This document shows, piece by piece, positions 1-64,000 of a DNA stretch of 64,000 nucleotides (its first letter is position 1; the number at the start of each line of letters is the position of its first letter). Under the pieces are notes generated by a model. It had not been told where the DNA came from, made no database searches, and saw only the letters and a program-made list of their open reading frames with translations. This stretch comes from Candidatus Peregrinibacteria bacterium (GTDB taxonomy: Bacteria; Patescibacteriota; Gracilibacteria; UM-FILTER-43-11). Location: contig JAFGCR010000011.1 of assembly GCA_016932495.1 (NCBI GenBank), forward strand, positions 4,973 to 68,972. The letters run 5' to 3'. Both the position numbers and the translations under genes were made by a program.

Positions 1-2
1 AA

Positions 3-284
3 TACTACGTGTATATTTTGACTAATTATACAAAAACAACCTTGTATATAGGGGTTACGAATAATGTCGAATACCGTGTGGCTGAACATAAGACGGGCGA
101 GGGGAGTTGTTTCACTGGGAAATATAATCTTAAATTTCTTGTTTATTACGAAGAATACGATAGTATTTTGGATGCTATTTATCGTGAAAAACAATTAAAG
201 AAATGGAATCGGGAGTGGAAAGAAGAGTTAATTAATGAAATGAATCCCAAATGGGAGGATTTAAGCAAGGAATGGTATGAATAG
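3..284 (+). CDS. GIY-YIG nuclease family protein (small stand-alone UPF0213-like); 5' end runs off the window
   Basis: ORF 9..284. The frame stays open back to base 3 (YYVYILTNYTKTTLYIGVTNN...RVAEHK). GIY/YIG motifs and the conserved R and E are in the usual spacing. Confidence 0.8.
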   Translation, partial: YYVYILTNYTKTTLYIGVTNNVEYRVAEHKTGEGSCFTGKYNLKFLVYYEEYDSILDAIYREKQLKKWNREWKEELINEMNPKWEDLSKEWYE

Positions 285-285
285 A

Positions 286-303
286 TTCCCGCCTGCGCGG
301 GAA
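286..303. repeat. Perfect 7-bp hairpin TTCCCGC-ctgc-GCGGGAA (ATTCCC-N8-GGGAAT form), 2 nt after the GIY-YIG stop
   Basis: Read directly: 286-292 pairs with 297-303. No U-tract follows, so this is not a classical terminator. Confidence 0.8.
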
Positions 304-342
304 TGACGAGGGAGCAATAATTATTCCTTAACTATCATAACT

Positions 343-924
343 ATGAACGCAGGCATCACATACCAACAGGCCACAGAGCTGTTCAACAAACACATCAAAG
401 ATCCGATGATCCGCAACCATTGCAGAGAGTCGGAAGTGGTTTTGCGCGCTTTGGCTAAACGGTTAGGTGATGATGAGGAGCTATGGGGCATTGCGGGGCT
501 ACTCCATGACATTGATTTTGATGAGACCAAAAACGACGTGAGCCAGCATTGCGTTAGGTGTGTGGACATTCTGAAAGAAGCCGGCGTGTCGGATGAATTG
601 ATTAAAGTAATCATATCTCATGCGTATGGAACGGAATGCGGAGATTATAGAGACAAAGAGCGTACCACTAAGTTCCAGCATGCATTGGCAGCCGGAGAGA
701 CGGTAACAGGGCTGATTTACGCCTATGGTCTTATGCGACCGGACAAAAAACTGGCTAATGCGGAGGCCAAATCAATCAGAAAAAAATTCAAAGACAAATC
801 CTTTGCCGCCAAGGTGAGCCGTGACGTTATTCGGGAATGCGAAAAGTTAGGCTTGGAGCTTGAGGAATTCCTTGAAATCGCCCTTGGCGCCATGAAGGGC
901 ATTGCGGATGAAATAAGGCTTTAA
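343..924 (+). CDS. HD-domain (HDIG-like) metal-dependent phosphohydrolase
   Basis: 193 aa. GLLHDIDF (HD dyad) with an upstream H (NHCRESE) and a downstream ISHAYG. Confidence 0.7.
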   Translation: MNAGITYQQATELFNKHIKDPMIRNHCRESEVVLRALAKRLGDDEELWGIAGLLHDIDFDETKNDVSQHCVRCVDILKEAGVSDELIKVIISHAYGTECGDYRDKERTTKFQHALAAGETVTGLIYAYGLMRPDKKLANAEAKSIRKKFKDKSFAAKVSRDVIRECEKLGLELEEFLEIALGAMKGIADEIRL

Positions 925-1271
925 ACGATTTCTCTGAGCAATACTTCTGACTTCCCCTCTGCCTCCTGAGTCACCTTAAGGATGCGTGTGTCTGCCAGTG
1001 TGCCGGGGGCACCCCCTCGAGGTAATATGATTTTTAAAAGCAATCGGATCGACCTCGCTTGTTTTTCTCTTTTATTTTTCACCTCCAAAGCCACTTCATT
1101 CGTTTCAAGAGGCCTGATTTCATAGTCGACATTGTTGTGATTGCCATCGGTCACCGCCCCAACGGCGTCACGAGTCAGTCGGACGATTGTCCGTTTATCA
1201 ACTTGCAACAAAGTGGCCACCTGTTCACAGGCCGCATCAAAAGATGATAGATTTCTGGGTAATTGTTCCAC
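921..1271 (-). CDS. hypothetical protein (GTG start)
   Basis: 116-aa ORF downstream of acs on the same strand. A promoter-like TTGACA-N17-TAAAAA lies on the minus strand around 1290-1320. No recognisable motif. Confidence 0.4.
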   Translation of the reverse strand: MEQLPRNLSSFDAACEQVATLLQVDKRTIVRLTRDAVGAVTDGNHNNVDYEIRPLETNEVALEVKNKREKQARSIRLLLKIILPRGGAPGTLADTRILKVTQEAEGKSEVLLREIV

Positions 1272-1334
1272 TGTTATACGTTTAACAAATCAGGAAATCT
1301 TTTTACCTTTTTGGGAGAGGATTGTCAAATATTA

Positions 1335-3308
1335 CTAGTCCGCCAGCGCGCTCGTGTCTCCTAAGGCCTGACCCAGTTCTTTGGCTTTCAGAATACGGCG
1401 CATGATCTTGCCGGAGCGGGTTTTCGGGAGGGAGTCAACAAATTCGATTTCGTCGGTTACCGCGATGGGGCCCAGTTCGTTGCGGATTTGTTTTTTGAGC
1501 TCAAGAACGAGATTGTCGTTCGGCTCAACGCCTTTTTTAAGGATGACAAACGCCTTGGCGGTCTCCCCCTTGATTTCATGGGGCTTGCCGATGACAGCCG
1601 CTTCCGCGACCAGTTTGTGGGCGACCAGAGCGCTTTCAATTTCCGCGGTCCCAATGCGGTGACCAGCAATTTTTATGACGTCATCAGACCGGCCCTGAAT
1701 CCAGAAATAGCCGTCCTTGTCCCGATGAGCCAAGTCGCCCGTAAGATAGTAGCCTGGAATATCCTTCCAGTATGTTTTAATGTAGCGTTTGGGATTATTG
1801 AAGATGGTGCGAAGCATGGAAGGCCATTGGTTTTTAATGACCAAATAGCCTCCTTCTCCCGCTCTGACCGGCTTGCCGTGTTTGTCGACCACATCAGCGA
1901 TGATGCCCGGAAACGGAAGGGTGGCGGAACCCGCCTTGAGTGGCATGGTGGGGAGTGGCGTGATCATAAACATACCGGTTTCAGTCTGCCACCAGGTATC
2001 CATAATGGGGCACCGTTTTTTGCCCACCACGCGGTGATACCACCGCCATGCTTTTGGGTTGATAGGTTCGCCCACGGAGCCAAGAAGCCGAAGGCTGGAT
2101 AAATTATTTTTCGTAACCCATTCGTCCCCAAAGCGCATCAGCGCGCGGATAAGGGTGGGGGCCGTGTAAAAGACGGTGACTTTGTATTTTTCTACCAATT
2201 TCCACAAACGATCCGGTTTTGGGAAATTGGGCGCCCCTTCAAACATCACCGTAGTCACCCCTGCCATCAGCGGCGCGTAAACGATGTAACTGTGACCGGT
2301 AATCCAGCCCGGATCCGCAGAACACCAGTAAATATCATCGGGCTTTATGTCCATGACCCAGTGGAAGGTGCGGTTGATACCCACTTGATAGCCACCATGA
2401 ACGTGGATAATGCCTTTGGGCTTAGCAGTCGTACCAGAGGTATAAAGGACGAATAAGGGGTCTTCTGCGTCCATAGGGCGCGTTTTGCATTCGGTTGATT
2501 GGTTACGAACGAGTTCTCCGTACCAGATGTCGCGCTTTTTGTTCTTTTTTTCGCTGTTGGGATGGCGTTTTACAATCACCGCTTTTTTGATGCATTTGCA
2601 TCCCTTCAGAGCCTCATGACACAGGGCATACATATCGATGATCTTTCCGCTCCGGAAACCGACGTCGGAGGTGATCAGGACTTTTGCCTTTGCATCCTCA
2701 ATGCGGTCGCGGAGCGCGTGAGCGGAAAAGCCCGCGTACACCACCGAATGCATGGCCCCGATTTTGGCACAAGCCAGCATCGAAATGGCGATTTCGGGGG
2801 TATTCTGCAGATAGATGGCGACCCGATCGCCCTTTCGGACGCCCAGGCCCTTTAAACCATTGGCCATTTTGCAGACAGATGCGTTCAGCTCTTTGTAGGT
2901 GAGTTTTCGGTGGTCGCCACGGTCACTTTCCCAAATGATGGCGGTTTTGTTTTCGGTCGGCGTGCCCATGTGGCGGTCCAGTGCGTTGTGGACGATATTG
3001 CATTTGCCACCGATAAACCATTGGTAAAAATGTTTTTTGGCCTCTTTGAAAGGTGTTTTCCATGGTTCATACCATTCCAGTTCTTTTGCCGCCTGTTCCC
3101 AGAATTTCACGGGATTCCGCCGTGCGTCATCGTGAACCTTTTTCCACTGTTTAATGGTGGCTGTTCTGTGAATTTTCCGTGAGGGTTTATACCATTTTTT
3201 TTCATCCATCAAAACCACAGTGGTTTCGCGCTGTTTGGCTGGTTTTTTGGGCATTTGATTATGATTATTAATTTTTATTTCTTTCCCATTATAAATTATC
3301 TCCCGCAA
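1335..3308 (-). CDS. acs: acetyl-CoA synthetase (AMP-forming)
   Basis: 657 aa. Has the YTSGTTAKPKG AMP-binding motif, GWITGHSY, and a C-terminal LPKTRSGKIMRR. The true start may be an internal Met (3254 or 3209). Confidence 0.9.
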   Translation of the reverse strand: MREIIYNGKEIKINNHNQMPKKPAKQRETTVVLMDEKKWYKPSRKIHRTATIKQWKKVHDDARRNPVKFWEQAAKELEWYEPWKTPFKEAKKHFYQWFIGGKCNIVHNALDRHMGTPTENKTAIIWESDRGDHRKLTYKELNASVCKMANGLKGLGVRKGDRVAIYLQNTPEIAISMLACAKIGAMHSVVYAGFSAHALRDRIEDAKAKVLITSDVGFRSGKIIDMYALCHEALKGCKCIKKAVIVKRHPNSEKKNKKRDIWYGELVRNQSTECKTRPMDAEDPLFVLYTSGTTAKPKGIIHVHGGYQVGINRTFHWVMDIKPDDIYWCSADPGWITGHSYIVYAPLMAGVTTVMFEGAPNFPKPDRLWKLVEKYKVTVFYTAPTLIRALMRFGDEWVTKNNLSSLRLLGSVGEPINPKAWRWYHRVVGKKRCPIMDTWWQTETGMFMITPLPTMPLKAGSATLPFPGIIADVVDKHGKPVRAGEGGYLVIKNQWPSMLRTIFNNPKRYIKTYWKDIPGYYLTGDLAHRDKDGYFWIQGRSDDVIKIAGHRIGTAEIESALVAHKLVAEAAVIGKPHEIKGETAKAFVILKKGVEPNDNLVLELKKQIRNELGPIAVTDEIEFVDSLPKTRSGKIMRRILKAKELGQALGDTSALAD

Positions 3309-3415
3309 AAGACAACCTCTCCAGTCGACTTCTGATTGATGTCTAATCGACAGCTAATAGACCGAGTCAATCAGCCATCAATTAGCAATCCATACGAAAT
3401 CCATTAGTTATGCCC

Positions 3416-3444
3416 TTGCATTTTAGAGTGAAATTTGTTATAAT
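3416..3444 (+). promoter_or_regulatory. sigma-70 type promoter TTGCAT-N17-TATAAT
   Basis: -35 at 3416-3421 and -10 at 3439-3444, 29 nt upstream of the ATG at 3473. Confidence 0.6.
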
Positions 3445-3472
3445 AGTAAGATTTAAAATCTAAATCGAAATC

Positions 3473-5014
3473 ATGAATACGAAAAAAATATTTATTTGTT
3501 TAACCAGCGCGCTGCTTTTCGCCGCCCAATCCGCCCTGGCGGCCGGTACGCCCGGTAATGTTACCGGCGTGGAGGCTACCCCTGTCGATTCCGGCTCAAT
3601 CGGGTTAACGTGGGGCAGCGTGAAAGACGCAGGCGGCGGCCTTGTGGACCATTACCGCATCTATTACGGCACTTTTTCCGTATTTGAGGCGGGCGAAGGA
3701 GATTATGAGAATGAGGTGGATACGAAAGACAATACCGCTTCTTATGTGGTAGATGGCCTGAAGGCTGATACAACGTATTACTTTTCAGTCACCGCGTTCA
3801 GTTCTGACGATCTGGAAAGTGAGGAATACAGTCTGGAGGCAAGCGCCAAAACTATGAATGGTGAAGGGGGCGAGGGAGAAGGCGAATCTGAAACCGATAC
3901 CACCCCGCCTACGGTTAACAACGTTTCTGCCCCGGATAAAATGCACGTTAAAGTCGTGTTCAGCGAAGCGGTCCAGCTGCCTATTGATCCGGAAGCCGCT
4001 TTCGGTATCGTCGAACAGATCAATCCTGCCAACACATTAACGGTTGTCAGCGTAGGGATGGATGAAACGGATCCCTCTAATAAAACGGTCCTCCTGGAGA
4101 CATCTGAGCAAACGCCTAATATTAATTATATCGTTACGGCGGGGGTTACAGTTAAAGATCTGGCTGACAACCCGATTGTCAGCGGAAGTACGGATTCAGG
4201 GCTGTTCTTGGGCTCTTCTGTAGAACCTGCGGCCGAGGGTAGTGGGGAAGAGGCGGCCGAAGAAGAACCAGCTACTGATGAGGGCGCTGCGGCCGAAGAA
4301 GAACCGGTTGTTGCTGAGGCCAAGGACTGTGCTGAAGACATGAGCTGTTTCCTCCCCTATCTTGCCGACTGTTCTGCCGCGAAAGTTTCTGAAAAGGGTG
4401 AAATCCATGAATATACCCTGGAAATCACGGGCCCGGACGCCACTAATTGTTTAGTAAAATACACGGCCGACCGTCATCCCAGCATCCTGTACGCGGGTAC
4501 GGATATGGTATGTAAGGTCGCGGCTGGTGACTATGAGAATGCGGAGGCTTATCGTGCCGCTTTTGACATCTTAAAATGTACCGGCGACCTTGCCGCCGGC
4601 TATAAAGCGGTTGAACTGAAAGATACTACCCCTCCGGAAAACGTGACCAATCTGCTCCTGACCTTCCGTGAAGAACTCGAAAAATATACCGTATTCCTCA
4701 GCTGGACAGCGAGCCTCAACACTGCTAAAGACCTGGTGGATCAGATGCTCTATAAGAGTCTGGACAGGGGAAGCACTTATGACGCGGGGAAATCCCTGGG
4801 CGCCTCCGCAACCAACACAGAAGTAGCCAATCTGGACGGGGGCAAAGAGTACACGTTCAAGGTGACCACTAAAGACGCATCCGGTAATGAGAGCACTGGT
4901 GCGGTCAAGTCCATCCGCCTGCCTCAGACCGGTTTGGGTGTCGGTTTACTGCTTCTTGGCAGCGTTGCCGCTGCAGGTCGCCTGCTCCGCCGGAAAGAGG
5001 ACAATGAATTATAA
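3473..5014 (+). CDS. LPXTG-anchored surface protein with fibronectin type III-like domains and an acidic linker
   Basis: Signal peptide MNTKKIFICLTSALLFAAQSALA. FN3-like segments at both ends (YRIYYG..., YTFKVTTKDASGNES). The C-terminus is LPQTG, a hydrophobic stretch, then RRKEDNEL, which is a sortase sorting signal. Confidence 0.85.
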   Translation: MNTKKIFICLTSALLFAAQSALAAGTPGNVTGVEATPVDSGSIGLTWGSVKDAGGGLVDHYRIYYGTFSVFEAGEGDYENEVDTKDNTASYVVDGLKADTTYYFSVTAFSSDDLESEEYSLEASAKTMNGEGGEGEGESETDTTPPTVNNVSAPDKMHVKVVFSEAVQLPIDPEAAFGIVEQINPANTLTVVSVGMDETDPSNKTVLLETSEQTPNINYIVTAGVTVKDLADNPIVSGSTDSGLFLGSSVEPAAEGSGEEAAEEEPATDEGAAAEEEPVVAEAKDCAEDMSCFLPYLADCSAAKVSEKGEIHEYTLEITGPDATNCLVKYTADRHPSILYAGTDMVCKVAAGDYENAEAYRAAFDILKCTGDLAAGYKAVELKDTTPPENVTNLLLTFREELEKYTVFLSWTASLNTAKDLVDQMLYKSLDRGSTYDAGKSLGASATNTEVANLDGGKEYTFKVTTKDASGNESTGAVKSIRLPQTGLGVGLLLLGSVAAAGRLLRRKEDNEL

Positions 5015-5037
5015 ACAAAAATAAAAATAAACGGAGG

Positions 5038-5066
5038 GCCCCGTCTCCCGGCGGGGCTTTTCTTTT
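5038..5066 (+). terminator. Rho-independent terminator
   Basis: GCCCCG (5038-5043) pairs with CGGGGC (5052-5057) and is followed by TTTTCTTTT. Confidence 0.75.
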
Positions 5067-5076
5067 GGCAAATAGT

Positions 5077-5105
5077 TTGACAAAATTGAATTTTTTGATT
5101 ATAAA
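5077..5105 (+). promoter_or_regulatory. sigma-70 type promoter TTGACA-N17-TATAAA
   Basis: -35 at 5077-5082 and -10 at 5100-5105. This supports plus-strand transcription into 5132..5401 and the ComEC-like gene. Confidence 0.6.
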
Positions 5106-5131
5106 TATCATCCGAGACTAATTGGATCATC

Positions 5132-5401
5132 ATGGACAACGGAGAAATGAGACTACTGGGCCTCCTCGACGATACAGACGCGCCATCCGAAGAAGAGCTG
5201 GATGCTTTGCGTGAGGAGCTCCTGGGCAGTGTCACGACTGACGTCCCCACGTGGGGGATGGCCGTTGGAGGTAAAAGAGTCGTGTACAGCCCCGATATGC
5301 GTGGAGATGTCCATCCAAGCCTCCTGAACCCGATCAGCATTGATTTAAAAATGGGGTTCGCGGAAAGGATCCGCCGATTTTTACGTTCAATATTCAATTA
5401 A
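5132..5401 (+). CDS. hypothetical small acidic protein
   Basis: 89-aa ORF just downstream of a consensus promoter. Preferred over the antisense 157-aa ORF 4924..5397. No motif. Confidence 0.35.
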   Translation: MDNGEMRLLGLLDDTDAPSEEELDALREELLGSVTTDVPTWGMAVGGKRVVYSPDMRGDVHPSLLNPISIDLKMGFAERIRRFLRSIFN

Positions 5402-5425
5402 CCGTATGCTCTCCCGACAACGGGC

Positions 5426-6274
5426 ATGCGCCATTTAGACCGCAAACACTGGATTTGGTTTTATACGATAGGAACGGGGGCATTGTTGCTGTCGGTTTTA
5501 ACCATGTGTGGATTATCCCGGCCACTGACCATGAGTGTTCTGGATGTGGGTCAGGGGGATGCCATATTCATCCAGACGCCTGAGCGCCACAATATCCTCA
5601 TCGATGCGGGGCCGGATGGTTCGGTGGTCGACCAGCTGGGGCAGCAAATGGGATTTTTTGATAAGACCATTGATCTTTTTATCCTCACTCATCCCCATGA
5701 TGACCATTATGGGGGGATCTTAGATGTGATGCAGAAATATGATATTAAAAAAATCCTGCTCACCGGCGCCTATTCCGGGGACCCACGGTACCAGGAGTTT
5801 CTGGCGCGGGCACAACAGGGCGGAATCACATTGCTGTTCAACCAAAGCCACCAAGACCTTCGTATCAGCCCCTATCTTTACCTTGATATCCTGTATCCAT
5901 TTGAGGGGCAAAGCCTGGTCGGACAGGATGTCGCCAATGACAACAACGCCTCTGTTGTCGCCCGCCTGGTGGAACGGACACCGGATAACTGGAGGTCGTT
6001 GGCTTTGCTGACCGGCGACGCGGAACAGGAAGAAGAGCTGGAAATCCTTTTGTCCGGCCAGGAGGTGGCATCGGATGTTCTGAAAATCGGGCATCATGGC
6101 AGCCGTACCGCGACTTCGGATGTTTTTCTGGCCGCTGTACGCCCATCAACCGCCATCATATCCGCCGGGGAGGGGAACCAATTTGACCACCCGCACCCGG
6201 AAACATTAGAGAAATTAAGAGATTTAGATGTTCGGCAGACGATGAAGGGGGGGACAATTATAATGAATTTTTAA
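5426..6274 (+). CDS. ComEC/Rec2-family metallo-beta-lactamase domain protein (MBL domain only, N-terminal TM helix)
   Basis: LDVGQGDAIFIQTP, LIDAGP, THPHDDHYGG, LTGDAE, KIGHHGSRTA. Confidence 0.8.
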   Translation: MRHLDRKHWIWFYTIGTGALLLSVLTMCGLSRPLTMSVLDVGQGDAIFIQTPERHNILIDAGPDGSVVDQLGQQMGFFDKTIDLFILTHPHDDHYGGILDVMQKYDIKKILLTGAYSGDPRYQEFLARAQQGGITLLFNQSHQDLRISPYLYLDILYPFEGQSLVGQDVANDNNASVVARLVERTPDNWRSLALLTGDAEQEEELEILLSGQEVASDVLKIGHHGSRTATSDVFLAAVRPSTAIISAGEGNQFDHPHPETLEKLRDLDVRQTMKGGTIIMNF

Positions 6275-6373
6275 TTTTTGCTAAAATTTATAATTCCTCA
6301 AAATAAAAATTTCAAATTAAAAATTAAAAACTTTGGCATATGGTAAAATAGGTGTGTTCTAACCACCAAAACC

Positions 6374-7684
6374 ATGCAAGTCATTTTACTCGCCGCGGGC
6401 CAATCCACCCGTTTGGATCCGATTGCGGACAAAAATTTACTGGAATTCGCCGGAAAGCCCCTGATCGAACATCGTGTGGCGGCCCTGAAAAAGGCCAATA
6501 TGCGGGACGTAGTCGTGGTGGGGAACAAACACAATGCCGATGCGCTGGAGAAAGCTCTCAAAGGATACAAAAACGTACTCGTTATTGAACAAAAGAAACT
6601 GGAGGATGGTATGGCAGGCGGGGTGTTGGCGGGGGCTGAGGCCGTAAAACACAAAAATATCATGGTGCTGAGCGCGAATGATGTGTTTGGGGACGATCTC
6701 TTTGAAAAAGCCGTGCAGGCGGCCAAGGCATCTGAAGATGGTTTGATCGTGGGCAAACGGGTGAATAGTTACTTCCCCGGAGGATACCTGAAGGTGGATA
6801 AAAAGAATAATGTGACAGATGTCATCGAGAAACCGGGCGAGGGGAAAGAGCCCAGCGATATGGTCAACATTGTCCTTCATATTTACAATGACTTCCCTGC
6901 TTTCGTTAAATATCTCAAAACGACCACGGGCAAGGCGGATGGACGATACGAAAAAGCGCTGGATGCCTATATTAAAAAGGGGAAGGCGAAGCTGAAAGCC
7001 CTTAAATACACCGGTGCCTGGCAGCCGATCAAGTTTCCCTGGGATATTCTGAAAGTCATGAACCTCTTCTTGCAAAATCAGGAACCCAGGATCGACAAAA
7101 AAGCGGATGTCAGCAAGCAGGCCATCATCCGCGGGGATGTGGTCATCGGCCCGAACGCCAAAATATTCGAAAATGCTATTATCCATGGCCCCGTGTACAT
7201 CGGCGACGGAGCAGTGGTAGCCAATAACGCCCTGGTCCGTAACAGCATGGTGGGCAAAAATTGTGTTATTGGGTTTTCGACGGAGGTTGCCCGAAGCTAT
7301 TTAAATCATGATGTCTGGACGCACAGTAATTATGTTGGGGACAGTGTCGTGGACAGCAATGTTTCGTTCGGTTCCGGCGCGGTTATCGGCAATCTGCGGT
7401 TCGATGAAGCGAATGTGCAGGTGAACATCAAAGGGAAAAAAGAAGATAGCGGCACCAATAAGCTCGGCGCTTTTATCGGGAGCGGGGCGCGTCTGGGCAT
7501 CAATGCCAGCACTAACCCCGGAGTGAAAATCGGACAAAATTGTTTTATTGGCGGCAGTATGTATGTGGACAAAGACGTGCCGGATGACAAAATGGTTTTA
7601 CTGGAGCAGAAAGTGAAAATCACCAGTAACAAAAAAACTGTCTCGATGAATGACAGGGGGGAGATGAAGCAAAAGCTTGGGTAG
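6374..7684 (+). CDS. sugar-phosphate nucleotidyltransferase fused to a left-handed beta-helix (hexapeptide) domain, GlmU-like architecture
   Basis: N-terminal MQVILLAAGQSTRL. The C-terminal half is rich in hexapeptide-type repeats ([IVL]G..xx). Confidence 0.75.
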   Translation: MQVILLAAGQSTRLDPIADKNLLEFAGKPLIEHRVAALKKANMRDVVVVGNKHNADALEKALKGYKNVLVIEQKKLEDGMAGGVLAGAEAVKHKNIMVLSANDVFGDDLFEKAVQAAKASEDGLIVGKRVNSYFPGGYLKVDKKNNVTDVIEKPGEGKEPSDMVNIVLHIYNDFPAFVKYLKTTTGKADGRYEKALDAYIKKGKAKLKALKYTGAWQPIKFPWDILKVMNLFLQNQEPRIDKKADVSKQAIIRGDVVIGPNAKIFENAIIHGPVYIGDGAVVANNALVRNSMVGKNCVIGFSTEVARSYLNHDVWTHSNYVGDSVVDSNVSFGSGAVIGNLRFDEANVQVNIKGKKEDSGTNKLGAFIGSGARLGINASTNPGVKIGQNCFIGGSMYVDKDVPDDKMVLLEQKVKITSNKKTVSMNDRGEMKQKLG

Positions 7685-7686
7685 GC

Positions 7687-8007
7687 TCATCTGCCAGCCT
7701 TTTCCCTCTCTTCCTCTTGTTTCGCCAATTCCTCGGCATATCCACCGCTCTCAGGATTGCCCAAGAGGTGTTTTAACCGCTGACGGGCTCCTTTATATTC
7801 ATTGTTTATTTCCTCAAATACTTCGGCTTTTTCGGCGGGCGTTAGATCATCATAGCCGCCATCAAAAAATCTAAGTGCTTCCCGGAAAGTAACACAGATG
7901 TTCCGTAGCTCAGCGATACGAGGCAGGTTTTCTTTTTCGGCGGCCTTTCTTTCTTCCTCAAGGCAGATTGTGTGATCAAATTGTGCCTCTTCTGCGGTGA
8001 TAGCCAT
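7687..8007 (-). CDS. hypothetical protein
   Basis: 106-aa ORF served by a perfect consensus promoter (8035-8063). No motif. Confidence 0.5.
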   Translation of the reverse strand: MAITAEEAQFDHTICLEEERKAAEKENLPRIAELRNICVTFREALRFFDGGYDDLTPAEKAEVFEEINNEYKGARQRLKHLLGNPESGGYAEELAKQEEEREKAGR

Positions 8008-8034
8008 AAGGATGAATTAAAAATTTCATTTGAA

Positions 8035-8063
8035 ATTATAATATATTATTTTGTTCTTGTCAA
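8035..8063 (-). promoter_or_regulatory. perfect consensus sigma-70 promoter TTGACA-N17-TATAAT (minus strand)
   Basis: -35 is the reverse complement of 8058-8063; -10 is the reverse complement of 8035-8040. Confidence 0.7.
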
Positions 8064-8072
8064 TATTTTTCA

Positions 8073-8100
8073 TTGACAAACTGTCTAAAATCTGTAAAAT
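8073..8100 (+). promoter_or_regulatory. sigma-70 type promoter TTGACA-N16-TAAAAT
   Basis: -35 at 8073-8078 and -10 at 8095-8100. The two divergent -35 boxes form the palindrome TTGTCAAT-N7-ATTGACAA (8057-8079). Confidence 0.55.
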
Positions 8101-8121
8101 ATAAATCTGATTTATACTATC

Positions 8122-9222
8122 ATGTCCTTTATCCGAGCGCTCAAAAACTTGGGGATGTTGGGTCTGGGGTTGCTGATCCCTCTTTCTGTGGCGGCCAAAA
8201 CGTTTTCAGATGTCCCCACCTACCACAAATACTGGCTGGCTATTTCTCAGCTGTCTGATCTCGGGGTGGTTGATGGCTATCCTGACGGCAGTTTTCATCC
8301 TGAGCAGACGATTTCCCGGGCTGAGGCGGCCAAACTTTTGGTATCGAGTATTAAATCGGATGAATTTATCCGGAAGGCGGCCAGCAGTTTCGTGAAAAGC
8401 GGCTTCAGCAGCCCCTTTTCTGATGTTTCTTTTAACGAGTGGTTTGGCCCCTATGTTGTCATGGCCAAGCAATACGGTATGGCCGATGGCTACCCGGACG
8501 GTTCTTTTAAACCTGGCAACACCATTAATTTCGCAGAAGGCCTAAAAATGATCCTCCAGTCTTATGGGGCGGACGTGCAATCAGAACGTTTTGTGGAGCG
8601 ATCCCTTCTGTATGTTAAGGGGCATGAATGGTTTGCGCCCTATTTTAACTATGCCTACAACCATAATTTGATTAATACTGATAAGTTTTATCACCCGGCC
8701 CAACTGATGACGCGCGGGGAGTTTGCAGAGATTCTTTACCGCCTTAAAACCATTAAAGAGAAGGGGCTCAGGCAATTTCCTGTAAACCAGACTTCATTTT
8801 CTAATGAATACACCATCACCATTCCCCGCCTGGGCATTGTCAATGTGGATGTTTCTTTCGCCAATCCTTATGATTCCGCCGGGGCGCTGGGGACGCTGAA
8901 GGGAGGAATGGGCCACTATTTGTCGCCCCCTGGCGGTGGAGGCAAAATGGTGCTTTTCGGGCATTCGTCCGGTTACAGCTGGGACAACTCTTCCTATAAA
9001 CACCTTCTGCGGCAGATCGACCGGCTGGAGATCGGTGACTTTATTTACATTAATTACCAGGAAAGAGGTTATATTTATCAGGTCCGCAATAAAGACATTC
9101 TTCCCGCCGGCCAACTAAATACCGTGATGACAGACTATGGCTACGAAGAAATGGCCATGTATACCTGCTGGCCGCCAGACAGCATCAGCCAGCGGTACGT
9201 GGTGTACGCGGCGCGTTTATAA
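8122..9222 (+). CDS. SLH-domain (x3) protein fused to a C-terminal sortase catalytic domain
   Basis: Signal peptide. SLH repeats (FSDVPTYHKYW...GYPDGSFHPEQTISRAEAAKLL; FSDV...GYPDGSFKPGNTINFAEG). Sortase-like VLFGHS (His), MAMYTCWPP (TLxTC-type Cys) and RYVVYA (Arg). Confidence 0.75.
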   Translation: MSFIRALKNLGMLGLGLLIPLSVAAKTFSDVPTYHKYWLAISQLSDLGVVDGYPDGSFHPEQTISRAEAAKLLVSSIKSDEFIRKAASSFVKSGFSSPFSDVSFNEWFGPYVVMAKQYGMADGYPDGSFKPGNTINFAEGLKMILQSYGADVQSERFVERSLLYVKGHEWFAPYFNYAYNHNLINTDKFYHPAQLMTRGEFAEILYRLKTIKEKGLRQFPVNQTSFSNEYTITIPRLGIVNVDVSFANPYDSAGALGTLKGGMGHYLSPPGGGGKMVLFGHSSGYSWDNSSYKHLLRQIDRLEIGDFIYINYQERGYIYQVRNKDILPAGQLNTVMTDYGYEEMAMYTCWPPDSISQRYVVYAARL

Positions 9223-9874
9223 AAATGGGCCTATTCTGCATAATGTTAGTGTGTCTATTGTCGGGAGATCATTTAATTGTGCAAAAGTCTGTTAAAAGTT
9301 TCTTATAGTTTCCTGTTTTGTGCACAACTATTAACTCTTTTGGCTTATTTGGGTGGTTTCCAGGTGTTGTTTTATTTAAGGGGTTTCCTGATTTTTCTCG
9401 ACATTTTTTCCACAAGTTATGCACATTTTATTAACATTTTTGTCGATTTTTATTGTCGATTTTTTGTGTTCGGGATTTTTGGCTTGTTGGACAATAAAAA
9501 ACAGTTTGGCTAAAAAATCTGACGTTGTTTTTTTGGCTTGTTGACAGGCTGTCGATTTGAGAAATAGTTGTTTTGGTGTAATTTGTTTAATTTAAGCCAA
9601 AGATCATCTTTTTTGTATGAACAAAAAAATCATTCAATTGTTCGTTATTTGTTTTGGGCTTAACCAAAAAACACCCACCCCCCAATTCACCACATCTTTT
9701 ATTCCTGGTCAACACCCCAATATGACGACGAAAATTAATATTTAAAATATAAAAAATAAACGTATGTGTAAAAATCATTTGCTTTAAGCCAATAAAATAA
9801 ATAAAATAAATATGGCGTGGTTAAGAGGTATTACCTCAACATCGCTTAATATTTTGTCTAACTTTTTATAGGCA
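9223..9874. other. candidate chromosomal origin (oriC) upstream of dnaN
   Basis: 650-bp non-coding, AT-rich region. Four exact matches to TTWTNCACA / TGTGNAWAA at 9278-9286, 9406-9414, 9417-9425 and 9765-9773. A/T-only runs at about 9730-9760 and 9790-9812. Short direct repeats TGTCGATTTTT x2 and TTTTTGGCTTGTTG x2. Confidence 0.5.
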
Positions 9875-10978
9875 ATGCGTTTAACCTGTTTACAAAAAGA
9901 TTTTGCCACCGCCTTAAGTATCACCAACAAAGCCGTTGGGGTTAATAACACCCTCCCCGTGCTTAATAATGTATTGGTGAAGGCAGAAGGTAAAAAACTG
10001 TATTTTACCACCACTGATCTTGAAATAGCTATTAGTTATTGGATCGAAGCAGACATCCAAAATGAAGGAGAGATCACAATTCCCTCAAAGCTTTTGACCA
10101 ACTACGTCAACTATTTAAAAGATGACAAAGTGGACGTGTCTGTTGAAGAGGGGGATGCTGTTATGATTAAAACAGCCGATTCCAAGACCAAGATCAAGGG
10201 GATATCAGCCAACGAATTTCCCGCCATCCCAGCCGTTGAGAAAGAGGGGGCTTTCACCATCACCACAAAAGACCTTAATTCGGCGATCAACCAAGTGGCT
10301 TTTGCCGCCGCTCTTAACACAACGCGGCCCATTCTCACCGGTGTTTATTTTAATATCATTAAAAATGAATTAAAAATGGTGGCCACCGACAGCTATCGCC
10401 TGGCTGAAAAAACCATCAAGGTGGCTGATGTCGCTGGGGATATTTCCTGTATTGTTCCCGTTAAAACCATGCTGGAGATCGGCACCATCCTGTCTTCTTT
10501 TAAAAGTGACCATAAAATAGAAGTTATTGTGTCGAAAAATCAAATTTTCTTCAGCGCCGACAAAACCAAGATCACTTCACGGCTGATTGAAGGGCAATTC
10601 CCCAACTACCAACAAGTCATCCCCAAAGACAGCAAAACCAAAATTACCCTCAATGTGCCCGAATTAAGCCTGGTCTTAAAGCGTATTAATCTTTTTGCCA
10701 GAGAAAACAACAACAAGATTTTACTGAAAGTCAGCTCCTCTGGCATGATGGTGACCACTGATACCACCCAGTATGGCGTTGGTGAGGTCGACATAAAAAC
10801 CAAAACAGAGGGGGAAAAGAACGAAATCGCCCTTAATTCACAATTTTTATTGGAAGTTTTGGGTAGTGTGGGGGCCAGTGAAGTTATTATTGAACTTGGG
10901 GAAAAAACATCCCCAGCTATTGTGCGCATTGGCGGCAAAGATGATTATATCCACATCATTATGCCGCTTAAAATTTAA
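9875..10978 (+). CDS. dnaN: DNA polymerase III beta sliding clamp
   Basis: 367 aa. N-terminus of the ...L..AL......V....TLP.L..VL..A type, and typical three-domain length. Confidence 0.95.
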   Translation: MRLTCLQKDFATALSITNKAVGVNNTLPVLNNVLVKAEGKKLYFTTTDLEIAISYWIEADIQNEGEITIPSKLLTNYVNYLKDDKVDVSVEEGDAVMIKTADSKTKIKGISANEFPAIPAVEKEGAFTITTKDLNSAINQVAFAAALNTTRPILTGVYFNIIKNELKMVATDSYRLAEKTIKVADVAGDISCIVPVKTMLEIGTILSSFKSDHKIEVIVSKNQIFFSADKTKITSRLIEGQFPNYQQVIPKDSKTKITLNVPELSLVLKRINLFARENNNKILLKVSSSGMMVTTDTTQYGVGEVDIKTKTEGEKNEIALNSQFLLEVLGSVGASEVIIELGEKTSPAIVRIGGKDDYIHIIMPLKI

Positions 10979-11035
10979 TCCTTATAATGCCGCAACTACA
11001 TCATAGTAAATAATTATTAACATGTAACACCCGGC

Positions 11036-14000
11036 ATGGAACTTTTCCTGCCAGGGGATTGTCTATTGCGTGTTGCCCAAATGAACATTTATTCCCATTT
11101 CCCGAAAGGGGCCCATCGTGAGATCTTCCAGACCATCCAGCCCAACCAGCCACTGGTTGTTTCTGGTGTGGGGAATATCAGCGCGAAGGGATATTTGGTG
11201 AGTGATTATATAAATACCCAAAAGCCCAGGAATATTTTTTGGCTCACCAACGACAACAAAGACATCTATGACCTCAAAAACAACCTTCCTTTCTGGTCTG
11301 ATTATTTGACAGTGGCGCTTGATCAGCTTCAGCAGGAACATCAGGATGATTACCGGATCACCGAGACCATCATCAACCTACACCAACGACGTTCCAGAAT
11401 ATATTTACTGAATTATAAAGATATCAATACCCACCTCCCCACCCACCAGGAGCTGGTCGAACAGGGGGTTGTGGTGACAAGCGGGCAGGAAATGCGGACA
11501 GTGGAATTTTTTAACCACCTTATCCAGATGGGCTACCAGCCCAGCGCCGATGTCACCCTCAAAAAAGGTGAATACCGCCGGTCCGGCGGAGTGGTCAATG
11601 TGTTCCCCCCCAATGCAGAGAATCTCATCAAAATCGAAGTCGATTATGAAAAGGTAGCTGGGATCTGGTTTTATAACCAGGAGACAAAGCAGTTGGGTGA
11701 AAAATTGGCGAAGGCGGACTTTCTCCCTATCAATGTCGCCGGCACCAGCGAAACGACGATTTTGGACCACTTAGGGAGTGATGATCTGCTGGTCATTGAT
11801 GATATTGATGAACAGACAGATGAATTTATGGGAGCAATGGACAAAACACCCGCCCAAAAACTTTTTTTCACCTCCTTCCCCCAAAATGATCAGCCCTATT
11901 TCCACCTTCGTTATTTGTCTGTTTTAAAATACTACAGTGTTTTTGATCTGCTTAATGATCTGCGGGACAAAATCCAGCGGGACTGGAAAATCAACATCCT
12001 TACCAAGCGTGCCAAAGAGCTGGCTACCATTTTTGATGAAGAAAATATTCAGTTTGTCACCCAGAATAAATTGAATGCCAAAGTGGTGATCGTGGATGCG
12101 GGTGACCTGGAACACGTCCCCACCTCTTTCCAGAACCCTGAGCTGAAAATCCAGCTGCTGACCGACAAGGAGATTTTTAACCTCAAAAGATCCGCCCGCA
12201 CCAAGACGGGCCAAAAGATCAACCTCGATTTTCTGACCGGTCTGCGCGTTGGGGATCTGGTGGTGCATTTAGACCACGGCATTGGCCGGTTTTTGGGGGT
12301 GGACACCAAAACCATTGATGATATCAACCGTGAATATCTGGAAATCGGTTACGCGGAAAATGACCGCCTGTTCGTTCCCATCGATCAGGCCGACAAGATT
12401 AGTAAATATGTCGGGGGGGAGGAGCATGAACCTCAGCTGACCCGCCTTGGCTCCGTTGAATGGAAAAATGTCAGCCAGAAAGTGAAGGTGGAAACCCAGA
12501 AGGTCGCCAAAGAATTATTGGAACTATTTGCTAAGCGCGCCAGGGTTAAGGGCCACAATTATGGTCCGGATTCCGAAGAACAGCGACGGTTTGAAGCCCA
12601 ATTCCCCTATGAGGAGACCCCTGGCCAGATGAAGGCCATCCAGGACGTTAAGGCGGATATGGAAACCGACCAGCCGATGGACCGGTTGGTCTGCGGGGAT
12701 GTCGGTTTCGGGAAAACTGAGGTGGCAATGCGGGGGGCCTTTAAGGCCGTCCAGGCCGGCAAACAAGTGGCTTTTGTGTCACCCATCACTATCCTGGCGG
12801 ACCAGCATTACAAAACCTTTTTAAAGCGCGCAGAGGGGTTTGGGACCCGCATTGAAATGCTGAGCAGGTTCCGCTCCACTAAGGAACAGCGCGAGATTGT
12901 TGAGCGCCTCAGGAAGGGGGATATTGATATTATCATCGGCACCCATCGGCTGTTCCAGCCGGATGTTAAATTTCTGGATCTGGGCCTGGTGATCATCGAC
13001 GAAGAACAGCGGTTTGGGGTGAAGCAGAAAGAAAAGTTCAAAGCCCTGCGCAGCCATGTTGATATCCTGACTCTGACAGCCACCCCCATCCCCCGGACAC
13101 TGAACTTGGCGCTTAATAAGCTGCGTGATATTTCGACTATCACTACTCCACCCCCCGGTCGCCTGCCGATCATTACAGAAGTGCGGCGATACAGCGACCA
13201 TCTGATCGTTGACGCCATCCAAAAAGAAATCAGCCGTGCAGGGCAGGTTTATTTTTTACACAACCGCGTGGAGACCATTGAAAGTATTGCCGAGAAGTTG
13301 CGCAAAATGATGCCGGAAATTAAATTTATAGTGGCTCACGGCAAATTAAATCCTGCTGACCTGGAGGCCCGCATCCTTAAATTTAAGAATAAGGAAGTGG
13401 ACGTGCTGGTTTCCTCCACGATTATTGAAAATGGCATCGATCTGCCGAACGCCAATACACTGATTGTGGACGACGCGGAGAACTTCGGGCTGGCCCAGCT
13501 GTATCAGCTGCGGGGGCGGATCGGCCGCAGTAAGACACAGGCCTATGCCTATTTTCTGTATCAGGCGCGCCAACTCCGGCTGGATGCCAAAAAACGATTG
13601 CGGGCCATTGTGGACGCGAGTGAGCTGGGATCCGGTTTCCAAATCGCCCTGCGCGACCTGGAAATACGGGGGGCTGGAGATATTTTGGGGATCAACCAGC
13701 ATGGCACCATCCGTGTGGTGGGGGTGAACCACTTTCTGCGCATGCTCAACAAAACCATTGAAGACATCCAGGGCGGCCGCGGCATCGAAGAAAAGGAAGA
13801 AAAACAGGATGTTACCATTGAATTGCCGCTGGAAGCTTACATTCCCGACAAATACATTCCTGACACCAAAGACAAGATCAATGTATACCAAAAACTTTCG
13901 TCGGTTACCACACTCGAGCTTTTGGAGGAATTTAAGGAAGACCTTGTCGCTGAATACGGCCAGTTCCATAAGCAGGTCAGCAATCTGTTCCAAGTTCTGA

Positions 14001-14257
14001 AGATCAAGATTTTTGCCAAGATGGCCGGCATCGTCCATGTAAAAGCCCTTACTATGGGCAACGGCGGCAAACAGATTGTTCTCCATCTGGGCCCCTCTGT
14101 CACCGCTGAGCCCATCGTCAATCTGCTCAAATACAATCCCAAATGGCTGGTGAGCGGGGATAAGCTGAAAATCGATATGAAGGAGCTGGGTTTCAATTGG
14201 GTAGAAGTGCTTAAAAAAGATATAAAAAGATTGATTTTAAAGGAAAAGACCGTTTAA
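11036..14257 (+). CDS. mfd: transcription-repair coupling factor
   Basis: 1073 aa. GDVGFGKTEVAMR (Walker A), DEEQRFGV (DEEQ box) and QLRGRIGRS helicase motifs. Confidence 0.95.
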   Translation: MELFLPGDCLLRVAQMNIYSHFPKGAHREIFQTIQPNQPLVVSGVGNISAKGYLVSDYINTQKPRNIFWLTNDNKDIYDLKNNLPFWSDYLTVALDQLQQEHQDDYRITETIINLHQRRSRIYLLNYKDINTHLPTHQELVEQGVVVTSGQEMRTVEFFNHLIQMGYQPSADVTLKKGEYRRSGGVVNVFPPNAENLIKIEVDYEKVAGIWFYNQETKQLGEKLAKADFLPINVAGTSETTILDHLGSDDLLVIDDIDEQTDEFMGAMDKTPAQKLFFTSFPQNDQPYFHLRYLSVLKYYSVFDLLNDLRDKIQRDWKINILTKRAKELATIFDEENIQFVTQNKLNAKVVIVDAGDLEHVPTSFQNPELKIQLLTDKEIFNLKRSARTKTGQKINLDFLTGLRVGDLVVHLDHGIGRFLGVDTKTIDDINREYLEIGYAENDRLFVPIDQADKISKYVGGEEHEPQLTRLGSVEWKNVSQKVKVETQKVAKELLELFAKRARVKGHNYGPDSEEQRRFEAQFPYEETPGQMKAIQDVKADMETDQPMDRLVCGDVGFGKTEVAMRGAFKAVQAGKQVAFVSPITILADQHYKTFLKRAEGFGTRIEMLSRFRSTKEQREIVERLRKGDIDIIIGTHRLFQPDVKFLDLGLVIIDEEQRFGVKQKEKFKALRSHVDILTLTATPIPRTLNLALNKLRDISTITTPPPGRLPIITEVRRYSDHLIVDAIQKEISRAGQVYFLHNRVETIESIAEKLRKMMPEIKFIVAHGKLNPADLEARILKFKNKEVDVLVSSTIIENGIDLPNANTLIVDDAENFGLAQLYQLRGRIGRSKTQAYAYFLYQARQLRLDAKKRLRAIVDASELGSGFQIALRDLEIRGAGDILGINQHGTIRVVGVNHFLRMLNKTIEDIQGGRGIEEKEEKQDVTIELPLEAYIPDKYIPDTKDKINVYQKLSSVTTLELLEEFKEDLVAEYGQFHKQVSNLFQVLKIKIFAKMAGIVHVKALTMGNGGKQIVLHLGPSVTAEPIVNLLKYNPKWLVSGDKLKIDMKELGFNWVEVLKKDIKRLILKEKTV

Positions 14258-14267
14258 CTTGAATGGC

Positions 14268-17200
14268 ATGAAAAAGAAAGATTTTTTAAACCTTTGGCTG
14301 CGGCTGAAACACGAGGCCGCGGGCGCCAAAGAAAAGCCCCGCAGGATTTTGAAATGGATCAAGTGGCTCTTTGTTGCGTTTGTCGTGGGGTGCACGGCCA
14401 TAGGGGTCATCGTGCTGCTAATGGTCCTGCCCAATTTGCCGGACATCGACAATATCCACAATCTCGTGGCCGCCCAGTCCAGCGCGATTTATGACCGCGA
14501 AGGGAACCTGCTTTATACGATTCACGGTGAAGAGAACCGGGAAAGCATTGCGCTTGCCGATGTGCCCCAGTACGCTATCGACGCGGTTCTGGCGATTGAA
14601 GATGATCGGTTTTATGAGCATGGCGGGGTCGACTTTTTAGCGGTCATGAAAGCGGTATGCCACGAGGTCCACATCTGTTCCACCCCCCGTGGCGGCTCTA
14701 CCATCACCCAGCAGTTTATTAAAAACGCTTTTTTGAGTTCCGAACGGACTTATACGCGCAAACTGAAGGAAATCATCATGGCGCTCCAGCTGGAAAGTCG
14801 GTTTACCAAAGATGAGATTTTAGAGATGTACCTGAACCGGATTCCCTATGGTTCGAGCGTTTATGGTATTGAGCGGGCTGCCAAGGCTTTTTACGGCGAG
14901 CCAGCCAAAGAACTGACCTTGGCTGAAGGCGCTGTTCTGGCCGCTATCCCCAAGGCGCCCACTTATTTCAGTCCTTACGGTGATTACAAATACGCTGCCA
15001 TCAATGTCGGCGCGGAAGAAATCGTCAAAATGAATATCCGTTCCGAACAAGATCTGGTCGATATCAATCCTGATTTCATCAGCAAGGGCCTGCTTGGTAA
15101 AACTTATTACTTTGGGGCTTGTGAGGAGGAAGGGGGAGACGGAGCGGGGGGAGAGGTCATTGAAGAAGGGGGGCCGTCCGGAGAGTGCTATAGCATTTAT
15201 GTAAAAGGCCGTGTGGATTATGTTTTAGGCCGGATGCTTGAACTGGGCTACATTACTCAGGACCAATATGACCAGGGAGCAGAGGAGGCCAAAACCCTTG
15301 AATTTATTCCTTTTGTCGAAGAAATCGAGGCCCCTCATTTTGTTATGTATGTACGCCAGATCCTGGAAGAAAAATATGGCAAGGAACAAATCGAAAAAGG
15401 AGGGCTTAAAATCACAACCACCATCGACCCAAGGCTGCAGGAAGCCGCCGAGGAGTCTGTTGCCGCCTACGCTGAAAAAAACCTGACGAATTACAAGGCT
15501 ACCAATGCTAGCCTGGTAGCTATCGACCCCAACAACGGCCAGATTTTAGCCATGGTCGGTTCAGTCGACTATTGGAACGATGAAATCGACGGAAAGGTCA
15601 ATGTCGCCTTGCGCCCCCGCCTGCCAGGGTCTTCCTTCAAGCCTATTTCCTACGCGGCGGCTTTTTTGCAGGGTTACGCGCCAAGCACTGTTTTATATGA
15701 CGTGAGGACGAAGTTCGGTGGCTGGTATGAGCCTGAGAATTACGACGGTGAATACCGGGGCCCTGTCACCATGCGTCAGGCTCTGGCACATTCACTTAAT
15801 ATTCCTGCCGTTAAAGCAGGTTCTCTGGCGGGCATCCCCAACGTACTGGACCTGGCACGCAAAATGGGTATACAGCTGAACCAGCCTGATGACTGGTACG
15901 GCCTTTCTCTTTCCCTGGGGGCGGGTGAGGCGCGCCTGCTCGATATGGTGTCTGCCTACAGTATTTTTGCGAACGGGGGCTATAAAATGGATTCGGTTGC
16001 CGTCCTAAAAGTCGAAGATCATAATGGGAACATTTTGGAGGAGTACCAATCCCCTCAAAATCGCACCCTGATTCTAGATCCCCAGGTGGCTTATCTGATC
16101 AACAATGTACTGAGCGATGTGGAGGCCCGGCCTGAGGGCTGGTGGCGCCAGCGGCTCAGCATCCCCGGCCAGGTGAATGGTGCTAAAACCGGCACTTCTA
16201 ATAAAGAACGGGGCGAGATCAACATTCCCCTTGATACCTGGACACTCGGTTATACTAAACGGATTGCGGCCGGCGTGTGGGCTGGGAACAATGATGGGAC
16301 CCCCCTGAGCTTTAAAGCAAGCGGTCTGGACGCGGCCGGGGGCATCTGGCATGATTTTATGGCTGAGGCCACTAAAGACTTCCCGCGCGAAGAATTTGAG
16401 CGTCCAGAGGGCATCAAATGGGTCCGCATTTCTGAAAAGACCGGTAAACTTCCTTCGGAGCATACCCCTGAAAACGCTATCAAGACCGGTGTTTTCGCCA
16501 GCTTTTCTGTTCCCCGCGATTACGATACCTCTTACCGTCTTGTTAAAATCGATAAAGTTTCCGGTAAGCTGGCGACCGAATACACCCCCGAGGCCGCCAT
16601 TGAAGAGCGTCCCTATTTTGAACACCATTCTATTCTGCCGGATAACGACAATTGGGAATCCGCTGTCCGCCAGTGGGCTAAAGAAAATGATCAGGACGAA
16701 CCTATCCCGACTGAATACGATGATGTTCACACACCTGAAACCATGAACATGAAGCCCGAAATCGTTATTACCTCCCCCAAAAACCTGTCTACCGTCAGCG
16801 CGCCGTTTATCGGGGTGTGGCCAAAGATCGACTCCCCGGCCGGCGTGGTTAAGGTTGAATATTATTGGGATGGGGAATTGTACGATACGGCCGGTCAGGC
16901 GCCGTTTAAAGGCAGTCTGCAGATCTCCGCGCGTGACAACAAAAAGGGGTCTGAACACACCATTAAAGCCATTGTATACGACACATGGTATCGTTCCAGC
17001 CAGTCTTCTATTAATGTCAAAATAGGAGATGATGAAGTCTCCCCTATTATCGATTTTTCTTATCCGGGAGATGGGGCGCGGCTGGATGCCGGTGCTTCGA
17101 TGGCCACGCAGGTGCAAGCTTCCGATCCGAATGGGGATATTCTTAAAATCGAATTTTATATGGACGGCGATCTCAAAGAGATCGTCCGCCAGCCCCCTTA

Positions 17201-17642
17201 TTTGTGGCAGTTTACTGTGCCGGACGAATTGGGTCCTCATACGATTCGCGCGGTGGCTTATGACCATGCTAAAAATTCTGCCAGCGCCTCCATTACCATC
17301 ACCTCCAAAACGTCCGAGGCCGCTTTGCAGGGGGGTGCTTCGCGGATCCTTGAGCCTTATCGCAATGAATCTTTTTCTGAGGGCAGACGTGTACTGGTCA
17401 AAGCGTACCTTAGCAACGATGATCGTAAGCAGTTGAAGGAGTTGGTTATTTCTGCCAAGAAGAAAGGTGAGAAATCAATTGAGATTGCTAAGGCGATTGG
17501 TGATACAGGTGTGGGTGGTGCTTATATTTACACTTTTATCTGGGATTCTGCTCCCGCCGGTACTTATGAGCTTCAGATGAAAGTGGTCCTGCAGGACGAA
17601 AAAATCCGCTTCAGCCAGCGGGTGCCGATTGTGGTGCGGTAA
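14268..17642 (+). CDS. class A penicillin-binding protein (glycosyltransferase + transpeptidase) with a long C-terminal Ig-like extension
   Basis: EDDRFYEHGGVD, GGSTITQQ, SSFKP, KTGTS. The ORF opens with TTG at 14259, but ATG at 14268 is the more likely start. The C-terminal region of about 330 aa is beta-rich and repeated. Confidence 0.9.
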   Translation: MKKKDFLNLWLRLKHEAAGAKEKPRRILKWIKWLFVAFVVGCTAIGVIVLLMVLPNLPDIDNIHNLVAAQSSAIYDREGNLLYTIHGEENRESIALADVPQYAIDAVLAIEDDRFYEHGGVDFLAVMKAVCHEVHICSTPRGGSTITQQFIKNAFLSSERTYTRKLKEIIMALQLESRFTKDEILEMYLNRIPYGSSVYGIERAAKAFYGEPAKELTLAEGAVLAAIPKAPTYFSPYGDYKYAAINVGAEEIVKMNIRSEQDLVDINPDFISKGLLGKTYYFGACEEEGGDGAGGEVIEEGGPSGECYSIYVKGRVDYVLGRMLELGYITQDQYDQGAEEAKTLEFIPFVEEIEAPHFVMYVRQILEEKYGKEQIEKGGLKITTTIDPRLQEAAEESVAAYAEKNLTNYKATNASLVAIDPNNGQILAMVGSVDYWNDEIDGKVNVALRPRLPGSSFKPISYAAAFLQGYAPSTVLYDVRTKFGGWYEPENYDGEYRGPVTMRQALAHSLNIPAVKAGSLAGIPNVLDLARKMGIQLNQPDDWYGLSLSLGAGEARLLDMVSAYSIFANGGYKMDSVAVLKVEDHNGNILEEYQSPQNRTLILDPQVAYLINNVLSDVEARPEGWWRQRLSIPGQVNGAKTGTSNKERGEINIPLDTWTLGYTKRIAAGVWAGNNDGTPLSFKASGLDAAGGIWHDFMAEATKDFPREEFERPEGIKWVRISEKTGKLPSEHTPENAIKTGVFASFSVPRDYDTSYRLVKIDKVSGKLATEYTPEAAIEERPYFEHHSILPDNDNWESAVRQWAKENDQDEPIPTEYDDVHTPETMNMKPEIVITSPKNLSTVSAPFIGVWPKIDSPAGVVKVEYYWDGELYDTAGQAPFKGSLQISARDNKKGSEHTIKAIVYDTWYRSSQSSINVKIGDDEVSPIIDFSYPGDGARLDAGASMATQVQASDPNGDILKIEFYMDGDLKEIVRQPPYLWQFTVPDELGPHTIRAVAYDHAKNSASASITITSKTSEAALQGGASRILEPYRNESFSEGRRVLVKAYLSNDDRKQLKELVISAKKKGEKSIEIAKAIGDTGVGGAYIYTFIWDSAPAGTYELQMKVVLQDEKIRFSQRVPIVVR

Positions 17643-17834
17643 ATCTTTTTATCAGCTAGCCGAAGTAGCCCTGCGAAGTTTTATCGCAGGAGGGGTATTT
17701 TGGTATAGCGGAGTGATTTTTGGACAACGTTTGCAGTATATGAGAAGTGGGGCAAGCACATTCAATTTATCATAAATAGGGTGCTTGCGGCATTTGGACG
17801 AAGTCCAAAGTTACAATAATTGCGTGAGCAAACG

Positions 17835-17930
17835 TTGGCGGAGTTTTATATACCGCTGTTGTAGGGCGTATTTCGAAGCACTTAAAATTCACCCGTTCTC
17901 ATTAATATTCATAAATCCACCACCATCTTA
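17835..17930. repeat. mosaic intergenic repeat, copy R1
   Basis: Shares AGCACTTAAAATTCAC (16/16), ATAAATCCAC (10/10) and AAACGTTG with the reverse complement of 18750-18815. Confidence 0.6.
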
Positions 17931-17961
17931 TACGTCCCAGTCGCTAAAACCTCTTAAATAC

Positions 17962-17990
17962 TTGACAGATTAGTACTATTTATTTAAAAT
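17962..17990 (+). promoter_or_regulatory. sigma-70 type promoter TTGACA-N17-TAAAAT
   Basis: -35 at 17962-17967 and -10 at 17985-17990, upstream of the ATG at 18023. Confidence 0.65.
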
Positions 17991-18022
17991 AAAACACCAA
18001 GTAATTTATAATTTATAAAACC

Positions 18023-18700
18023 ATGGCTAAAGATTCAATTGAATTAGCACTTTCAGTCTTAGAAGCTGAAAAAGCCAACCTTACACCTGAACAGCGTGAA
18101 CGTCTTGCTGAATTAACAGAAGCAGGCGAAGATGTCCGTGAAAGTGTAGCAGATACACTTGAAACCAAAGAAAAACGCGAACTTTCCCCTGAACAGGCGG
18201 ATCAGCTTCTCGACACGCTCAAAACCCGCCTTGAGCTTCCTGAAAACGAGAAACTCCGTGAAGCGGTTGATTTTGCTGTTGTTGAAAAATCCCTGCGTGC
18301 CGCCCCGGAAAAAATGTTCGGTCTTTTTAGAATGGAAGAAACCGGCGGTGAGCCTCAGATCATCGGGCTTGACGGCGATGAATTTATATTTGAAGATCGC
18401 TCCAAGGAATCACCTTCAGGCCGCAGAAACCTGGATTTCGACCAAAGCTTGAAACAAGCCGAGGAGTTTGGCGTTGATATGCAGACCCCTGAAGCTTATA
18501 AAGCTATGCAGAAAACCGGTAAATTTGATATGGAAACATGGAGCTGGCTTAAAACGGATCCGGAATACAAAGAAAGAACTGGCCGCGCCTTGCGCGGCCG
18601 CCGTGTCTACGGCGGCGTGCGCGTCAGCGAGGGCTTTGCCGAGGTTCACGCTCCGCGCTTTGGGTGGCGTGCCTCGCTAAGGGTCAAAATGGTTTATTAA
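18023..18700 (+). CDS. DUF4256-like protein
   Basis: 225 aa. My recollection of the family pattern: ...METGGEP.IIG.D...F.F.D.S.ESP.GRR.L..., KTGKFD..TWSWLKT, and C-terminal FGWRASLRV. Confidence 0.65.
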   Translation: MAKDSIELALSVLEAEKANLTPEQRERLAELTEAGEDVRESVADTLETKEKRELSPEQADQLLDTLKTRLELPENEKLREAVDFAVVEKSLRAAPEKMFGLFRMEETGGEPQIIGLDGDEFIFEDRSKESPSGRRNLDFDQSLKQAEEFGVDMQTPEAYKAMQKTGKFDMETWSWLKTDPEYKERTGRALRGRRVYGGVRVSEGFAEVHAPRFGWRASLRVKMVY

Positions 18701-18720
18701 TTTTCGAATTGAATTCTAAG

Positions 18721-18744
18721 AGGTCGCTATGAGGCGACCTTTTT
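18721..18744 (+). terminator. Rho-independent terminator
   Basis: AGGTCGC (18721-18727) pairs with GCGACCT (18734-18740) and is followed by TTTT. Confidence 0.75.
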
Positions 18745-18749
18745 AGTAG

Positions 18750-18960
18750 TGTGGATTTATAAGTTACTAGAGAGTGAATTTTAAGTGCTGAGGAATATGT
18801 ACTACAACGTTTCGGCGTATGCGAAGTTTTGCCGTAGCGTAGCGGAGGCAAAATTTGGGTGAGCATTTGGCGTTAGCCAAGCGCGAACCGCATACGCCGT
18901 GTTATGTGATGTAGTAAAAAGCAAAGCCGACCAACGGGAGGCTTTATGTTTGGGGGAAAA
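18750..18960. repeat. mosaic intergenic repeat, copy R2
   Basis: The outer part is inverted relative to R1. The 18901-18960 part is inverted relative to 19756-19812. It contains a minus-strand terminator-like hairpin: AAAGCC at 18923-18928 pairs with GGCTTT at 18940-18945, with an A-run before it. Confidence 0.6.
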
Positions 18961-18964
18961 TTTA

Positions 18965-19708
18965 TTACAATTTTTCAATAATTTCATTCTTAATACTTCC
19001 ATAGGAATAATCTTCGGTTTCTTCCAGCCATTTGACTAGTGCCTCTTTGCTATCAAAAGCGCGAACATTTTTTACATAACTCTCAAGCCATTCTTTTGGA
19101 TTAGCGTCTTCTAGATCATCGCAACCAGAACAAGAGCCAAAATAGCCATTCATAATGTGCCACTTGCCATCTTTAATAAATACTGCATAATATTCACCTT
19201 GATAATCATCTTCCTTTTCAGCGATAACCCATTCTGCGTCAAATGCATCTTTTAATATTTCAAGTTGACCACCAGCATAATAACTGCTTTGAAGATTTTC
19301 ATGTCGAATATGCGGTGTCATGTCTACAAATTCATAGGGAGTGCCTTCAGTTTTTGGCTTTTGTTCTGGTCTAGTTACAACTTCTACATCTTCACCGCTG
19401 TCTTTTTTGATGTGTTGAGCAAGCTCATTGGATAAGCGAGCTGCTTCTTCATAATTTTTTTCTGATATTGCTTTTTGAAGCGCTTCAAAAAGCTGCTTTT
19501 CATGGTTCACTAATCTTTCCCGAAGCTCGCTTTCCATTTCCTTTTGTGCTTGTTCAACTTGTTCCCCAGTGAATTCTAAACGAGGCTCGCTACCTTGTTT
19601 GTCGACAACATGCTTCGCCCCGCCTTTGATTTTTTCAGCGTCACTTAATGTGCGCTCAGTTTGAATTTTTGCGATGTCTTCTGGAGACATCTTTGGTTCT
19701 TTTTCCAT
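18965..19708 (-). CDS. hypothetical protein, AT-rich relative to its neighbours
   Basis: 247-aa ORF with a coiled N-terminal half and a C-terminal segment containing GYFGSCSGCDD. No family recognised. Confidence 0.6.
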   Translation of the reverse strand: MEKEPKMSPEDIAKIQTERTLSDAEKIKGGAKHVVDKQGSEPRLEFTGEQVEQAQKEMESELRERLVNHEKQLFEALQKAISEKNYEEAARLSNELAQHIKKDSGEDVEVVTRPEQKPKTEGTPYEFVDMTPHIRHENLQSSYYAGGQLEILKDAFDAEWVIAEKEDDYQGEYYAVFIKDGKWHIMNGYFGSCSGCDDLEDANPKEWLESYVKNVRAFDSKEALVKWLEETEDYSYGSIKNEIIEKL

Positions 19709-19755
19709 AATGTTTTTAGGTTAATTAATAAATTCCTATTTAAAATTGTAATAAA

Positions 19756-19990
19756 TTTTCCCCCAAATATCAAAATCCGATAGGATTTTGGCTTTTTACT
19801 ATTTCACATAACTCGTTTCTGTCGGAAGTGTTGTGTATCTAATATACAGTTTTATGGGGGTTATAGGAACTGTTTGGTATACAACATTTATCGACAGAAA
19901 GGGAGGTGGGCGGGAAACGTTGTTGTGCCAGTCTAAAATGCCAATTTAAAATACCCACTCCTCAGAACAAAGTTGTGCAGGTGGTTGATT
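19756..19990. repeat. mosaic intergenic repeat, copy R3
   Basis: 19756-19812 matches the reverse complement of 18901-18960: TTTTCCCCCAAA 12/12, CTTTTTACTA 10/10 and TCACATAAC 9/9, with a hairpin plus T-run in between. GAAACGTTGT recurs at 19914-19923. Confidence 0.6.
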
Positions 19991-20003
19991 GTGGTGCGAT
20001 AGT

Positions 20004-20327
20004 TTATTTTAATTTTTTCTGCGCCTCGTATTCAATCGCCTCCCACTCGACGACGGTATTTTCGAGCTGATAGTAGTAGATGAAGTAACAGCAGGTCACA
20101 ATCAGCAGTACTACGAAAATGATTAAGAGCGCCGGGATCCCAAATGCCAAAGACAGTCCAAAAATGATCAAGGTGAATAATGTTACAAACATGGTTACCA
20201 GAAGATGAATAAGCCTTTCGTGGCGCAGGGTGGCCAGTGCTTTTGAATGCGTTTTTACAAAGGCGCTGTTATGGCGTGACTGTTGGATGTATTTTGTGTG
20301 TTCTTTTATTAATTGTTGTGTGCTCAT
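20004..20327 (-). CDS. hypothetical membrane protein (two TM helices)
   Basis: The ORF opens at 20363. The internal Met at 20327 (MSTQQL...) avoids overlapping pilD. Confidence 0.5.
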   Translation of the reverse strand: MSTQQLIKEHTKYIQQSRHNSAFVKTHSKALATLRHERLIHLLVTMFVTLFTLIIFGLSLAFGIPALLIIFVVLLIVTCCYFIYYYQLENTVVEWEAIEYEAQKKLK

Positions 20328-20341
20328 GGGTTTTTGAGGGG

Positions 20342-21103
20342 TTATAACATCCCAAAATACCAACCCAGAATATCCTGGCCCCAGAAGAGGGTGATGTAGG
20401 CGCCGATGAACAAGAAGGGGCCGAAGGGAATGGGGCTTTTGCGTGTCAGTTTTTTAGTCAGCAGTCCGGCAACACTAAAAACAGAACCGAGCAGATAGGC
20501 CAAAAAGAGGGCAACGATCACCTGTGGCCATCCGAGCAATAAACCCATGATGGCACCGATTCTTACGTCACCCCCTCCTAACCACCGGCCACCGGAGCCT
20601 AAGAATAGGATACTGAAAAATACAACCGGAACTGCCAGTCCGGTTAAGAGGCTTTCCCATGTGTGCAGGGGTGTTAATAAGCCGACTGACGCAAGCAGAG
20701 CAATGGTGGGGAGCGATATTTCATCCGGTATCTCCTGGAACAGGATGTCGTAAAATGACACCGTTATGAATACGAATGTAATAATCAGATAGTAAGTGAG
20801 CAAAAGCGGGTTTTTGAATCCTGTTAGCCAGGCGGTTAACAAAAAACCACTTCCCATCGATAGTTCCAATAATGGGTAGATGCGTGATATCTTTTTGCCG
20901 CAGTAATGGCATCTGAACCGGCTTATGATATAGCTGATAAGCGGAACCAGATCCCTGGCATTCAGGAAGTGGTCACACTTGGGGCATTTGGAACGGCCCA
21001 TAACCCAACCCCCCTCCTTAGTGTGCAGACGGTGAATGACGACACTGGCGAAACTGCCGAAGGCGAGGCCGATGATAAAAATTGTGAGGTGTATTAATGC
21101 CAT
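20342..21103 (-). CDS. pilD: type IV prepilin leader peptidase (A24 family)
   Basis: CPKCDHFL...CHYCGKKIS zinc-ribbon pair. Polytopic membrane protein with the catalytic Asp contexts SFYDILFQEIPDE and GGGDVRIGA. Confidence 0.85.
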   Translation of the reverse strand: MALIHLTIFIIGLAFGSFASVVIHRLHTKEGGWVMGRSKCPKCDHFLNARDLVPLISYIISRFRCHYCGKKISRIYPLLELSMGSGFLLTAWLTGFKNPLLLTYYLIITFVFITVSFYDILFQEIPDEISLPTIALLASVGLLTPLHTWESLLTGLAVPVVFFSILFLGSGGRWLGGGDVRIGAIMGLLLGWPQVIVALFLAYLLGSVFSVAGLLTKKLTRKSPIPFGPFLFIGAYITLFWGQDILGWYFGML

Positions 21104-21130
21104 TTGTTTGGATATACGATGAGTATCGTT

Positions 21131-21610
21131 GTGGTTGTGGCGGCTGGTGTTGTTTTAGTTGTAGTTGTCGCTGATTTTACGTCGATTTTTAAATTGTTCC
21201 CACGCAGAGGCTAAGTTAAATGTTTGCCTTACGGATTTATCATATATGACTATTAATTCATCGCATAATTGAATTTCTATTTTATAAATATCCTTCACCT
21301 GTTCTAGGCTGACAATTGTTTCATTGCACTCAGCCATGGTATCGTCGAGGTATTTTTGGAATCCGGCTTTTTGATGCTTTTTGGCATAACCTTCAGCGAT
21401 TAATCTTGGTATTGCCTTACAGGAACGACTGAACTGATCTCTTAGGTCATATCTTTCAGATGCTGGCAGTTTAGGTAGTATTTCTCGCATCACCCGCAAC
21501 ATTGCCCTGTAGGTATTTTGATAAATTTCCAAATCCCTAAAACTTTTTATACTCATAATCATTCAATTTAAATACTAATGTTTCGATACGATACCAGCCG
21601 CCACAACCAC
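21131..21610. repeat. perfect 18-bp inverted repeat pair bracketing the four-helix-bundle gene
   Basis: GTGGTTGTGGCGGCTGGT at 21131-21148 and ACCAGCCGCCACAACCAC at 21593-21610. Confidence 0.85.
21155..21562 (-). CDS. four-helix-bundle protein (23S rRNA intervening-sequence protein / Avd-like family)
   Basis: 135 aa. SFRDLEIYQ...LPKLPASERYDLRDQFSRSCKAIPRLIAEGYAKK matches the family signature as I recall it. Confidence 0.8.
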   Translation of the reverse strand: MIMSIKSFRDLEIYQNTYRAMLRVMREILPKLPASERYDLRDQFSRSCKAIPRLIAEGYAKKHQKAGFQKYLDDTMAECNETIVSLEQVKDIYKIEIQLCDELIVIYDKSVRQTFNLASAWEQFKNRRKISDNYN

Positions 21611-21632
21611 ACCCCCTTACTACACCAAAAAA

Positions 21633-23408
21633 TTAAATGTACATCATAATCGGAATAATCATAGGCTCGCGGCCCAGCCGCTTGCGGATGAACCGGCTGA
21701 TAGGAAGCGCTAGCTCTTTTTTGAGCGTTTTCAGGTCGATATTCCGGTTGTCCTGCACCACTTGTTCAAAAGCTTTTTTGGCTACCTGTTTTGTTTCAGA
21801 GGCAATCTCCTGCGACTCCTTTACATACACAAATCCCCTTGAAATGATATCCGGTTCACACACGAGCCGTTTGGTTTCCTCGTAGGCATGGAACAAGAGG
21901 ATCAGAATACCGTCGGTCGACATGACTTTCCGCTCCTGGATCACTTTTGAACCAATGTCCCCAAATCCAAGCCCGTCTACCAGAATGTCGTTCGCTGGGA
22001 TTTTTTGTTTGGATTTGCGGGTTCCCTGTTTGCTTACTTCCAGTACGTCGCCATTACTTTCCAGCATGGTAATGGTCATGGTGGGGTCGGCGACGGACTT
22101 GATCATTTCCGCATGGCCCATGCGCATGAACAATTCTCCGTGAATCGGCACATAGCACTTAGGTTTAATGAGTGAATACATCAGTTTGATTTCTTCCTGG
22201 TGCGCGTGCCCGGAGGTATGGATATCCATATCCCCGTTCGTAATCACTTTCGCCCCCTGCCGGTACAGGTTATTGATGACGTTCACAATGGCCAGTTCGT
22301 TTCCGGGGATCGGACTGGCGGAAATGACGACAGTGTCTCCTTCGTGGATTTTAACGTGGGGATGTTCGCCGATGGCCATGCGCGTGAGCGCGCTTAATGT
22401 TTCCCCTTGGGCGCCCGTGGTCAGAATAATCGTCTGGCTGGGCGGCAATGAAGTGGCATGGGGGCCGATTTTGCGCACCGTTCCTTTAGGATAGGTGGTG
22501 TACCCCAGGTCTTCAGCCAGTTTCATGTTCTCTATCATTGACCGGCCCGACAAAAACACTTTACGATTGTGCCTTGAAGCAATATTAACGATTTGGTTAA
22601 TACGTCCGATCAAAGAGGAAAAGGATGCGATAATGAGCCGGCCTTTGGTTTTAGAAATAACATCCTCCAGATTCTCCGCAATATTTTTTTCTGACCGACA
22701 GAAACCAGGCTTACTTGCGTTTGTGCTGTCGATCATCAGCACGTCTACGCCTCTCTGGCCAAGCTGAGAAATCCGTTGCATGTCCGCTGGCTTGTCGATG
22801 GCGGGAGAGTGGTCGAATTTAAAATCTCCTGTGTGCACCAGGGTGCCGGCAGGCGATTTTACAAACACGCCCATTCCGTCTGGAATGCTGTGATTGACGC
22901 GGAAAAATTCTACCTCGAAAGCCCCTAATTTAAGTGTGGTCGTTTCATTGTATTCGTGAATCCTGGCGCTTTTATCCAGTGCGAATTCCCGCAAACGATT
23001 CTTCAGCAGGCCCGCTGTCAGTTTTGTGGCGTAAAGAGGAGGGTTCCCTAGTTTGGGAATGACATATTGGGCCGCGCCGATGTGATCCAGATGGCCATGG
23101 GTAAAGATGATACCCCGCACGTTATGTCTCCGTTTTTGCAGGTACGAAACATCCGGCACAATATAATCAACGCCGAGCATTTCCGGCCCGGCGAACGACA
23201 TCCCGCAGTCAATCAGAATAATGTCATTGCCGTATTCAATGGCCATGATATTTTTGCCGACTTCTTCCAGACCGCCCAGCGGGATGATGCGCATCTTCGC
23301 GCCCTCATGCCCGGCGGATTGGTGATTTTTGTGGCGGCGGAAATGCCTGTGTTTTGAATGTTTTTGGTTACTGTTTTTATTCACCCATTCAGATATATTT
23401 TTGTCCAT
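21633..23408 (-). CDS. rnj: ribonuclease J (MBL / beta-CASP)
   Basis: RIIPLGGLEEVGKNIMAIEYGNDIILIDCG, FTHGHLDHIGA, HTSGHA. A basic His-rich N-terminal tail. Confidence 0.9.
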   Translation of the reverse strand: MDKNISEWVNKNSNQKHSKHRHFRRHKNHQSAGHEGAKMRIIPLGGLEEVGKNIMAIEYGNDIILIDCGMSFAGPEMLGVDYIVPDVSYLQKRRHNVRGIIFTHGHLDHIGAAQYVIPKLGNPPLYATKLTAGLLKNRLREFALDKSARIHEYNETTTLKLGAFEVEFFRVNHSIPDGMGVFVKSPAGTLVHTGDFKFDHSPAIDKPADMQRISQLGQRGVDVLMIDSTNASKPGFCRSEKNIAENLEDVISKTKGRLIIASFSSLIGRINQIVNIASRHNRKVFLSGRSMIENMKLAEDLGYTTYPKGTVRKIGPHATSLPPSQTIILTTGAQGETLSALTRMAIGEHPHVKIHEGDTVVISASPIPGNELAIVNVINNLYRQGAKVITNGDMDIHTSGHAHQEEIKLMYSLIKPKCYVPIHGELFMRMGHAEMIKSVADPTMTITMLESNGDVLEVSKQGTRKSKQKIPANDILVDGLGFGDIGSKVIQERKVMSTDGILILLFHAYEETKRLVCEPDIISRGFVYVKESQEIASETKQVAKKAFEQVVQDNRNIDLKTLKKELALPISRFIRKRLGREPMIIPIMMYI

Positions 23409-23540
23409 AATTGGTTTATTACAATAAATTAATTAGTTTTTTAGCGTGTTTATATCATTGTAGCATTTATAATAAAAAATAGCAATCTAAAAATACTACT
23501 TAAGTTGAATAAATGGCTTAAAAAAGCCAAAATATTAACT

Positions 23541-25058
23541 TTATAAAATTTTATTTCTGTATTGCAATGCTTCGGCGATGTGCGCCTCCCGGATCTTTTC
23601 TGTTTTCTCCAGATCAGCAATTGTCCGGGCCAGCTTTAAAACCCGGAAATAACTCCGCGCTGACAATTCCCATTGTTCAATGGCCTGTGTGATCAGCTGT
23701 TTGGTACCCGGTCCCAGCGGACAGTGTTCCCCTACATCATCATTGCTCATTTCCGCATTGCATTCAGCTTTGGTTTTTTGCAGCCGTCGGATCTGCGCCT
23801 GGCGAGCCTCATTTACCCGTTTGCGGATCGTTTCTGACGATTCCGATTCCGATACGGCGGTCAGTTTGATGTGATCAACAGGATTTACCCGGATAAACAT
23901 GTCTATTCGGTCTAACAGAGGCCCGGAGAGCCGTTTCTCGTAGCGCTGTATGTCTATGGCGGAACAATTGCAGATGTGTTTCGTATTTTCTATATTCCGG
24001 TACCCGCACGGGCATGGGTTCATGGCGGCCACGAGGGTGAATTGGCACGGATAGGTGCAGGTGCCCCTTACTCTCGACACGGTGATGAGCCGGTCTTCCA
24101 TCGGTTGCCGCAGAACCTCCAATACTCCCCGTGGGAATTCCGCGATCTCATCCATAAACAGCACCCCCCGATGCGTCAACGATATTTCCCCCGGCCCCGG
24201 CATATTCCCCCCGCCCACAATGCTCATGGCTGACGCGGTGTGGTGGATGGTGCGGAAAGGGCGCCGGGTGATGAGGGGTTGGTTTTTGGGCAGTAAGCCG
24301 GCCACCGAATAGATCTTTGAAACTTCTAACATCTCCCCCAACGTCATCGCGGGCAGGATTCCGCTTAAAGCCCGCGCCATCATGGTTTTTCCCGCCCCTG
24401 GCGCTCCGTACAGCAGAATATTGTGCCCGCCTGCGGCCGCGATCTCCAGCGCCCGTTTAGCCTGAGCCTGCCCTTTGATGCTGGCCATGTCCGTCCGGAT
24501 ATCGAATTCGTCTTTGATCACAGGCCTCTGAATGTCGAGAGCGCTCAGGCGATTGTCCAGATGCATCACCGCTTCCCGCAGGGTTTGCACCGGAATGATT
24601 TTCACGCCTGGGATCAGCGCGGCCTCCATGGCGTTTTCTTTGGGCAGGACTATTTTTTTAAAACCTTGTTCGCGCGCAAATTCTACACTGGAAAGGACGC
24701 CGTTGACCGGACGGACCTGTCCGTTTAAAGCGAGCTCCCCGATAACGATTGTCTCTTTAAAGCATTCAGCAGAGACATATTTCATCATAGCCAAAATACC
24801 CAGCGCCATGGGCAGGTCGTAGCGAGGCCCTGCTTTTCTAAGATCGGCCGGCGCCAGATTAACGACTACTTTTCCGCGGGGAAAATCAAAATCCGAATTT
24901 TTGATGGCGCTGGTAACACGTTCTTTAGCCTCCTGCACCGCGGCGTCCGGCAGGCCCACGATGATGAATTTGGGGTTACTGCGCCGCCGGTCCACTTCGA
25001 TATCCACTAAAAATCCCTCCAGCCCGTGGAGTTCAACGCTTGATAGTTTTGATGGCAT
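23541..25058 (-). CDS. comM: YifB/ComM family Mg-chelatase-like ATPase
   Basis: 505 aa. N-terminal Lon-protease-like fold, then an AAA+ core with GAPGAGKTM and VLFMDEIAEF. Confidence 0.9.
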   Translation of the reverse strand: MPSKLSSVELHGLEGFLVDIEVDRRRSNPKFIIVGLPDAAVQEAKERVTSAIKNSDFDFPRGKVVVNLAPADLRKAGPRYDLPMALGILAMMKYVSAECFKETIVIGELALNGQVRPVNGVLSSVEFAREQGFKKIVLPKENAMEAALIPGVKIIPVQTLREAVMHLDNRLSALDIQRPVIKDEFDIRTDMASIKGQAQAKRALEIAAAGGHNILLYGAPGAGKTMMARALSGILPAMTLGEMLEVSKIYSVAGLLPKNQPLITRRPFRTIHHTASAMSIVGGGNMPGPGEISLTHRGVLFMDEIAEFPRGVLEVLRQPMEDRLITVSRVRGTCTYPCQFTLVAAMNPCPCGYRNIENTKHICNCSAIDIQRYEKRLSGPLLDRIDMFIRVNPVDHIKLTAVSESESSETIRKRVNEARQAQIRRLQKTKAECNAEMSNDDVGEHCPLGPGTKQLITQAIEQWELSARSYFRVLKLARTIADLEKTEKIREAHIAEALQYRNKIL

Positions 25059-25266
25059 GCCGATTATTCATTTAAATACTAAAATTCGATTAAGTACAAA
25101 ATATCAATATGAGGAAGGCTTTATATCATGGTATTTTTAGTGGTGTCAAATTTTTAGCGGAGGATATTGCTGATTCGCGCGTACGCCCCCCTTCATTCAC
25201 TCTTACTGGGGTAAGAGGGGAGAGCTACAGAAGGGAAAGAAGAAAAAGTATATAAAAAAAGAAGAA

Positions 25267-26166
25267 ATGACGACCGATGTAAAATTCATGTCACAGGCTT
25301 TAAAACTAGCGCGACTTGGTGGTCGTGCCGTTGCCCCAAACCCAATGGTCGGCGCTGTTGTTGTGAAAGACGGGAAAGTGATCGGCACAGGGTATCATCA
25401 AATATTCGGCGGTCCGCATGCTGAGGTGAATGCCATTCAGTCCGTTAAACGGAAAGCGGATTTAGAAGGAGCCACGATGTATGTCACCCTAGAACCCTGC
25501 CGCCATTTTGGCAAAACGCCCCCTTGTTTTGATTTTATAAAGGTGATGGGAATCGGTCGGGTGGTTTGTGGGTCGGAAGATCCGTTTCAATCAAAATTAC
25601 GAAAGACGAAAGACGAATTACAAATTGAATTTTTAAATGGGCCAATTGCCACACAATGCCAGGAATTGAATAAATTTTACTTCACACGCATCACCAAAAA
25701 GCGGCCTTACATCACAGTCAAAATCGCCATGTCAGCGGATGGATTTGCGGCGGGGCCGGATGGCCGGCCGGTTCACTTTACGACCGCTAAACAGGACAGA
25801 GAAGTCCACAAGCTGCGCGCCGAGCACCAGGCCATTATGGTTGGGAGCAATACGGTTTTAAACGATAACCCCCACCTTGGCGTACGCCTGGTTAAAGGCG
25901 AAGATCCATTGCGCATTATTCTTGATTCCAAAAACCGAATACCCAAAAAAGCAAAGGTGTTTAGAAACAACAATGTGCTGCATATTACTCAAAAAATGAC
26001 CCTTAAACAACTGATGACTTATCTGGCGTTCATTGGTATTGGTTCAGTTTTGGTGGAGCCTGGCCCTACTTTATATCATTCCCTCAAGAAGGCGGGGCTG
26101 ATTGATGAATTGGTGGTTTATCGGAGCAAGAAAAAAATAAAACAGGGATTAAAACTTGTTCTATAA
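25267..26166 (+). CDS. ribD: bifunctional riboflavin deaminase/reductase (RibD-like, short)
   Basis: The HAEVNAI ... TLEPCRHFGKTPPC deaminase zinc motif, followed by a reductase-type C-terminal half (RPYITVKIAMSADG). Confidence 0.75.
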   Translation: MTTDVKFMSQALKLARLGGRAVAPNPMVGAVVVKDGKVIGTGYHQIFGGPHAEVNAIQSVKRKADLEGATMYVTLEPCRHFGKTPPCFDFIKVMGIGRVVCGSEDPFQSKLRKTKDELQIEFLNGPIATQCQELNKFYFTRITKKRPYITVKIAMSADGFAAGPDGRPVHFTTAKQDREVHKLRAEHQAIMVGSNTVLNDNPHLGVRLVKGEDPLRIILDSKNRIPKKAKVFRNNNVLHITQKMTLKQLMTYLAFIGIGSVLVEPGPTLYHSLKKAGLIDELVVYRSKKKIKQGLKLVL

Positions 26167-26168
26167 AA

Positions 26169-26186
26169 TGGCGGAGAGAGAGGGAT
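26169..26186. repeat. 18-bp direct duplicate of the tRNA-Ser 3' end
   Basis: TGGCGGAGAGAGAGGGAT at 26169-26186 is identical to 26439-26456. Confidence 0.85.
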
Positions 26187-26438
26187 ATTCTTACGTGCTC
26201 CCCCTCGACTTCGCTCGGGGTCCGCGGTCGAGCTTCGCAATATTCGCTCACAGCCTGACGGCTTGCGCTCATTTGCTCAGGCGAAACCCTCGCGCTCGGG
26301 TTCGAATCTTTTTAGAACTCTTCAAAAAATGCGAGGCATGGCCAGGGGTATTTTTTGAAGCGGGGCCCCAAATTGTGGCGCAATCTGAAAAAGAGACTTT
26401 TTAAAAGGCTCACTTGTAAGATGAAGCCCAATTTGGGG

Positions 26439-26531
26439 TGGCGGAGAGAGAGGGATTCGAACCCTCGCGGGAGCATAAGCCCCCCTACAGCTTTAGCAAA
26501 GCCGCCCCTTCAGCCACTTGGGTATCTCTCC
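26439..26531 (-). tRNA. tRNA-Ser (anticodon GCT), CCA encoded
   Basis: The reverse complement folds by hand: acceptor GGAGAGA/TCTCTCC; D-arm CCC..GGG; anticodon stem CGGCT/AGCTG with loop TTGCTAA; a long variable arm; T-arm AGGGTTCGAATCCCT; 3' GCCA. Confidence 0.9.
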
Positions 26532-26568
26532 GTGACTTAAAGCGTAAGTTAATGTAGCCGATTACTAT

Positions 26569-27963
26569 TTAAAGGTCAACCGTCACCTGGGGCTTCATCA
26601 CAATGGTCTCGGCTTTTGTGAAGGCTCTTATGCGCTCCGCGAAAGGGCCGGACTGATCTGCTTCCCCATGTACCAGCATCACTTTTTTGAGGCCCCTGAT
26701 GGGTTTGACGTATCCATCCAGATCATTCATGTCCGCGTGGGCGCTGAACGCTTCCATAATCACTACTTCCGCGTTCATTTTATACATATGGTCAAAAATT
26801 TTGATCTGTTTATTGCCTTCTACAATTTTGCGCCCCAATGTGTTTTCTGCCATATAGCCGACAATGACAATGGTATTTTTCGGGTCTTCAATGTTGTTTT
26901 TCAGATGGTGGCGAATGCGCCCCGCTTCACACATACCGCTGGCTGAAATAATGATGCAGGGGCCGATGAAATGGTTGAGTTTTTTCGAGTCCTCCACCGC
27001 TGTGATCTGGCGGAGCTGGCGCATAGTGAAAGGGTTGTGGCTTTTAAAGGCCCGTCTTAATTCTTCGTCGTACAATTCCACATGTTTTTTAAAGATACTT
27101 GTAATGGCATTTGCCAGGGGGCTATCCAGATAAATTGGCAGGTTATCCGGGATTTTTTTCTCATGGATCAGCATATGCAGACTGTAGATCAGTTCCTGAC
27201 TACGTTCCAGGGCGAAGGCGGGGATAATAACCTTTCCCCCCCGCCTGATGGTGCGGTTGATGACGCGCGCCATTGCCGGGATACCTTCTTCGATCGGATC
27301 ATGGGTACGATTGCCATACGTGCTTTCGCATAACAAATAGTCTGCCTGTTTAATAGGGTAGGGGTCGCGGATAATGGGCAAACGGTACCTGCCCAGATCT
27401 CCGGTGAATACCAGCTTTTTTTTCTTGCCGTCTTTTTGGTCATCAATATCCAGGACGACAATCGCCGCCCCTAATACGTGGCCTGCCTCGCGGAATGTCA
27501 CCTTAACACCCGGCGCCACCTCGAAGGGTTTATCATAGGGTTTGCCCTTGAAAGATTTAAGCGCCAGTTCAGCGTCTTCGTGAGTATAGAGCGGTTCGAT
27601 CGGGTATAAAGCCGTGTCCGAGTGCTTGCGGGCCATGTATTCCGCGTCACTTTCCTGGATGTAGGCGCTATCCAAAAGCATCACTTCACATAAGTTCTGT
27701 GTTGCTTCGGTACAATAAATAACACCCTTGAATCCATCTTTTACTAATGTCGGCAGGTTCCCGGAATGATCGATATGTGCGTGCGAAAGCACCACGGTAT
27801 CAATCTCTTCCGGCTCAAAACCGAAAAGACTGTTTTTATCAAAAGCTTCCTGCCGACGGCCCTGAAATAAACCACAATCCAGCAGTATTTTTTTCCCGTT
27901 TACTTCCAGTAAATGTTGGGAACCGGTCACTTCAAGCGCCGCTCCGTAGCTTGTTAGTTGCAT
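26569..27963 (-). CDS. MBL-fold beta-CASP RNA-metabolising hydrolase (CPSF-like)
   Basis: LLDCGLFQG, LSHAHIDHSGNLP, and a beta-CASP region ending in HGE. Confidence 0.85.
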   Translation of the reverse strand: MQLTSYGAALEVTGSQHLLEVNGKKILLDCGLFQGRRQEAFDKNSLFGFEPEEIDTVVLSHAHIDHSGNLPTLVKDGFKGVIYCTEATQNLCEVMLLDSAYIQESDAEYMARKHSDTALYPIEPLYTHEDAELALKSFKGKPYDKPFEVAPGVKVTFREAGHVLGAAIVVLDIDDQKDGKKKKLVFTGDLGRYRLPIIRDPYPIKQADYLLCESTYGNRTHDPIEEGIPAMARVINRTIRRGGKVIIPAFALERSQELIYSLHMLIHEKKIPDNLPIYLDSPLANAITSIFKKHVELYDEELRRAFKSHNPFTMRQLRQITAVEDSKKLNHFIGPCIIISASGMCEAGRIRHHLKNNIEDPKNTIVIVGYMAENTLGRKIVEGNKQIKIFDHMYKMNAEVVIMEAFSAHADMNDLDGYVKPIRGLKKVMLVHGEADQSGPFAERIRAFTKAETIVMKPQVTVDL

Positions 27964-27971
27964 TTATTTGA

Positions 27972-28973
27972 TTATTTTTTAGCAATATATTCCGCCAGAT
28001 TCACCATGCGGCAGGAGTAGCCCCATTCATTATCGTACCAGGCAAACACTTTTATCAGATTGTCATCCAGTACCATGGTGTTTAGGGCATCCACAATGCC
28101 GGAATGCTCATTCATCTGGAAATCTTTCGAGACCAAAGGTTTTGTTTCGACCTTAAGAATAGTGGGATGTTTTTTGGCATATGCCTCAAAGGCCGCATTC
28201 ACTGCTTCTGCTGATGTGTTCTTCTCCACTTCTACTGTCAGATCGACCAATGAAACAGTCGGCAGAGGCACGCGTACTGAAGTGCCGGTCAGTTTTCCTT
28301 TCAATTCCGGGATAACCAAACCGACAGCCTTGGCCGCCCCCGTGCTTGTGGGGATCATCGACTGCAGGGTACTGCGGGCTCGGCGCAGGTCTTTATGCGG
28401 TAAGTCCAAAATCCGCTGATCGTTGGTGGCGGCATGGATGGTCGTCATAATCCCGCGTTTGATTTTAAAGGTCTCATGCAGTGCTTTGGCTACTGGCGCC
28501 AGACAATTGGTGGTGCAGGAGGCATTGGAAAGGATTTGTTCTTTGCCGGTGAGCGTCTCTTCGTTCACACCCATCACAATCGTGGCGTCTACGGGCTCAT
28601 CGCCTTTGGCGGGAGCGGAAATAATGACTTTTTTCGCGCCGGCCTGTAAATGAAGCGCGGCTTTTTCTCTGGTCCGGAAAACGCCGGTACATTCAAATAC
28701 CACATCTACTCCAAGTTTACCCCATGGCAGCTGGGTTGGATCTTTTTCCGCGAATATTTGAACGGATTTGCCGTCCACGACCATTGCATTCTCCTTAACC
28801 TCCACTTTCCCTGGGTACCGGCCGTAGGTGGAATCAAATTCAAATAAATGAGCAAGTGTGGGAATATCGGTTAAGTCATTGATTGCAACGACTTCCAGCT
28901 TACTTTTGTGCTGCATGATGATGTGCAGGATTTGCCGGCCAATGCGGCCGAAACCATTGATGGCGACTTTCAT
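27972..28973 (-). CDS. gap: glyceraldehyde-3-phosphate dehydrogenase, type I
   Basis: MKVAINGFGRIGR, SNASCTTNCLAP, WYDNEWGYS. Confidence 0.95.
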   Translation of the reverse strand: MKVAINGFGRIGRQILHIIMQHKSKLEVVAINDLTDIPTLAHLFEFDSTYGRYPGKVEVKENAMVVDGKSVQIFAEKDPTQLPWGKLGVDVVFECTGVFRTREKAALHLQAGAKKVIISAPAKGDEPVDATIVMGVNEETLTGKEQILSNASCTTNCLAPVAKALHETFKIKRGIMTTIHAATNDQRILDLPHKDLRRARSTLQSMIPTSTGAAKAVGLVIPELKGKLTGTSVRVPLPTVSLVDLTVEVEKNTSAEAVNAAFEAYAKKHPTILKVETKPLVSKDFQMNEHSGIVDALNTMVLDDNLIKVFAWYDNEWGYSCRMVNLAEYIAKK

Positions 28974-29008
28974 AATATTTTATTAAAAAATTAAAAAAAT
29001 TTGAAAAA

Positions 29009-29320
29009 TTAACGGATACCAGCCTCATGAAGGATACGATAATCAATCTTCGTCACTTCCCCTGACGCCTGATCGATTGGCTGGTCTTCATAGGACTTCA
29101 GAGCGCTGTCAATTCGCTTCATCCAATCTGGCGTCAGGGCTGATGGCTCATCCATAAAAGCAAAAATAATTTTAAAAGCCCCGCGGATTTCTTTAAGGAT
29201 GTCTGTCCGTTCTCTTTCAAGGACATGCAGTCTTTGAGCGGCCTGCTCCAGAAAATTAAGTTTATCGACGAATTCCATAGCGCCGTCATGTTCAGATGGT
29301 GTGGAGGGATTTTCCTTCAT
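29009..29320 (-). CDS. hypothetical protein
   Basis: 103-aa ORF between prs and gap on the same strand. No motif. Confidence 0.45.
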   Translation of the reverse strand: MKENPSTPSEHDGAMEFVDKLNFLEQAAQRLHVLERERTDILKEIRGAFKIIFAFMDEPSALTPDWMKRIDSALKSYEDQPIDQASGEVTKIDYRILHEAGIR

Positions 29321-29332
29321 CGTTTTTATTGA

Positions 29333-30277
29333 TTAATAAAACCATTTACTGGCGGATTTGTGCTGCGTCACACTACTGATGATATTGGCCAGCAGGGGCG
29401 CGATAGAGATTTGTTTCAGGCCTTTGAATTTTTTTTCTTTTGGCAGGGGCATGGTGTTAGTGACCACCACTTCCTTATAGCCCGCTTTTGATAAACGCTT
29501 AACAGCCGGACCAGAAAAAATAGGGTGGGTGGCGGCCAAATACAGGTCTTTTGCCCCCTGGCCTTTTAGCGCCTCGGCGGCGTTTGCCACACTGCCGGCG
29601 GTGTCGATCATATCGTCGTACACAATACAGGTCCGCCCTTTTACATCACCGACCACATGGGTGACCGCGGACTGGTTGTGTTCGGGCCGTTTTTTGTGGA
29701 GGATGGCGATGGGCGCGCCCAGATCATCCGCAAACCGTTTGGCGTTTTTAGCGCCGCCCGCGTCTGGAGAGACCACGGTGACATTTTTTAGGTTTTTCTT
29801 TTTGAAATAGTCCGAAAACAGCCGATGGACGATGACGTTGTCTACCGGAACGTCAAAAAATGCCTGATTCTGGTCCGAATGGAGTTCGAACGTGATCACA
29901 TGGTCCGCGCCAGCAGTAACCAGCAGATCGGCCATCACCTTGGCGGAAATCGGTTCGCGCGGCACATGCACTTTGTCCTGACGGGCGTAACCGAAATGCG
30001 GGAGAATGACATGCACTTTTTCCGCGAAGGATAATTTAGCGGCGTTGATCATCAAAAAAAGTTCTATGTAATCCTCGTTCACAAATTGGTCCCGGCACGT
30101 CTGTAAAATAAATACCTCCTGGCCGCGGATAGTCTGCTGAAGGGCTACATACTTTTCTCCGCACGAAAAAGTGGAGAGTTTTATTTCCCCCGGTTTCTTT
30201 TTCAGGGCGCGGGCTAGTTCTGTAGCGAGTTCCGGATGCGAGGAGCCGGAGAAAATGGTGTATTTATTTTCAGGCAT
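29333..30277 (-). CDS. prs: ribose-phosphate pyrophosphokinase
   Basis: IFSGSSHPELA, the LHSDQ region, and the DDMIDTAGS PRPP-binding loop. Confidence 0.95.
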   Translation of the reverse strand: MPENKYTIFSGSSHPELATELARALKKKPGEIKLSTFSCGEKYVALQQTIRGQEVFILQTCRDQFVNEDYIELFLMINAAKLSFAEKVHVILPHFGYARQDKVHVPREPISAKVMADLLVTAGADHVITFELHSDQNQAFFDVPVDNVIVHRLFSDYFKKKNLKNVTVVSPDAGGAKNAKRFADDLGAPIAILHKKRPEHNQSAVTHVVGDVKGRTCIVYDDMIDTAGSVANAAEALKGQGAKDLYLAATHPIFSGPAVKRLSKAGYKEVVVTNTMPLPKEKKFKGLKQISIAPLLANIISSVTQHKSASKWFY

Positions 30278-30439
30278 ATGGTGGTTGATTAGCGTTCGGA
30301 GATTATCTTATCATATCTCTAAGAAGCCCGACAAATCATTGTCAGGTTTTTTGGACAGAGTGTCTTTTTTGAATTATTTGGGTTGGGGGCTCAGCTTCCG
30401 TTGTCGTTTAAAACATTGGAAGCCGAGCCCACGTTGGGG

Positions 30440-30922
30440 TCACTCGAAGAGCACCTTGGCCGCTTCGGCGTGAAGGGCGAACAGCTCCTTGATGAGGGTC
30501 TTGTCCTTCTCGATGCAGTCCCGGACCTTGTCCATCACCTGGTTGTGCCAGGCGAAGATGCCCTGCTTTGCGTGGTTCGTTTGGCCGTTCGTACTTAGTG
30601 CCATGGCGGACAGGTTCAGGCTCTTGACGACGCTGATGTGGATCTCGAAGACCTGGATGATATCCTCCTTGCTGGCCTGCTTGCCGTAGAGCTCCACCGC
30701 CTTCTCGATGAGGCGGATGGTCATCTTGGTGTGCGACTCCATGCTGGAGCACACCTTCTGGAGCGCGGGTTCCGTGTAGTTGCCCACACAGGCCTGCATG
30801 ATCTTCGAGGGTTTTTCCGTCGCCACCTTGTTCGAGAAGAACTCCGCCTCCTTTGCGGATGCCTGGCTTGCGAAGATCGTTGCCATCGCCACGAACGTGA
30901 GAACGAAAAGATTCTTCGTCAT
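30440..30922 (-). CDS. secreted 160-aa helical protein encoded by a compositionally foreign GC-rich gene
   Basis: AGGAG 6 nt before the ATG. Signal peptide MTKNLFVLTFVAMATIFASQASA|KE. G/C-ending codons. 17 Lys versus 2 Arg. A downstream hairpin at 30387-30430. Confidence 0.7.
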   Translation of the reverse strand: MTKNLFVLTFVAMATIFASQASAKEAEFFSNKVATEKPSKIMQACVGNYTEPALQKVCSSMESHTKMTIRLIEKAVELYGKQASKEDIIQVFEIHISVVKSLNLSAMALSTNGQTNHAKQGIFAWHNQVMDKVRDCIEKDKTLIKELFALHAEAAKVLFE

Positions 30923-31063
30923 CTCTGACTCCTGTTACCTTGTTCAGACACATTTTCCCCCGAACCACTCGGAGAAAGAATGATTTGTCTGAGCAATTAC
31001 CCAACCCGGATAATTCAAACTTTATTTAAAAAGATCAACAACACAATTTATGTGATGATGAAC

Positions 31064-31092
31064 ATAATACAATAAAAGTGTATTTATGTCAA
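31064..31092 (-). promoter_or_regulatory. sigma-70 type promoter TTGACA-N17-TATTAT (minus strand) driving the GC-rich gene
   Basis: -35 is the reverse complement of 31087-31092; -10 is the reverse complement of 31064-31069. The leader is about 140 nt. Confidence 0.65.
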
Positions 31093-31109
31093 TAGTAAAA
31101 AGGGCTCTA

Positions 31110-32498
31110 TTATTTCGGCATTACTTCTGTTCCGCTTTGCCCGTCTTTAACAATCCATTTTCCGGATGCCTGAATTTTATCGCGGATTTCGTCGGCCTTT
31201 CCCCAGTCTTTGTTATCCCGTGCCTCATTTCTCTCCACAATCCATTGCTCAATTTGGGGGGGCAGTTCGAATGCGATTGGTTCGTCTAATTTCAATCCAA
31301 GCACCGTGTCGAATTTCTTGATGGTAGCGAGTTTGTCCGCGTCGCTTATATCCGAATCATCCAATAATTCCCATGCTTCCGCCAAAGCTTCTGGCATGTT
31401 GAGGTCGTCGTTGATTGCTTTTTCAAATTGTTCCATGCGAGATTGGTGAATCTCGCCTTCAGTATCTCCTAAATTACACACCTTTTCGCGCAGGCGGCGG
31501 AGGCCGGTTTTGGCGGCATCAAGAGCATACCAACTAAATACCAATTCTTTGCGATAATGTGCCTGCAAGCAGAAGTACCGATAATCCAACGGGCCGTAAC
31601 CTTTTCCAATCAGTACATCGAGTTTTAAAAAGTTATCGGCGGATTTGGCCATTTTTTCATCCTTTCCCAGCACCAGAAAGTTCCCATGCATCCAGTAAAG
31701 CACCCATGGCTTTAGGTTAGTGGCGCCTTCGGCCTGGGCGATTTCGTTGGTGTGGTGAACGGGGATGTGGTCGATGCCGCCGCAGTGGATATCCATTTGC
31801 TTGCCCAAATACTTCATCGACATAGCACTGCATTCAATATGCCAGCCGGGGTATCCCTTCCCCCACGGGCTATTCCATTGCATTTCCTGGTCCTCAAACT
31901 TCGATTTTGTGAACCAGAGAACAAAGTCGTGAGGGTTTTTTTTGTTGGGGTCCACTTCAATACGGGCGCCGGCCTGCAGTTCCTGCTTGTCCAGTTGCGC
32001 CAGCTTCCCATAGTCCGCGAACTTAGAGGTGTCAAAATACACATTACCTCCTGCCGTGTACGTCAGCCCATTGGCTTCGAGCTGTTTGATCTGGTCGATC
32101 ATGGTGTCGATATGGTCGGTGGCTTTGGGTTTGATGTGCGGCATCAATAAGTTGAGGCGATCCATATCTTCTAAAAATGCCTGCGTGTATTTTTCGGCAA
32201 TATCCCAAACAGTCTTTTTCTCTCGCTTTGCCCCTTTCAACATCTTATCCTCTCCCTCATCCGCGTCCGAGGTCAGATGCCCCACGTCCGTGATATTCAT
32301 CACGTGTTTTACCGGGTAACCATTCCACTCCAGAACCCGCCTTAAAATATCCTCAAAAACATACGTCCTTAAATTGCCGATATGGGCGTAGTTGTACACA
32401 GTGGGTCCGCACGTGTATAATTTCACCTCCGTCGGGTCGAGCGGTTCGAAAAGCATTTTCTGGCGGGACATGGTGTTGTAGAGGTAGAGGTCGGCCAT
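31110..32498 (-). CDS. cysS: cysteine--tRNA ligase
   Basis: CGPTVYNYAHIGNLR (HIGH) and KMAKS (KMSKS). Confidence 0.95.
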   Translation of the reverse strand: MADLYLYNTMSRQKMLFEPLDPTEVKLYTCGPTVYNYAHIGNLRTYVFEDILRRVLEWNGYPVKHVMNITDVGHLTSDADEGEDKMLKGAKREKKTVWDIAEKYTQAFLEDMDRLNLLMPHIKPKATDHIDTMIDQIKQLEANGLTYTAGGNVYFDTSKFADYGKLAQLDKQELQAGARIEVDPNKKNPHDFVLWFTKSKFEDQEMQWNSPWGKGYPGWHIECSAMSMKYLGKQMDIHCGGIDHIPVHHTNEIAQAEGATNLKPWVLYWMHGNFLVLGKDEKMAKSADNFLKLDVLIGKGYGPLDYRYFCLQAHYRKELVFSWYALDAAKTGLRRLREKVCNLGDTEGEIHQSRMEQFEKAINDDLNMPEALAEAWELLDDSDISDADKLATIKKFDTVLGLKLDEPIAFELPPQIEQWIVERNEARDNKDWGKADEIRDKIQASGKWIVKDGQSGTEVMPK

Positions 32499-32633
32499 GA
32501 TAATTAGAAAATTATAATCGGGGCCCCTTCATAAGGGGGGAATAAAGAAAGAAGGGGAAAAAGAAACAAACAAAGAAAAAGCGAAGAAAGAAAAGTCATA
32601 TAGTATAATAGCCTAGCATCTACTATTTGAGAA

Positions 32634-33521
32634 ATGAAACTTTCCGTCATTATTCCCACACATAATCGGGCCGATACACTGAAAACCTGCCTCGAAAAAC
32701 TGATGGCGCAAAAAGGTGTGAACTTTGAAGTGATTGTGGTGGATGACGGTTCGACTGACCATACTAGAGCCGCAATGTCCGATGTCCGATGTCCGATGTC
32801 CGATTGCACAGATATTCGATATATCAAACAATCAGCCTCTCATCAGGGGGTGGCGCGGAATAAGGGGGTACAGGCGGCCACAGGTGATGTGGTTGTGTTT
32901 ATTGGAGACGATATTTTTGTGGGACCTGATTTCCTCCAAAAACATTATGACCGGCATGCGGAATATCCAGATGAGAATGTGGCAGTTTTAGGCTATACCA
33001 CGTGGGATCCAGGCCTGAATGTGAATGGTTATATGAAGTTTCTGGAGTCTTCTGGCTGGCAGTTTGGTTATCAGTTTTTGAACCCTGGCATGATCGGCAA
33101 AGCGGAACCGTATAAATTCTTTTACACCTCGAACATTTCACTTAAAAAGTCGTTTTTGGAGAAAGAAAAGTTTAATGAAGATTTTAAGTGTTACGGATGG
33201 GAGGATATTGAACTGGGCTATCGGCTCTGGAAGAGGCACGGAATGGAAATTTACTATGAACCAGAGGCCAAAGCCTATCATCATCACGAGATCCAGCCAT
33301 CTGATCTGCCGAAAAAGATGCGGGCGGTGGGGCGGTCAGCCGTCCATTTTCAGCGTCTCCAGCCCGAAGTGCGGGTAATTCCACAGGGTTTGAGGCGACG
33401 GGCTTTAAAGTTGGCCACCAATAACGCCACACTGCCACTCATCCGCATACTGGGAGATCAAATGTACTATAAATTCCGGTCCTGGAATGAGTTTTTGAAG
33501 GGGGTGGAAAATAAGGGTTAA
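32634..33521 (+). CDS. family 2 glycosyltransferase
   Basis: MKLSVIIPTHNRADTL ... FEVIVVDDGSTD ... GVARNKG ... FIGDDI. Confidence 0.85.
   Translation: MKLSVIIPTHNRADTLKTCLEKLMAQKGVNFEVIVVDDGSTDHTRAAMSDVRCPMSDCTDIRYIKQSASHQGVARNKGVQAATGDVVVFIGDDIFVGPDFLQKHYDRHAEYPDENVAVLGYTTWDPGLNVNGYMKFLESSGWQFGYQFLNPGMIGKAEPYKFFYTSNISLKKSFLEKEKFNEDFKCYGWEDIELGYRLWKRHGMEIYYEPEAKAYHHHEIQPSDLPKKMRAVGRSAVHFQRLQPEVRVIPQGLRRRALKLATNNATLPLIRILGDQMYYKFRSWNEFLKGVENKG
32775..32802 (+). repeat. perfect heptanucleotide tandem repeat (ATGTCCG)x4 inside the GT2 coding sequence
   Basis: Read directly. It encodes ..MSDVRCPMSD... Confidence 0.9.
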
Positions 33522-33632
33522 TCCCCTTCTCCGTCTTTGGCAGAGCATCCCTCTCAAGTAAGGGGAGATTTAGACTTGACATAATATTTAAAATGTATTA
33601 GTATATTCAACCTAACCTTAATCCTCCTCCTT

Positions 33633-35540
33633 GTGTCAGAAAAATTTGATGATTTTGACGGGCTTATCGAATCTCTGGAGCCAGAGGTGTCTGATGCTGA
33701 TTTGCCGAAAGCGAAGGGTAAATTAGCGATTTCAGTGCGCATGCTGATGATTCTGGCGTTGATGATGATCGCTCCTCAAGCAATCGCCAAAGGTAAAAAG
33801 GCTAAAGCGTCCCCGGCAACCGCTTCTATTGAACATACGCTTACCCTTACTTCTGAGGAAGCTCAAAAGACCGATCCCTGGGAAATGGATTTAAAAAAGA
33901 TGATGGAGGCAATTCCGGCGAATTTTGGCTCAGGTATAGATCCTTTTAAGGAAATGGGAAGGGAACAGCCCGCGTTGTTTTTATGTGATGACATTCCCCA
34001 AAAGCATGTTGATGATGTCGGATTAAACAAAGATTTTTCATCCGTTATATTCCAGGTCGGGCAATTGGTAGAAATGGGGATAAAGGACCGCATTAATGCG
34101 GAGAAAGGCCGTCTTAAAAAACTTCCCAACGTTGTCCGTTTATTAAATATTGCAGGTTATAAAAGCCTTGATGACAAGGTTAAGGAAATTGAACGTAAGG
34201 TAAAAGCGGGCCCTGAAAACACCCGTGAATGGCATGCGATTGCTATGGATCTGTTAGATATGGCTGATATTTTTGTCAGAGAGGCCGGAGAACTAATCGC
34301 ATCACTTGATTCTAAGGCGAAAAATTATAAATCGGTGCAAAAATTGTTTGATATGGGGAAGAAAATGTTAGACAAAGTCCGTGCCAAATTAGGGTATCAT
34401 GGCAATTTTGATGAAAAACAATGGAAGGCGCTTGTCGGGACTATGCTGAAAGAGACTGAAAGTTTACTTAAACAGCTGAAGGGAATAGGTATTAGCGATG
34501 CTTACGTTACCCCCCGTTCAATCGATTACAGCCTGATCCCCCAAAGTTATCACACCCAAATTAAAAAGGCGATTGAGATTTTAGAGGCTTTAGAAAAAGA
34601 CTCCAAGCCCAACCTTAAGCGGTGGCAGGAATTGCAAAAACGTATGGCAGAAATCAATGAACAGATTAAAAAAACCGTTAACAGGGAGTCGGCCATGGGC
34701 AAGAAACGCCATCGTTGCGCCCAATCTCCTGAGCCCATCGGTGTATTTAGTTTGGGCGGCCTCCAGAAAACCCGCGGCACAGTGGATTCTGATAAGCCTG
34801 ATTATTATGAAGAAGTGCCCCAGGTGGCCCGCCCTTTGCCTTACCAATGCAGCTGGGTAGACCCGGAACGGGGTCGTGGCCCTGGAGTGGTGATGGCCCT
34901 AAAGGATCTGGAAGAACGAGTTAAGTCTTATATCGAAGCTGGCATGCAGCGGTTACAAGCTTATGCACAGGCTGAAAGGTCGGCAGGAATCGTTGACGAC
35001 CCTATCCAGAAAAAACGTTTTGCCATGATTGCTGATGGCGAAAAGGAAATGGACGCGATTTTAGCGGAGTGGAATGACATTCTTGAAAAAATCGTTTTTT
35101 TACGGCGTGATTTAGAAAAAACAGCCGGTATGGAATTGCGCGTGGCGTTGGATTTACGACGCTGTAATGTGCCGGTAACCGCACTTGAGCAAGCGGCGAA
35201 AAGGAACGATGAACGGGGAGTATATACAGGCATACTGGAAAGACTTGGTTATACTGGCGAAGGTTTTGCTGACGGCAACTACATAACAGTTACCTCAGGG
35301 CAGTCTAAAGATGAGGTGGAAAAAAGAGCTTATTCTTCCGCTATCAGTGCTTTCGCTGGACGCGAAATCGGACACCCAAGGGTCTGGAAGCCATCAGGCG
35401 GTTATCATTTTATTATTTCTTCCGGCGAAATAAATGTATTTGTCGAAAAGCTAGAGGCAGTTGCCATGGGGAACGGTCATAGCATGTGCGGCATTGTGGC
35501 ACGACTGGCGACAGGGGATGATTTACAGCCTAAAAAGTAA
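33633..35540 (+). CDS. hypothetical secreted or membrane-anchored helical protein
   Basis: 635-aa ORF with a GTG start. A hydrophobic segment MLMILALMMIAPQAIA sits at residues 37-52 (alternative start 33741). A promoter-like TTGACA is at 33576-33581. No motif. Confidence 0.6.
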   Translation: MSEKFDDFDGLIESLEPEVSDADLPKAKGKLAISVRMLMILALMMIAPQAIAKGKKAKASPATASIEHTLTLTSEEAQKTDPWEMDLKKMMEAIPANFGSGIDPFKEMGREQPALFLCDDIPQKHVDDVGLNKDFSSVIFQVGQLVEMGIKDRINAEKGRLKKLPNVVRLLNIAGYKSLDDKVKEIERKVKAGPENTREWHAIAMDLLDMADIFVREAGELIASLDSKAKNYKSVQKLFDMGKKMLDKVRAKLGYHGNFDEKQWKALVGTMLKETESLLKQLKGIGISDAYVTPRSIDYSLIPQSYHTQIKKAIEILEALEKDSKPNLKRWQELQKRMAEINEQIKKTVNRESAMGKKRHRCAQSPEPIGVFSLGGLQKTRGTVDSDKPDYYEEVPQVARPLPYQCSWVDPERGRGPGVVMALKDLEERVKSYIEAGMQRLQAYAQAERSAGIVDDPIQKKRFAMIADGEKEMDAILAEWNDILEKIVFLRRDLEKTAGMELRVALDLRRCNVPVTALEQAAKRNDERGVYTGILERLGYTGEGFADGNYITVTSGQSKDEVEKRAYSSAISAFAGREIGHPRVWKPSGGYHFIISSGEINVFVEKLEAVAMGNGHSMCGIVARLATGDDLQPKK

Positions 35541-35558
35541 CTCACCAAGAAGTAATCA

Positions 35559-37109
35559 TTGCCTTATAAAGCTTTTTTCCTTAATATAATATCCAGTAAA
35601 AAAGCTTTTTTAGGTAAATTGCTGCAAACAAAAACTTCTAAAATCATCAGTGTCTTTTTACTGGTCATCGCTCCGCTTACATTGGGGGGCTGTTTTAAGA
35701 CAAAGTGTCCGAAGCCAGCCGACAACATTCCCGGCACCAGCGAATTCAGGGATGACTGCCCCTACGAAGACCCGAACGCCGCTCCTACGGGTACACGCGA
35801 GCTGGATTTTTATTTTGTGTACGACAATACCGACGCGTTCCGTGAACAGATCCAGGCGTACCAAAGCCAGAACCCCGGGCTGATTATACGGATGAAAAAG
35901 TTTGTGGACTTGGCGGAGTATGAAGACTTGGTCATCAACGAAATCGCCGAAGGGGATGGGCCGGATGTGTTTATGGTACATAATTCCTGGATGCTGAAAC
36001 ACTGGAAAAAGCTTTTGCCCCAGCCACTCGATTTACCCATCGTCATCACACCCGACGTATTCCGTCAAACGTTCTTCCAGGCCGCGGCCGACGATCTTAT
36101 CATCAACGAAGAGGTGTATGGTATGCCGCTTTCTGTCGACAATCTTGCCATTTACTATAACAAGGCTTACTTCCGCGATTTACTCGCCACCACCGACCAG
36201 CCGGGCGCTTTGTGGGAAGATATACGGGACCAGGTCTTCCAGCTGACCAAACAAAACAACAGCCCTGAACGGTTCGCGCTGGCGGGCTTTGGTATTGGCC
36301 GCGGCGACAATGTGGCCCGCGCGGTCGATATGCTGTATACGTTGTTCCTCCAGTATGGGGTAGATTTTTATAATGACACGGGCGAAGCCGCCACGTTTGC
36401 GAATCAGCAGGGGGCGCGTTCCGGCGCGGTGGATTTTCCGGGAGTAGAGGCGCTTGAGTTTTACACCAGCTTTGGTCTGCCTACTTACAAAAATTACAGC
36501 TGGAACGAAAATATAACCGGATTCGCGCCGGATGAAAAAGAAATCAATCCTTTTGTACGCGGTAAAGTGGCTATGATCGTCGGCTACCCCTATTTATACG
36601 ATACGCTGGTGCAGGCCATCCAGAACCAGCAAAAGGCGGGCGGAGATCATATTGATGCGGACGATATCGGCGTTGCTCCTATGCCCCAGCTGGTTACGCC
36701 GACCGAAACGACCCGCCGCGACACGTTGGCCAGCTACTTCCCGCTAGCCGTCGCCCGTACGACCGATAACCCTAAGGACGCGTGGGGATTGGTCCAATAC
36801 CTTACGACCGCTGACAGTCTCCAGACCTATCACAAGAAAACCAATCATCCGACCAGCCGGAAAGATATGGTGCAGGAACAGCAAACCGAACCTATTTTCG
36901 GTGTTTTCGCCTATCAGGCTCCGTTTGCCAAAAGCTTTAAAATTTATGACGCGGACGCGTATTACAAGGCCTTCACTGACGCAATCCAGAAAGTCGTCAC
37001 TAACGTTATGACTCCCAAAGAGGCGCTTACCGAGGCTCAAACTAAAATCACCTGCGTTATTAAAAAACAGAAAAAATTAGTCGGTGGTGAGGTGGATTGC
37101 GGGATCTAA
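35559..37109 (+). CDS. ABC-transporter extracellular solute-binding lipoprotein (family 1)
   Basis: Lipobox LTLGGC. An alternative TTG start at 35619 gives a canonical lipoprotein signal peptide. PDVFMVHNSWM is an SBP-type motif. Confidence 0.75.
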   Translation: MPYKAFFLNIISSKKAFLGKLLQTKTSKIISVFLLVIAPLTLGGCFKTKCPKPADNIPGTSEFRDDCPYEDPNAAPTGTRELDFYFVYDNTDAFREQIQAYQSQNPGLIIRMKKFVDLAEYEDLVINEIAEGDGPDVFMVHNSWMLKHWKKLLPQPLDLPIVITPDVFRQTFFQAAADDLIINEEVYGMPLSVDNLAIYYNKAYFRDLLATTDQPGALWEDIRDQVFQLTKQNNSPERFALAGFGIGRGDNVARAVDMLYTLFLQYGVDFYNDTGEAATFANQQGARSGAVDFPGVEALEFYTSFGLPTYKNYSWNENITGFAPDEKEINPFVRGKVAMIVGYPYLYDTLVQAIQNQQKAGGDHIDADDIGVAPMPQLVTPTETTRRDTLASYFPLAVARTTDNPKDAWGLVQYLTTADSLQTYHKKTNHPTSRKDMVQEQQTEPIFGVFAYQAPFAKSFKIYDADAYYKAFTDAIQKVVTNVMTPKEALTEAQTKITCVIKKQKKLVGGEVDCGI

Positions 37110-37111
37110 AT

Positions 37112-37228
37112 AAATCCGAAATCCGAATATCGAAATTCGAAACAATATCGAATGTTCAAAATTCAAATGCATAAAACGTTTTGAACATTGGCTATTTGAG
37201 TTTAGAATTTGTTTCGGATTTCGGATTT
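37112..37228. repeat. long imperfect palindrome with short-tandem-repeat arms (AAATCCGAAATCCGAA ... TTCGGATTTCGGATTT)
   Basis: 37112-37127 pairs with 37213-37228. The centre AATGTTCAAAA at 37151-37161 pairs with TTTTGAACATT at 37179-37189. Confidence 0.85.
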
Positions 37229-37244
37229 AAGATTTCGAGTTTTT

Positions 37245-38492
37245 ATGGTTAGTGTTATTAAATATCTCTGGGGTTTATTTCTCTTCACATTCCCTCTCTC
37301 TATCCGCTGGGTATTTTACGAACCGGCGAGTTATCGGTTTGGAAATTTTAACCCATGGGTGACGGGGTTTGTGTATTTGCCTGAGATCTTACTTGGGGTG
37401 GTTTTTGTGTTGTGGATTATTTATAAGTTGAAAGTTGAAAGTTTAAAGTTGAAAGTCGGAAGTTGGCTATGGGGGGTGTTTTTCTTGTTTGCCATCAATG
37501 CTTTTGTCGTTACTTTGTTGTTTGGGGATGGCTTTTTGGGAGCGATGTTTGTACTCCGTCTGTTCGAAGCGCTTGTTGTTTTCTGGCTGCTGACTGATGA
37601 AGTCCTGCCTATTAAAAATATGGTCACTATCTTACTTTTTGGTGCAGTCCTCCAGATCTTGTGGGGTTACGCGCAGTGGCGGATGAACGGGTCTCTTGGC
37701 CTTACGTGGCTCGGTGAATCGGTTTTTGGTCCTGATATTTTTGGTGTGGCTAAAATCGATTTAGCGGATGGGGCAAAACAGGTAAGGGCTTATGGCTCCT
37801 TCCTTCATTCCAATATTCTGGCCGCTTATCTTCTCATTATCCTGTTCCTCAGCCTCCGTTATTTAAAATATGGGTATAAATTATTCTGGATCGCCCTGTT
37901 CACATGGGGTATTTATTTAACGAATAGCCAGGCGGCCATGATCGTGGATGCCCTGACGTTGGGTCTTTATATTTTATTCGCATTTTTCAAATCCCCTCTT
38001 TTCCGGAAGGCAATCGGATTAGCGATTATTGTGGTGCTCGCCCTGGGGAATTTTTGGTTTTTTAAAAACAGCCACGCCATCCAAACGCGCGATCTTTCTA
38101 TTCAGGAGCGCCTGGAACAGAACGTGATCAGCCGGAATATGTGGTCAGCGCATCCATTTGGTGTCGGCGTATCGGATTTTACTCTGGAGATGGAACACTT
38201 TAATGCCGATAAGCTCCTTCCCTGGGAATTCCAGCCTGTCCACAACACCTATTTCCTTATTCTCAATGAAGTCGGCGTGCAGGGATTGTTATTACTCCTT
38301 TTGTTCATTTTGGCCCTGTTCGACCGTTACTGGGAAGGCGGTAAGGCAATCGGCATTTTTATCCTCTTGTTCTTAATGCCTTTTGACCATTTTTTGTGGG
38401 ACAGCTGGGTCGGCCTGATACTGATTGCCATTGTGGCGGGATTTTTTGTGCTGGAAAATCATCCGCATAAATTGTTTACTAAAGAAGATTAA
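37245..38492 (+). CDS. O-antigen ligase / Wzy_C family membrane protein
   Basis: Polytopic membrane protein with a periplasmic loop containing AYGSFLHSNILAAYL. The ORF opens at 37209 inside the palindrome, so ATG at 37245 is preferred. Confidence 0.7.
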   Translation: MVSVIKYLWGLFLFTFPLSIRWVFYEPASYRFGNFNPWVTGFVYLPEILLGVVFVLWIIYKLKVESLKLKVGSWLWGVFFLFAINAFVVTLLFGDGFLGAMFVLRLFEALVVFWLLTDEVLPIKNMVTILLFGAVLQILWGYAQWRMNGSLGLTWLGESVFGPDIFGVAKIDLADGAKQVRAYGSFLHSNILAAYLLIILFLSLRYLKYGYKLFWIALFTWGIYLTNSQAAMIVDALTLGLYILFAFFKSPLFRKAIGLAIIVVLALGNFWFFKNSHAIQTRDLSIQERLEQNVISRNMWSAHPFGVGVSDFTLEMEHFNADKLLPWEFQPVHNTYFLILNEVGVQGLLLLLLFILALFDRYWEGGKAIGIFILLFLMPFDHFLWDSWVGLILIAIVAGFFVLENHPHKLFTKED

Positions 38493-38567
38493 TTTATTGA
38501 AGATTAAAGATTGAAACGCTTCGCTATTGAAAATTAATCTTCAATCTTCAATCTTCAATCTTTAATA
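38493..38567. repeat. palindrome with tandem-repeat arms (ATTGAAGATTAAAGATTGAA / TTCAATCTTCAATCTTCAAT)
   Basis: Read directly between the O-antigen-ligase-like gene and tsaE. Confidence 0.75.
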
Positions 38568-38571
38568 AGAC

Positions 38572-39636
38572 ATGGAAGCCGTTTACTTATCTGAATCACC
38601 AAAGGAGACCATCCGATTAGGAGAAAAGCTCGGCGCCCGTCTCAAGGGCGGCGATGTCGTGTTGCTCTTCGGCGAGCTGGGTGCCGGCAAGACCCATTTT
38701 ATTAAAGGGATTGCGGAAGGGCTGGATGTATCGGCAACAGTCAAAAGCCCCACTTACGCTTATGTGAACCGGTATGATCTGAATGAAGCGGCCTTTTATC
38801 ATTACGACCTGTATCGCCTGGGAGATAACGTTACACCTACGCCGATAACCGCCAGCCTATCTTCTATTGGCTATGATGAAAGCCTGGATGATTCCAAAGC
38901 GATCAATGTGGTGGAATGGGCTGACCGGCTGGGCGGCAATCTTCCCCGTTCTTATATTAAAGTTGAGATAGAAGGGGGGGGCGACGTCCGCAAAATCCGT
39001 ATTGAATTTATCGGCTCCCGTATCCCCAGCCAATCCGTCATCCATCAGCTTTATGAAGAATGGGTGACACCTCAGCATGTACGGGCCCACATTAAACAAG
39101 TCTCTCATGTCGCTATGCAGTTAGCCCAGGCTTTTATAGAAAAAGGGGAGATCATCAATATGAACTTATTACATGCCGCCTCCATGCTGCATGATATCAG
39201 TCGCGTGTGTGATTTCAGAACCCTGGAGCGCGATAAATTCCAGGAAGATGTGACGGATGAAAAATGGAAAAAATGGGAATCCTGCCGTTTGGAATATCAT
39301 GGAGTGCACCATGCGGATATTGCCTGCGACCAGCTTAGAAAACTCGGTTTTCCCGAGGTGGCTGAAGTCGTCCGCCTGCATCGTTCGGTTAATATTGTGG
39401 ACGAGCCGGATTCATACAACACGCCTGAGAAAAAGATCCTCTATTATTCTGACAAGCGGGTGAAGCACGATGAGATCGTGGATTTAGATGAACGTTTCCG
39501 TGACGGGTGGGAACGGTATGGGCAGTATGATGATGACCAAACGCGTGAGCGATTTGAGCAGGTCGAGAAAAAAACATATCAGCTCGAAAAGGAGCTGTTT
39601 AAAGGACTGAGCATTAAACCCAGCGATATCCAATAA
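38572..39636 (+). CDS. tsaE: TsaE (t6A ATPase) fused to a C-terminal HD-domain
   Basis: The N-terminal 150 aa carry LFGELGAGKTHFIKG and YHYDLYRL. The C-terminal half carries SMLHDISR, HGVHHADIA and YSDKRV. Confidence 0.8.
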   Translation: MEAVYLSESPKETIRLGEKLGARLKGGDVVLLFGELGAGKTHFIKGIAEGLDVSATVKSPTYAYVNRYDLNEAAFYHYDLYRLGDNVTPTPITASLSSIGYDESLDDSKAINVVEWADRLGGNLPRSYIKVEIEGGGDVRKIRIEFIGSRIPSQSVIHQLYEEWVTPQHVRAHIKQVSHVAMQLAQAFIEKGEIINMNLLHAASMLHDISRVCDFRTLERDKFQEDVTDEKWKKWESCRLEYHGVHHADIACDQLRKLGFPEVAEVVRLHRSVNIVDEPDSYNTPEKKILYYSDKRVKHDEIVDLDERFRDGWERYGQYDDDQTRERFEQVEKKTYQLEKELFKGLSIKPSDIQ

Positions 39637-39645
39637 GCTGAGGAT

Positions 39646-40383
39646 CTAATCATTTTTTTCATCCTCCTCCTTTTCCTCGCTTTCCCCTTCTTCGTCTTCC
39701 TCTTTTTCCTCCGGTTCCACTTCTTTGTCACCGCCCAGGTCCGTTTCCACATTCAGCACATCGATGCCGTAGAGTTTTAGGAAATTATCATAAATCAACT
39801 CGCTTAAGCCTCCTATCAGCTCCAGCACCAACCAAACGCCCGGCATCGCGATGAACATAATGGTGATGTCTTTAACGCCGGTAGTCACAAACAGCAGGGC
39901 CAGGCCGATGCTCACGAATACACCAAGCGCATTGCTATAGATCCCCAGCAAAGAATATTCCCGGCCCGCCAACACCTCCATAATCAGGGCAGAGATGAAC
40001 GCACTGAGCAGGAAGTGTACGGCCGCGATACCGATGACAATATCCAGCGCCACCCCCATTAGATAAAGAGGGATGGTCAGGAAAAAAAGAATCAGGTTAA
40101 ACAGAAAGATGTGCATCACCATGGTCTTGCGCCGGCTGTATTTTTCGTTATCCATAAACGTTACCATCACACCGGTGACCGTGTTGGCCACCAGCGTGCC
40201 CACGAACGTCATAATGATGATAACGAAAACCGATAATGAGGTCGCTTCATCGCTTGCGGGCAGTGCGTTTTGCAGTATGAAATACGCAATAAAAAGAGCC
40301 AATGTGCCGGCGGCTCCACCCACAATTCCGCTTAAAAGCCTCAGCATAAATAGAGTGAAGGTAAGTGGTCTTTTTTGATCCAT
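39646..40383 (-). CDS. hypothetical polytopic membrane protein with an acidic C-terminal tail
   Basis: 245 aa, about 6 hydrophobic helices, ending in an EEKEEDEEGESEEKEEDEKND tail. Confidence 0.6.
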   Translation of the reverse strand: MDQKRPLTFTLFMLRLLSGIVGGAAGTLALFIAYFILQNALPASDEATSLSVFVIIIMTFVGTLVANTVTGVMVTFMDNEKYSRRKTMVMHIFLFNLILFFLTIPLYLMGVALDIVIGIAAVHFLLSAFISALIMEVLAGREYSLLGIYSNALGVFVSIGLALLFVTTGVKDITIMFIAMPGVWLVLELIGGLSELIYDNFLKLYGIDVLNVETDLGGDKEVEPEEKEEDEEGESEEKEEDEKND

Positions 40384-40442
40384 TTTTGTTTGGGTAAATG
40401 AAGTAGTTCCTTTTCTATTTTAAATGAGTTTTAATTATATTT

Positions 40443-40569
40443 AAATCCGAAATTCTAAATCCGAAATACGAAACAAATCCCAAATTCGAATAACAAATGT
40501 TCAAAACGTTTTGTAAATTTGGGTTTCGGACATTCGATATTGTTTCGAGTTTCGGTATTCGGATTTCGG
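40443..40569. repeat. second copy of the AAATCCGAAAT-armed palindrome family
   Basis: Shares AAATCCGAAAT, CGAAACAA and AATGTTCAAAACGTTTTG with 37112-37228. The arms pair imperfectly. Confidence 0.8.
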
Positions 40570-40573
40570 GCTT

Positions 40574-41041
40574 TTAGGTAATATCAGCCTTATATGTCAA
40601 AAAGAACAGCGCGATCAGCCCGAGGGTTATACCCACATCCGCGAGGTTAAAAACCGGAAATGGTTTTAAAACAATAAAGTCAATCACAGCGCCCAGATGG
40701 ATACGATTCACCAGGTTCCCGATTGCTCCGCCCACAATTATGCCCAATAAAAATTGATTTAGAAATGAGTTTCTTTTGAGGGGTAGTAAATATTTCCATC
40801 CATAATAGATCAGCATCCCCAAAATCATCATCGATGCCACCATCTGGAATCCGTATCCCATGCGGATGCCCAGGGCAACGCCATTGTTTTTCTGGAGGGT
40901 GATGTAAAAAAACCGTTTTATGAATATAACAGGTCCGGCATAAAAATGCAGAAGGTAATATTTAGTCGCTAAGTCAATTGCCAGCCATCCGACAGCTGAT
41001 ACAATAAACACTCCGTATTGTCGCCATTTTAGTTTTTTCAT
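40574..41041 (-). CDS. lspA: lipoprotein signal peptidase II
   Basis: 155 aa. GGAIGNLVNRI..GAVIDFI and FNLADVGITLG. Confidence 0.9.
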   Translation of the reverse strand: MKKLKWRQYGVFIVSAVGWLAIDLATKYYLLHFYAGPVIFIKRFFYITLQKNNGVALGIRMGYGFQMVASMMILGMLIYYGWKYLLPLKRNSFLNQFLLGIIVGGAIGNLVNRIHLGAVIDFIVLKPFPVFNLADVGITLGLIALFFLTYKADIT

Positions 41042-41091
41042 ACTGCGTGAGTATTATATACTTAACTTACCCAATAACCAATTTCCAGTCG

Positions 41092-41191
41092 CCCAATAGC
41101 AGACCCGCAGTAGACCCAATTGTGGTTCCGATTGTGGTGTACAATGGGGTCAACGATTGGGTCTACGCGCGAAGCGCGGGTCTACTATTGG
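41092..41191. repeat. compound palindrome (CCAATAGCAGACCCGC ... GCGGGTCTACTATTGG)
   Basis: 41093-41108 pairs with 41176-41191 (one mismatch). GTAGACCCAATTG pairs with CAACGATTGGGTCTAC. The ORF-track start of ftsW (41157) lies inside the element. Confidence 0.75.
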
Positions 41192-41204
41192 AAATCCAGA
41201 ATTT

Positions 41205-42404
41205 ATGAAAAAGAGACCGTTCGACACCATATTGGCTCTTGTATTCTTTGGTCTGGTGCTTTTCGGTATTGTGATGATCTCCAGCGTGAGCGTCTATGAA
41301 TCTTACCAGCTTACCGAAAATATGGCGCGCCGGGAACTTTTGGAGGAACCCATTAACAGTTTTTATCTGTGGCGCCATGTGTGGCGCGTGGCCCTTTCTA
41401 TTCCCCTGGCCATCCTCATGATTTATCTGCCGCTTAAAGTATGGAAAAAAAGCGCTTTATTTCTTTTTGTTGTCTCACTTCTTTTGCTTGTCGCCTTGTT
41501 TCTGCCTGGTGTCGGGGCGAATTACGGAACGTCTACCAGCTGGATCAATGTGTCATTTTTGCCGTCAGTCCAGCCGGCGGAATTCGTTAAACTCGCCCTG
41601 ATTTTTTATCTCGCTGTCTGGATGGAAAAACGACAGGAACTGGTCCGGTCTTTTCAATACGGCTTTATTCCTTTTACCATCCTGCTCAGCGCGGTAGTGG
41701 TGCTTTTGGCGCTCCAGCCCGATTTCGGGTCGGTTTTGGTGATCTCTATCATCGCGGTCAGCATGTTTTTCGCGGCAGGGGGGAATCTTTTTCATATCGT
41801 TGCCGGCGCGCTCATGGCTGCGCTCATGGCTTACCCCATTATCATGAGCAAGGAATACATCCGGAACCGTTTTATGGTATTTTTGGACCCCACCCTTGAC
41901 CCTCTTAATATCAGTTTCCAGATCAAGCAGGCGCTGATCGCCGTCGGAAGCGGGGGATTGTTTGGGGTAGGCTTTGGCAAGTCCATCCAAAAATTCGGCT
42001 ATCTTCCCGAAGTTCAGGGCGATACGATTTTTGCCGCGGCCGCCGAGGAGCTCGGTTTTATCCGTATCAGTTTTTTGGTCATTGCCTATCTCATTATCGC
42101 CTATCGCGGTTTCCGGATCGCCAATCATGCGCCCAATCGTTTCGCGATGCTGGTGGCTGTCGGAATCACGAGCTGGTTTGTTTTCCAGACGGTCATCAAT
42201 ATCGGCGTTAATTTAGCCCTTCTTCCTTTGACCGGTCTTACGTTGCCCTTTGTCAGTTATGGCGGTTCGTCACTGATCGCTAATATGATGGGGGCTGGTA
42301 TTTTACTTAATATATCTCGCTATGCAGAAGAAGCGAATCCTGTTAACCGGCGGGGGGTCCGGCGGGCACGTTATGCCCAACCTCGCTATCGCTACCGCAC
42401 TTAG
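41205..42404 (+). CDS. ftsW: SEDS-family peptidoglycan glycosyltransferase FtsW/RodA
   Basis: QPAEFVKLALIFYLA, PEVQGDTIFAAAAEELGF, LPFVSYGGSS. The ATG at 41205 (MKKRPFD...) is preferred. Confidence 0.9.
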   Translation: MKKRPFDTILALVFFGLVLFGIVMISSVSVYESYQLTENMARRELLEEPINSFYLWRHVWRVALSIPLAILMIYLPLKVWKKSALFLFVVSLLLLVALFLPGVGANYGTSTSWINVSFLPSVQPAEFVKLALIFYLAVWMEKRQELVRSFQYGFIPFTILLSAVVVLLALQPDFGSVLVISIIAVSMFFAAGGNLFHIVAGALMAALMAYPIIMSKEYIRNRFMVFLDPTLDPLNISFQIKQALIAVGSGGLFGVGFGKSIQKFGYLPEVQGDTIFAAAAEELGFIRISFLVIAYLIIAYRGFRIANHAPNRFAMLVAVGITSWFVFQTVINIGVNLALLPLTGLTLPFVSYGGSSLIANMMGAGILLNISRYAEEANPVNRRGVRRARYAQPRYRYRT

Positions 42405-43404
42405 ATCCAATTGCGGGGCCAATAGCAGGTCCAATCGTGGAGCCCATTGTGGAGTGAAGCTGCTCTACGTTGGGTCGCGGGTCCCGCTGGATCGTCAGCT
42501 GGTCGAAGCGGCGGACATCCCATTTAAATCGATTTTTGCCGGGAAACTGCGGCGTTATTTTTCATGGCGGCACTTTGTAGACCCTTTTCTCGTTTTAATC
42601 GGCTTTTTCCAATCATTTATCATCCTTATCCGGTTTTGGCCCCACGTGGTTTTTGCCAAAGGAGGGTTTGTCAGCCTGCCTGTGGCACTGGCCGCTTTTG
42701 TATTGCATCGTCCTATTATTCTGCATGAATCCGATAGCATGATGGGGCTTTCGAACCGGATTGTTGCCCGTTTGGCCAAAAAAGTCTGTGTGGCTTTTCC
42801 AGATGTTATTTCTCAGGCCGAGAAAGTCGTATTTACGGGCAATCCCATTCGCCTTTCTATTCGAAAGGGGGAAGCGCGGAAAGGCTATCAGCTTACCGGT
42901 TTCCATCCGCACAAACCCGTTCTTTTGGTCTGGGGCGGGAGTCAGGGGGCGCAGGAAATCAATGAAATGGTGGAGCGGGATTTCCCCCGCCTCAAATCCA
43001 CTTTTCAGGTCGTCCATGTTACTGGCAGCGGAAAGCCGACCGCTATTCAGGATGAATCTTATATATCATTCGAGTACCTAGGGCCGGAGCTGAAACACAT
43101 TTACGCCATTACCGATGTGGTGGTGGGGAGATCGGGTGCCAACTCACTGTATGAACTGGCCCTGATGCAGAAACCCAACATTCTTATCCCCCTTAAAAGC
43201 GCGGCTCACAATCATCAGCAACTGAACGCTGAGTATTTTGAACGAATGGGGGCCAGCATTGTTCTGCGGGATCAGCCCCTGTCTGACATCCTCCTCGCCT
43301 TATGGCATAGCCCCGACAAACAGGCGCGGATGAAGGAGGCATTGGCCAGTGTCGCGAAACCGGATGCCGCTATACATATTGCTGAATTGATTTTAAACAT
43401 TTGA
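42322..43404 (+). CDS. murG: UDP-N-acetylglucosamine--N-acetylmuramyl-(pentapeptide) pyrophosphoryl-undecaprenol N-acetylglucosamine transferase
   Basis: LTGGGSGGHVMP and VWGGSQGA. Overlaps the ftsW 3' end by 83 nt. Confidence 0.9.
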   Translation: MQKKRILLTGGGSGGHVMPNLAIATALRSNCGANSRSNRGAHCGVKLLYVGSRVPLDRQLVEAADIPFKSIFAGKLRRYFSWRHFVDPFLVLIGFFQSFIILIRFWPHVVFAKGGFVSLPVALAAFVLHRPIILHESDSMMGLSNRIVARLAKKVCVAFPDVISQAEKVVFTGNPIRLSIRKGEARKGYQLTGFHPHKPVLLVWGGSQGAQEINEMVERDFPRLKSTFQVVHVTGSGKPTAIQDESYISFEYLGPELKHIYAITDVVVGRSGANSLYELALMQKPNILIPLKSAAHNHQQLNAEYFERMGASIVLRDQPLSDILLALWHSPDKQARMKEALASVAKPDAAIHIAELILNI

Positions 43405-43458
43405 CATGTGACATTTGACATGTGATAACTGTCAAATGTTAAATGTTAATTGTCAATT
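43396..43458. repeat. palindrome with tandem-repeat arms (AACATTTGACA ... TGTCAAATGTT)
   Basis: 43396-43406 pairs with 43430-43440. TGACATGTGACATTTGACATGTGA and AAATGTTAAATGTTAA are internally repetitive. The element overlaps the murG stop codon. Confidence 0.75.
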
Positions 43459-43469
43459 GTAATTTAATT

Positions 43470-44591
43470 ATGAAAATAGGAATCAATGCCCGTTTTCTGT
43501 CGGCGCCCTTCACCGGTATCGGCCAATATACCCGCAGTTTAGTGGCGGCTATGGCGGCTATTGAAGCTAATAATCAATACATCCTATTTACACCGGAGCT
43601 AGTGGATGTGGATCTGCCAGCCAACTGCAAACAAATCCGCGTTGCTGAAAAACCCTATCGTTCCGACAGCGTCCGCAAAGCTCATTGGGAGCATATTCTG
43701 GTGCCCAGAGAGATGGAACGTTTTGAAGTCGATGTGGCTCATTACCCTTATCCTTCCAATCCCCGCCGCCGCCTGTCCATGCCCACCATTGTGACCGTCC
43801 ATGACGTCATTCCTTGGAGGCTCAAGGCTTATCGGCAAAAAATGCGTTCCAAGGTGTATCATCTCAACGCGCGTCTGGCCCTGCGGAAGGCCAACCACAT
43901 CCTTACGGTGTCTGATTTTTCCAAAAGCGAGATCGTTAAATATTTAAAAGTGAAAGCCGAAAACATCACAGTCACCCCGCTGGCCCCGCCGTTCTCACCC
44001 GACAAGGTCAGCTGTCCCCGTTTTGGGCTGCGCAGGGATTACTTTCTGTATGTTGGCGGCTATGATGACCGCAAAAATGTCCCCCGGCTGATGAAAGCTT
44101 ATCAAAAGCACATTGCGCCTTTCTACCCCATTGACCTTATCTTGGTCGGCGGCAAAAACCAAGATCTGGAAGTTTTTCTGACCGATGAATATTGCGAACG
44201 GGTGGCGGGAACCTACCTTATGAAACCAAAGGGGAAGGTCATTTTTACCGAACATCTGGATCAAAGCGAGCTGGTCTGCCTTTATCAAAAAGCATTGGCC
44301 CTGACCCACATGTCCCTTTATGAAGGGTTTAACCTGGCGTTGGTCGAGGCTATGCAGGCCGGGATTCCCATCATCGCTTCTGATATTCCGGTCCACCATG
44401 AAGTCACCCAGGACGGCGCTTTATTTGTGGACCCCCATAATATTGATTCCATTGGTAACGCTATGCACCAACTGGTCCACGACAAAGCCCTGCAACGCGA
44501 ACTCGTCCAGAAAACCCAAAAACGGGCTCAGGATTTTGACTGGAAGAAAACAGCGGAAGAAACATTATATGTCTATAGCCTATTCACTTAA
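43470..44591 (+). CDS. family 4 (GT-B) glycosyltransferase
   Basis: MKIGINARFL start preferred. EGFNLALVEAMQAGIPIIASD (E-x7-E). Confidence 0.85.
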   Translation: MKIGINARFLSAPFTGIGQYTRSLVAAMAAIEANNQYILFTPELVDVDLPANCKQIRVAEKPYRSDSVRKAHWEHILVPREMERFEVDVAHYPYPSNPRRRLSMPTIVTVHDVIPWRLKAYRQKMRSKVYHLNARLALRKANHILTVSDFSKSEIVKYLKVKAENITVTPLAPPFSPDKVSCPRFGLRRDYFLYVGGYDDRKNVPRLMKAYQKHIAPFYPIDLILVGGKNQDLEVFLTDEYCERVAGTYLMKPKGKVIFTEHLDQSELVCLYQKALALTHMSLYEGFNLALVEAMQAGIPIIASDIPVHHEVTQDGALFVDPHNIDSIGNAMHQLVHDKALQRELVQKTQKRAQDFDWKKTAEETLYVYSLFT

Positions 44592-44677
44592 ATCCGTTAT
44601 GCGGTTACGAATCAACCCGGATCGATGCGCATTGATCCGTTACTACTCATCTCCTTGGAAAATAGTGTATAATTAAG

Positions 44678-44998
44678 GTGTCATTTTTTCTGAACCCTAT
44701 GTCCGCTCCTCTTATTATTTTCATTTTCATCCACCTGGTCATTTTTGCGTTTTTTGTGGAAACTCTGCGCCGGGTACACAAGCGGGCCAGTGAATATGGG
44801 CTGGAGGATACCCGCGAAACACTGCCTTTCGGTTTTGTGCGTCTGCGTTATGTGGTGATTCTTTATGTTATGGCTTATGTCCTTTGGATCGTTGTCTCAA
44901 TTTCTCTTTATTTGGTTTTTGTGGATAAAAATTCTTCTTTCTCCGTTCGTAATGGCACGCCTGCCGGTACCAGCAGAAATGTTGAGCTGAATCTTTAA
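44678..44998 (+). CDS. hypothetical small membrane protein
   Basis: Two hydrophobic helices. GTG start at 44678 or ATG at 44699. Confidence 0.4.
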   Translation: MSFFLNPMSAPLIIFIFIHLVIFAFFVETLRRVHKRASEYGLEDTRETLPFGFVRLRYVVILYVMAYVLWIVVSISLYLVFVDKNSSFSVRNGTPAGTSRNVELNL

Positions 44999-45024
44999 TT
45001 AAAAGAGTCTCAAGTTATATTGCT

Positions 45025-46794
45025 ATGCATGAAAAAGTTGTCGTTTTGGATTTTGGCGGGCAATATGCCCATCTGATTGCCAACCGTATCCGCCGTTTAG
45101 GGGTTTATAGCGAAATCCAGGACGCGGAAATGCCTGCTGATCAGTTAAAAAGTTATAAAGGGATCATTCTGTCAGGCGGTCCCCAAAGCGTTTACGATAA
45201 GGATTCGCCTAAATGTGACCCTGCCATTTTTAATTTAGGCGTGCCCGTTCTTGGTATCTGTTATGGCCATCAGCTGATGCAGCAACTGCTTGGCGGGAAA
45301 GTCGTGCCCGGAAAGACAAAAGAATACGGCCTCTCTGCTTTGCGGATCAAACAGCCTGTCGGTATTTTCAGAAAAACCCCTTCCTCCATCAAGGCCTGGA
45401 TGTCCCATGGGGACACAGTTGAAGCGCCCGCTGGCGGTTTCGAAGAAATAGCTGCCACTGATGATTGTAAAAATTCGGCCCTGATGGATCCGAAGCGCCG
45501 TTTTTTCGGCCTGCAATTTCATCCTGAGGTCACCCATACCGAGCACGGCATGGATATTTTTGACCAATTCCTGGCAATATGCAAAGTTACCCGCGACTGG
45601 AGTATCGAACAATTTATTGAAGAGGAGATCAAATCGATTAAAAAGAAAATCGGGGATAAAAAAGTTTTTTTACTCGTTTCCGGAGGGGTCGATTCTTCTG
45701 TTTGTTTCGCTCTCCTTGAAAAAGCGCTGGGCAAAAAACGGGTTTACGGGCTTTGTGTGGATCATGGGCTGATGCGGAAAGATGAAGCGGGGCAAGTCAA
45801 AAAGTATCTCGCACAAGCTGGCTTTGAAAACCTCCATGTCGTTGATAAAAGTGAGGAATTTTTATCCGCCCTAACCGGCAAAATCGATCCGGAAGAAAAG
45901 CGGACGATCATCGGGGACCTTTTCTGGAAGGTGAAGGAAGACGAAGCGGAACGCCTTGAGCTTAATCCCGACGAATGGATCATGGGGCAGGGCACCATTT
46001 ACCCTGACACCATCGAAACCGGGGGGACTAAACATGCGAGCAAAATCAAAACCCATCACAACCGGGTCGACTTGATGCAGGAAATGATCAATGCCGGTAA
46101 AGTGATCGAGCCCATTGCCCAGCTTTATAAAGATGAAGTCCGTGAACTCGGAGAAAAATTAGGCCTTCCCCATGCTATGGTCTGGCGGCATCCTTTCCCC
46201 GGCCCTGGTCTGGGAGTGAGGATTTTGTGCTCTGGCGAAGAAAAAACGGTTGAATTTAAATCAGGTTCCGATTATCACATTCTCCCTATAAAATCGGTTG
46301 GCGTTCAGGGGGATTTCAGAACCTACCGCCACCCAGCCCTGCTTATGGCCAGCGCCAAAGAAGACAACGAAAGAACTGCCACCGATCTTGTGAACAGCAA
46401 CCCGGATATTAACCGCGCGGTTACGCTGGTGGGCGGGAATTTTGAAGGAAAGGCCGCAAAAGCATCTGTAAAAAAATGTTTTGTTACTTCAGAACGCGTC
46501 CGCATTCTTCAGACTGCCGATGACATTGTTACCCGTGTTCTCCATGAAATGGATTTATATGGTGCGGTGTGGCAGTTTCCGGTGGTGCTTGCCCCTTTGT
46601 CGTTTAACGGCGCTGGCGGGGAATCCATCATCCTCCGCCCCGTTGAATCCATCGATGCCATGAGCGCTTCGGCCGCTAAATTGCCCTGGGAATTTTATGA
46701 AAAGGTGTCAGCTGAAATTTTGAAGGATGACAGGGTGTCAGCTGTCCTTTTGGATGTAACAAACAAACCACCGGGAACGATCGAATGGGAATAA
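45025..46794 (+). CDS. guaA: GMP synthase (glutamine-hydrolysing), long form
   Basis: GATase ICYGHQL. ATP-PPase SGGVDSS. C-terminal KPPGTIEWE. The 589-aa length is about 65 aa longer than the common bacterial form. Confidence 0.95.
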   Translation: MHEKVVVLDFGGQYAHLIANRIRRLGVYSEIQDAEMPADQLKSYKGIILSGGPQSVYDKDSPKCDPAIFNLGVPVLGICYGHQLMQQLLGGKVVPGKTKEYGLSALRIKQPVGIFRKTPSSIKAWMSHGDTVEAPAGGFEEIAATDDCKNSALMDPKRRFFGLQFHPEVTHTEHGMDIFDQFLAICKVTRDWSIEQFIEEEIKSIKKKIGDKKVFLLVSGGVDSSVCFALLEKALGKKRVYGLCVDHGLMRKDEAGQVKKYLAQAGFENLHVVDKSEEFLSALTGKIDPEEKRTIIGDLFWKVKEDEAERLELNPDEWIMGQGTIYPDTIETGGTKHASKIKTHHNRVDLMQEMINAGKVIEPIAQLYKDEVRELGEKLGLPHAMVWRHPFPGPGLGVRILCSGEEKTVEFKSGSDYHILPIKSVGVQGDFRTYRHPALLMASAKEDNERTATDLVNSNPDINRAVTLVGGNFEGKAAKASVKKCFVTSERVRILQTADDIVTRVLHEMDLYGAVWQFPVVLAPLSFNGAGGESIILRPVESIDAMSASAAKLPWEFYEKVSAEILKDDRVSAVLLDVTNKPPGTIEWE

Positions 46795-46796
46795 TA

Positions 46797-47181
46797 AGTG
46801 CAAGTGGCAAGTGCAAGTTGCAAGCTAGGTTTTGCAATGCGCTATTTTTGTGATAAGGTCTTAATCCTAATTTATGTTTAGAGATTTATTTTTTGCAAGA
46901 TCAGTTAAAACGTGCGTCGATTTCGGTCGTTCTTAATATTGCCGAGGGTGTTGGTCGATTTACAAAAGCAGACAAAAGCCATTTTTATATTATCAGTCGT
47001 GGGTCTGCCTTTGAGGTGATTGCAGTATTGCAAATTATTGCAAACCAATATTCAGTTGATCCAAATGTTTTATGTCATTTGCGGGCAGATTTTAAAGAAG
47101 TAGTAAAAATGCTTTTTGGTTTAATAAAAAACGTTAGTCCAAAGCCAATTTTATAGGTCACTTGCACTTGCCACTTGCACT
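46797..47181. repeat. perfect 22-bp inverted repeat pair bracketing the second four-helix-bundle gene
   Basis: AGTGCAAGTGGCAAGTGCAAGT at 46797-46818 and ACTTGCACTTGCCACTTGCACT at 47160-47181. Confidence 0.85.
46874..47156 (+). pseudogene. four-helix-bundle (Avd / 23S-IVS-like) gene, apparently 5'-deleted or frameshifted
   Basis: ORF 46893..47156 (TTG start) encodes only ..QLKRASISVVLNIAEGVGRF..SRGSAFE... A family-typical start MFRDL sits at 46874 in another frame, next to a T6 run. Confidence 0.55.
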
Positions 47182-47216
47182 CGTGACTAGTAATATTAGA
47201 AGCCCTAATTGCTTTT

Positions 47217-47771
47217 GTGGTGCCGAAAATTTCAGACTTAGACAAATTGGTAGAACGGGCGAAAAGAGGTGACGCGGAGGCGTTCGCTCAGATTTATGAT
47301 GAACTGGTCAAGCCGGTTTATCGCTATATTTATTATCGGGTGGAAGACGTTATCGCGGAGGATCTGACTGAGGAGACCTTTCTGAAAGTGTGGCAGAACC
47401 TCAAAAAGTATAAAAAGGGCAAAAATCCTTTTTCGTCATGGGTTTTCAGGATCGCCCATAATCTGGTCGTGGACCATTACCGTCAGAACAAGACCACAGA
47501 AATGATCGAGGAGACCATGGCGGACACGAAACGCGAAAACAACCCCCATCAACAAGCCGACTTGAAGCTTACCCAGATCCGCTTACGGAAGGTCATCCGG
47601 CATCTTCCCGATAATTATCAGGAGGTGATCATCCTTAAATATATTAACGAACTGGACAACAAAGAGATTGCCGATACCATCGGCAAATCCGAAGGAGCGG
47701 TACGCACTATTCAGTTCCGCGCGCTGGAACGTTTGCGCTCTCTGCTTTCTGATGAGCGTAAAGATTTTTGA
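47217..47771 (+). CDS. ECF-type sigma-70 family RNA polymerase sigma factor
   Basis: Region 2 (EDLTEETFLKVWQNL...FSSWVFRIAHNLVVDHYR) and region 4 (YQEVIILKYINELDNKEIADTIGKSEGAVRTIQFRALERLR). Confidence 0.85.
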   Translation: MVPKISDLDKLVERAKRGDAEAFAQIYDELVKPVYRYIYYRVEDVIAEDLTEETFLKVWQNLKKYKKGKNPFSSWVFRIAHNLVVDHYRQNKTTEMIEETMADTKRENNPHQQADLKLTQIRLRKVIRHLPDNYQEVIILKYINELDNKEIADTIGKSEGAVRTIQFRALERLRSLLSDERKDF

Positions 47772-47859
47772 AACAAAAGCCACCTTCTTACGTTATAACT
47801 GTCGACAATGTGTCGATGACACCGTTTATGCGCCCCCTCTAAGCGCTTGTAGTCTAATT

Positions 47860-49887
47860 ATGGACAATCTTGAAAAAGAACTTTACCGGCTGTCGAAAGT
47901 GGAACCCAGTTCCAAGTTTTGCCGTCAGGCGAAAGACCGCTTGATACACAAAATCACCTTAAGCGCGAATGAAGCCTGGTTTTTAAGGTTGTTTAAAAAG
48001 GTGTTTTCGGTCAGTCCTTCTCCTTATTTTATTGAGCGTGCCCGTGTGCGTCTATTAGAACAGATCGAAGCCATGAAACGGCCGGTTTTCAGCTGGCTGC
48101 TTTTTACCAAGCGTGTGGTGGCCACTACGCTGGTCATGCTGATCGCCGTTACTACCACTTTGTTCTTTGTTGACGGCAAACAGCAGGTCAACGCGTCTGA
48201 GCCCACCTATTTAGAAGTCACGGGTGGAGAGGTCGCCGTTAAGCACGCTGATCGTCTGATTTGGGATGTGATCAATCAGCAGACCGAACTCATGGCGGGC
48301 GACTTAATACGTGTGGGTGATTCCGCGTCTGCAGTCATCCACTTTTTTGACGATTCCGAAATTCGTTTATCCGAAGACGCCTCCCTTTTATTGAGCCGGT
48401 TAGACGTCAGCCCCGGTTACGCCCGCCAGGGGATTATTGAGGTTTCTTTGCATCAGGGACGGGCATGGGTGCAGACTTTGAATGCCGATGACGGTTACGC
48501 GCGTTTTGCTCTGGTTACTCCCGACGCCATTGTTTCCACTCAGTATGCTTCGTTCGACGTTGAAACCAACCTTTTTGCCCCCACGGTCATCCGCGTATTT
48601 AAGCGCGGCGTGGAGGTAAAAGCCCTGCGTCAGGAATCCCGCGATGTGCTGGCGAGCGGTATGCTTAACACTTATCAAAAAGTCACCCTGGAGGCGGCCA
48701 CTCCCTATCAGCCCTCTGCTGATCTGTCGGTTTTTGCTCCCATTTATGAACTTACCGACGAAGACCGCGGAGAGGCATGGGCTTCCCAGAATCTGGAAGC
48801 TGACCGCGCTCATTTGGCTCAATTACGCGACCGCGAACTCATTACCCTCCGCGCGACGACGGGCTTTTTGCCGGGTCAGGTCTTGTATCCCGTAAAACGG
48901 GCCAAGGAACGCCTGCAGCTGGCTTTTGCCTTTAATGAAGAAAATCAGCAAAACACGCAGGTCGCCATGGCGAATGAACGTTTATCTGAGGCATTGGTTC
49001 TGATCGAACAAGGCCAGACCGACCCAGCCAAGCTGGCTTTAATGGAATATCAGCACCTTGTCCGCCAAATAACGGAGGCAAAGACCACCGAAGAAGTCAA
49101 AGACCAGTTATCTAACCAGGTAGTCGCCACCCATCAAAAAACCCTTGTCGCGGCCCTGCCGGGTGACGCGCGGGTGGGAATCATAAAACAAGCGCTCGAT
49201 CAAACCAAAGAACTGTTAGCGGAAAATCCTGTGGAACGTGCCCAGATCCGTTTAAAAAACAGCCTGGAAGACATGATCCATGTTCAGGAGCTGGTGGAGG
49301 CCGGCGACATAGAAAGCGCTGAAGAAACCCTTGTGGACCGCGAAATCATGGCCGTTTTATTATTAGAAGAAGCATCGGCCCTGGAGGATGAGGAGCAAAA
49401 GAAGGTTTTATTCACCCAAATCCTGGATACTCAATACGAAGAACAGCGCATTCTGAACGAATTAAACCGCCAGCTGGCCGATACAGAAGGCCCATTGGCG
49501 GCTTTGATTGAGAACGCCCACTTATCCATCAAGGAAGACATCAAACATACCGCCGCGGTGGTCCAGCCCCTCCTTCCGGACGTGGTTTTGAGCGAAGCGG
49601 TGATCCTGCCGGAAGACGAAAAGGTTATTGAGTTTGTAAACAAGGTCAATATTTACAGCACGGCCCAGGGGCAGGCTAACCAGATCAAACGCCTGCTTAC
49701 CAAGCACCCGCAATACGCCCAGAATCAGGAATTCCTGACCAAAGTCCGCGACCGTCTGGACGCGCGCTCTCAGGACCAGATCAACGTGTATCTGCTTGAA
49801 CTGAAGCGCGAAGCGACCGAGGCGAAAAGCAAAGTGGTGAAGCGGAAGATCGATCAGGCGAAGCGGGCGATGGAAGATAGGCGATAA
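47860..49887 (+). CDS. putative anti-sigma factor-like membrane protein (single TM, FecR-like beta domain, long helical C-terminal region)
   Basis: ATG at 47860 is preferred over 47668, which overlaps the sigma gene. TM segment VVATTLVMLIAVTTTLFFV. GDLIRVGDSASAVIHFFDDSEIRLSEDASLLL. Sits directly downstream of the ECF sigma. Confidence 0.6.
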   Translation: MDNLEKELYRLSKVEPSSKFCRQAKDRLIHKITLSANEAWFLRLFKKVFSVSPSPYFIERARVRLLEQIEAMKRPVFSWLLFTKRVVATTLVMLIAVTTTLFFVDGKQQVNASEPTYLEVTGGEVAVKHADRLIWDVINQQTELMAGDLIRVGDSASAVIHFFDDSEIRLSEDASLLLSRLDVSPGYARQGIIEVSLHQGRAWVQTLNADDGYARFALVTPDAIVSTQYASFDVETNLFAPTVIRVFKRGVEVKALRQESRDVLASGMLNTYQKVTLEAATPYQPSADLSVFAPIYELTDEDRGEAWASQNLEADRAHLAQLRDRELITLRATTGFLPGQVLYPVKRAKERLQLAFAFNEENQQNTQVAMANERLSEALVLIEQGQTDPAKLALMEYQHLVRQITEAKTTEEVKDQLSNQVVATHQKTLVAALPGDARVGIIKQALDQTKELLAENPVERAQIRLKNSLEDMIHVQELVEAGDIESAEETLVDREIMAVLLLEEASALEDEEQKKVLFTQILDTQYEEQRILNELNRQLADTEGPLAALIENAHLSIKEDIKHTAAVVQPLLPDVVLSEAVILPEDEKVIEFVNKVNIYSTAQGQANQIKRLLTKHPQYAQNQEFLTKVRDRLDARSQDQINVYLLELKREATEAKSKVVKRKIDQAKRAMEDRR

Positions 49888-50011
49888 TGAATGGCAAATA
49901 GTTTTTTGTCATCGCAGGTTAGAAAACCTGCTCTGCCAAATGGACTATTAATTTTATTATTTTCAAAGGCAGAGCGGACTTTCTAGTCCGCGAATGCCGT
50001 TTTTTGGCATA

Positions 50012-50051
50012 GGAAAAGAGCGCCGACCGACGGGGAAGTCGGTGACGCTCT
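50012..50051 (-). terminator. GC-rich hairpin plus U-tract downstream of the GC-rich 342-aa gene
   Basis: GAGCG..ACCGAC (50018-50031) pairs with GTCGGT..CGCTC (50038-50050). An A-run at 50014-50017 on the plus strand gives the U-tract on the minus strand. Confidence 0.65.
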
Positions 50052-50076
50052 TTGGAGGGGAGTTCTGGTCCAGCGA

Positions 50077-51105
50077 TCAGCTGAGCTGGCGCTGGGTGTT
50101 CGTGTTCGGTTTGACGAAGGTGCCGGTGAGCACCATCGCCAGGCAGCCTGCGCCGACCATGGCCAGGGCGGCCACAGGGCTGAAGCTGTAAGCGATGATG
50201 ATGGCACACACCAGGGAGCCTGCGCCGATGAGGCTCTTGCCGAGCCGGCCAGGCGTTGCCACGGTGATGTGGGCGCCCGTGCGGCGCATGTTGATGGCCG
50301 TGATGAGCTGGATGAGGGCAAAGTAGAGTCCTGCCAGCAGGGCCAGGATGAGCAGGAACGAGGTGGTGCCTGAGACACCGTGTTCCACGGTAGCTGCGGC
50401 CTGACCGGCCGATGACAGCTTGGGCTCAGTGGGGCTGAAGTAGTCCACCGAGTCATCCCGATAGGACACGATTTTGACCTCCTCGTCCTGGACGATTTGG
50501 TCTTCAGGGGCGTCGATTGCCCCGCGCGTGAGATACCGGTCCCGCGGGACGAGGGGGGATTCTTCCAGCGGGATGCCGAGGCTGCTGATCAGCCAGTTGT
50601 TGACGTCGCCGTCCGGCAGGAAGCGTCCGACCATGTTGAGGGTCACTGGCAGGATGCTGACCTTGCGCTTGCCCTTCTCAACGGTGAGATGGGCGTAGAG
50701 CAAGCACTCGAGTTTGAGCTCGTACGTGCGGATCTGCAGGCCCTTCTCCTCGAGCTCGCTGACCCGGAACACCCGCTTGACCGGGTTGTTCGCGTTGGGG
50801 TTGGCTTGCTCACAGGTCGTGAAGTTCCCCCACTGGTAGTTCTCACGGTCGAAGTCGGCAGTACCGGGTGGGAACTTCTCGGACCAGAACAGGATGCGGT
50901 GGTTTTGGCGGTCCTTGTCCGCCTCGTCTTCGTAGAACACCACCGTGCCGTTGTTGGCGTTGATCACGTTGTAGAGCGCACGGGCGTCGTACTCGGTGAT
51001 CGCGACGCCGGGGCCACTAGCCTTTTGTTCGAACGTGACCTCCTTGGCGGAGGCCGGAGAGACGATGATCAGGGTCACCGCAACGATCAGTGCGAAGCGT
51101 TTCAT
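50077..51105 (-). CDS. secreted protein with a C-terminal multi-TM anchor, encoded by a compositionally foreign GC-rich gene
   Basis: GGGAGGA SD before the ATG. Signal peptide MKRFALIVAVTLIIVSPASA|KE. About 3 C-terminal TM helices. 43/60 G+C in 50221-50280. Confidence 0.7.
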   Translation of the reverse strand: MKRFALIVAVTLIIVSPASAKEVTFEQKASGPGVAITEYDARALYNVINANNGTVVFYEDEADKDRQNHRILFWSEKFPPGTADFDRENYQWGNFTTCEQANPNANNPVKRVFRVSELEEKGLQIRTYELKLECLLYAHLTVEKGKRKVSILPVTLNMVGRFLPDGDVNNWLISSLGIPLEESPLVPRDRYLTRGAIDAPEDQIVQDEEVKIVSYRDDSVDYFSPTEPKLSSAGQAAATVEHGVSGTTSFLLILALLAGLYFALIQLITAINMRRTGAHITVATPGRLGKSLIGAGSLVCAIIIAYSFSPVAALAMVGAGCLAMVLTGTFVKPNTNTQRQLS

Positions 51106-51348
51106 GGTTTTCCTCCCTATTTCTAGTTCGTTTGAACCTTGGTTACCAAAAGTACAACTCGCCTGCGGGCGAGAAAAAGAGACGTTAAATTTATCTATTT
51201 AGCTCGCGTTGGCGAGAGTGTTTATTGCGACCAGAACTCCTTGCCTGCCAGGAGCTTTACGTCCCCTAGGGGCGCTGGGCTACACTAACAGACAGAAGGA
51301 TGGCCGCAATGAAGCTAATTGTAAAAGAACATGATTGAAAGTGAAAAT

Positions 51349-51377
51349 ATTATACAATATTTACTATAAAATGTCAA
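51349..51377 (-). promoter_or_regulatory. perfect consensus sigma-70 promoter TTGACA-N17-TATAAT (minus strand)
   Basis: -35 is the reverse complement of 51372-51377; -10 is the reverse complement of 51349-51354. The leader is about 240 nt and carries several GC hairpins. Confidence 0.7.
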
Positions 51378-51416
51378 TACATTTCTGCCCTTCTTTTTTC
51401 CATTAATTTTTTTGAT

Positions 51417-52370
51417 TTATGTTGCGAAATTATAGGCAAGCGGCTGTGGGCGTTTGATAATAGCGCGCGCCCTTTCGCGGATGCTTTGCACACCGCCTAA
51501 TTTAAAGATTTCACCTACACCTGAGAGTATTTTTAAGCCTTTATGCTGGCGCCGAAAGCCGTTTGTAACCGATTCTACAGGGGTCAGGGCAGTTCTTGTA
51601 ATATTAGCGCCATAAGAAAAGCCAGCTAACCCGATTTCTCCTATAGTGGCCCCCACACCCCTTCCAAAGGCCTCAAAAGGCTGTGTAAAGGCCTTTCCTG
51701 GCAAGGTGGCAGGCGATATAACGTGATGCAGAGCCTGGCGGCTATCTCTGGCCATCAGAGCCTTTGGGGCATCCCATAGTGCTCTTTTGAGCCCCTTAAG
51801 GCCCTGCCAGGGCACATTTACGGGGAATTTTATACATTCCCAGCCAAAACGCGCGGCTTTGCTGATGCCAGTGGCCGGAATATTCCACATAGTCCGGAAA
51901 CCTGTCATGATATTGTCATGAAGCGCGTACATAGGCAGGCGCACAAACATGCTTTTGCCAGATTCTATAACCGGTCCGCCGGTAAGATGATAGGCGCCCA
52001 CAGGTAATCGGGCAGTTTGTTTTAACATTGTTTTTCCCGGTTCGTAATAGCTACTGGTTTTAACATAGTTTTTTACCCCTCTGGTACCCGCCTTGAGGCC
52101 CTCCCAGGGCAAAACTAACCCCGCGTAAAAGGGGGCGACTAATAATCTTGGGATCACTCCTTTTACGCTTTTGGGGCTGATCAGCCAGCGGCCTACACGC
52201 CAGTTTTTGGGAGCTTCCGCAGCCTCTGCGGCTACTGCTTCTGTTTTTTTACCCAAGCCGATTTTGCCTGCCAGGCCGCCCAGTTTTTCACTGAGTTTAT
52301 AAGTCAGGCGTTTTTCCGTTAAGAGCGGGTTGGTTTGGTAGTGCCGGTAATGTGAGGTGGTGGTATACAT
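51417..52370 (-). CDS. hypothetical basic protein
   Basis: 317-aa ORF in the minus-strand array. No motif recognised. Confidence 0.6.
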   Translation of the reverse strand: MYTTTSHYRHYQTNPLLTEKRLTYKLSEKLGGLAGKIGLGKKTEAVAAEAAEAPKNWRVGRWLISPKSVKGVIPRLLVAPFYAGLVLPWEGLKAGTRGVKNYVKTSSYYEPGKTMLKQTARLPVGAYHLTGGPVIESGKSMFVRLPMYALHDNIMTGFRTMWNIPATGISKAARFGWECIKFPVNVPWQGLKGLKRALWDAPKALMARDSRQALHHVISPATLPGKAFTQPFEAFGRGVGATIGEIGLAGFSYGANITRTALTPVESVTNGFRRQHKGLKILSGVGEIFKLGGVQSIRERARAIIKRPQPLAYNFAT

Positions 52371-52399
52371 GTGGGGTGGTTAGTGGGTGGGAACCCTCC

Positions 52400-52555
52400 A
52401 ACCTCCCTTCTCAGGGAGGCATAATCGGTGGGTTTTTTACACTCCCTTCTCAGGGAGGCATAATCGGTGGGTTTCTTACACTCCCTTCTCAGGGAGGCAT
52501 AATCGGTGGGTTTCTTACACTCCCTTCTCAGGGGGGCATAAGTGATGGGCATTAT
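52400..52555. repeat. 39-bp tandem repeat array, about 4 copies, each with a 6-bp hairpin CTCCCT-tctc-AGGGAG
   Basis: Units at about 52400-52438, 52439-52477 and 52478-52516 (the last two identical), and 52517-52555 (degenerate, overlapping the stop of the 764-aa gene). Confidence 0.9.
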
Positions 52556-54846
52556 TTTTTCGCCTTACGTTCCTCTTCTTTTTCCTGCCTTTTGCGTTCC
52601 CTTTCCGCCTCTTGTTTCAGCAACGCTCCGGTGCGGCTCCGAATGTTTTTGACGAATTTTTCTCCGTCTTCATTCAGTAAGGCATTTTTTGTTTTTTCTT
52701 CCTCTTTTTTTTCTTCCTCTTTGGGTTTACGGACCTCGGTTGTGAATTCAAAGAGTGTGAGCAGGCTTTTTTTCATTTGCTGAGCCATTTCAAAATCTTC
52801 CTGCGAGACGTAATACTGGCCGGTTGTTTTATCGACGGGTTCATACGGGGCGTTTTCATCCAGCAGGATGCCCAGTTCCACCATGATCGGCTGGAGGATC
52901 TGGGTTTCAATTTCCCTTTTTATATCCGCCAATCGGCTGTCCGAAACGCCTTTAACATATAATTCGATTAATTTTTCAAAGTCAAAAGGGGTGTCGAATT
53001 TGGAAAAATCACAGTCTTTAGGAGCCACTCCGGGGATATTTTGTGAATAATCCCGGTTAAACCCCTCTTCGCGGTCGCCGTAGGCCTTACGGCATTGTTC
53101 CAGCGCTTCCCGGAAAGGTTTTGGCATCGCTTTGCCCTGGTAGTTCAGACGGCCCTGCATGGCGGCGACAAGGAAGTCAAACCATTGAATGGCCTCCCGG
53201 TAATCCGGATTATTTTTCAATCCGTCTAATGCCTTTTTGGCCTGCTCGAGAGCATCCTCTTTAGGGGCTGAAAAGCATTTCTCCAACGCTTCCCAAATCG
53301 CCTGATTACGTTCCCGGGTCTGTTCATAAATACGATTTCCCAGCACAATGATCCTTTCATAATCACCGGCAAGGGTTATTTTTTCGTCCCTCAGCATCAT
53401 TTCGATTAATTCTTTTAAAGAAGTGGCCTTTTTGCCTTCCGGAAACTCATGCAGGAGCACTTCCAGGATGGAATTAATTTTTTCTTCCACCTCTGTTTTA
53501 AGTGAGTCAAAATTTACTTTAGCATCCCGCGCCTTTTTGCGTCCCAGGGGCGTGTTAAACAGAAAATCAGCTATTTTAGACGGCACTTCCGGCATTATGT
53601 TCAGCACCAGTTCTACCGCGTCGTCTGCCTCGTCTAGCGGCCGTCCCTCATTGATCGCGTCCGTGATTTCTTCCAAAGCCCATTCCAGCATTTCGGCTTC
53701 GTCAGCGCCTTCTCCTTTTAAACCTACTAATGCCTCCTGGATTTTTGGCAGGGCAGCCTGAATTATCTGAATGTCTTCTCTTACTGTTGGCGCAAACGCA
53801 TTCCCTTGAGACGCTGTCCGCAGATGCCCGAGGGCCTCCCCGATGTTACTGCCTAAATACTGGAGGGCAATTTTTTGGGTTAAAACATCCGCATTGACTC
53901 CGAACGGGCGCAAAAAGGCTTTACCTCCTTCGGTTTGAGCCCAGGCAAAAAGCCGTTTTCCGCTCAGGCCTTTTAAGGCAAACAGCCGTTCTAACGCGGT
54001 TTTAAATTCGGGAGTGCGCAAACGAAACAGCTGTTCAACGCCTTTCGCGTGTTTTTCGTATAATTTTCGTTCTTTTTCTTCACCTTTCTGCTTTTTCTGG
54101 ATTTCCTGCGTCATAGGGACAAGCACCGCATCCAGAAATTCTTTGAGGTGCGGATTTTGTTCACGCATACTGTGGAAAACCGACAGCATTTCTTTGAAAA
54201 TGGCTTTTAAATTTTGGCGGTTTTTAGGGTTTTTCATACCCTTAAACCATTTGAACATCTCTGTAGCGAGGGCTGGGAAATGCATTTTCCCCCGTTTTTT
54301 GTCGAGTAACTGGTGACATTCTTTCATGTGCTTCCCGTTTAACTCCAGTACTTTCATAACCGCCTTGGACAGAGGGCCATCCGGCTCCTTCATCTCATTG
54401 TAATGAGGCAGGGTTTCACAATCTTCAATCCCATGGTCCTGAAAATATTTTTTTGTATGGGCGGTGTTCCCCAGGCTAAAATGGCTCATTAAAGCCAGTG
54501 CCAGGCTGAAATCGGCCAGCGCTTTTTGGAGCTGTTCTGATTGCCGTGGGCTGTCGACTTCCCCCGCGAAAACTTCATTCCAAAACGACGTCATAAACTG
54601 ATCAAAGCCTTCTACTTTCTGCTCCTGTTTTTTGCTTAACTGATCGCCTTTGCCACCCCCCAGAACAAATATTGCCCCCTGTAGCGGTTTGCCATAGGTT
54701 TCTTTTAATTCACTCCAAAAACGCCCTAAAATGGCTTTAATTTTTCCGCGCCGTGCTTCCTGGGCTTCTTTTTGGGTGCGGGCCAATTCCCGATTAGCCG
54801 GGTTTAAATTGATTCGCGGAGTGTTGGGTTGATTGGGTGCGTTCAT
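52552..54846 (-). CDS. hypothetical large alpha-helical protein with a Lys/Glu-rich C-terminus
   Basis: 764-aa uninterrupted ORF. No catalytic or nucleotide-binding motif found by eye. Confidence 0.7.
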   Translation of the reverse strand: MNAPNQPNTPRINLNPANRELARTQKEAQEARRGKIKAILGRFWSELKETYGKPLQGAIFVLGGGKGDQLSKKQEQKVEGFDQFMTSFWNEVFAGEVDSPRQSEQLQKALADFSLALALMSHFSLGNTAHTKKYFQDHGIEDCETLPHYNEMKEPDGPLSKAVMKVLELNGKHMKECHQLLDKKRGKMHFPALATEMFKWFKGMKNPKNRQNLKAIFKEMLSVFHSMREQNPHLKEFLDAVLVPMTQEIQKKQKGEEKERKLYEKHAKGVEQLFRLRTPEFKTALERLFALKGLSGKRLFAWAQTEGGKAFLRPFGVNADVLTQKIALQYLGSNIGEALGHLRTASQGNAFAPTVREDIQIIQAALPKIQEALVGLKGEGADEAEMLEWALEEITDAINEGRPLDEADDAVELVLNIMPEVPSKIADFLFNTPLGRKKARDAKVNFDSLKTEVEEKINSILEVLLHEFPEGKKATSLKELIEMMLRDEKITLAGDYERIIVLGNRIYEQTRERNQAIWEALEKCFSAPKEDALEQAKKALDGLKNNPDYREAIQWFDFLVAAMQGRLNYQGKAMPKPFREALEQCRKAYGDREEGFNRDYSQNIPGVAPKDCDFSKFDTPFDFEKLIELYVKGVSDSRLADIKREIETQILQPIMVELGILLDENAPYEPVDKTTGQYYVSQEDFEMAQQMKKSLLTLFEFTTEVRKPKEEEKKEEEKTKNALLNEDGEKFVKNIRSRTGALLKQEAERERKRQEKEEERKAKK

Positions 54847-54936
54847 GGTGGTTTTAAATTAGATAAATGTGATAGTTAATAGGTGTATGGCGGGGGGACT
54901 TGCGTCCCCCGCGCCGTTCATGTTGTGAACTCTGGG

Positions 54937-55716
54937 TCAGGCCATGCGGATCATGGTGTCGCGGGCCACTTCGGCGAGCGGCTCCAGGGAGCTCTCGCGC
55001 AGGTCCATGGCCCTCTGGATCTCGTTGTACATCGTGTCGATGAGGGCGTGGTCGTCCGGATGGTCCTCGGTGAGGCCATCGCGGAGGTGCTCCATGGCGA
55101 CCATGAAGGCCGGAGCGTCGAACATCCCGTGCTTTTGGAGGCTGGGATCGTTCTGGAAGCCTTCGTACAGGTCGCCGAAGCAATTGGCAATGATCTTGGC
55201 CTTGGGGTTGCCCCGGAAGGCTTTGATCGTGCCCATGGACCGGATGGCCCCGCCACTGAGACGGGCGGCTCCGGTGATGATGCCGGCACTGCCGCGGCCG
55301 AGCGCCTTGGTCCCCTTGCCGATCGAAGAGAACCAGCTGCGGTTGAAGAAAAACATGGTGATGAGCAGGAGCGCCATAGCCGACCAGATGCCAGAGCTGA
55401 CCAGGGTGATCAGTGCGACGATGAGCGAGTAGCCCACTACGACACGGATGATCCATCCGAGAATGGGGACCATGCTGGTGATCGAGATAATGCCCCAGAT
55501 CTTGCGCCCCCACATAAAGAGGGCGTAGGCGAAGATGATCCACTTGATGAAGGCGAGGTCCCCGTCGAGCTTGATGTTCCACGGGAGGTGGTTCGTCACG
55601 AGCAGGACCTTGGCGGCCAGCACTTCGGGGAGGTTGATGAGAAACATGATGATGTTCACCAGGGTCTCACCAACTCCGTAGATCGCGTTGACCTTCTCTT
55701 TGAATTCTTCCCACAT
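54937..55716 (-). CDS. polytopic membrane protein with a soluble C-terminal domain, encoded by a compositionally foreign GC-rich gene
   Basis: AAGGAAG SD before the ATG. About 4 TM helices. 24 of the first 32 codons end in G/C, with all Ile as ATC and all Asn as AAC. 37/60 G+C in 55021-55080, against 24/60 in 56101-56160. Confidence 0.7.
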   Translation of the reverse strand: MWEEFKEKVNAIYGVGETLVNIIMFLINLPEVLAAKVLLVTNHLPWNIKLDGDLAFIKWIIFAYALFMWGRKIWGIISITSMVPILGWIIRVVVGYSLIVALITLVSSGIWSAMALLLITMFFFNRSWFSSIGKGTKALGRGSAGIITGAARLSGGAIRSMGTIKAFRGNPKAKIIANCFGDLYEGFQNDPSLQKHGMFDAPAFMVAMEHLRDGLTEDHPDDHALIDTMYNEIQRAMDLRESSLEPLAEVARDTMIRMA

Positions 55717-55874
55717 GTTTCACTTCCTTTCGTATTCCTAAGCCCGCAGGCTTGTTTTCAGGTTCACAACAATGAGTTCGACCGCCGCTCAAGAGAGCAA
55801 AATTACTCCTTGGGCGACAGACCGCTCATTGCTGTTTTAGCGATTTTTAAAAGAGCATTGTTACAGAGATAGTT

Positions 55875-55903
55875 ATTTTATAATATTATTTATAATTTGT
55901 CAA
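55875..55903 (-). promoter_or_regulatory. sigma-70 type promoter TTGACA-N17-TAAAAT (minus strand)
   Basis: -35 is the reverse complement of 55898-55903; -10 is the reverse complement of 55875-55880. The leader is about 155 nt. Confidence 0.65.
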
Positions 55904-55935
55904 TAGCTAATTACCTCAATTTATTGTTTCAAAAA

Positions 55936-55974
55936 ACAGCCATTACCGTATGGTTTTCTGGCTGTTTTGTTTTA
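55936..55974. terminator. bidirectional terminator-like hairpin after the 1747-aa gene
   Basis: ACAGCC (55936-55941) pairs with GGCTGT (55960-55965). It is flanked by an A-run upstream and TTTTGTTTT downstream. Confidence 0.55.
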
Positions 55975-56033
55975 ATATAATAAGCTTAATTTTTAAGGGT
56001 GTCAATACCCTTAAGGCAACCTTTTTGTACCGT

Positions 56034-59000
56034 TTATTTTGTTGGTTTGGCCAGTTTTTCTAATCGGTCGTTCAGGGCTTTATTCAGCTCTTTAAACACA
56101 ATATCCAATCCTGTTTTAGCTCCGCTTAAGATAGACATTACTACTGACTCCGGAAGATTCATCACATCGTCTCTAATGAATTTTTCTGATAAATATGGGA
56201 TCCATTTATTTTGTGGTAATTTTACTCCTTTTATTTTAGGGACATTTTCCCCCCGGAAATAAGCCGTCATGTTTTCTGCTAAATACCGCCGATAAGCCAG
56301 TTCGACCGCGTCCGCATTAAAATATTCTTTTATCCCTGCTATTACACTTACGTCTTTGGCAGCCTGCGCGATTACATTATGGTACTCGTCAAACTGTTTA
56401 GGAATATTACTGTTTTTGCCGAATTTACGCACCAGCTCCGCGCGCATGCGGGTGCCGCTTCGAGACCAGTGCTGTTCTTCCATGAATTTCTCCTGATAAT
56501 TTTTTTGGATCGCTTCAAAGAATTTAATCCTCAGATTGTCATTTTTGCCATAATCCATTAAAGGCTCTCCTTCGGCCGCAGCCTGGGCATGGTCCAGCAG
56601 TTTTTTCAGGTCCCAGCCGCCGGTATCTTTAGCCTGCCATAAATCAAAGGCTTTCATGAATTTTTTGGCCTCGTGGCTATCGAGCGAAGAAACATATTTA
56701 GGAGGAATGACCTCATCAATGCCAAATACAATGGTGTGCTTATAGTCTTCCAGGTCCCCATACCGCCAGTTACGGTTTTTGCGCATGTAGTACTCATAGT
56801 TTAAACGCACTTTCTTTTTTATTTCTTTCCCTGTGGCCTGATCGACATAGGTATATTCTCTTGTAGCCCGATGCTGTTCATGAATGGGAGTAGGAACCCT
56901 TAAAAACAGCAGGTAACCATTTTGCGTGTTGCGGAAAGAGCCATATCGTTGGATCATCGGTTCTACGTGGGCGCGGATTCTGTCTTTATCCCGGCTTTGG
57001 ATGGCCTGAGTGAATTCATCATTGGGATCCAGATAATCCACATAGGCTGTATGATTCGCGTCTTGTGTGTGGAAGAATTCCACTAAATTTTTCACCGCAT
57101 CGCGGTAGGCTTCATCCCTTTGGTCCGTCAATGGCCTAATTGAATCTTTGCACACCCCCATAAAGTTCACATAGCCTTCCGGTACCCTAAAATCAAAACG
57201 CTGCATCGGTTCTGTCATTAAATTTTTACGAGCCAGCAAACCTCCTTTGTTCTGCCAGTCGTACCAATCTTCTTCGTATTTTCCAAAAATTTCATATCCA
57301 TTGGTAATAAAATTTAGCTTCCAGGATTCTTCTTTGTCTTTTAGCGCTTCAGCAAGCGCTTTCTGGTCAATGTTATAAGGGCCGGTTTCATCGGGGAACA
57401 TATTGTGCACAACCCGTATTTCATTTCGGCTCCAGCGCTGAAAATTTGATTCTACCTTAGTTAAAGCGGTCGCCAGTGTATCAGTGGCGCGGTCGCCTAA
57501 TTCTAAAGTGGCGACAAAAGGCAGTTTTACGCCTGTAGTGATGATCTGCCAGGTATTATTGGCCATGCGTTTAAGCCGCAAGGCGGTTTCACCTTCTTTC
57601 CACCATACCGAGATCTCCCGGCCGGTTTCAGCAGTAAATTCCCAGCCTTTCTGGCCCCATTCTTTCATGGTGCGCCAGGCTTCCGGGCCGTAATCTTCCG
57701 AGAATTTCCGTATAGTTTCGTCGGTAAAATATTTGACTTTGCCTTTCAGGTGGAGCCAGCTTGGCAGAGCTTTGTTTTTGTATTCCACCATTTCGTTGTA
57801 CAGCCAGCTGGGTACTCCCAGTAAGCCTTCATGTTCGCGGTTGGCCTGTTCCCATTCAGCGGCAGTGCTCAATACTTCGCTGGCTTCTTTATAATTCCAT
57901 TTGTAGCCGCCGTCCTGCAGATCTTTGGCCTCATCAGGCGCCAGGTAAAGCACTTTTCCTTTTTCGGCCGCTTTTTTAAATCCTTCCGCGGTGAAGTGGT
58001 AGTACAATTCGTCACGGCCGGCTTTAAGCAGCTGTTCACGATCGGTTATTGTCCCACGAGTGGCACGTTTGCCGATCATTAACAGTTGCTTTTCAATCAC
58101 ATCCACAAACTTGGCGCCAACGGCTTCTTTGTTGGTCTCGTCGGGCATGATCTCATCCAGCTCCCGCGGTTTCAAAAGCCCGGAACGGGTAAGGGAAGCA
58201 TAATGGCTGTAACCACGATTTTTGGCTTTGTCCTGAGCGCTCCAGCCGTATTCACCCCGGCCGTCGTACCACTTTATAATATCTTCGATTTTTTTGTCTT
58301 TCAAAGTGTCCAAAGCCCGGTGGCCAGCCTGGTCATCATATTCAATTCCGCTGTTTTTAGCCTCTTTGTGCAGCCAGGAGCCCCGCGCGGTTTCCGCAGG
58401 ACTGTCGATTCCCAGGAAGCTGAGGGCGGGCTTGCCAGTTACGTTTTCATAAATCATCCCAATACCCAAAGCCGCCGCCGTTCCGCGGATTAACTTTCCC
58501 GGCCACCCTTGGCCGGAGACTCCGCGGGAGATGACGAGATAGGCCATAAACCCGTAAATAAAACGCACTTCCGGCCGTACGCCGGAGCCAAAAATGTTCT
58601 CAAACACATGACCGCCCACCTTATGCACCCGTTCCATTAATGTATTTCCTTTGTCGTACATGCCCTCTTCGTAGTCGATTTTGTTTTTCAGGTCTTTTTG
58701 GGCTTGCTCAGTACGGCGCTGGAATTCGCGGATAAATTCCCTTAACACCTCCCGCGCGTTCTCGTGTTCAGGGTGTTTTGGGTCTTGTAAGGCCTCCACA
58801 AAAGCCTGATTACCGGGCGTGGCGCTTAAAATACGGGTCAGCACTGTGACCGCTGCGCTTTCACCTCCCTTCTTATTAGCCAGTTTTTCATCTAAATCTT
58901 TTTCCCATATGCCTACCTGAGTTTCGGGGTTGGACCAGTAATTGCCTTTAAAATAGCGGTAAAACGCGCCTTGCCATACCACTTGGTTGGCCGCGCACAC

Positions 59001-61277
59001 GCGTTCAAATTCCGACATTCCTTCTAAGGCCTGGGCTTCCACGTTTTTAAAGTAGTCTTTTAATTTATCATTCGGGACGCCTACTATTTCCGCCAGCTTA
59101 TTTATTCGTATTTCATTCCGGCGGTTTACAAAATTGTTACTGATGTCATTCAGGATTTCTGCGGCTAACACACTATCTCCTGCTTCTATTTTTTTGACTA
59201 TTGTTTCCCATTTGGCTTTATCTTCCGGCGACATTCCGGTTGTGTCCCGGCCGGTGATCATTTCGTACAGTACGTTCCCTTTAAGAGGCCGTTTAAGTTT
59301 TTCAAGATATCCTGTTTTGGCGGTGGATCTGCTGGCATACGTTAACATTTCTGTCAGGCGTCCGATGCGCGTCTGCATAACGGCTTTTTTGTCAGCGTCT
59401 TTTTCTGTTGTAAGATTTGTTCGTAATTCGCCGATATATTTTTGTGTCAGCTCTCTGCCACTCAGCGTGTCCATGTCCATATACAGCTGGTTCAGTTTTT
59501 CCAGATCCTTTTTAATGCCTGTTTTTTCTTCGTCGTTATAATAATAAGAAACCTTCGGCAGCATATTGATCTCCGCGATCCGGCTGGAGACAAGGGCCGC
59601 TTTGTCGATATCCACCTCTTTTAAACTGGCGCCATCCATTCCCACATATTGCTTCAGGGTTTTGTTCAGCAAAACAGCTTTTTCATGCATGCCTTTCAAA
59701 CGCCCTGATTGCTCTTCGTAGAATTCATCATCCGGCGTAAAGCCTTCATCGAGAGCCTGGCGATAAACCACACGCAAAACAATTAAGTCCACCTCGATTT
59801 GACTGTGAAGGCTCCGGATCTGCTGTTCATAAGAAGCTAATTCAAATTCTTTCAGTACCTCGTGTTCAGGCAGGCCGTTTGCATCTAAAAATTCCTTTTT
59901 TCCGCTGTCCGGATTGAATTCTTTGCCCTGAAAAAGTTTGTCGTGCTTATAGGCTCCTTTCTTTTCCTGAATTTTGTAGTTGGGGCCGATTTTAATGCCC
60001 TCTAGTTTTGCGAATTCATCTACTTTGTCCACTCCTGCCAGCATCGCAGTAGTCAGCAGGTAAGCGCGGGTACGAGGGTCGCGGGGGAGCTGTTTGCCAT
60101 ATTTTTGTTTGATTTGGTCCATGACCATCAGGTACATGTCCATGGCCATTTTTACGTTTTCCGGCGCGCGTGACTGGCCGTCCTCGATCAGTTCTTCGTA
60201 ATATACCAATCCGCTTTCGGCAGTCACACCAAGTCGTCCTTCCAGGATTTTTTTGGTCTGATTCAAAGCTTCCAGTTCAGCCTCTGCATTTTTAAGGGCA
60301 ACCGGATTGTCTGTTCGCGTGGCTGCTTCCTTAGCGATTTCCTGTTTTTTGATTTCAGCATCATTCAGTTCGATTGATTTGCGGACGCCCATGTCATCAA
60401 TAATCTTCATTTTGGGGCTCGCCTCCATCGCCTTCAGGTAGATGTAGGCTTCCCGCACAAAGGCCAGATGTTTATCGATAAATTCGATTTGGTCTTTTTC
60501 AACCAGATGTATGTAGGCCTTGGCATTAGCAATTTCTGGTGCTGTTCCGCTGATATTTTCTACAACACTTTTACCTTTTTCGGCGTTGTTTTTGGCAATA
60601 GCGCCGGCATTTGTCAGTTGTTCCAGATAACTCTTGGAATCAGCCAAATATCCTTCCAATTGTGTTTTATTTTTTATTTTGCCGGTAGGAACGGTATTGA
60701 CGAGATTCCGATATTTAGCGGAATCAAGGGTATCCCCTTCAGCGGTGCCCATTTCGATCAAGGGAACATTTTCCAATTCCGTTTTTTCATTAGCTCTCAA
60801 AACTTCATTAATCTTATCCTGCGCGCTGCCCACCTGTCTTCGGTTCAAACCTGCGTAGCTGAATTTTTCGGCCTTAATTCCTCTGGCTGTATTGGCCAAC
60901 TCTTTTCGCATACTCTCCAGGCGGGCGTTCATACTGTCCAGCGCAGTGGTCTTTTCTTTAGTCCCCGCATATTCGGTTGCCAGTTTTTTCAGGTTGGGAT
61001 GGTTTTTATCAATGCCGGTCGGGCTGGTGGGATTGTTCAGTTTCTGCAGGCGGATGTATTCCAGCAGGATCCGGAAATCATCGCTTTTACCCTCAAAAGC
61101 CTTATATTCAGGTTTATTGGGGTAATGGCTGATAACATCCTGAATAAGCTCCCCCGTATCTTTGCTTGTTTCGATGGTTTCTTTTGCCTTTTTTAATTCA
61201 GGGTTTTTGTACACATACAATAACCGGTTTTCTTTAGCGCTCCCTGCGTCTGAGTTCTCAAGGCGGGAAAGGGTCAT
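56034..61277 (-). CDS. giant hypothetical protein (1747 aa)
   Basis: Single uninterrupted ORF, mostly helical. One internal hydrophobic hairpin (FIYGFMAYLVISRG...AAALGIGMIY). No Walker A or HExxH motif found by eye. Confidence 0.8.
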   Translation of the reverse strand: MTLSRLENSDAGSAKENRLLYVYKNPELKKAKETIETSKDTGELIQDVISHYPNKPEYKAFEGKSDDFRILLEYIRLQKLNNPTSPTGIDKNHPNLKKLATEYAGTKEKTTALDSMNARLESMRKELANTARGIKAEKFSYAGLNRRQVGSAQDKINEVLRANEKTELENVPLIEMGTAEGDTLDSAKYRNLVNTVPTGKIKNKTQLEGYLADSKSYLEQLTNAGAIAKNNAEKGKSVVENISGTAPEIANAKAYIHLVEKDQIEFIDKHLAFVREAYIYLKAMEASPKMKIIDDMGVRKSIELNDAEIKKQEIAKEAATRTDNPVALKNAEAELEALNQTKKILEGRLGVTAESGLVYYEELIEDGQSRAPENVKMAMDMYLMVMDQIKQKYGKQLPRDPRTRAYLLTTAMLAGVDKVDEFAKLEGIKIGPNYKIQEKKGAYKHDKLFQGKEFNPDSGKKEFLDANGLPEHEVLKEFELASYEQQIRSLHSQIEVDLIVLRVVYRQALDEGFTPDDEFYEEQSGRLKGMHEKAVLLNKTLKQYVGMDGASLKEVDIDKAALVSSRIAEINMLPKVSYYYNDEEKTGIKKDLEKLNQLYMDMDTLSGRELTQKYIGELRTNLTTEKDADKKAVMQTRIGRLTEMLTYASRSTAKTGYLEKLKRPLKGNVLYEMITGRDTTGMSPEDKAKWETIVKKIEAGDSVLAAEILNDISNNFVNRRNEIRINKLAEIVGVPNDKLKDYFKNVEAQALEGMSEFERVCAANQVVWQGAFYRYFKGNYWSNPETQVGIWEKDLDEKLANKKGGESAAVTVLTRILSATPGNQAFVEALQDPKHPEHENAREVLREFIREFQRRTEQAQKDLKNKIDYEEGMYDKGNTLMERVHKVGGHVFENIFGSGVRPEVRFIYGFMAYLVISRGVSGQGWPGKLIRGTAAALGIGMIYENVTGKPALSFLGIDSPAETARGSWLHKEAKNSGIEYDDQAGHRALDTLKDKKIEDIIKWYDGRGEYGWSAQDKAKNRGYSHYASLTRSGLLKPRELDEIMPDETNKEAVGAKFVDVIEKQLLMIGKRATRGTITDREQLLKAGRDELYYHFTAEGFKKAAEKGKVLYLAPDEAKDLQDGGYKWNYKEASEVLSTAAEWEQANREHEGLLGVPSWLYNEMVEYKNKALPSWLHLKGKVKYFTDETIRKFSEDYGPEAWRTMKEWGQKGWEFTAETGREISVWWKEGETALRLKRMANNTWQIITTGVKLPFVATLELGDRATDTLATALTKVESNFQRWSRNEIRVVHNMFPDETGPYNIDQKALAEALKDKEESWKLNFITNGYEIFGKYEEDWYDWQNKGGLLARKNLMTEPMQRFDFRVPEGYVNFMGVCKDSIRPLTDQRDEAYRDAVKNLVEFFHTQDANHTAYVDYLDPNDEFTQAIQSRDKDRIRAHVEPMIQRYGSFRNTQNGYLLFLRVPTPIHEQHRATREYTYVDQATGKEIKKKVRLNYEYYMRKNRNWRYGDLEDYKHTIVFGIDEVIPPKYVSSLDSHEAKKFMKAFDLWQAKDTGGWDLKKLLDHAQAAAEGEPLMDYGKNDNLRIKFFEAIQKNYQEKFMEEQHWSRSGTRMRAELVRKFGKNSNIPKQFDEYHNVIAQAAKDVSVIAGIKEYFNADAVELAYRRYLAENMTAYFRGENVPKIKGVKLPQNKWIPYLSEKFIRDDVMNLPESVVMSILSGAKTGLDIVFKELNKALNDRLEKLAKPTK

Positions 61278-61407
61278 TTGGGTTTGTTTTTGTTTTAATA
61301 AATTTATCTATATATTATACCAAAAAAAGCATATTTTAGCTAGTAAATATGTTTGACCGATTTAAGAGAATATGGCGTTTGCTTTTTAGTCTATTTTTAT
61401 CTCCTAT

Positions 61408-62379
61408 TTACCTGTTGTTCCATTTTTTCTTTAACCACTTACTGCCTTTATCGAGCCATTTTTTGCCCTTTTTCTTGAGCCGGTGTACTTGGTATAAGCC
61501 TTCCATCGCCAGACTTTCTTCCACAGTCACGCCCCATTGGAAATGGTGTTTTTCACTCCATCTCCAGCCCCCGAGCCAGAAGAACCCTTCAGCAATCAGA
61601 TAGGGCTTTGCTTCCGGCCAGTTTGCCACATCCACGGCTAAGCCGACCTCATGCAAAGAGTGCCCAGGAGGGGCTGTTGGCGGGAGTTTTGGGTTTTCCT
61701 GCTTGGCGATAAATAAGTCATTTTGCTGCATGTTCACGCTAAAAGCGCGGCTGATTTTAATATGGCCTTTCCCGTCAGCTACCATTTTTTTATCGGCCTG
61801 AATAAATGCTTTGGCGGCCGGCTCTTTTAGCTTATAGAGCTCATCGATATTCATTTCATATTTATCATATTTATATCGCCCGCATTCCTCAGGTAATTCT
61901 TCCAAATCCTCATCCACTAATTTGTCGCCGGCGGTTTTAACCAATTCAGGACTTAGATAATTGCCGGTGGCTGAATCTTTTTTATACCCCTTTTTGTCCA
62001 GAGCCTCCGCTAATTGTTTGACTGCCTCCGATTCCTTCGCATTATGTATTGTCATCAATTCATCTAAATCGATCTGCTCGATCAGCTTATCTACCTCTTC
62101 CTTAATTTCTGATTGCCGCTGTTTGTCGATTTCATATGAGGCAACAGCGGCCAGACCTAATATCAAACTGCCGATAAGAAACCGGCGGCGGCTGATCAGG
62201 ATTTTTTTAGCCTCCCTCTCAGCCTTTTCCGGGTCTTGTCGGCCTGCCTGCACGGGTGCCTCCCCCTGGGCACGTGCTTCTTCGCCTACCTCTTCCATGG
62301 TCGGAAAGCGGTCTGGCGCCTGAAAGCCCGGTGCGTTGGGGTCGTTGTTGTTTCGCGGGGGGTTAGCCATTAGCGGCAA
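61408..62379 (-). CDS. membrane-anchored peptidase M15 (VanY / D-Ala-D-Ala carboxypeptidase-like) cell-wall hydrolase
   Basis: Disordered N-terminus. TM segment FLIGSLILGLAAVASY. PGHSLHEVGLAVDV (SxHxxGxAxD type) and WSEKHHFQWG (ExxH type). Confidence 0.7.
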   Translation of the reverse strand: MPLMANPPRNNNDPNAPGFQAPDRFPTMEEVGEEARAQGEAPVQAGRQDPEKAEREAKKILISRRRFLIGSLILGLAAVASYEIDKQRQSEIKEEVDKLIEQIDLDELMTIHNAKESEAVKQLAEALDKKGYKKDSATGNYLSPELVKTAGDKLVDEDLEELPEECGRYKYDKYEMNIDELYKLKEPAAKAFIQADKKMVADGKGHIKISRAFSVNMQQNDLFIAKQENPKLPPTAPPGHSLHEVGLAVDVANWPEAKPYLIAEGFFWLGGWRWSEKHHFQWGVTVEESLAMEGLYQVHRLKKKGKKWLDKGSKWLKKKWNNR

Positions 62380-62686
62380 AATTAAGGGTGAATTGGGCGA
62401 ATTGATTCAGTGAGTCGGTGATATTCTCCAATAATTGGGGATTCTCTGTTAAATAAGTCTCGAGCACATTGTCCATCGGAATCCCCATTTCCTGACTCAT
62501 TTTTAGTGTGTCTTCCAGGTCTTCCGCGCTCATGTATTCGCTGATCTCCTCCATCATGATGTCATTGGCCTGCAGGGTCAGGTTTGCCTTCACTGAGTTG
62601 GTTTGCAGTTCTTTAGGAAGTTCGTTGTACAGGCTCTCAATAAAGTCTTCCAGGCTCAATTGTGTGATGTCATTATTTTGAGGCAT
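62363..62686 (-). CDS. hypothetical small acidic protein
   Basis: 107 aa, Glu/Asp-rich. Its 3' end overlaps the start of the M15 peptidase gene by 17 nt, which suggests translational coupling. Confidence 0.5.
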   Translation of the reverse strand: MPQNNDITQLSLEDFIESLYNELPKELQTNSVKANLTLQANDIMMEEISEYMSAEDLEDTLKMSQEMGIPMDNVLETYLTENPQLLENITDSLNQFAQFTLNFAANG

Positions 62687-62724
62687 GTATTATTTTATAT
62701 ATAAATTTATATTTTGTCAATATT

Positions 62725-64000
62725 TTAGGCTGTTGCCGGCATCAATCCTTTTTTACGCTGGCGGCGATGCCATAAGCCTTTAGTCAATTTCCATCCGCTC
62801 CAGCCCATAATGGTCAATGAAGTGGCGGGCCAGCCCCCCAAAAAGATGCAGGCGGTTACAAAGGCGCTGGCTTTGGCAGTTCCTTTCGGGTGTTTTTTTA
62901 CAAAATTATACAATTTTCCCAATCCAAATCTCCCCCCTTTTCCAAATATCTTAGTTAAACCCCAGGCGCCCGCGGCCAAACCACGCCCTGCCCGCCGGGT
63001 GAGATAGTTTTTACGATGTTCTTTTAGAAACGCTTTCATGTCGTCCGGTAAATCCACAGCCACATGTTCCCGGGCTTCAGCTAAGCTCAGGTTAAAATCA
63101 TCGATTTGTTTAAATACTTCATGCATCCGTTCTTCTTTTGACAGCTCTTCCGTCTCTGCCCGTATGCCCTTTTTTACATTATCCACCAAATACATCCGGT
63201 AGGCATGGATTAAATTCTTTTTAACAGCAAACAGCTGTTTGGCGGCCCGATAATTAACCCCCATTTTAAGAAAACGCCTTTCATCCATCAGGCCTTGCAT
63301 GTGGCTTAACAGGGCGATTATAGCCCTTTTCAGTTCAGCGGGCCGTTCCTTTTCGCTGAACTGGTCGGCCAGCGTATTGATCCATTTTTTGGTAACTGCA
63401 GTGTCTTTTGTTTTTAATCTGATCACCTGTGCCATTACCTTCCGCGCCTTTTCCGGCAGATGGGTGAGCGGGCCTTTTTCGCTGGTCAGAAACGTCAGCA
63501 CTTCTTTTTTGTCCGCCCCTCTTAATTTATGCCGTTTTTCTTCCGGCGGATGATGTGCTTTCAGGGTTTTTTCGGTTTTTTGCAGGATGATTTCAGTTCT
63601 TTGCACGGGATCCATATCCTCGTTTTCCATGAAAAATCCATGAATATGCATCACCATGGTCTCGGCAGAGATTTTCCGGCTTCTTTTCAGCCGGTTCCGC
63701 GTGCCGTGGGTGATCATGTTCAGTTCTTTGTTGAGCGTGCCTGTTTTTTGTTCGATGGCGTTTAATTTTCCACGCAATTCCTGCTGGCCGCCTTCGCCGG
63801 TGCGCAATTCCATCAGGCGGTCGATTTGTTCTTTGGCCGGGCTGGCACCCTTTGGCAATCCTTTAATATCCTCCTGCAGACTGCGGATGTCTTCGTTTAC
63901 ATATTGGAGCTGTTGGGTGATTTTCTTTTTTTCTGCCTCGCTTTCTTCGAGCTGGACTTTGCGTTTATGCACCTCTTCACGGGTCTTTTTTTCTGTCCAT
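62725..64000 (-). CDS. hypothetical coiled-coil protein with a C-terminal TM segment; 5' end runs off the window
   Basis: The frame remains open from the GTG at 63972 to base 63997. C-terminal hydrophobic stretch AFVTACIFLGGWPATSLTIMGW. Confidence 0.65.
   Translation of the reverse strand, partial: WTEKKTREEVHKRKVQLEESEAEKKKITQQLQYVNEDIRSLQEDIKGLPKGASPAKEQIDRLMELRTGEGGQQELRGKLNAIEQKTGTLNKELNMITHGTRNRLKRSRKISAETMVMHIHGFFMENEDMDPVQRTEIILQKTEKTLKAHHPPEEKRHKLRGADKKEVLTFLTSEKGPLTHLPEKARKVMAQVIRLKTKDTAVTKKWINTLADQFSEKERPAELKRAIIALLSHMQGLMDERRFLKMGVNYRAAKQLFAVKKNLIHAYRMYLVDNVKKGIRAETEELSKEERMHEVFKQIDDFNLSLAEAREHVAVDLPDDMKAFLKEHRKNYLTRRAGRGLAAGAWGLTKIFGKGGRFGLGKLYNFVKKHPKGTAKASAFVTACIFLGGWPATSLTIMGWSGWKLTKGLWHRRQRKKGLMPATA

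Follow-up and report, generated by a model that had tools for sequence, protein, structure and literature searches.

On comparison with its relatives, a 259-aa membrane-protein gene of a Candidatus Peregrinibacteria bacterium, lying in a GC-rich segment (segC), is a native and vertically kept member of an array of surface-protein and envelope genes of the Peribacteria (CPR). Its GC-richness is, by the same comparison, a gene-specific synonymous dialect made almost only of NNC and NNG codons, which would be actively kept by the lineage and would be no relic of transfer. The gene, its position, its GC3 excess, its leader and a complementarity between leader and 3' end are conserved. With slightly better than an even chance, the segment is a native expression cassette whose mRNA would be closed by covarying 5'/3' pairing and thereby stabilised.

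Array position and conservation

Two reading frames are found at the same place in the window (the whole stretch of 64,000 nucleotides that was analysed):

54937..55716, minus strand: coding sequence of the 259-aa membrane protein P0001, from the list of open reading frames; orphan family
54883..55872, plus strand: 329-aa antisense open reading frame, codon-aligned with the P0001 gene

A polytopic membrane protein of 259 aa with about four TM helices and a soluble tail had been annotated at 54937..55716, and it is present as described: P0001 starts with four hydrophobic helices and continues into a soluble helical tail, the C-terminal helical domain being conserved. No family match for P0001 was found in Pfam, NCBIfam or PHROGs, while one member of its family gave a weak match to TMP_3 (E = 0.002); its AF2 model, of low confidence (pLDDT 59), had no match below E = 1 in a Foldseek search of the PDB. 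About 10 relatives were recovered among the 5.8e9 and 1.8e9 proteins searched, and none of the homologs in these searches came from outside its own lineage. A profile search for further family members gained one truncated copy, and a search for related loci with single proteins as query returned the G015 record only.

The initial annotation took the gene as foreign and as inserted between a 764-aa and a 1747-aa gene, a view that did not survive the comparison: a homolog with the same GC3 excess occupies the same position in 9 loci, and mobility genes were not found. In all eight other loci found, the homolog lies directly upstream of the 764-aa homolog, at 18-74% aa identity and across at least 2 genera, from 74% in L001 down to 18-19% in L009/L010, which belong to another genus and show the same array order. 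The loci with a 764-aa homolog and a 259-aa homolog upstream of it are L001, L002, L009, L010, L011-L014 and L017, and array gene order is the same across L001, L002, L009/L010, L011-L014 and L017, with homology of the flanking genes established by BLASTP. The giant (1747-aa) gene precedes the 259-aa homolog at every locus with upstream sequence except L017, where an IS lies between the two as a secondary insertion upstream. Relatives in which the 764-aa and 1747-aa genes adjoin without the insert had been proposed as a check, but 41 relatives, 31 family genomes and 401 class genomes yielded no such empty site. Neither integrase nor transposase matches were found among the array proteins with Pfam and PHROGs, nor was a direct repeat flanking the GC-rich segment. 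What the annotation had set against its own view, a native-composition homolog at this position in relatives, came out in two halves, in that the homolog is always there but its composition is always the same non-native GC3. The array itself is patchy, being present in 3/31 family genomes and absent from same-genus genomes, and in G001 and G002 a different array replaces the locus after a sigma/anti-sigma pair.

Codon use of the gene and of its class

The segment has a GC content of about 0.60-0.65, compared with about 0.46 in its flanks, and the coding sequence has GC1/2/3 values of 0.54/0.39/0.87, of which GC1 and GC2 are normal and GC3 stands 3.7 sd above the genome mean of 0.554 (sd 0.087); the anomaly is clearly beyond chance. 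The annotated preference for C/G-ending codons of Ile, Phe, Lys and Asn was borne out by the counts (ATC 26/29, TTC 11/14, AAG 10/12, AAC 9/10). GC3 steps from 0.33-0.37 before the gene to 0.77-0.97 within it and back to 0.33-0.57 after it, with the steps no more than about 30 codons away from the start and stop codons. In 8/8 orthologs tested GC3 is relaxed over the first 8 codons, and the GC of the leader (0.44) is not raised. A test for a horizontally acquired islet, in which all codon positions and the flanking non-coding DNA would be anomalous and the anomaly would fade over time, failed, as GC3 alone is raised and its excess is still there after deep divergence. In all 9 loci the GC3 of segC is 0.56-0.87 compared with 0.32-0.57 in the neighbours, and the excess of every ortholog over its neighbours is +0.23 to +0.48. 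Divergence at four-fold sites is 39-56% for segC and 51-63% for the neighbouring genes, a raw four-fold difference of 0.44 corresponding to about 0.66 substitutions per site after Jukes-Cantor correction. Folding of the coding sequence relative to synonymous shuffles gave z of -3 to -4.8 in 6/8, with control genes also negative (z -1.5 to -3.3).

The 329-aa plus-strand frame was considered as a gene or as a case of dual coding and was rejected, with 0 stops here and 2-9 in the orthologs (9 in L002); it is, to judge from codon choice, no gene and a by-product of avoiding TTA, CTA and TCA codons.

The codon dialect is common to about 10-13 other genes of the genome, and the genes highest in GC3 and dialect nearly all encode exported or membrane proteins with a signal peptide, a lipoprotein signature or TM helices. 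Compared with high-expression markers (EF-Tu, EF-G, RpoB/C, GroEL, DnaK and ribosomal proteins), the class uses AAG for Lys at 88% versus 33%, GAG at 76% versus 25% and TTC at 94% versus 43%; the markers show essentially genome-average usage (AAA 67%, GAA 75%, EF-Tu GC3 0.53). G34, C34 and U34 tRNA species are all available for every box, and NNC/NNG codons would be read through Watson-Crick pairing by the G34 and C34 tRNAs. Standard high-expression codon bias as the sole cause was rejected, the markers lacking the dialect and making the opposite Lys/Glu choice, and classic abundant genes such as EF-Tu and those of ribosomal proteins, which do not have it, speak against a simple link between dialect and high expression. 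Leaders of the class genes are unusually long (87-263 nt), while consensus promoters, as far as crude regex scans can tell, are not specific to the class. The architecture that had been annotated in two other GC-rich segments (A and B) does recur there. An earlier report of such a codon and UTR phenomenon in Peregrinibacteria was not found in the literature.

Untranslated regions and the proposed message

The following elements surround the coding sequence, in the order of transcription:

55931..56005, minus strand: upstream module after the stop of the giant gene, a second promoter followed by a hairpin and U tract
56005-55977, minus strand: second consensus promoter TTGACA-17-TATTAT, 11/12 matches
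55965-55931, minus strand: hairpin and U tract directly after the second promoter, from the inverted-pair scan
55875..55903, minus strand: main sigma-70-type promoter TTGACA-N17-TAAAAT, 11/12 consensus matches
55903-55898 and 55880-55875, minus strand: promoter boxes TTGACA and TAAAAT, with a 17-nt spacer
55844..55856, minus strand: pyrimidine-rich box GCTCTTTTAAAAA, close to the transcript 5' end, seen by eye
55759..55840, minus strand: structured leader domain, extended P1 enclosing P2 (RNAalifold, covariance model R1)
55835-55825 with 55776-55766, minus strand: extended P1 of the leader domain, ACAGCAATGAG with CTCATTGTTGT
55816-55806 with 55797-55786, minus strand: P2, inside P1, CGCCCAAGGAG with CTCTCTTGAGCG
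55759..55772, minus strand: 5' arm of the putative long-range pairing, TTGTTGTGAACCTG, in the leader and overlapping the 3' strand of extended P1
55740..55753, minus strand: P3 hairpin AAGCC-tgcg-GGCTT, between 5' arm and Shine-Dalgarno
55723..55730, minus strand: Shine-Dalgarno (SD) AAAGGAAG, 6 nt before the ATG
54921..54934, minus strand: 3' arm of the putative long-range pairing, CAGaGTTCACAACA, starting 3 nt past the stop codon
54889..54915, minus strand: P4 hairpin GGCGCGGGGGAC-gcaa-GTCCCCCCGCC, an 11-bp GC stem with a GNRA (GCAA) tetraloop and no U tract

The promoter of its own that had been annotated for the gene at 55875-55903 was confirmed, as were the leader of about 155 nt, the SD and both hairpins. 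The promoter is invariant in L001 and L002, and an equivalent consensus promoter is found in L009, L010, L012-L014 and L017; the upstream module of second promoter and hairpin with U tract is conserved in L001 and L002. Boxes resembling G(Y)TCTTT(W)A(A/C)A were seen in the leaders of segA, segB, C45_312, C18, L009/L010, L022 and L023, a likeness judged by eye, regex scans for the box being too crude for counting. RNAalifold on a plain MAFFT alignment of the leaders predicted 31 pairs, and 9 of these show compensatory changes; the covariance model R1 scores 98 bits at this leader. Another GC3-rich gene, G000:C12, and its G001 ortholog have leaders that R1 also matches, and both genes have the same arms and a 3' hairpin. 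Matches to Rfam 15 in 49500-56500 were at chance level only (E above 2). The leader is 85-91% identical to those of L001 and L002, compared with 41-61% identity at four-fold sites. At the position of P3 a hairpin is formed in 9/9 loci from unrelated sequences, with both sides changed in 4/4 scored pairs and 100% of alignment cells paired, and a purine-rich SD is present in all orthologs. Behind the 3' arm, every ortholog has a GC hairpin, as do other GC3-rich genes; P4 is likely a 3' exonuclease barrier or a processing end rather than a canonical terminator.

The annotated inverted match between the leader and the sequence just after the stop was verified as an exact 10-nt complement, in which TGTTGTGAAC (54921-54930) is 100% complementary to GTTCACAACA (55762-55771) at a distance of 831 nt, and the arms also pair as 13 bp with one bulge. 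Two further exact inverted pairs of at least 10 nt lie within the same 1.8 kb, and the match is, by sequence statistics, not above chance when taken alone, becoming significant only via its conservation and covariation in relatives. Four versions of the arm sequences stay complementary (TGTTGTGAAC/GTTCACAACA, TGTTGTGCGG/CCGCACAGCA, TGCTATGAAC/GTTCCTAGCA and TGTTTGTCAC/GTGACAA(A/C)CA). In alignment A4, whose clamp registers were picked by hand, which favours pairing, 7/8 pairs of this putative clamp are compensatory with 94% of cells paired, and 95.9% of cells are paired on the alignment, versus 69.6% in shuffles and 19-47% when slid. When duplex energy was compared with shuffles, the p combined across 4 lineages was about 1e-5, in a family that is tiny (9 loci, about 4 independent lineages). 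The end of the 5' arm lies 42-48 nt before the ATG in 8/9 loci, one-base bulges are tolerated in the arm pairing, and the distance of the arm from the stop codon ranges from 0 to 280 nt among loci and cassettes with the 3' hairpin always directly after the arm. Imperfect positions show A.C or U.C mismatches as frequently as G.U pairs, and for this reason the data do not separate pairing in RNA from inverted repeats in DNA.

An exact 5'/3' complement of at least 10 nt is found in 4/10 class genes compared with 5.4% of 910 control genes, and covarying complements of their own are present in non-homologous GC3-rich genes, namely the segB family and three G001/G002 families. In the class member C45_502, a complement was observed that overlaps the gene's own SD. 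An SD-sequestration switch, in which the 5' pyrimidine box would act as an anti-SD and the clamp would free the SD, was not supported, predicted SD accessibility being raised in only 4/9 loci.

From the conserved and covarying complementarity we infer that the arms pair in RNA and that stabilisation is the effect of this pairing. In the mechanism proposed, a cassette would be made up of the consensus promoter, the conserved leader (P1/P2, P3), a strong SD, the GC3-rich coding sequence, the 3' arm and the GC hairpin. The 5'-3' pairing and the two helices that flank it would bury both ends of the first cistron, while C/G third positions would strip A/U-rich single-stranded tracts from the message; buried ends and few A/U tracts would then protect it from RNase Y, RNase J and PNPase. 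RNase J is encoded within the window, RNase Y is found above the family cut-off in the genome, motifs of RNase III and PNPase are present in the genome, and a motif scan of the genome saw no RNase E motif. The clamped mRNA is probably long-lived, so that more of the 259-aa protein could be made than of the giant proteins probably co-transcribed downstream. Since the 5' arm overlaps extended P1, the clamp and the full P1 would be mutually exclusive; the clamp could form only by opening part of P1, and with its 5' arm at the base of that helix it may act as a folding switch. A bolder proposal, to which only a small probability can be given, is that the Peribacteria run a dedicated post-transcriptional envelope programme, in which a regulon of non-homologous genes for surface and membrane proteins would use the NNC/NNG dialect, joined by a separate covarying clamp for each message that competes with the leader helix, as a switch that would reserve stability or translation for transcripts that are complete or have been processed correctly and would uncouple translation from transcription.

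Alternative readings and known systems

Recent horizontal transfer of a foreign gene into the space between two native ones would account for the contrast in GC (0.60 versus 0.46), the sharp boundaries, the promoter of its own and the orphan protein, but it is already refuted by synteny and retains next to no probability: position and GC3 excess are shared by 9 loci, some of them in another genus and with aa identity as low as 18%, only third codon positions are anomalous, and neither mobility genes or target-site repeats nor homologs outside the lineage accompany it. A relic, either of an ancient transfer left unameliorated or of a GC-richer ancestor within the Peribacteria whose codon use survives in a few slowly evolving genes while the remaining genome drifted towards AT, seems very unlikely. 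GC does vary widely in the class, where genomes of Ca. Peribacter riflensis are given as 58.5% GC (PMC4736985), and four-fold divergence of segC is somewhat below that of its neighbours (0.39-0.56 versus 0.51-0.63); yet four-fold turnover is heavy, the excess persists where proteins are only 18-28% identical and follows the background of each genome, always by +0.23 to +0.48, and the relaxed first codons of every ortholog point to selection rather than inertia. A mutational by-product, through GC-biased gene conversion at recombination hot spots of exchanged surface genes, is equally improbable. The patchy array (3/31 family genomes) and the swap of arrays in G001 and G002 do suggest frequent exchange, but GC3 changes at the start and stop codons and the adjacent giant and 764-aa genes are left unaffected, GC1, GC2 and leader GC are not raised, and in every ortholog the first 8 codons escape the rise.

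The complements could instead act in DNA, either as inverted repeats around an invertible, phase-variable cassette or as the terminal repeats of a small mobile one, their likeness being kept by recombination, an explanation that must be called unlikely, if less remote. The SD and coding sequence stand between inverted repeats of 10-14 bp, which evolve in concert and carry mismatches with no preference for G.U, and the products are surface proteins, which are typical targets of phase variation. However, promoter-sense orientation is the only one seen in the assemblies, both for the 9 segC loci and for the other cassettes, no recombinase is found among the array proteins (Pfam, PHROGs), one-base bulges are tolerated, and the arm lies anywhere from 0 to 280 nt from the stop codon, always with the 3' hairpin immediately behind it; the overlap of the 5' arm with leader helix P1 in three sequence versions follows an RNA logic. 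Ordinary translational selection, in which the most abundantly made proteins would use NNC/NNG codons that are read fastest or most accurately and the UTR features would be incidental, is likewise unlikely, though with a slightly better chance. It agrees with the G34 and C34 tRNAs that match these codons and with the consensus promoters and strong SDs of these genes, and elsewhere strong promoters, long stabilising leaders and biased codons are found together in S-layer genes. It fits poorly with EF-Tu, EF-G, ribosomal proteins, RpoB/C, GroEL and DnaK, which stand at genome-average usage, and it leaves the covarying 5'/3' pairing unexplained. The native cassette with a closed and stabilised mRNA remains the reading that is mildly favoured.

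A sharp-edged GC island with its own promoter and inverted repeats mimics horizontal transfer, yet is native and maintained, and composition-based calls of transfer in CPR genomes would mislabel a whole class of envelope genes. If the pairing does take place in RNA, closure between 5' and 3' UTRs, familiar in bacterial mRNAs from a few individual genes, would recur in an uncultured lineage as a modular design shared by many unrelated genes, and synonymous codon choice would be tied to mRNA architecture rather than to tRNA abundance. The same features would then mark the proteins in which these episymbiont-like bacteria apparently invest most, and so provide a shortlist for host contact.

Large exported and cysteine-rich envelope proteins have been described in Peribacteria, the same class, whose genomes are rich in large extracellular proteins and vary between strains, and by a term search of that report codon usage and gene-level GC differences are not mentioned (Anantharaman et al. 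2016, PMC4736985). With S. aureus icaR the cassette shares a 3' UTR that pairs with its own 5' UTR (Ruiz de los Mozos et al. 2013, PMC3868564). In icaR, pairing of the 3' UTR to the SD stops translation and brings in RNase III (PMC3868564), whereas the 5' arm of segC is located some 30 nt upstream of its SD, which stays uncovered, so that an anti-SD of the icaR type does not apply. The hok/Sok and aapA1 systems resemble it in their covariation-backed 5'-3' long-distance interactions, in local helices that are exclusive or metastable and in a membrane product (PMC9841398, PMC6733600); they encode toxic peptides of <60 aa under antisense RNA control (PMC9841398, PMC6733600), unlike the 259-aa protein with its conserved soluble domain in a structural gene array.

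The closest known counterpart of the proposed clamped mRNA, by analogy, would be hbs of B. subtilis, where a 14-bp interaction between 5' and 3' UTR modulates cleavage by RNase Y (Braun, Durand & Condon 2017, PMC5737220). In both, an extensively structured 5' UTR and strong SD are combined with a 5'UTR-3'UTR interaction, of about 14 bp in hbs, that shields the leader from RNase Y/J (PMC5737220) or is here predicted to do so, and both hosts have a decay system of RNase Y, RNase J and PNPase. Unlike that of hbs, the clamp in this genome is predicted in a whole class of non-homologous envelope genes, where it is tied to a codon dialect, and it would enclose the first cistron of a probable operon, with a 5' arm that competes with a leader helix.

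Segment C in its gene array

GC-rich segment C (54880-55903, minus strand) was described in the initial annotation as a foreign polytopic membrane-protein gene inserted between genes of 764 and 1747 aa (the latter the giant gene). The parts ascribed to it, including a codon usage ending in C or G, were all found:

54937..55716, minus: open reading frame of 259 aa, with ATC 26/29, TTC 11/14, AAG 10/12 and AAC 9/10
55903-55875, minus: promoter TTGACA-17-TAAAAT, matching 11 of 12 consensus positions
55753-55740, minus: hairpin AAGCC-tgcg-GGCTT in a leader of about 155 nt that carries the SD AAAGGAAG
54915-54889, minus: 3' hairpin GGCGCGGGGGAC-gcaa-GTCCCCCCGCC, without a U tract
54921-54930 and 55762-55771: perfect inverted match of 10 nt

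The insertion itself was refuted. Only about 10 relatives of the protein were found in the protein collections searched, all placeable ones occupy the same array, and no relative was found in which the giant and 764-aa genes are adjacent without it. At the relatives' locus L001 (74% identity) the order is giant-gene end, 260 aa, 769 aa, 318 aa, a GC-rich 371-aa gene, DUF5667 anti-sigma, sigma and GuaA, and at L002, L011, L012, L013, L014 and L017 the 764-aa homolog lies immediately downstream. In another genus (L009 in genome G023, L010 in G015) the array reads 2000-aa giant, 263-268-aa gene with 4 TM helices, 725 aa, 113-122 aa, 320 aa and a GC-rich 426-aa gene; further upstream, the 415-aa and 107-aa genes of the window have homologs, and its VanY-like gene has a weak partial match. 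The additional gene of 113-122 aa (L009 4997-5338, L010 3199-3567, L017 4962-5303), placed after the 725-aa and before the 320-aa gene, has a YbjQ-like Pfam match in the L017 copy and no counterpart in the window's array.

The array is patchy, being present in 3 of 31 family genomes and absent from both same-genus genomes. Comparison of window 50077-64000 with L022 (G002:C12) and L023 (G001:C5) from these two genomes revealed a hypervariable locus downstream of conserved GuaA, ECF sigma and DUF5667 anti-sigma genes, in which the same sigma/anti-sigma pair is followed by different, non-homologous giant and orphan genes, again interspersed with GC3-rich small genes. The window's GuaA (45025-46794, plus strand) has 589 aa, and that of L001 is of the same length (590 aa); since the GMP synthase model (512 positions) matches in two stretches, the ATP-pyrophosphatase part seems to be separated from the dimerisation part by an insertion of about 75 aa.

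The protein has four hydrophobic helices at its N-terminus, followed by a helical tail, of which the C-terminal domain is conserved with the approximate motif P-x-AK...F..L...F...P.L...GEFD.PAF.AA....RD.L....PDD...IE.VY. The AF2 model reached a pLDDT of 59 overall and 76-88 in this domain; no fold match was obtained with it, nor any match of the protein in Pfam, NCBIfam or PHROG. Given its fixed place beside an M15/VanY-like peptidase and giant exported proteins, the protein probably belongs, as a membrane component, to an apparatus of the envelope or of host contact.

Third-position GC and the codon dialect

The genome of the window (G000; 1.175 Mb, 47.9% GC, 98% complete) has a mean GC3 of 0.554 (sd 0.087), against GC1/GC2/GC3 of 0.54/0.39/0.87 in segment C, so that composition is anomalous at third codon positions alone. 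In the direction of transcription, GC3 changes from 0.33-0.37 in the giant gene's last 90 codons to 0.77-0.97 throughout the segment C CDS and back to 0.33-0.57 downstream, in the 764-aa gene; GC in the leader is 0.44. In 9/9 loci the gene (GC3 0.56-0.87) exceeds its neighbours (0.32-0.57) by 0.23-0.48 regardless of background, and the gene type of segment B shows a like excess. Between the window and L001, 44% of four-fold sites differ in segment C and 51-59% in neighbouring genes; synonymous sites have therefore largely turned over, yet are still G or C. GC3 is lowered in the first 8 codons of all 8 orthologs tested.

These observations bear on three other origins of the excess. Recent horizontal transfer is hardly credible given an excess conserved at nine loci, synonymous turnover that stayed within G and C, and relaxed first codons; a passive relic is very unlikely on the same turnover and relaxation and on the independence from background. 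Just as poorly placed are mutational forces that act on a whole region, gBGC among them, since these should neither end at start and stop codons nor spare the initiation region.

Genome-wide, the strongest outliers in GC3 and in the dialect number about 10-13 genes (the class), among them segments A, B and C, and almost all of their products are signal-peptide, lipoprotein or TM proteins.

Table. Codon shares, as fraction within the own amino acid, in class, marker genes (EF-Tu, EF-G, S12, S19, S4, L11, RpoB/C, GroEL, DnaK) and genome
AAG (Lys): class 88%, markers 33%, genome 27%
GAG (Glu): class 76%, markers 25%, genome 31%
TTC (Phe): class 94%, markers 43%, genome 40%
TAC, AAC, CAC, GAC: class 83-91%, markers 36-50%, genome 37-45%

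Because class and markers differ sharply (EF-Tu GC3 is 0.53), the dialect departs from the bias usually linked to expression. With 47 tRNA genes the genome is richly supplied for its 1.17 Mb, and G34, C34 and U34 species exist for every box, so that NNC and NNG are the codons with Watson-Crick reading at the wobble position. In codon usage, G000 has a second dialect for envelope proteins.

Structured leader and putative 5'/3' pairing

The segment C leader is 91% identical to that of L001 and 85% to that of L002, far more than at synonymous sites. From six leaders aligned with MAFFT and left uncurated, RNAalifold predicted a structure of 31 pairs (9 showing compensatory changes) in which an extended helix P1 encloses P2; P1 versions run from CAATGAG/CTCATTG through CAGCGAG/CTCGTTG to CAGTAAG/CTTATTG. 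A third hairpin, P3, precedes the SD in 9/9 loci with unrelated sequences. The leader had no Rfam match. A covariance model of the P1/P2 domain, run against 401 genomes of the taxonomic class, matched it at 98 bits and also matched the leader of another GC3-rich TM-protein gene (G000:C12:1642-1738) and its G001 ortholog. Both share the segment C arm sequences and carry a GC hairpin on the 3' side; the family of leaders thus extends beyond that of the proteins. In this second cassette (G000:C12:1580-2640, outside the window; arms TTGTGAAC and GTTCACAACA), 280 nt of GC-rich, non-periodic sequence, which may be a remnant of a longer CDS, separate the 155-aa CDS stop from the 3' arm, compared with about 70 nt in the ortholog.

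Other elements were observed as well. Many class leaders have a pyrimidine-rich box close to their 5' end, G(Y)TCTTT(W)A(A/C)A (window ~55844-55856, ~51290 and ~31000; L009, L022, L023); it is found at a variable 18-54 nt from the -10 element and may be a protein site, an anti-SD or a partner of the strand freed by clamp formation. Directly past the giant gene's stop, a second consensus promoter, TTGACA-17-TATTAT, is followed by a hairpin and U tract (55931-56005, minus strand), constituting either a source of a ~40-nt transcript or a terminator between tandem promoters; it is kept in L001 and L002, with similar tandem arrangements in L012, L009 and L010. The start-codon region (GAAGTGAAACATG, 55714-55726) is complementary at 11/13 positions to codons 23-27 (CATGTTTCTCATC, 55636-55648), a partner sequence retained in L001 and not in L002.

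By itself the 10-nt inverted match is within chance, as the same 1.8 kb holds two more exact inverted pairs of at least 10 nt and 5'/3' complements of at least 10 nt occur in 5.4% of 910 control genes. Of the two arms of the putative clamp, the one in the leader borders P1 on its 3' side and stops 42-48 nt short of the ATG in 8/9 loci, and the 3' arm lies at or just past the stop codon, followed by the GC hairpin.

Table. Leader arm and 3' arm of the clamp by locus
Window, L002, L013: TGTTGTGAAC and GTTCACAACA
L001 (variant of the preceding version): TGTTGTGAAT and ATCCACAACA, in which one pair is compensated and one is an A.C mismatch
L012: GTTGTTGTGCGGAA and TTCCGCACAGCAAC, 14 bp with one G.U
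L014: TGCTATGAACTACTA and TAGTAGTTCCTAGCA
L009, L010, L017: TGTGTTTGTCAC and GTGACAA(A/C)CACA

In the module alignment, whose registers were chosen by hand and favour pairing, 95.9% of cells are paired, against 69.6% in shuffles and 19-47% with the partner slid, and in the clamp both sides changed in 7/8 pairs. Duplex energy against shuffled 3' segments gave a combined p of ~1e-5 over four lineages. The cassette architecture said to be common to the GC-rich segments was supported and could be extended. Non-homologous GC3-rich genes have their own complements: in the segment B family (GGAGTTCTGGTC in the window, CAGAGTTTTTGG in L009, GAGTTTTGGTT in L014) and in three gene families of G001/G002, with one compensatory change (CCATTCA/GAATGG to CCGTTCA/GAACGG). 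That such flanking complements act in DNA, as ends of an invertible or mobile cassette, is unlikely, all cassettes seen being in sense orientation. In three of the four sequence versions, 7-10 nt of the 5' arm also belong to the 3' strand of extended P1; the P1 and clamp pairings are therefore mutually exclusive.

At L017 (793-2647) an IS (rve transposase) is inserted upstream of the promoter and the CDS is shortened to 180 aa, its C-terminal end still readable in another frame; leader, perfect clamp of 11-12 bp and 3' hairpin are all intact.

A putative stabilised message

G000 encodes RNase J (inside the window) and RNase Y, with RNase III and PNPase motifs present and no RNase E motif seen; its decay system is B. 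subtilis-like. A stabilised-message mechanism is suggested, in which P1, clamp and the 3' hairpin (P4) would meet at a single junction, hiding both ends of the cistron. P4 would more likely block 3' exonucleases, within a read-through operon, than terminate transcription, because it lacks a U tract and a consensus scan found no promoter-like site on this strand ahead of the 764-aa gene. C/G third positions would remove A/U-rich single-stranded tracts, and the outcome would be a long-lived mRNA, with the segment C protein made in larger amounts than the giant proteins whose genes follow downstream. When a translational switch and additional CDS structure were tested in silico, the results were weak.

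In conclusion, segment C is a native envelope gene, and the balance tips slightly towards its expression from a conserved cassette with a clamped mRNA and a codon dialect that the lineage maintains. The nearest precedent for the predicted clamp is the hbs mRNA, whose structured leader is protected against RNase Y by a 14-bp interaction of the 5' and 3' UTRs (PMC5737220); the cassette would thereby join the bacterial mRNAs with paired 5' and 3' UTRs, a rare kind.
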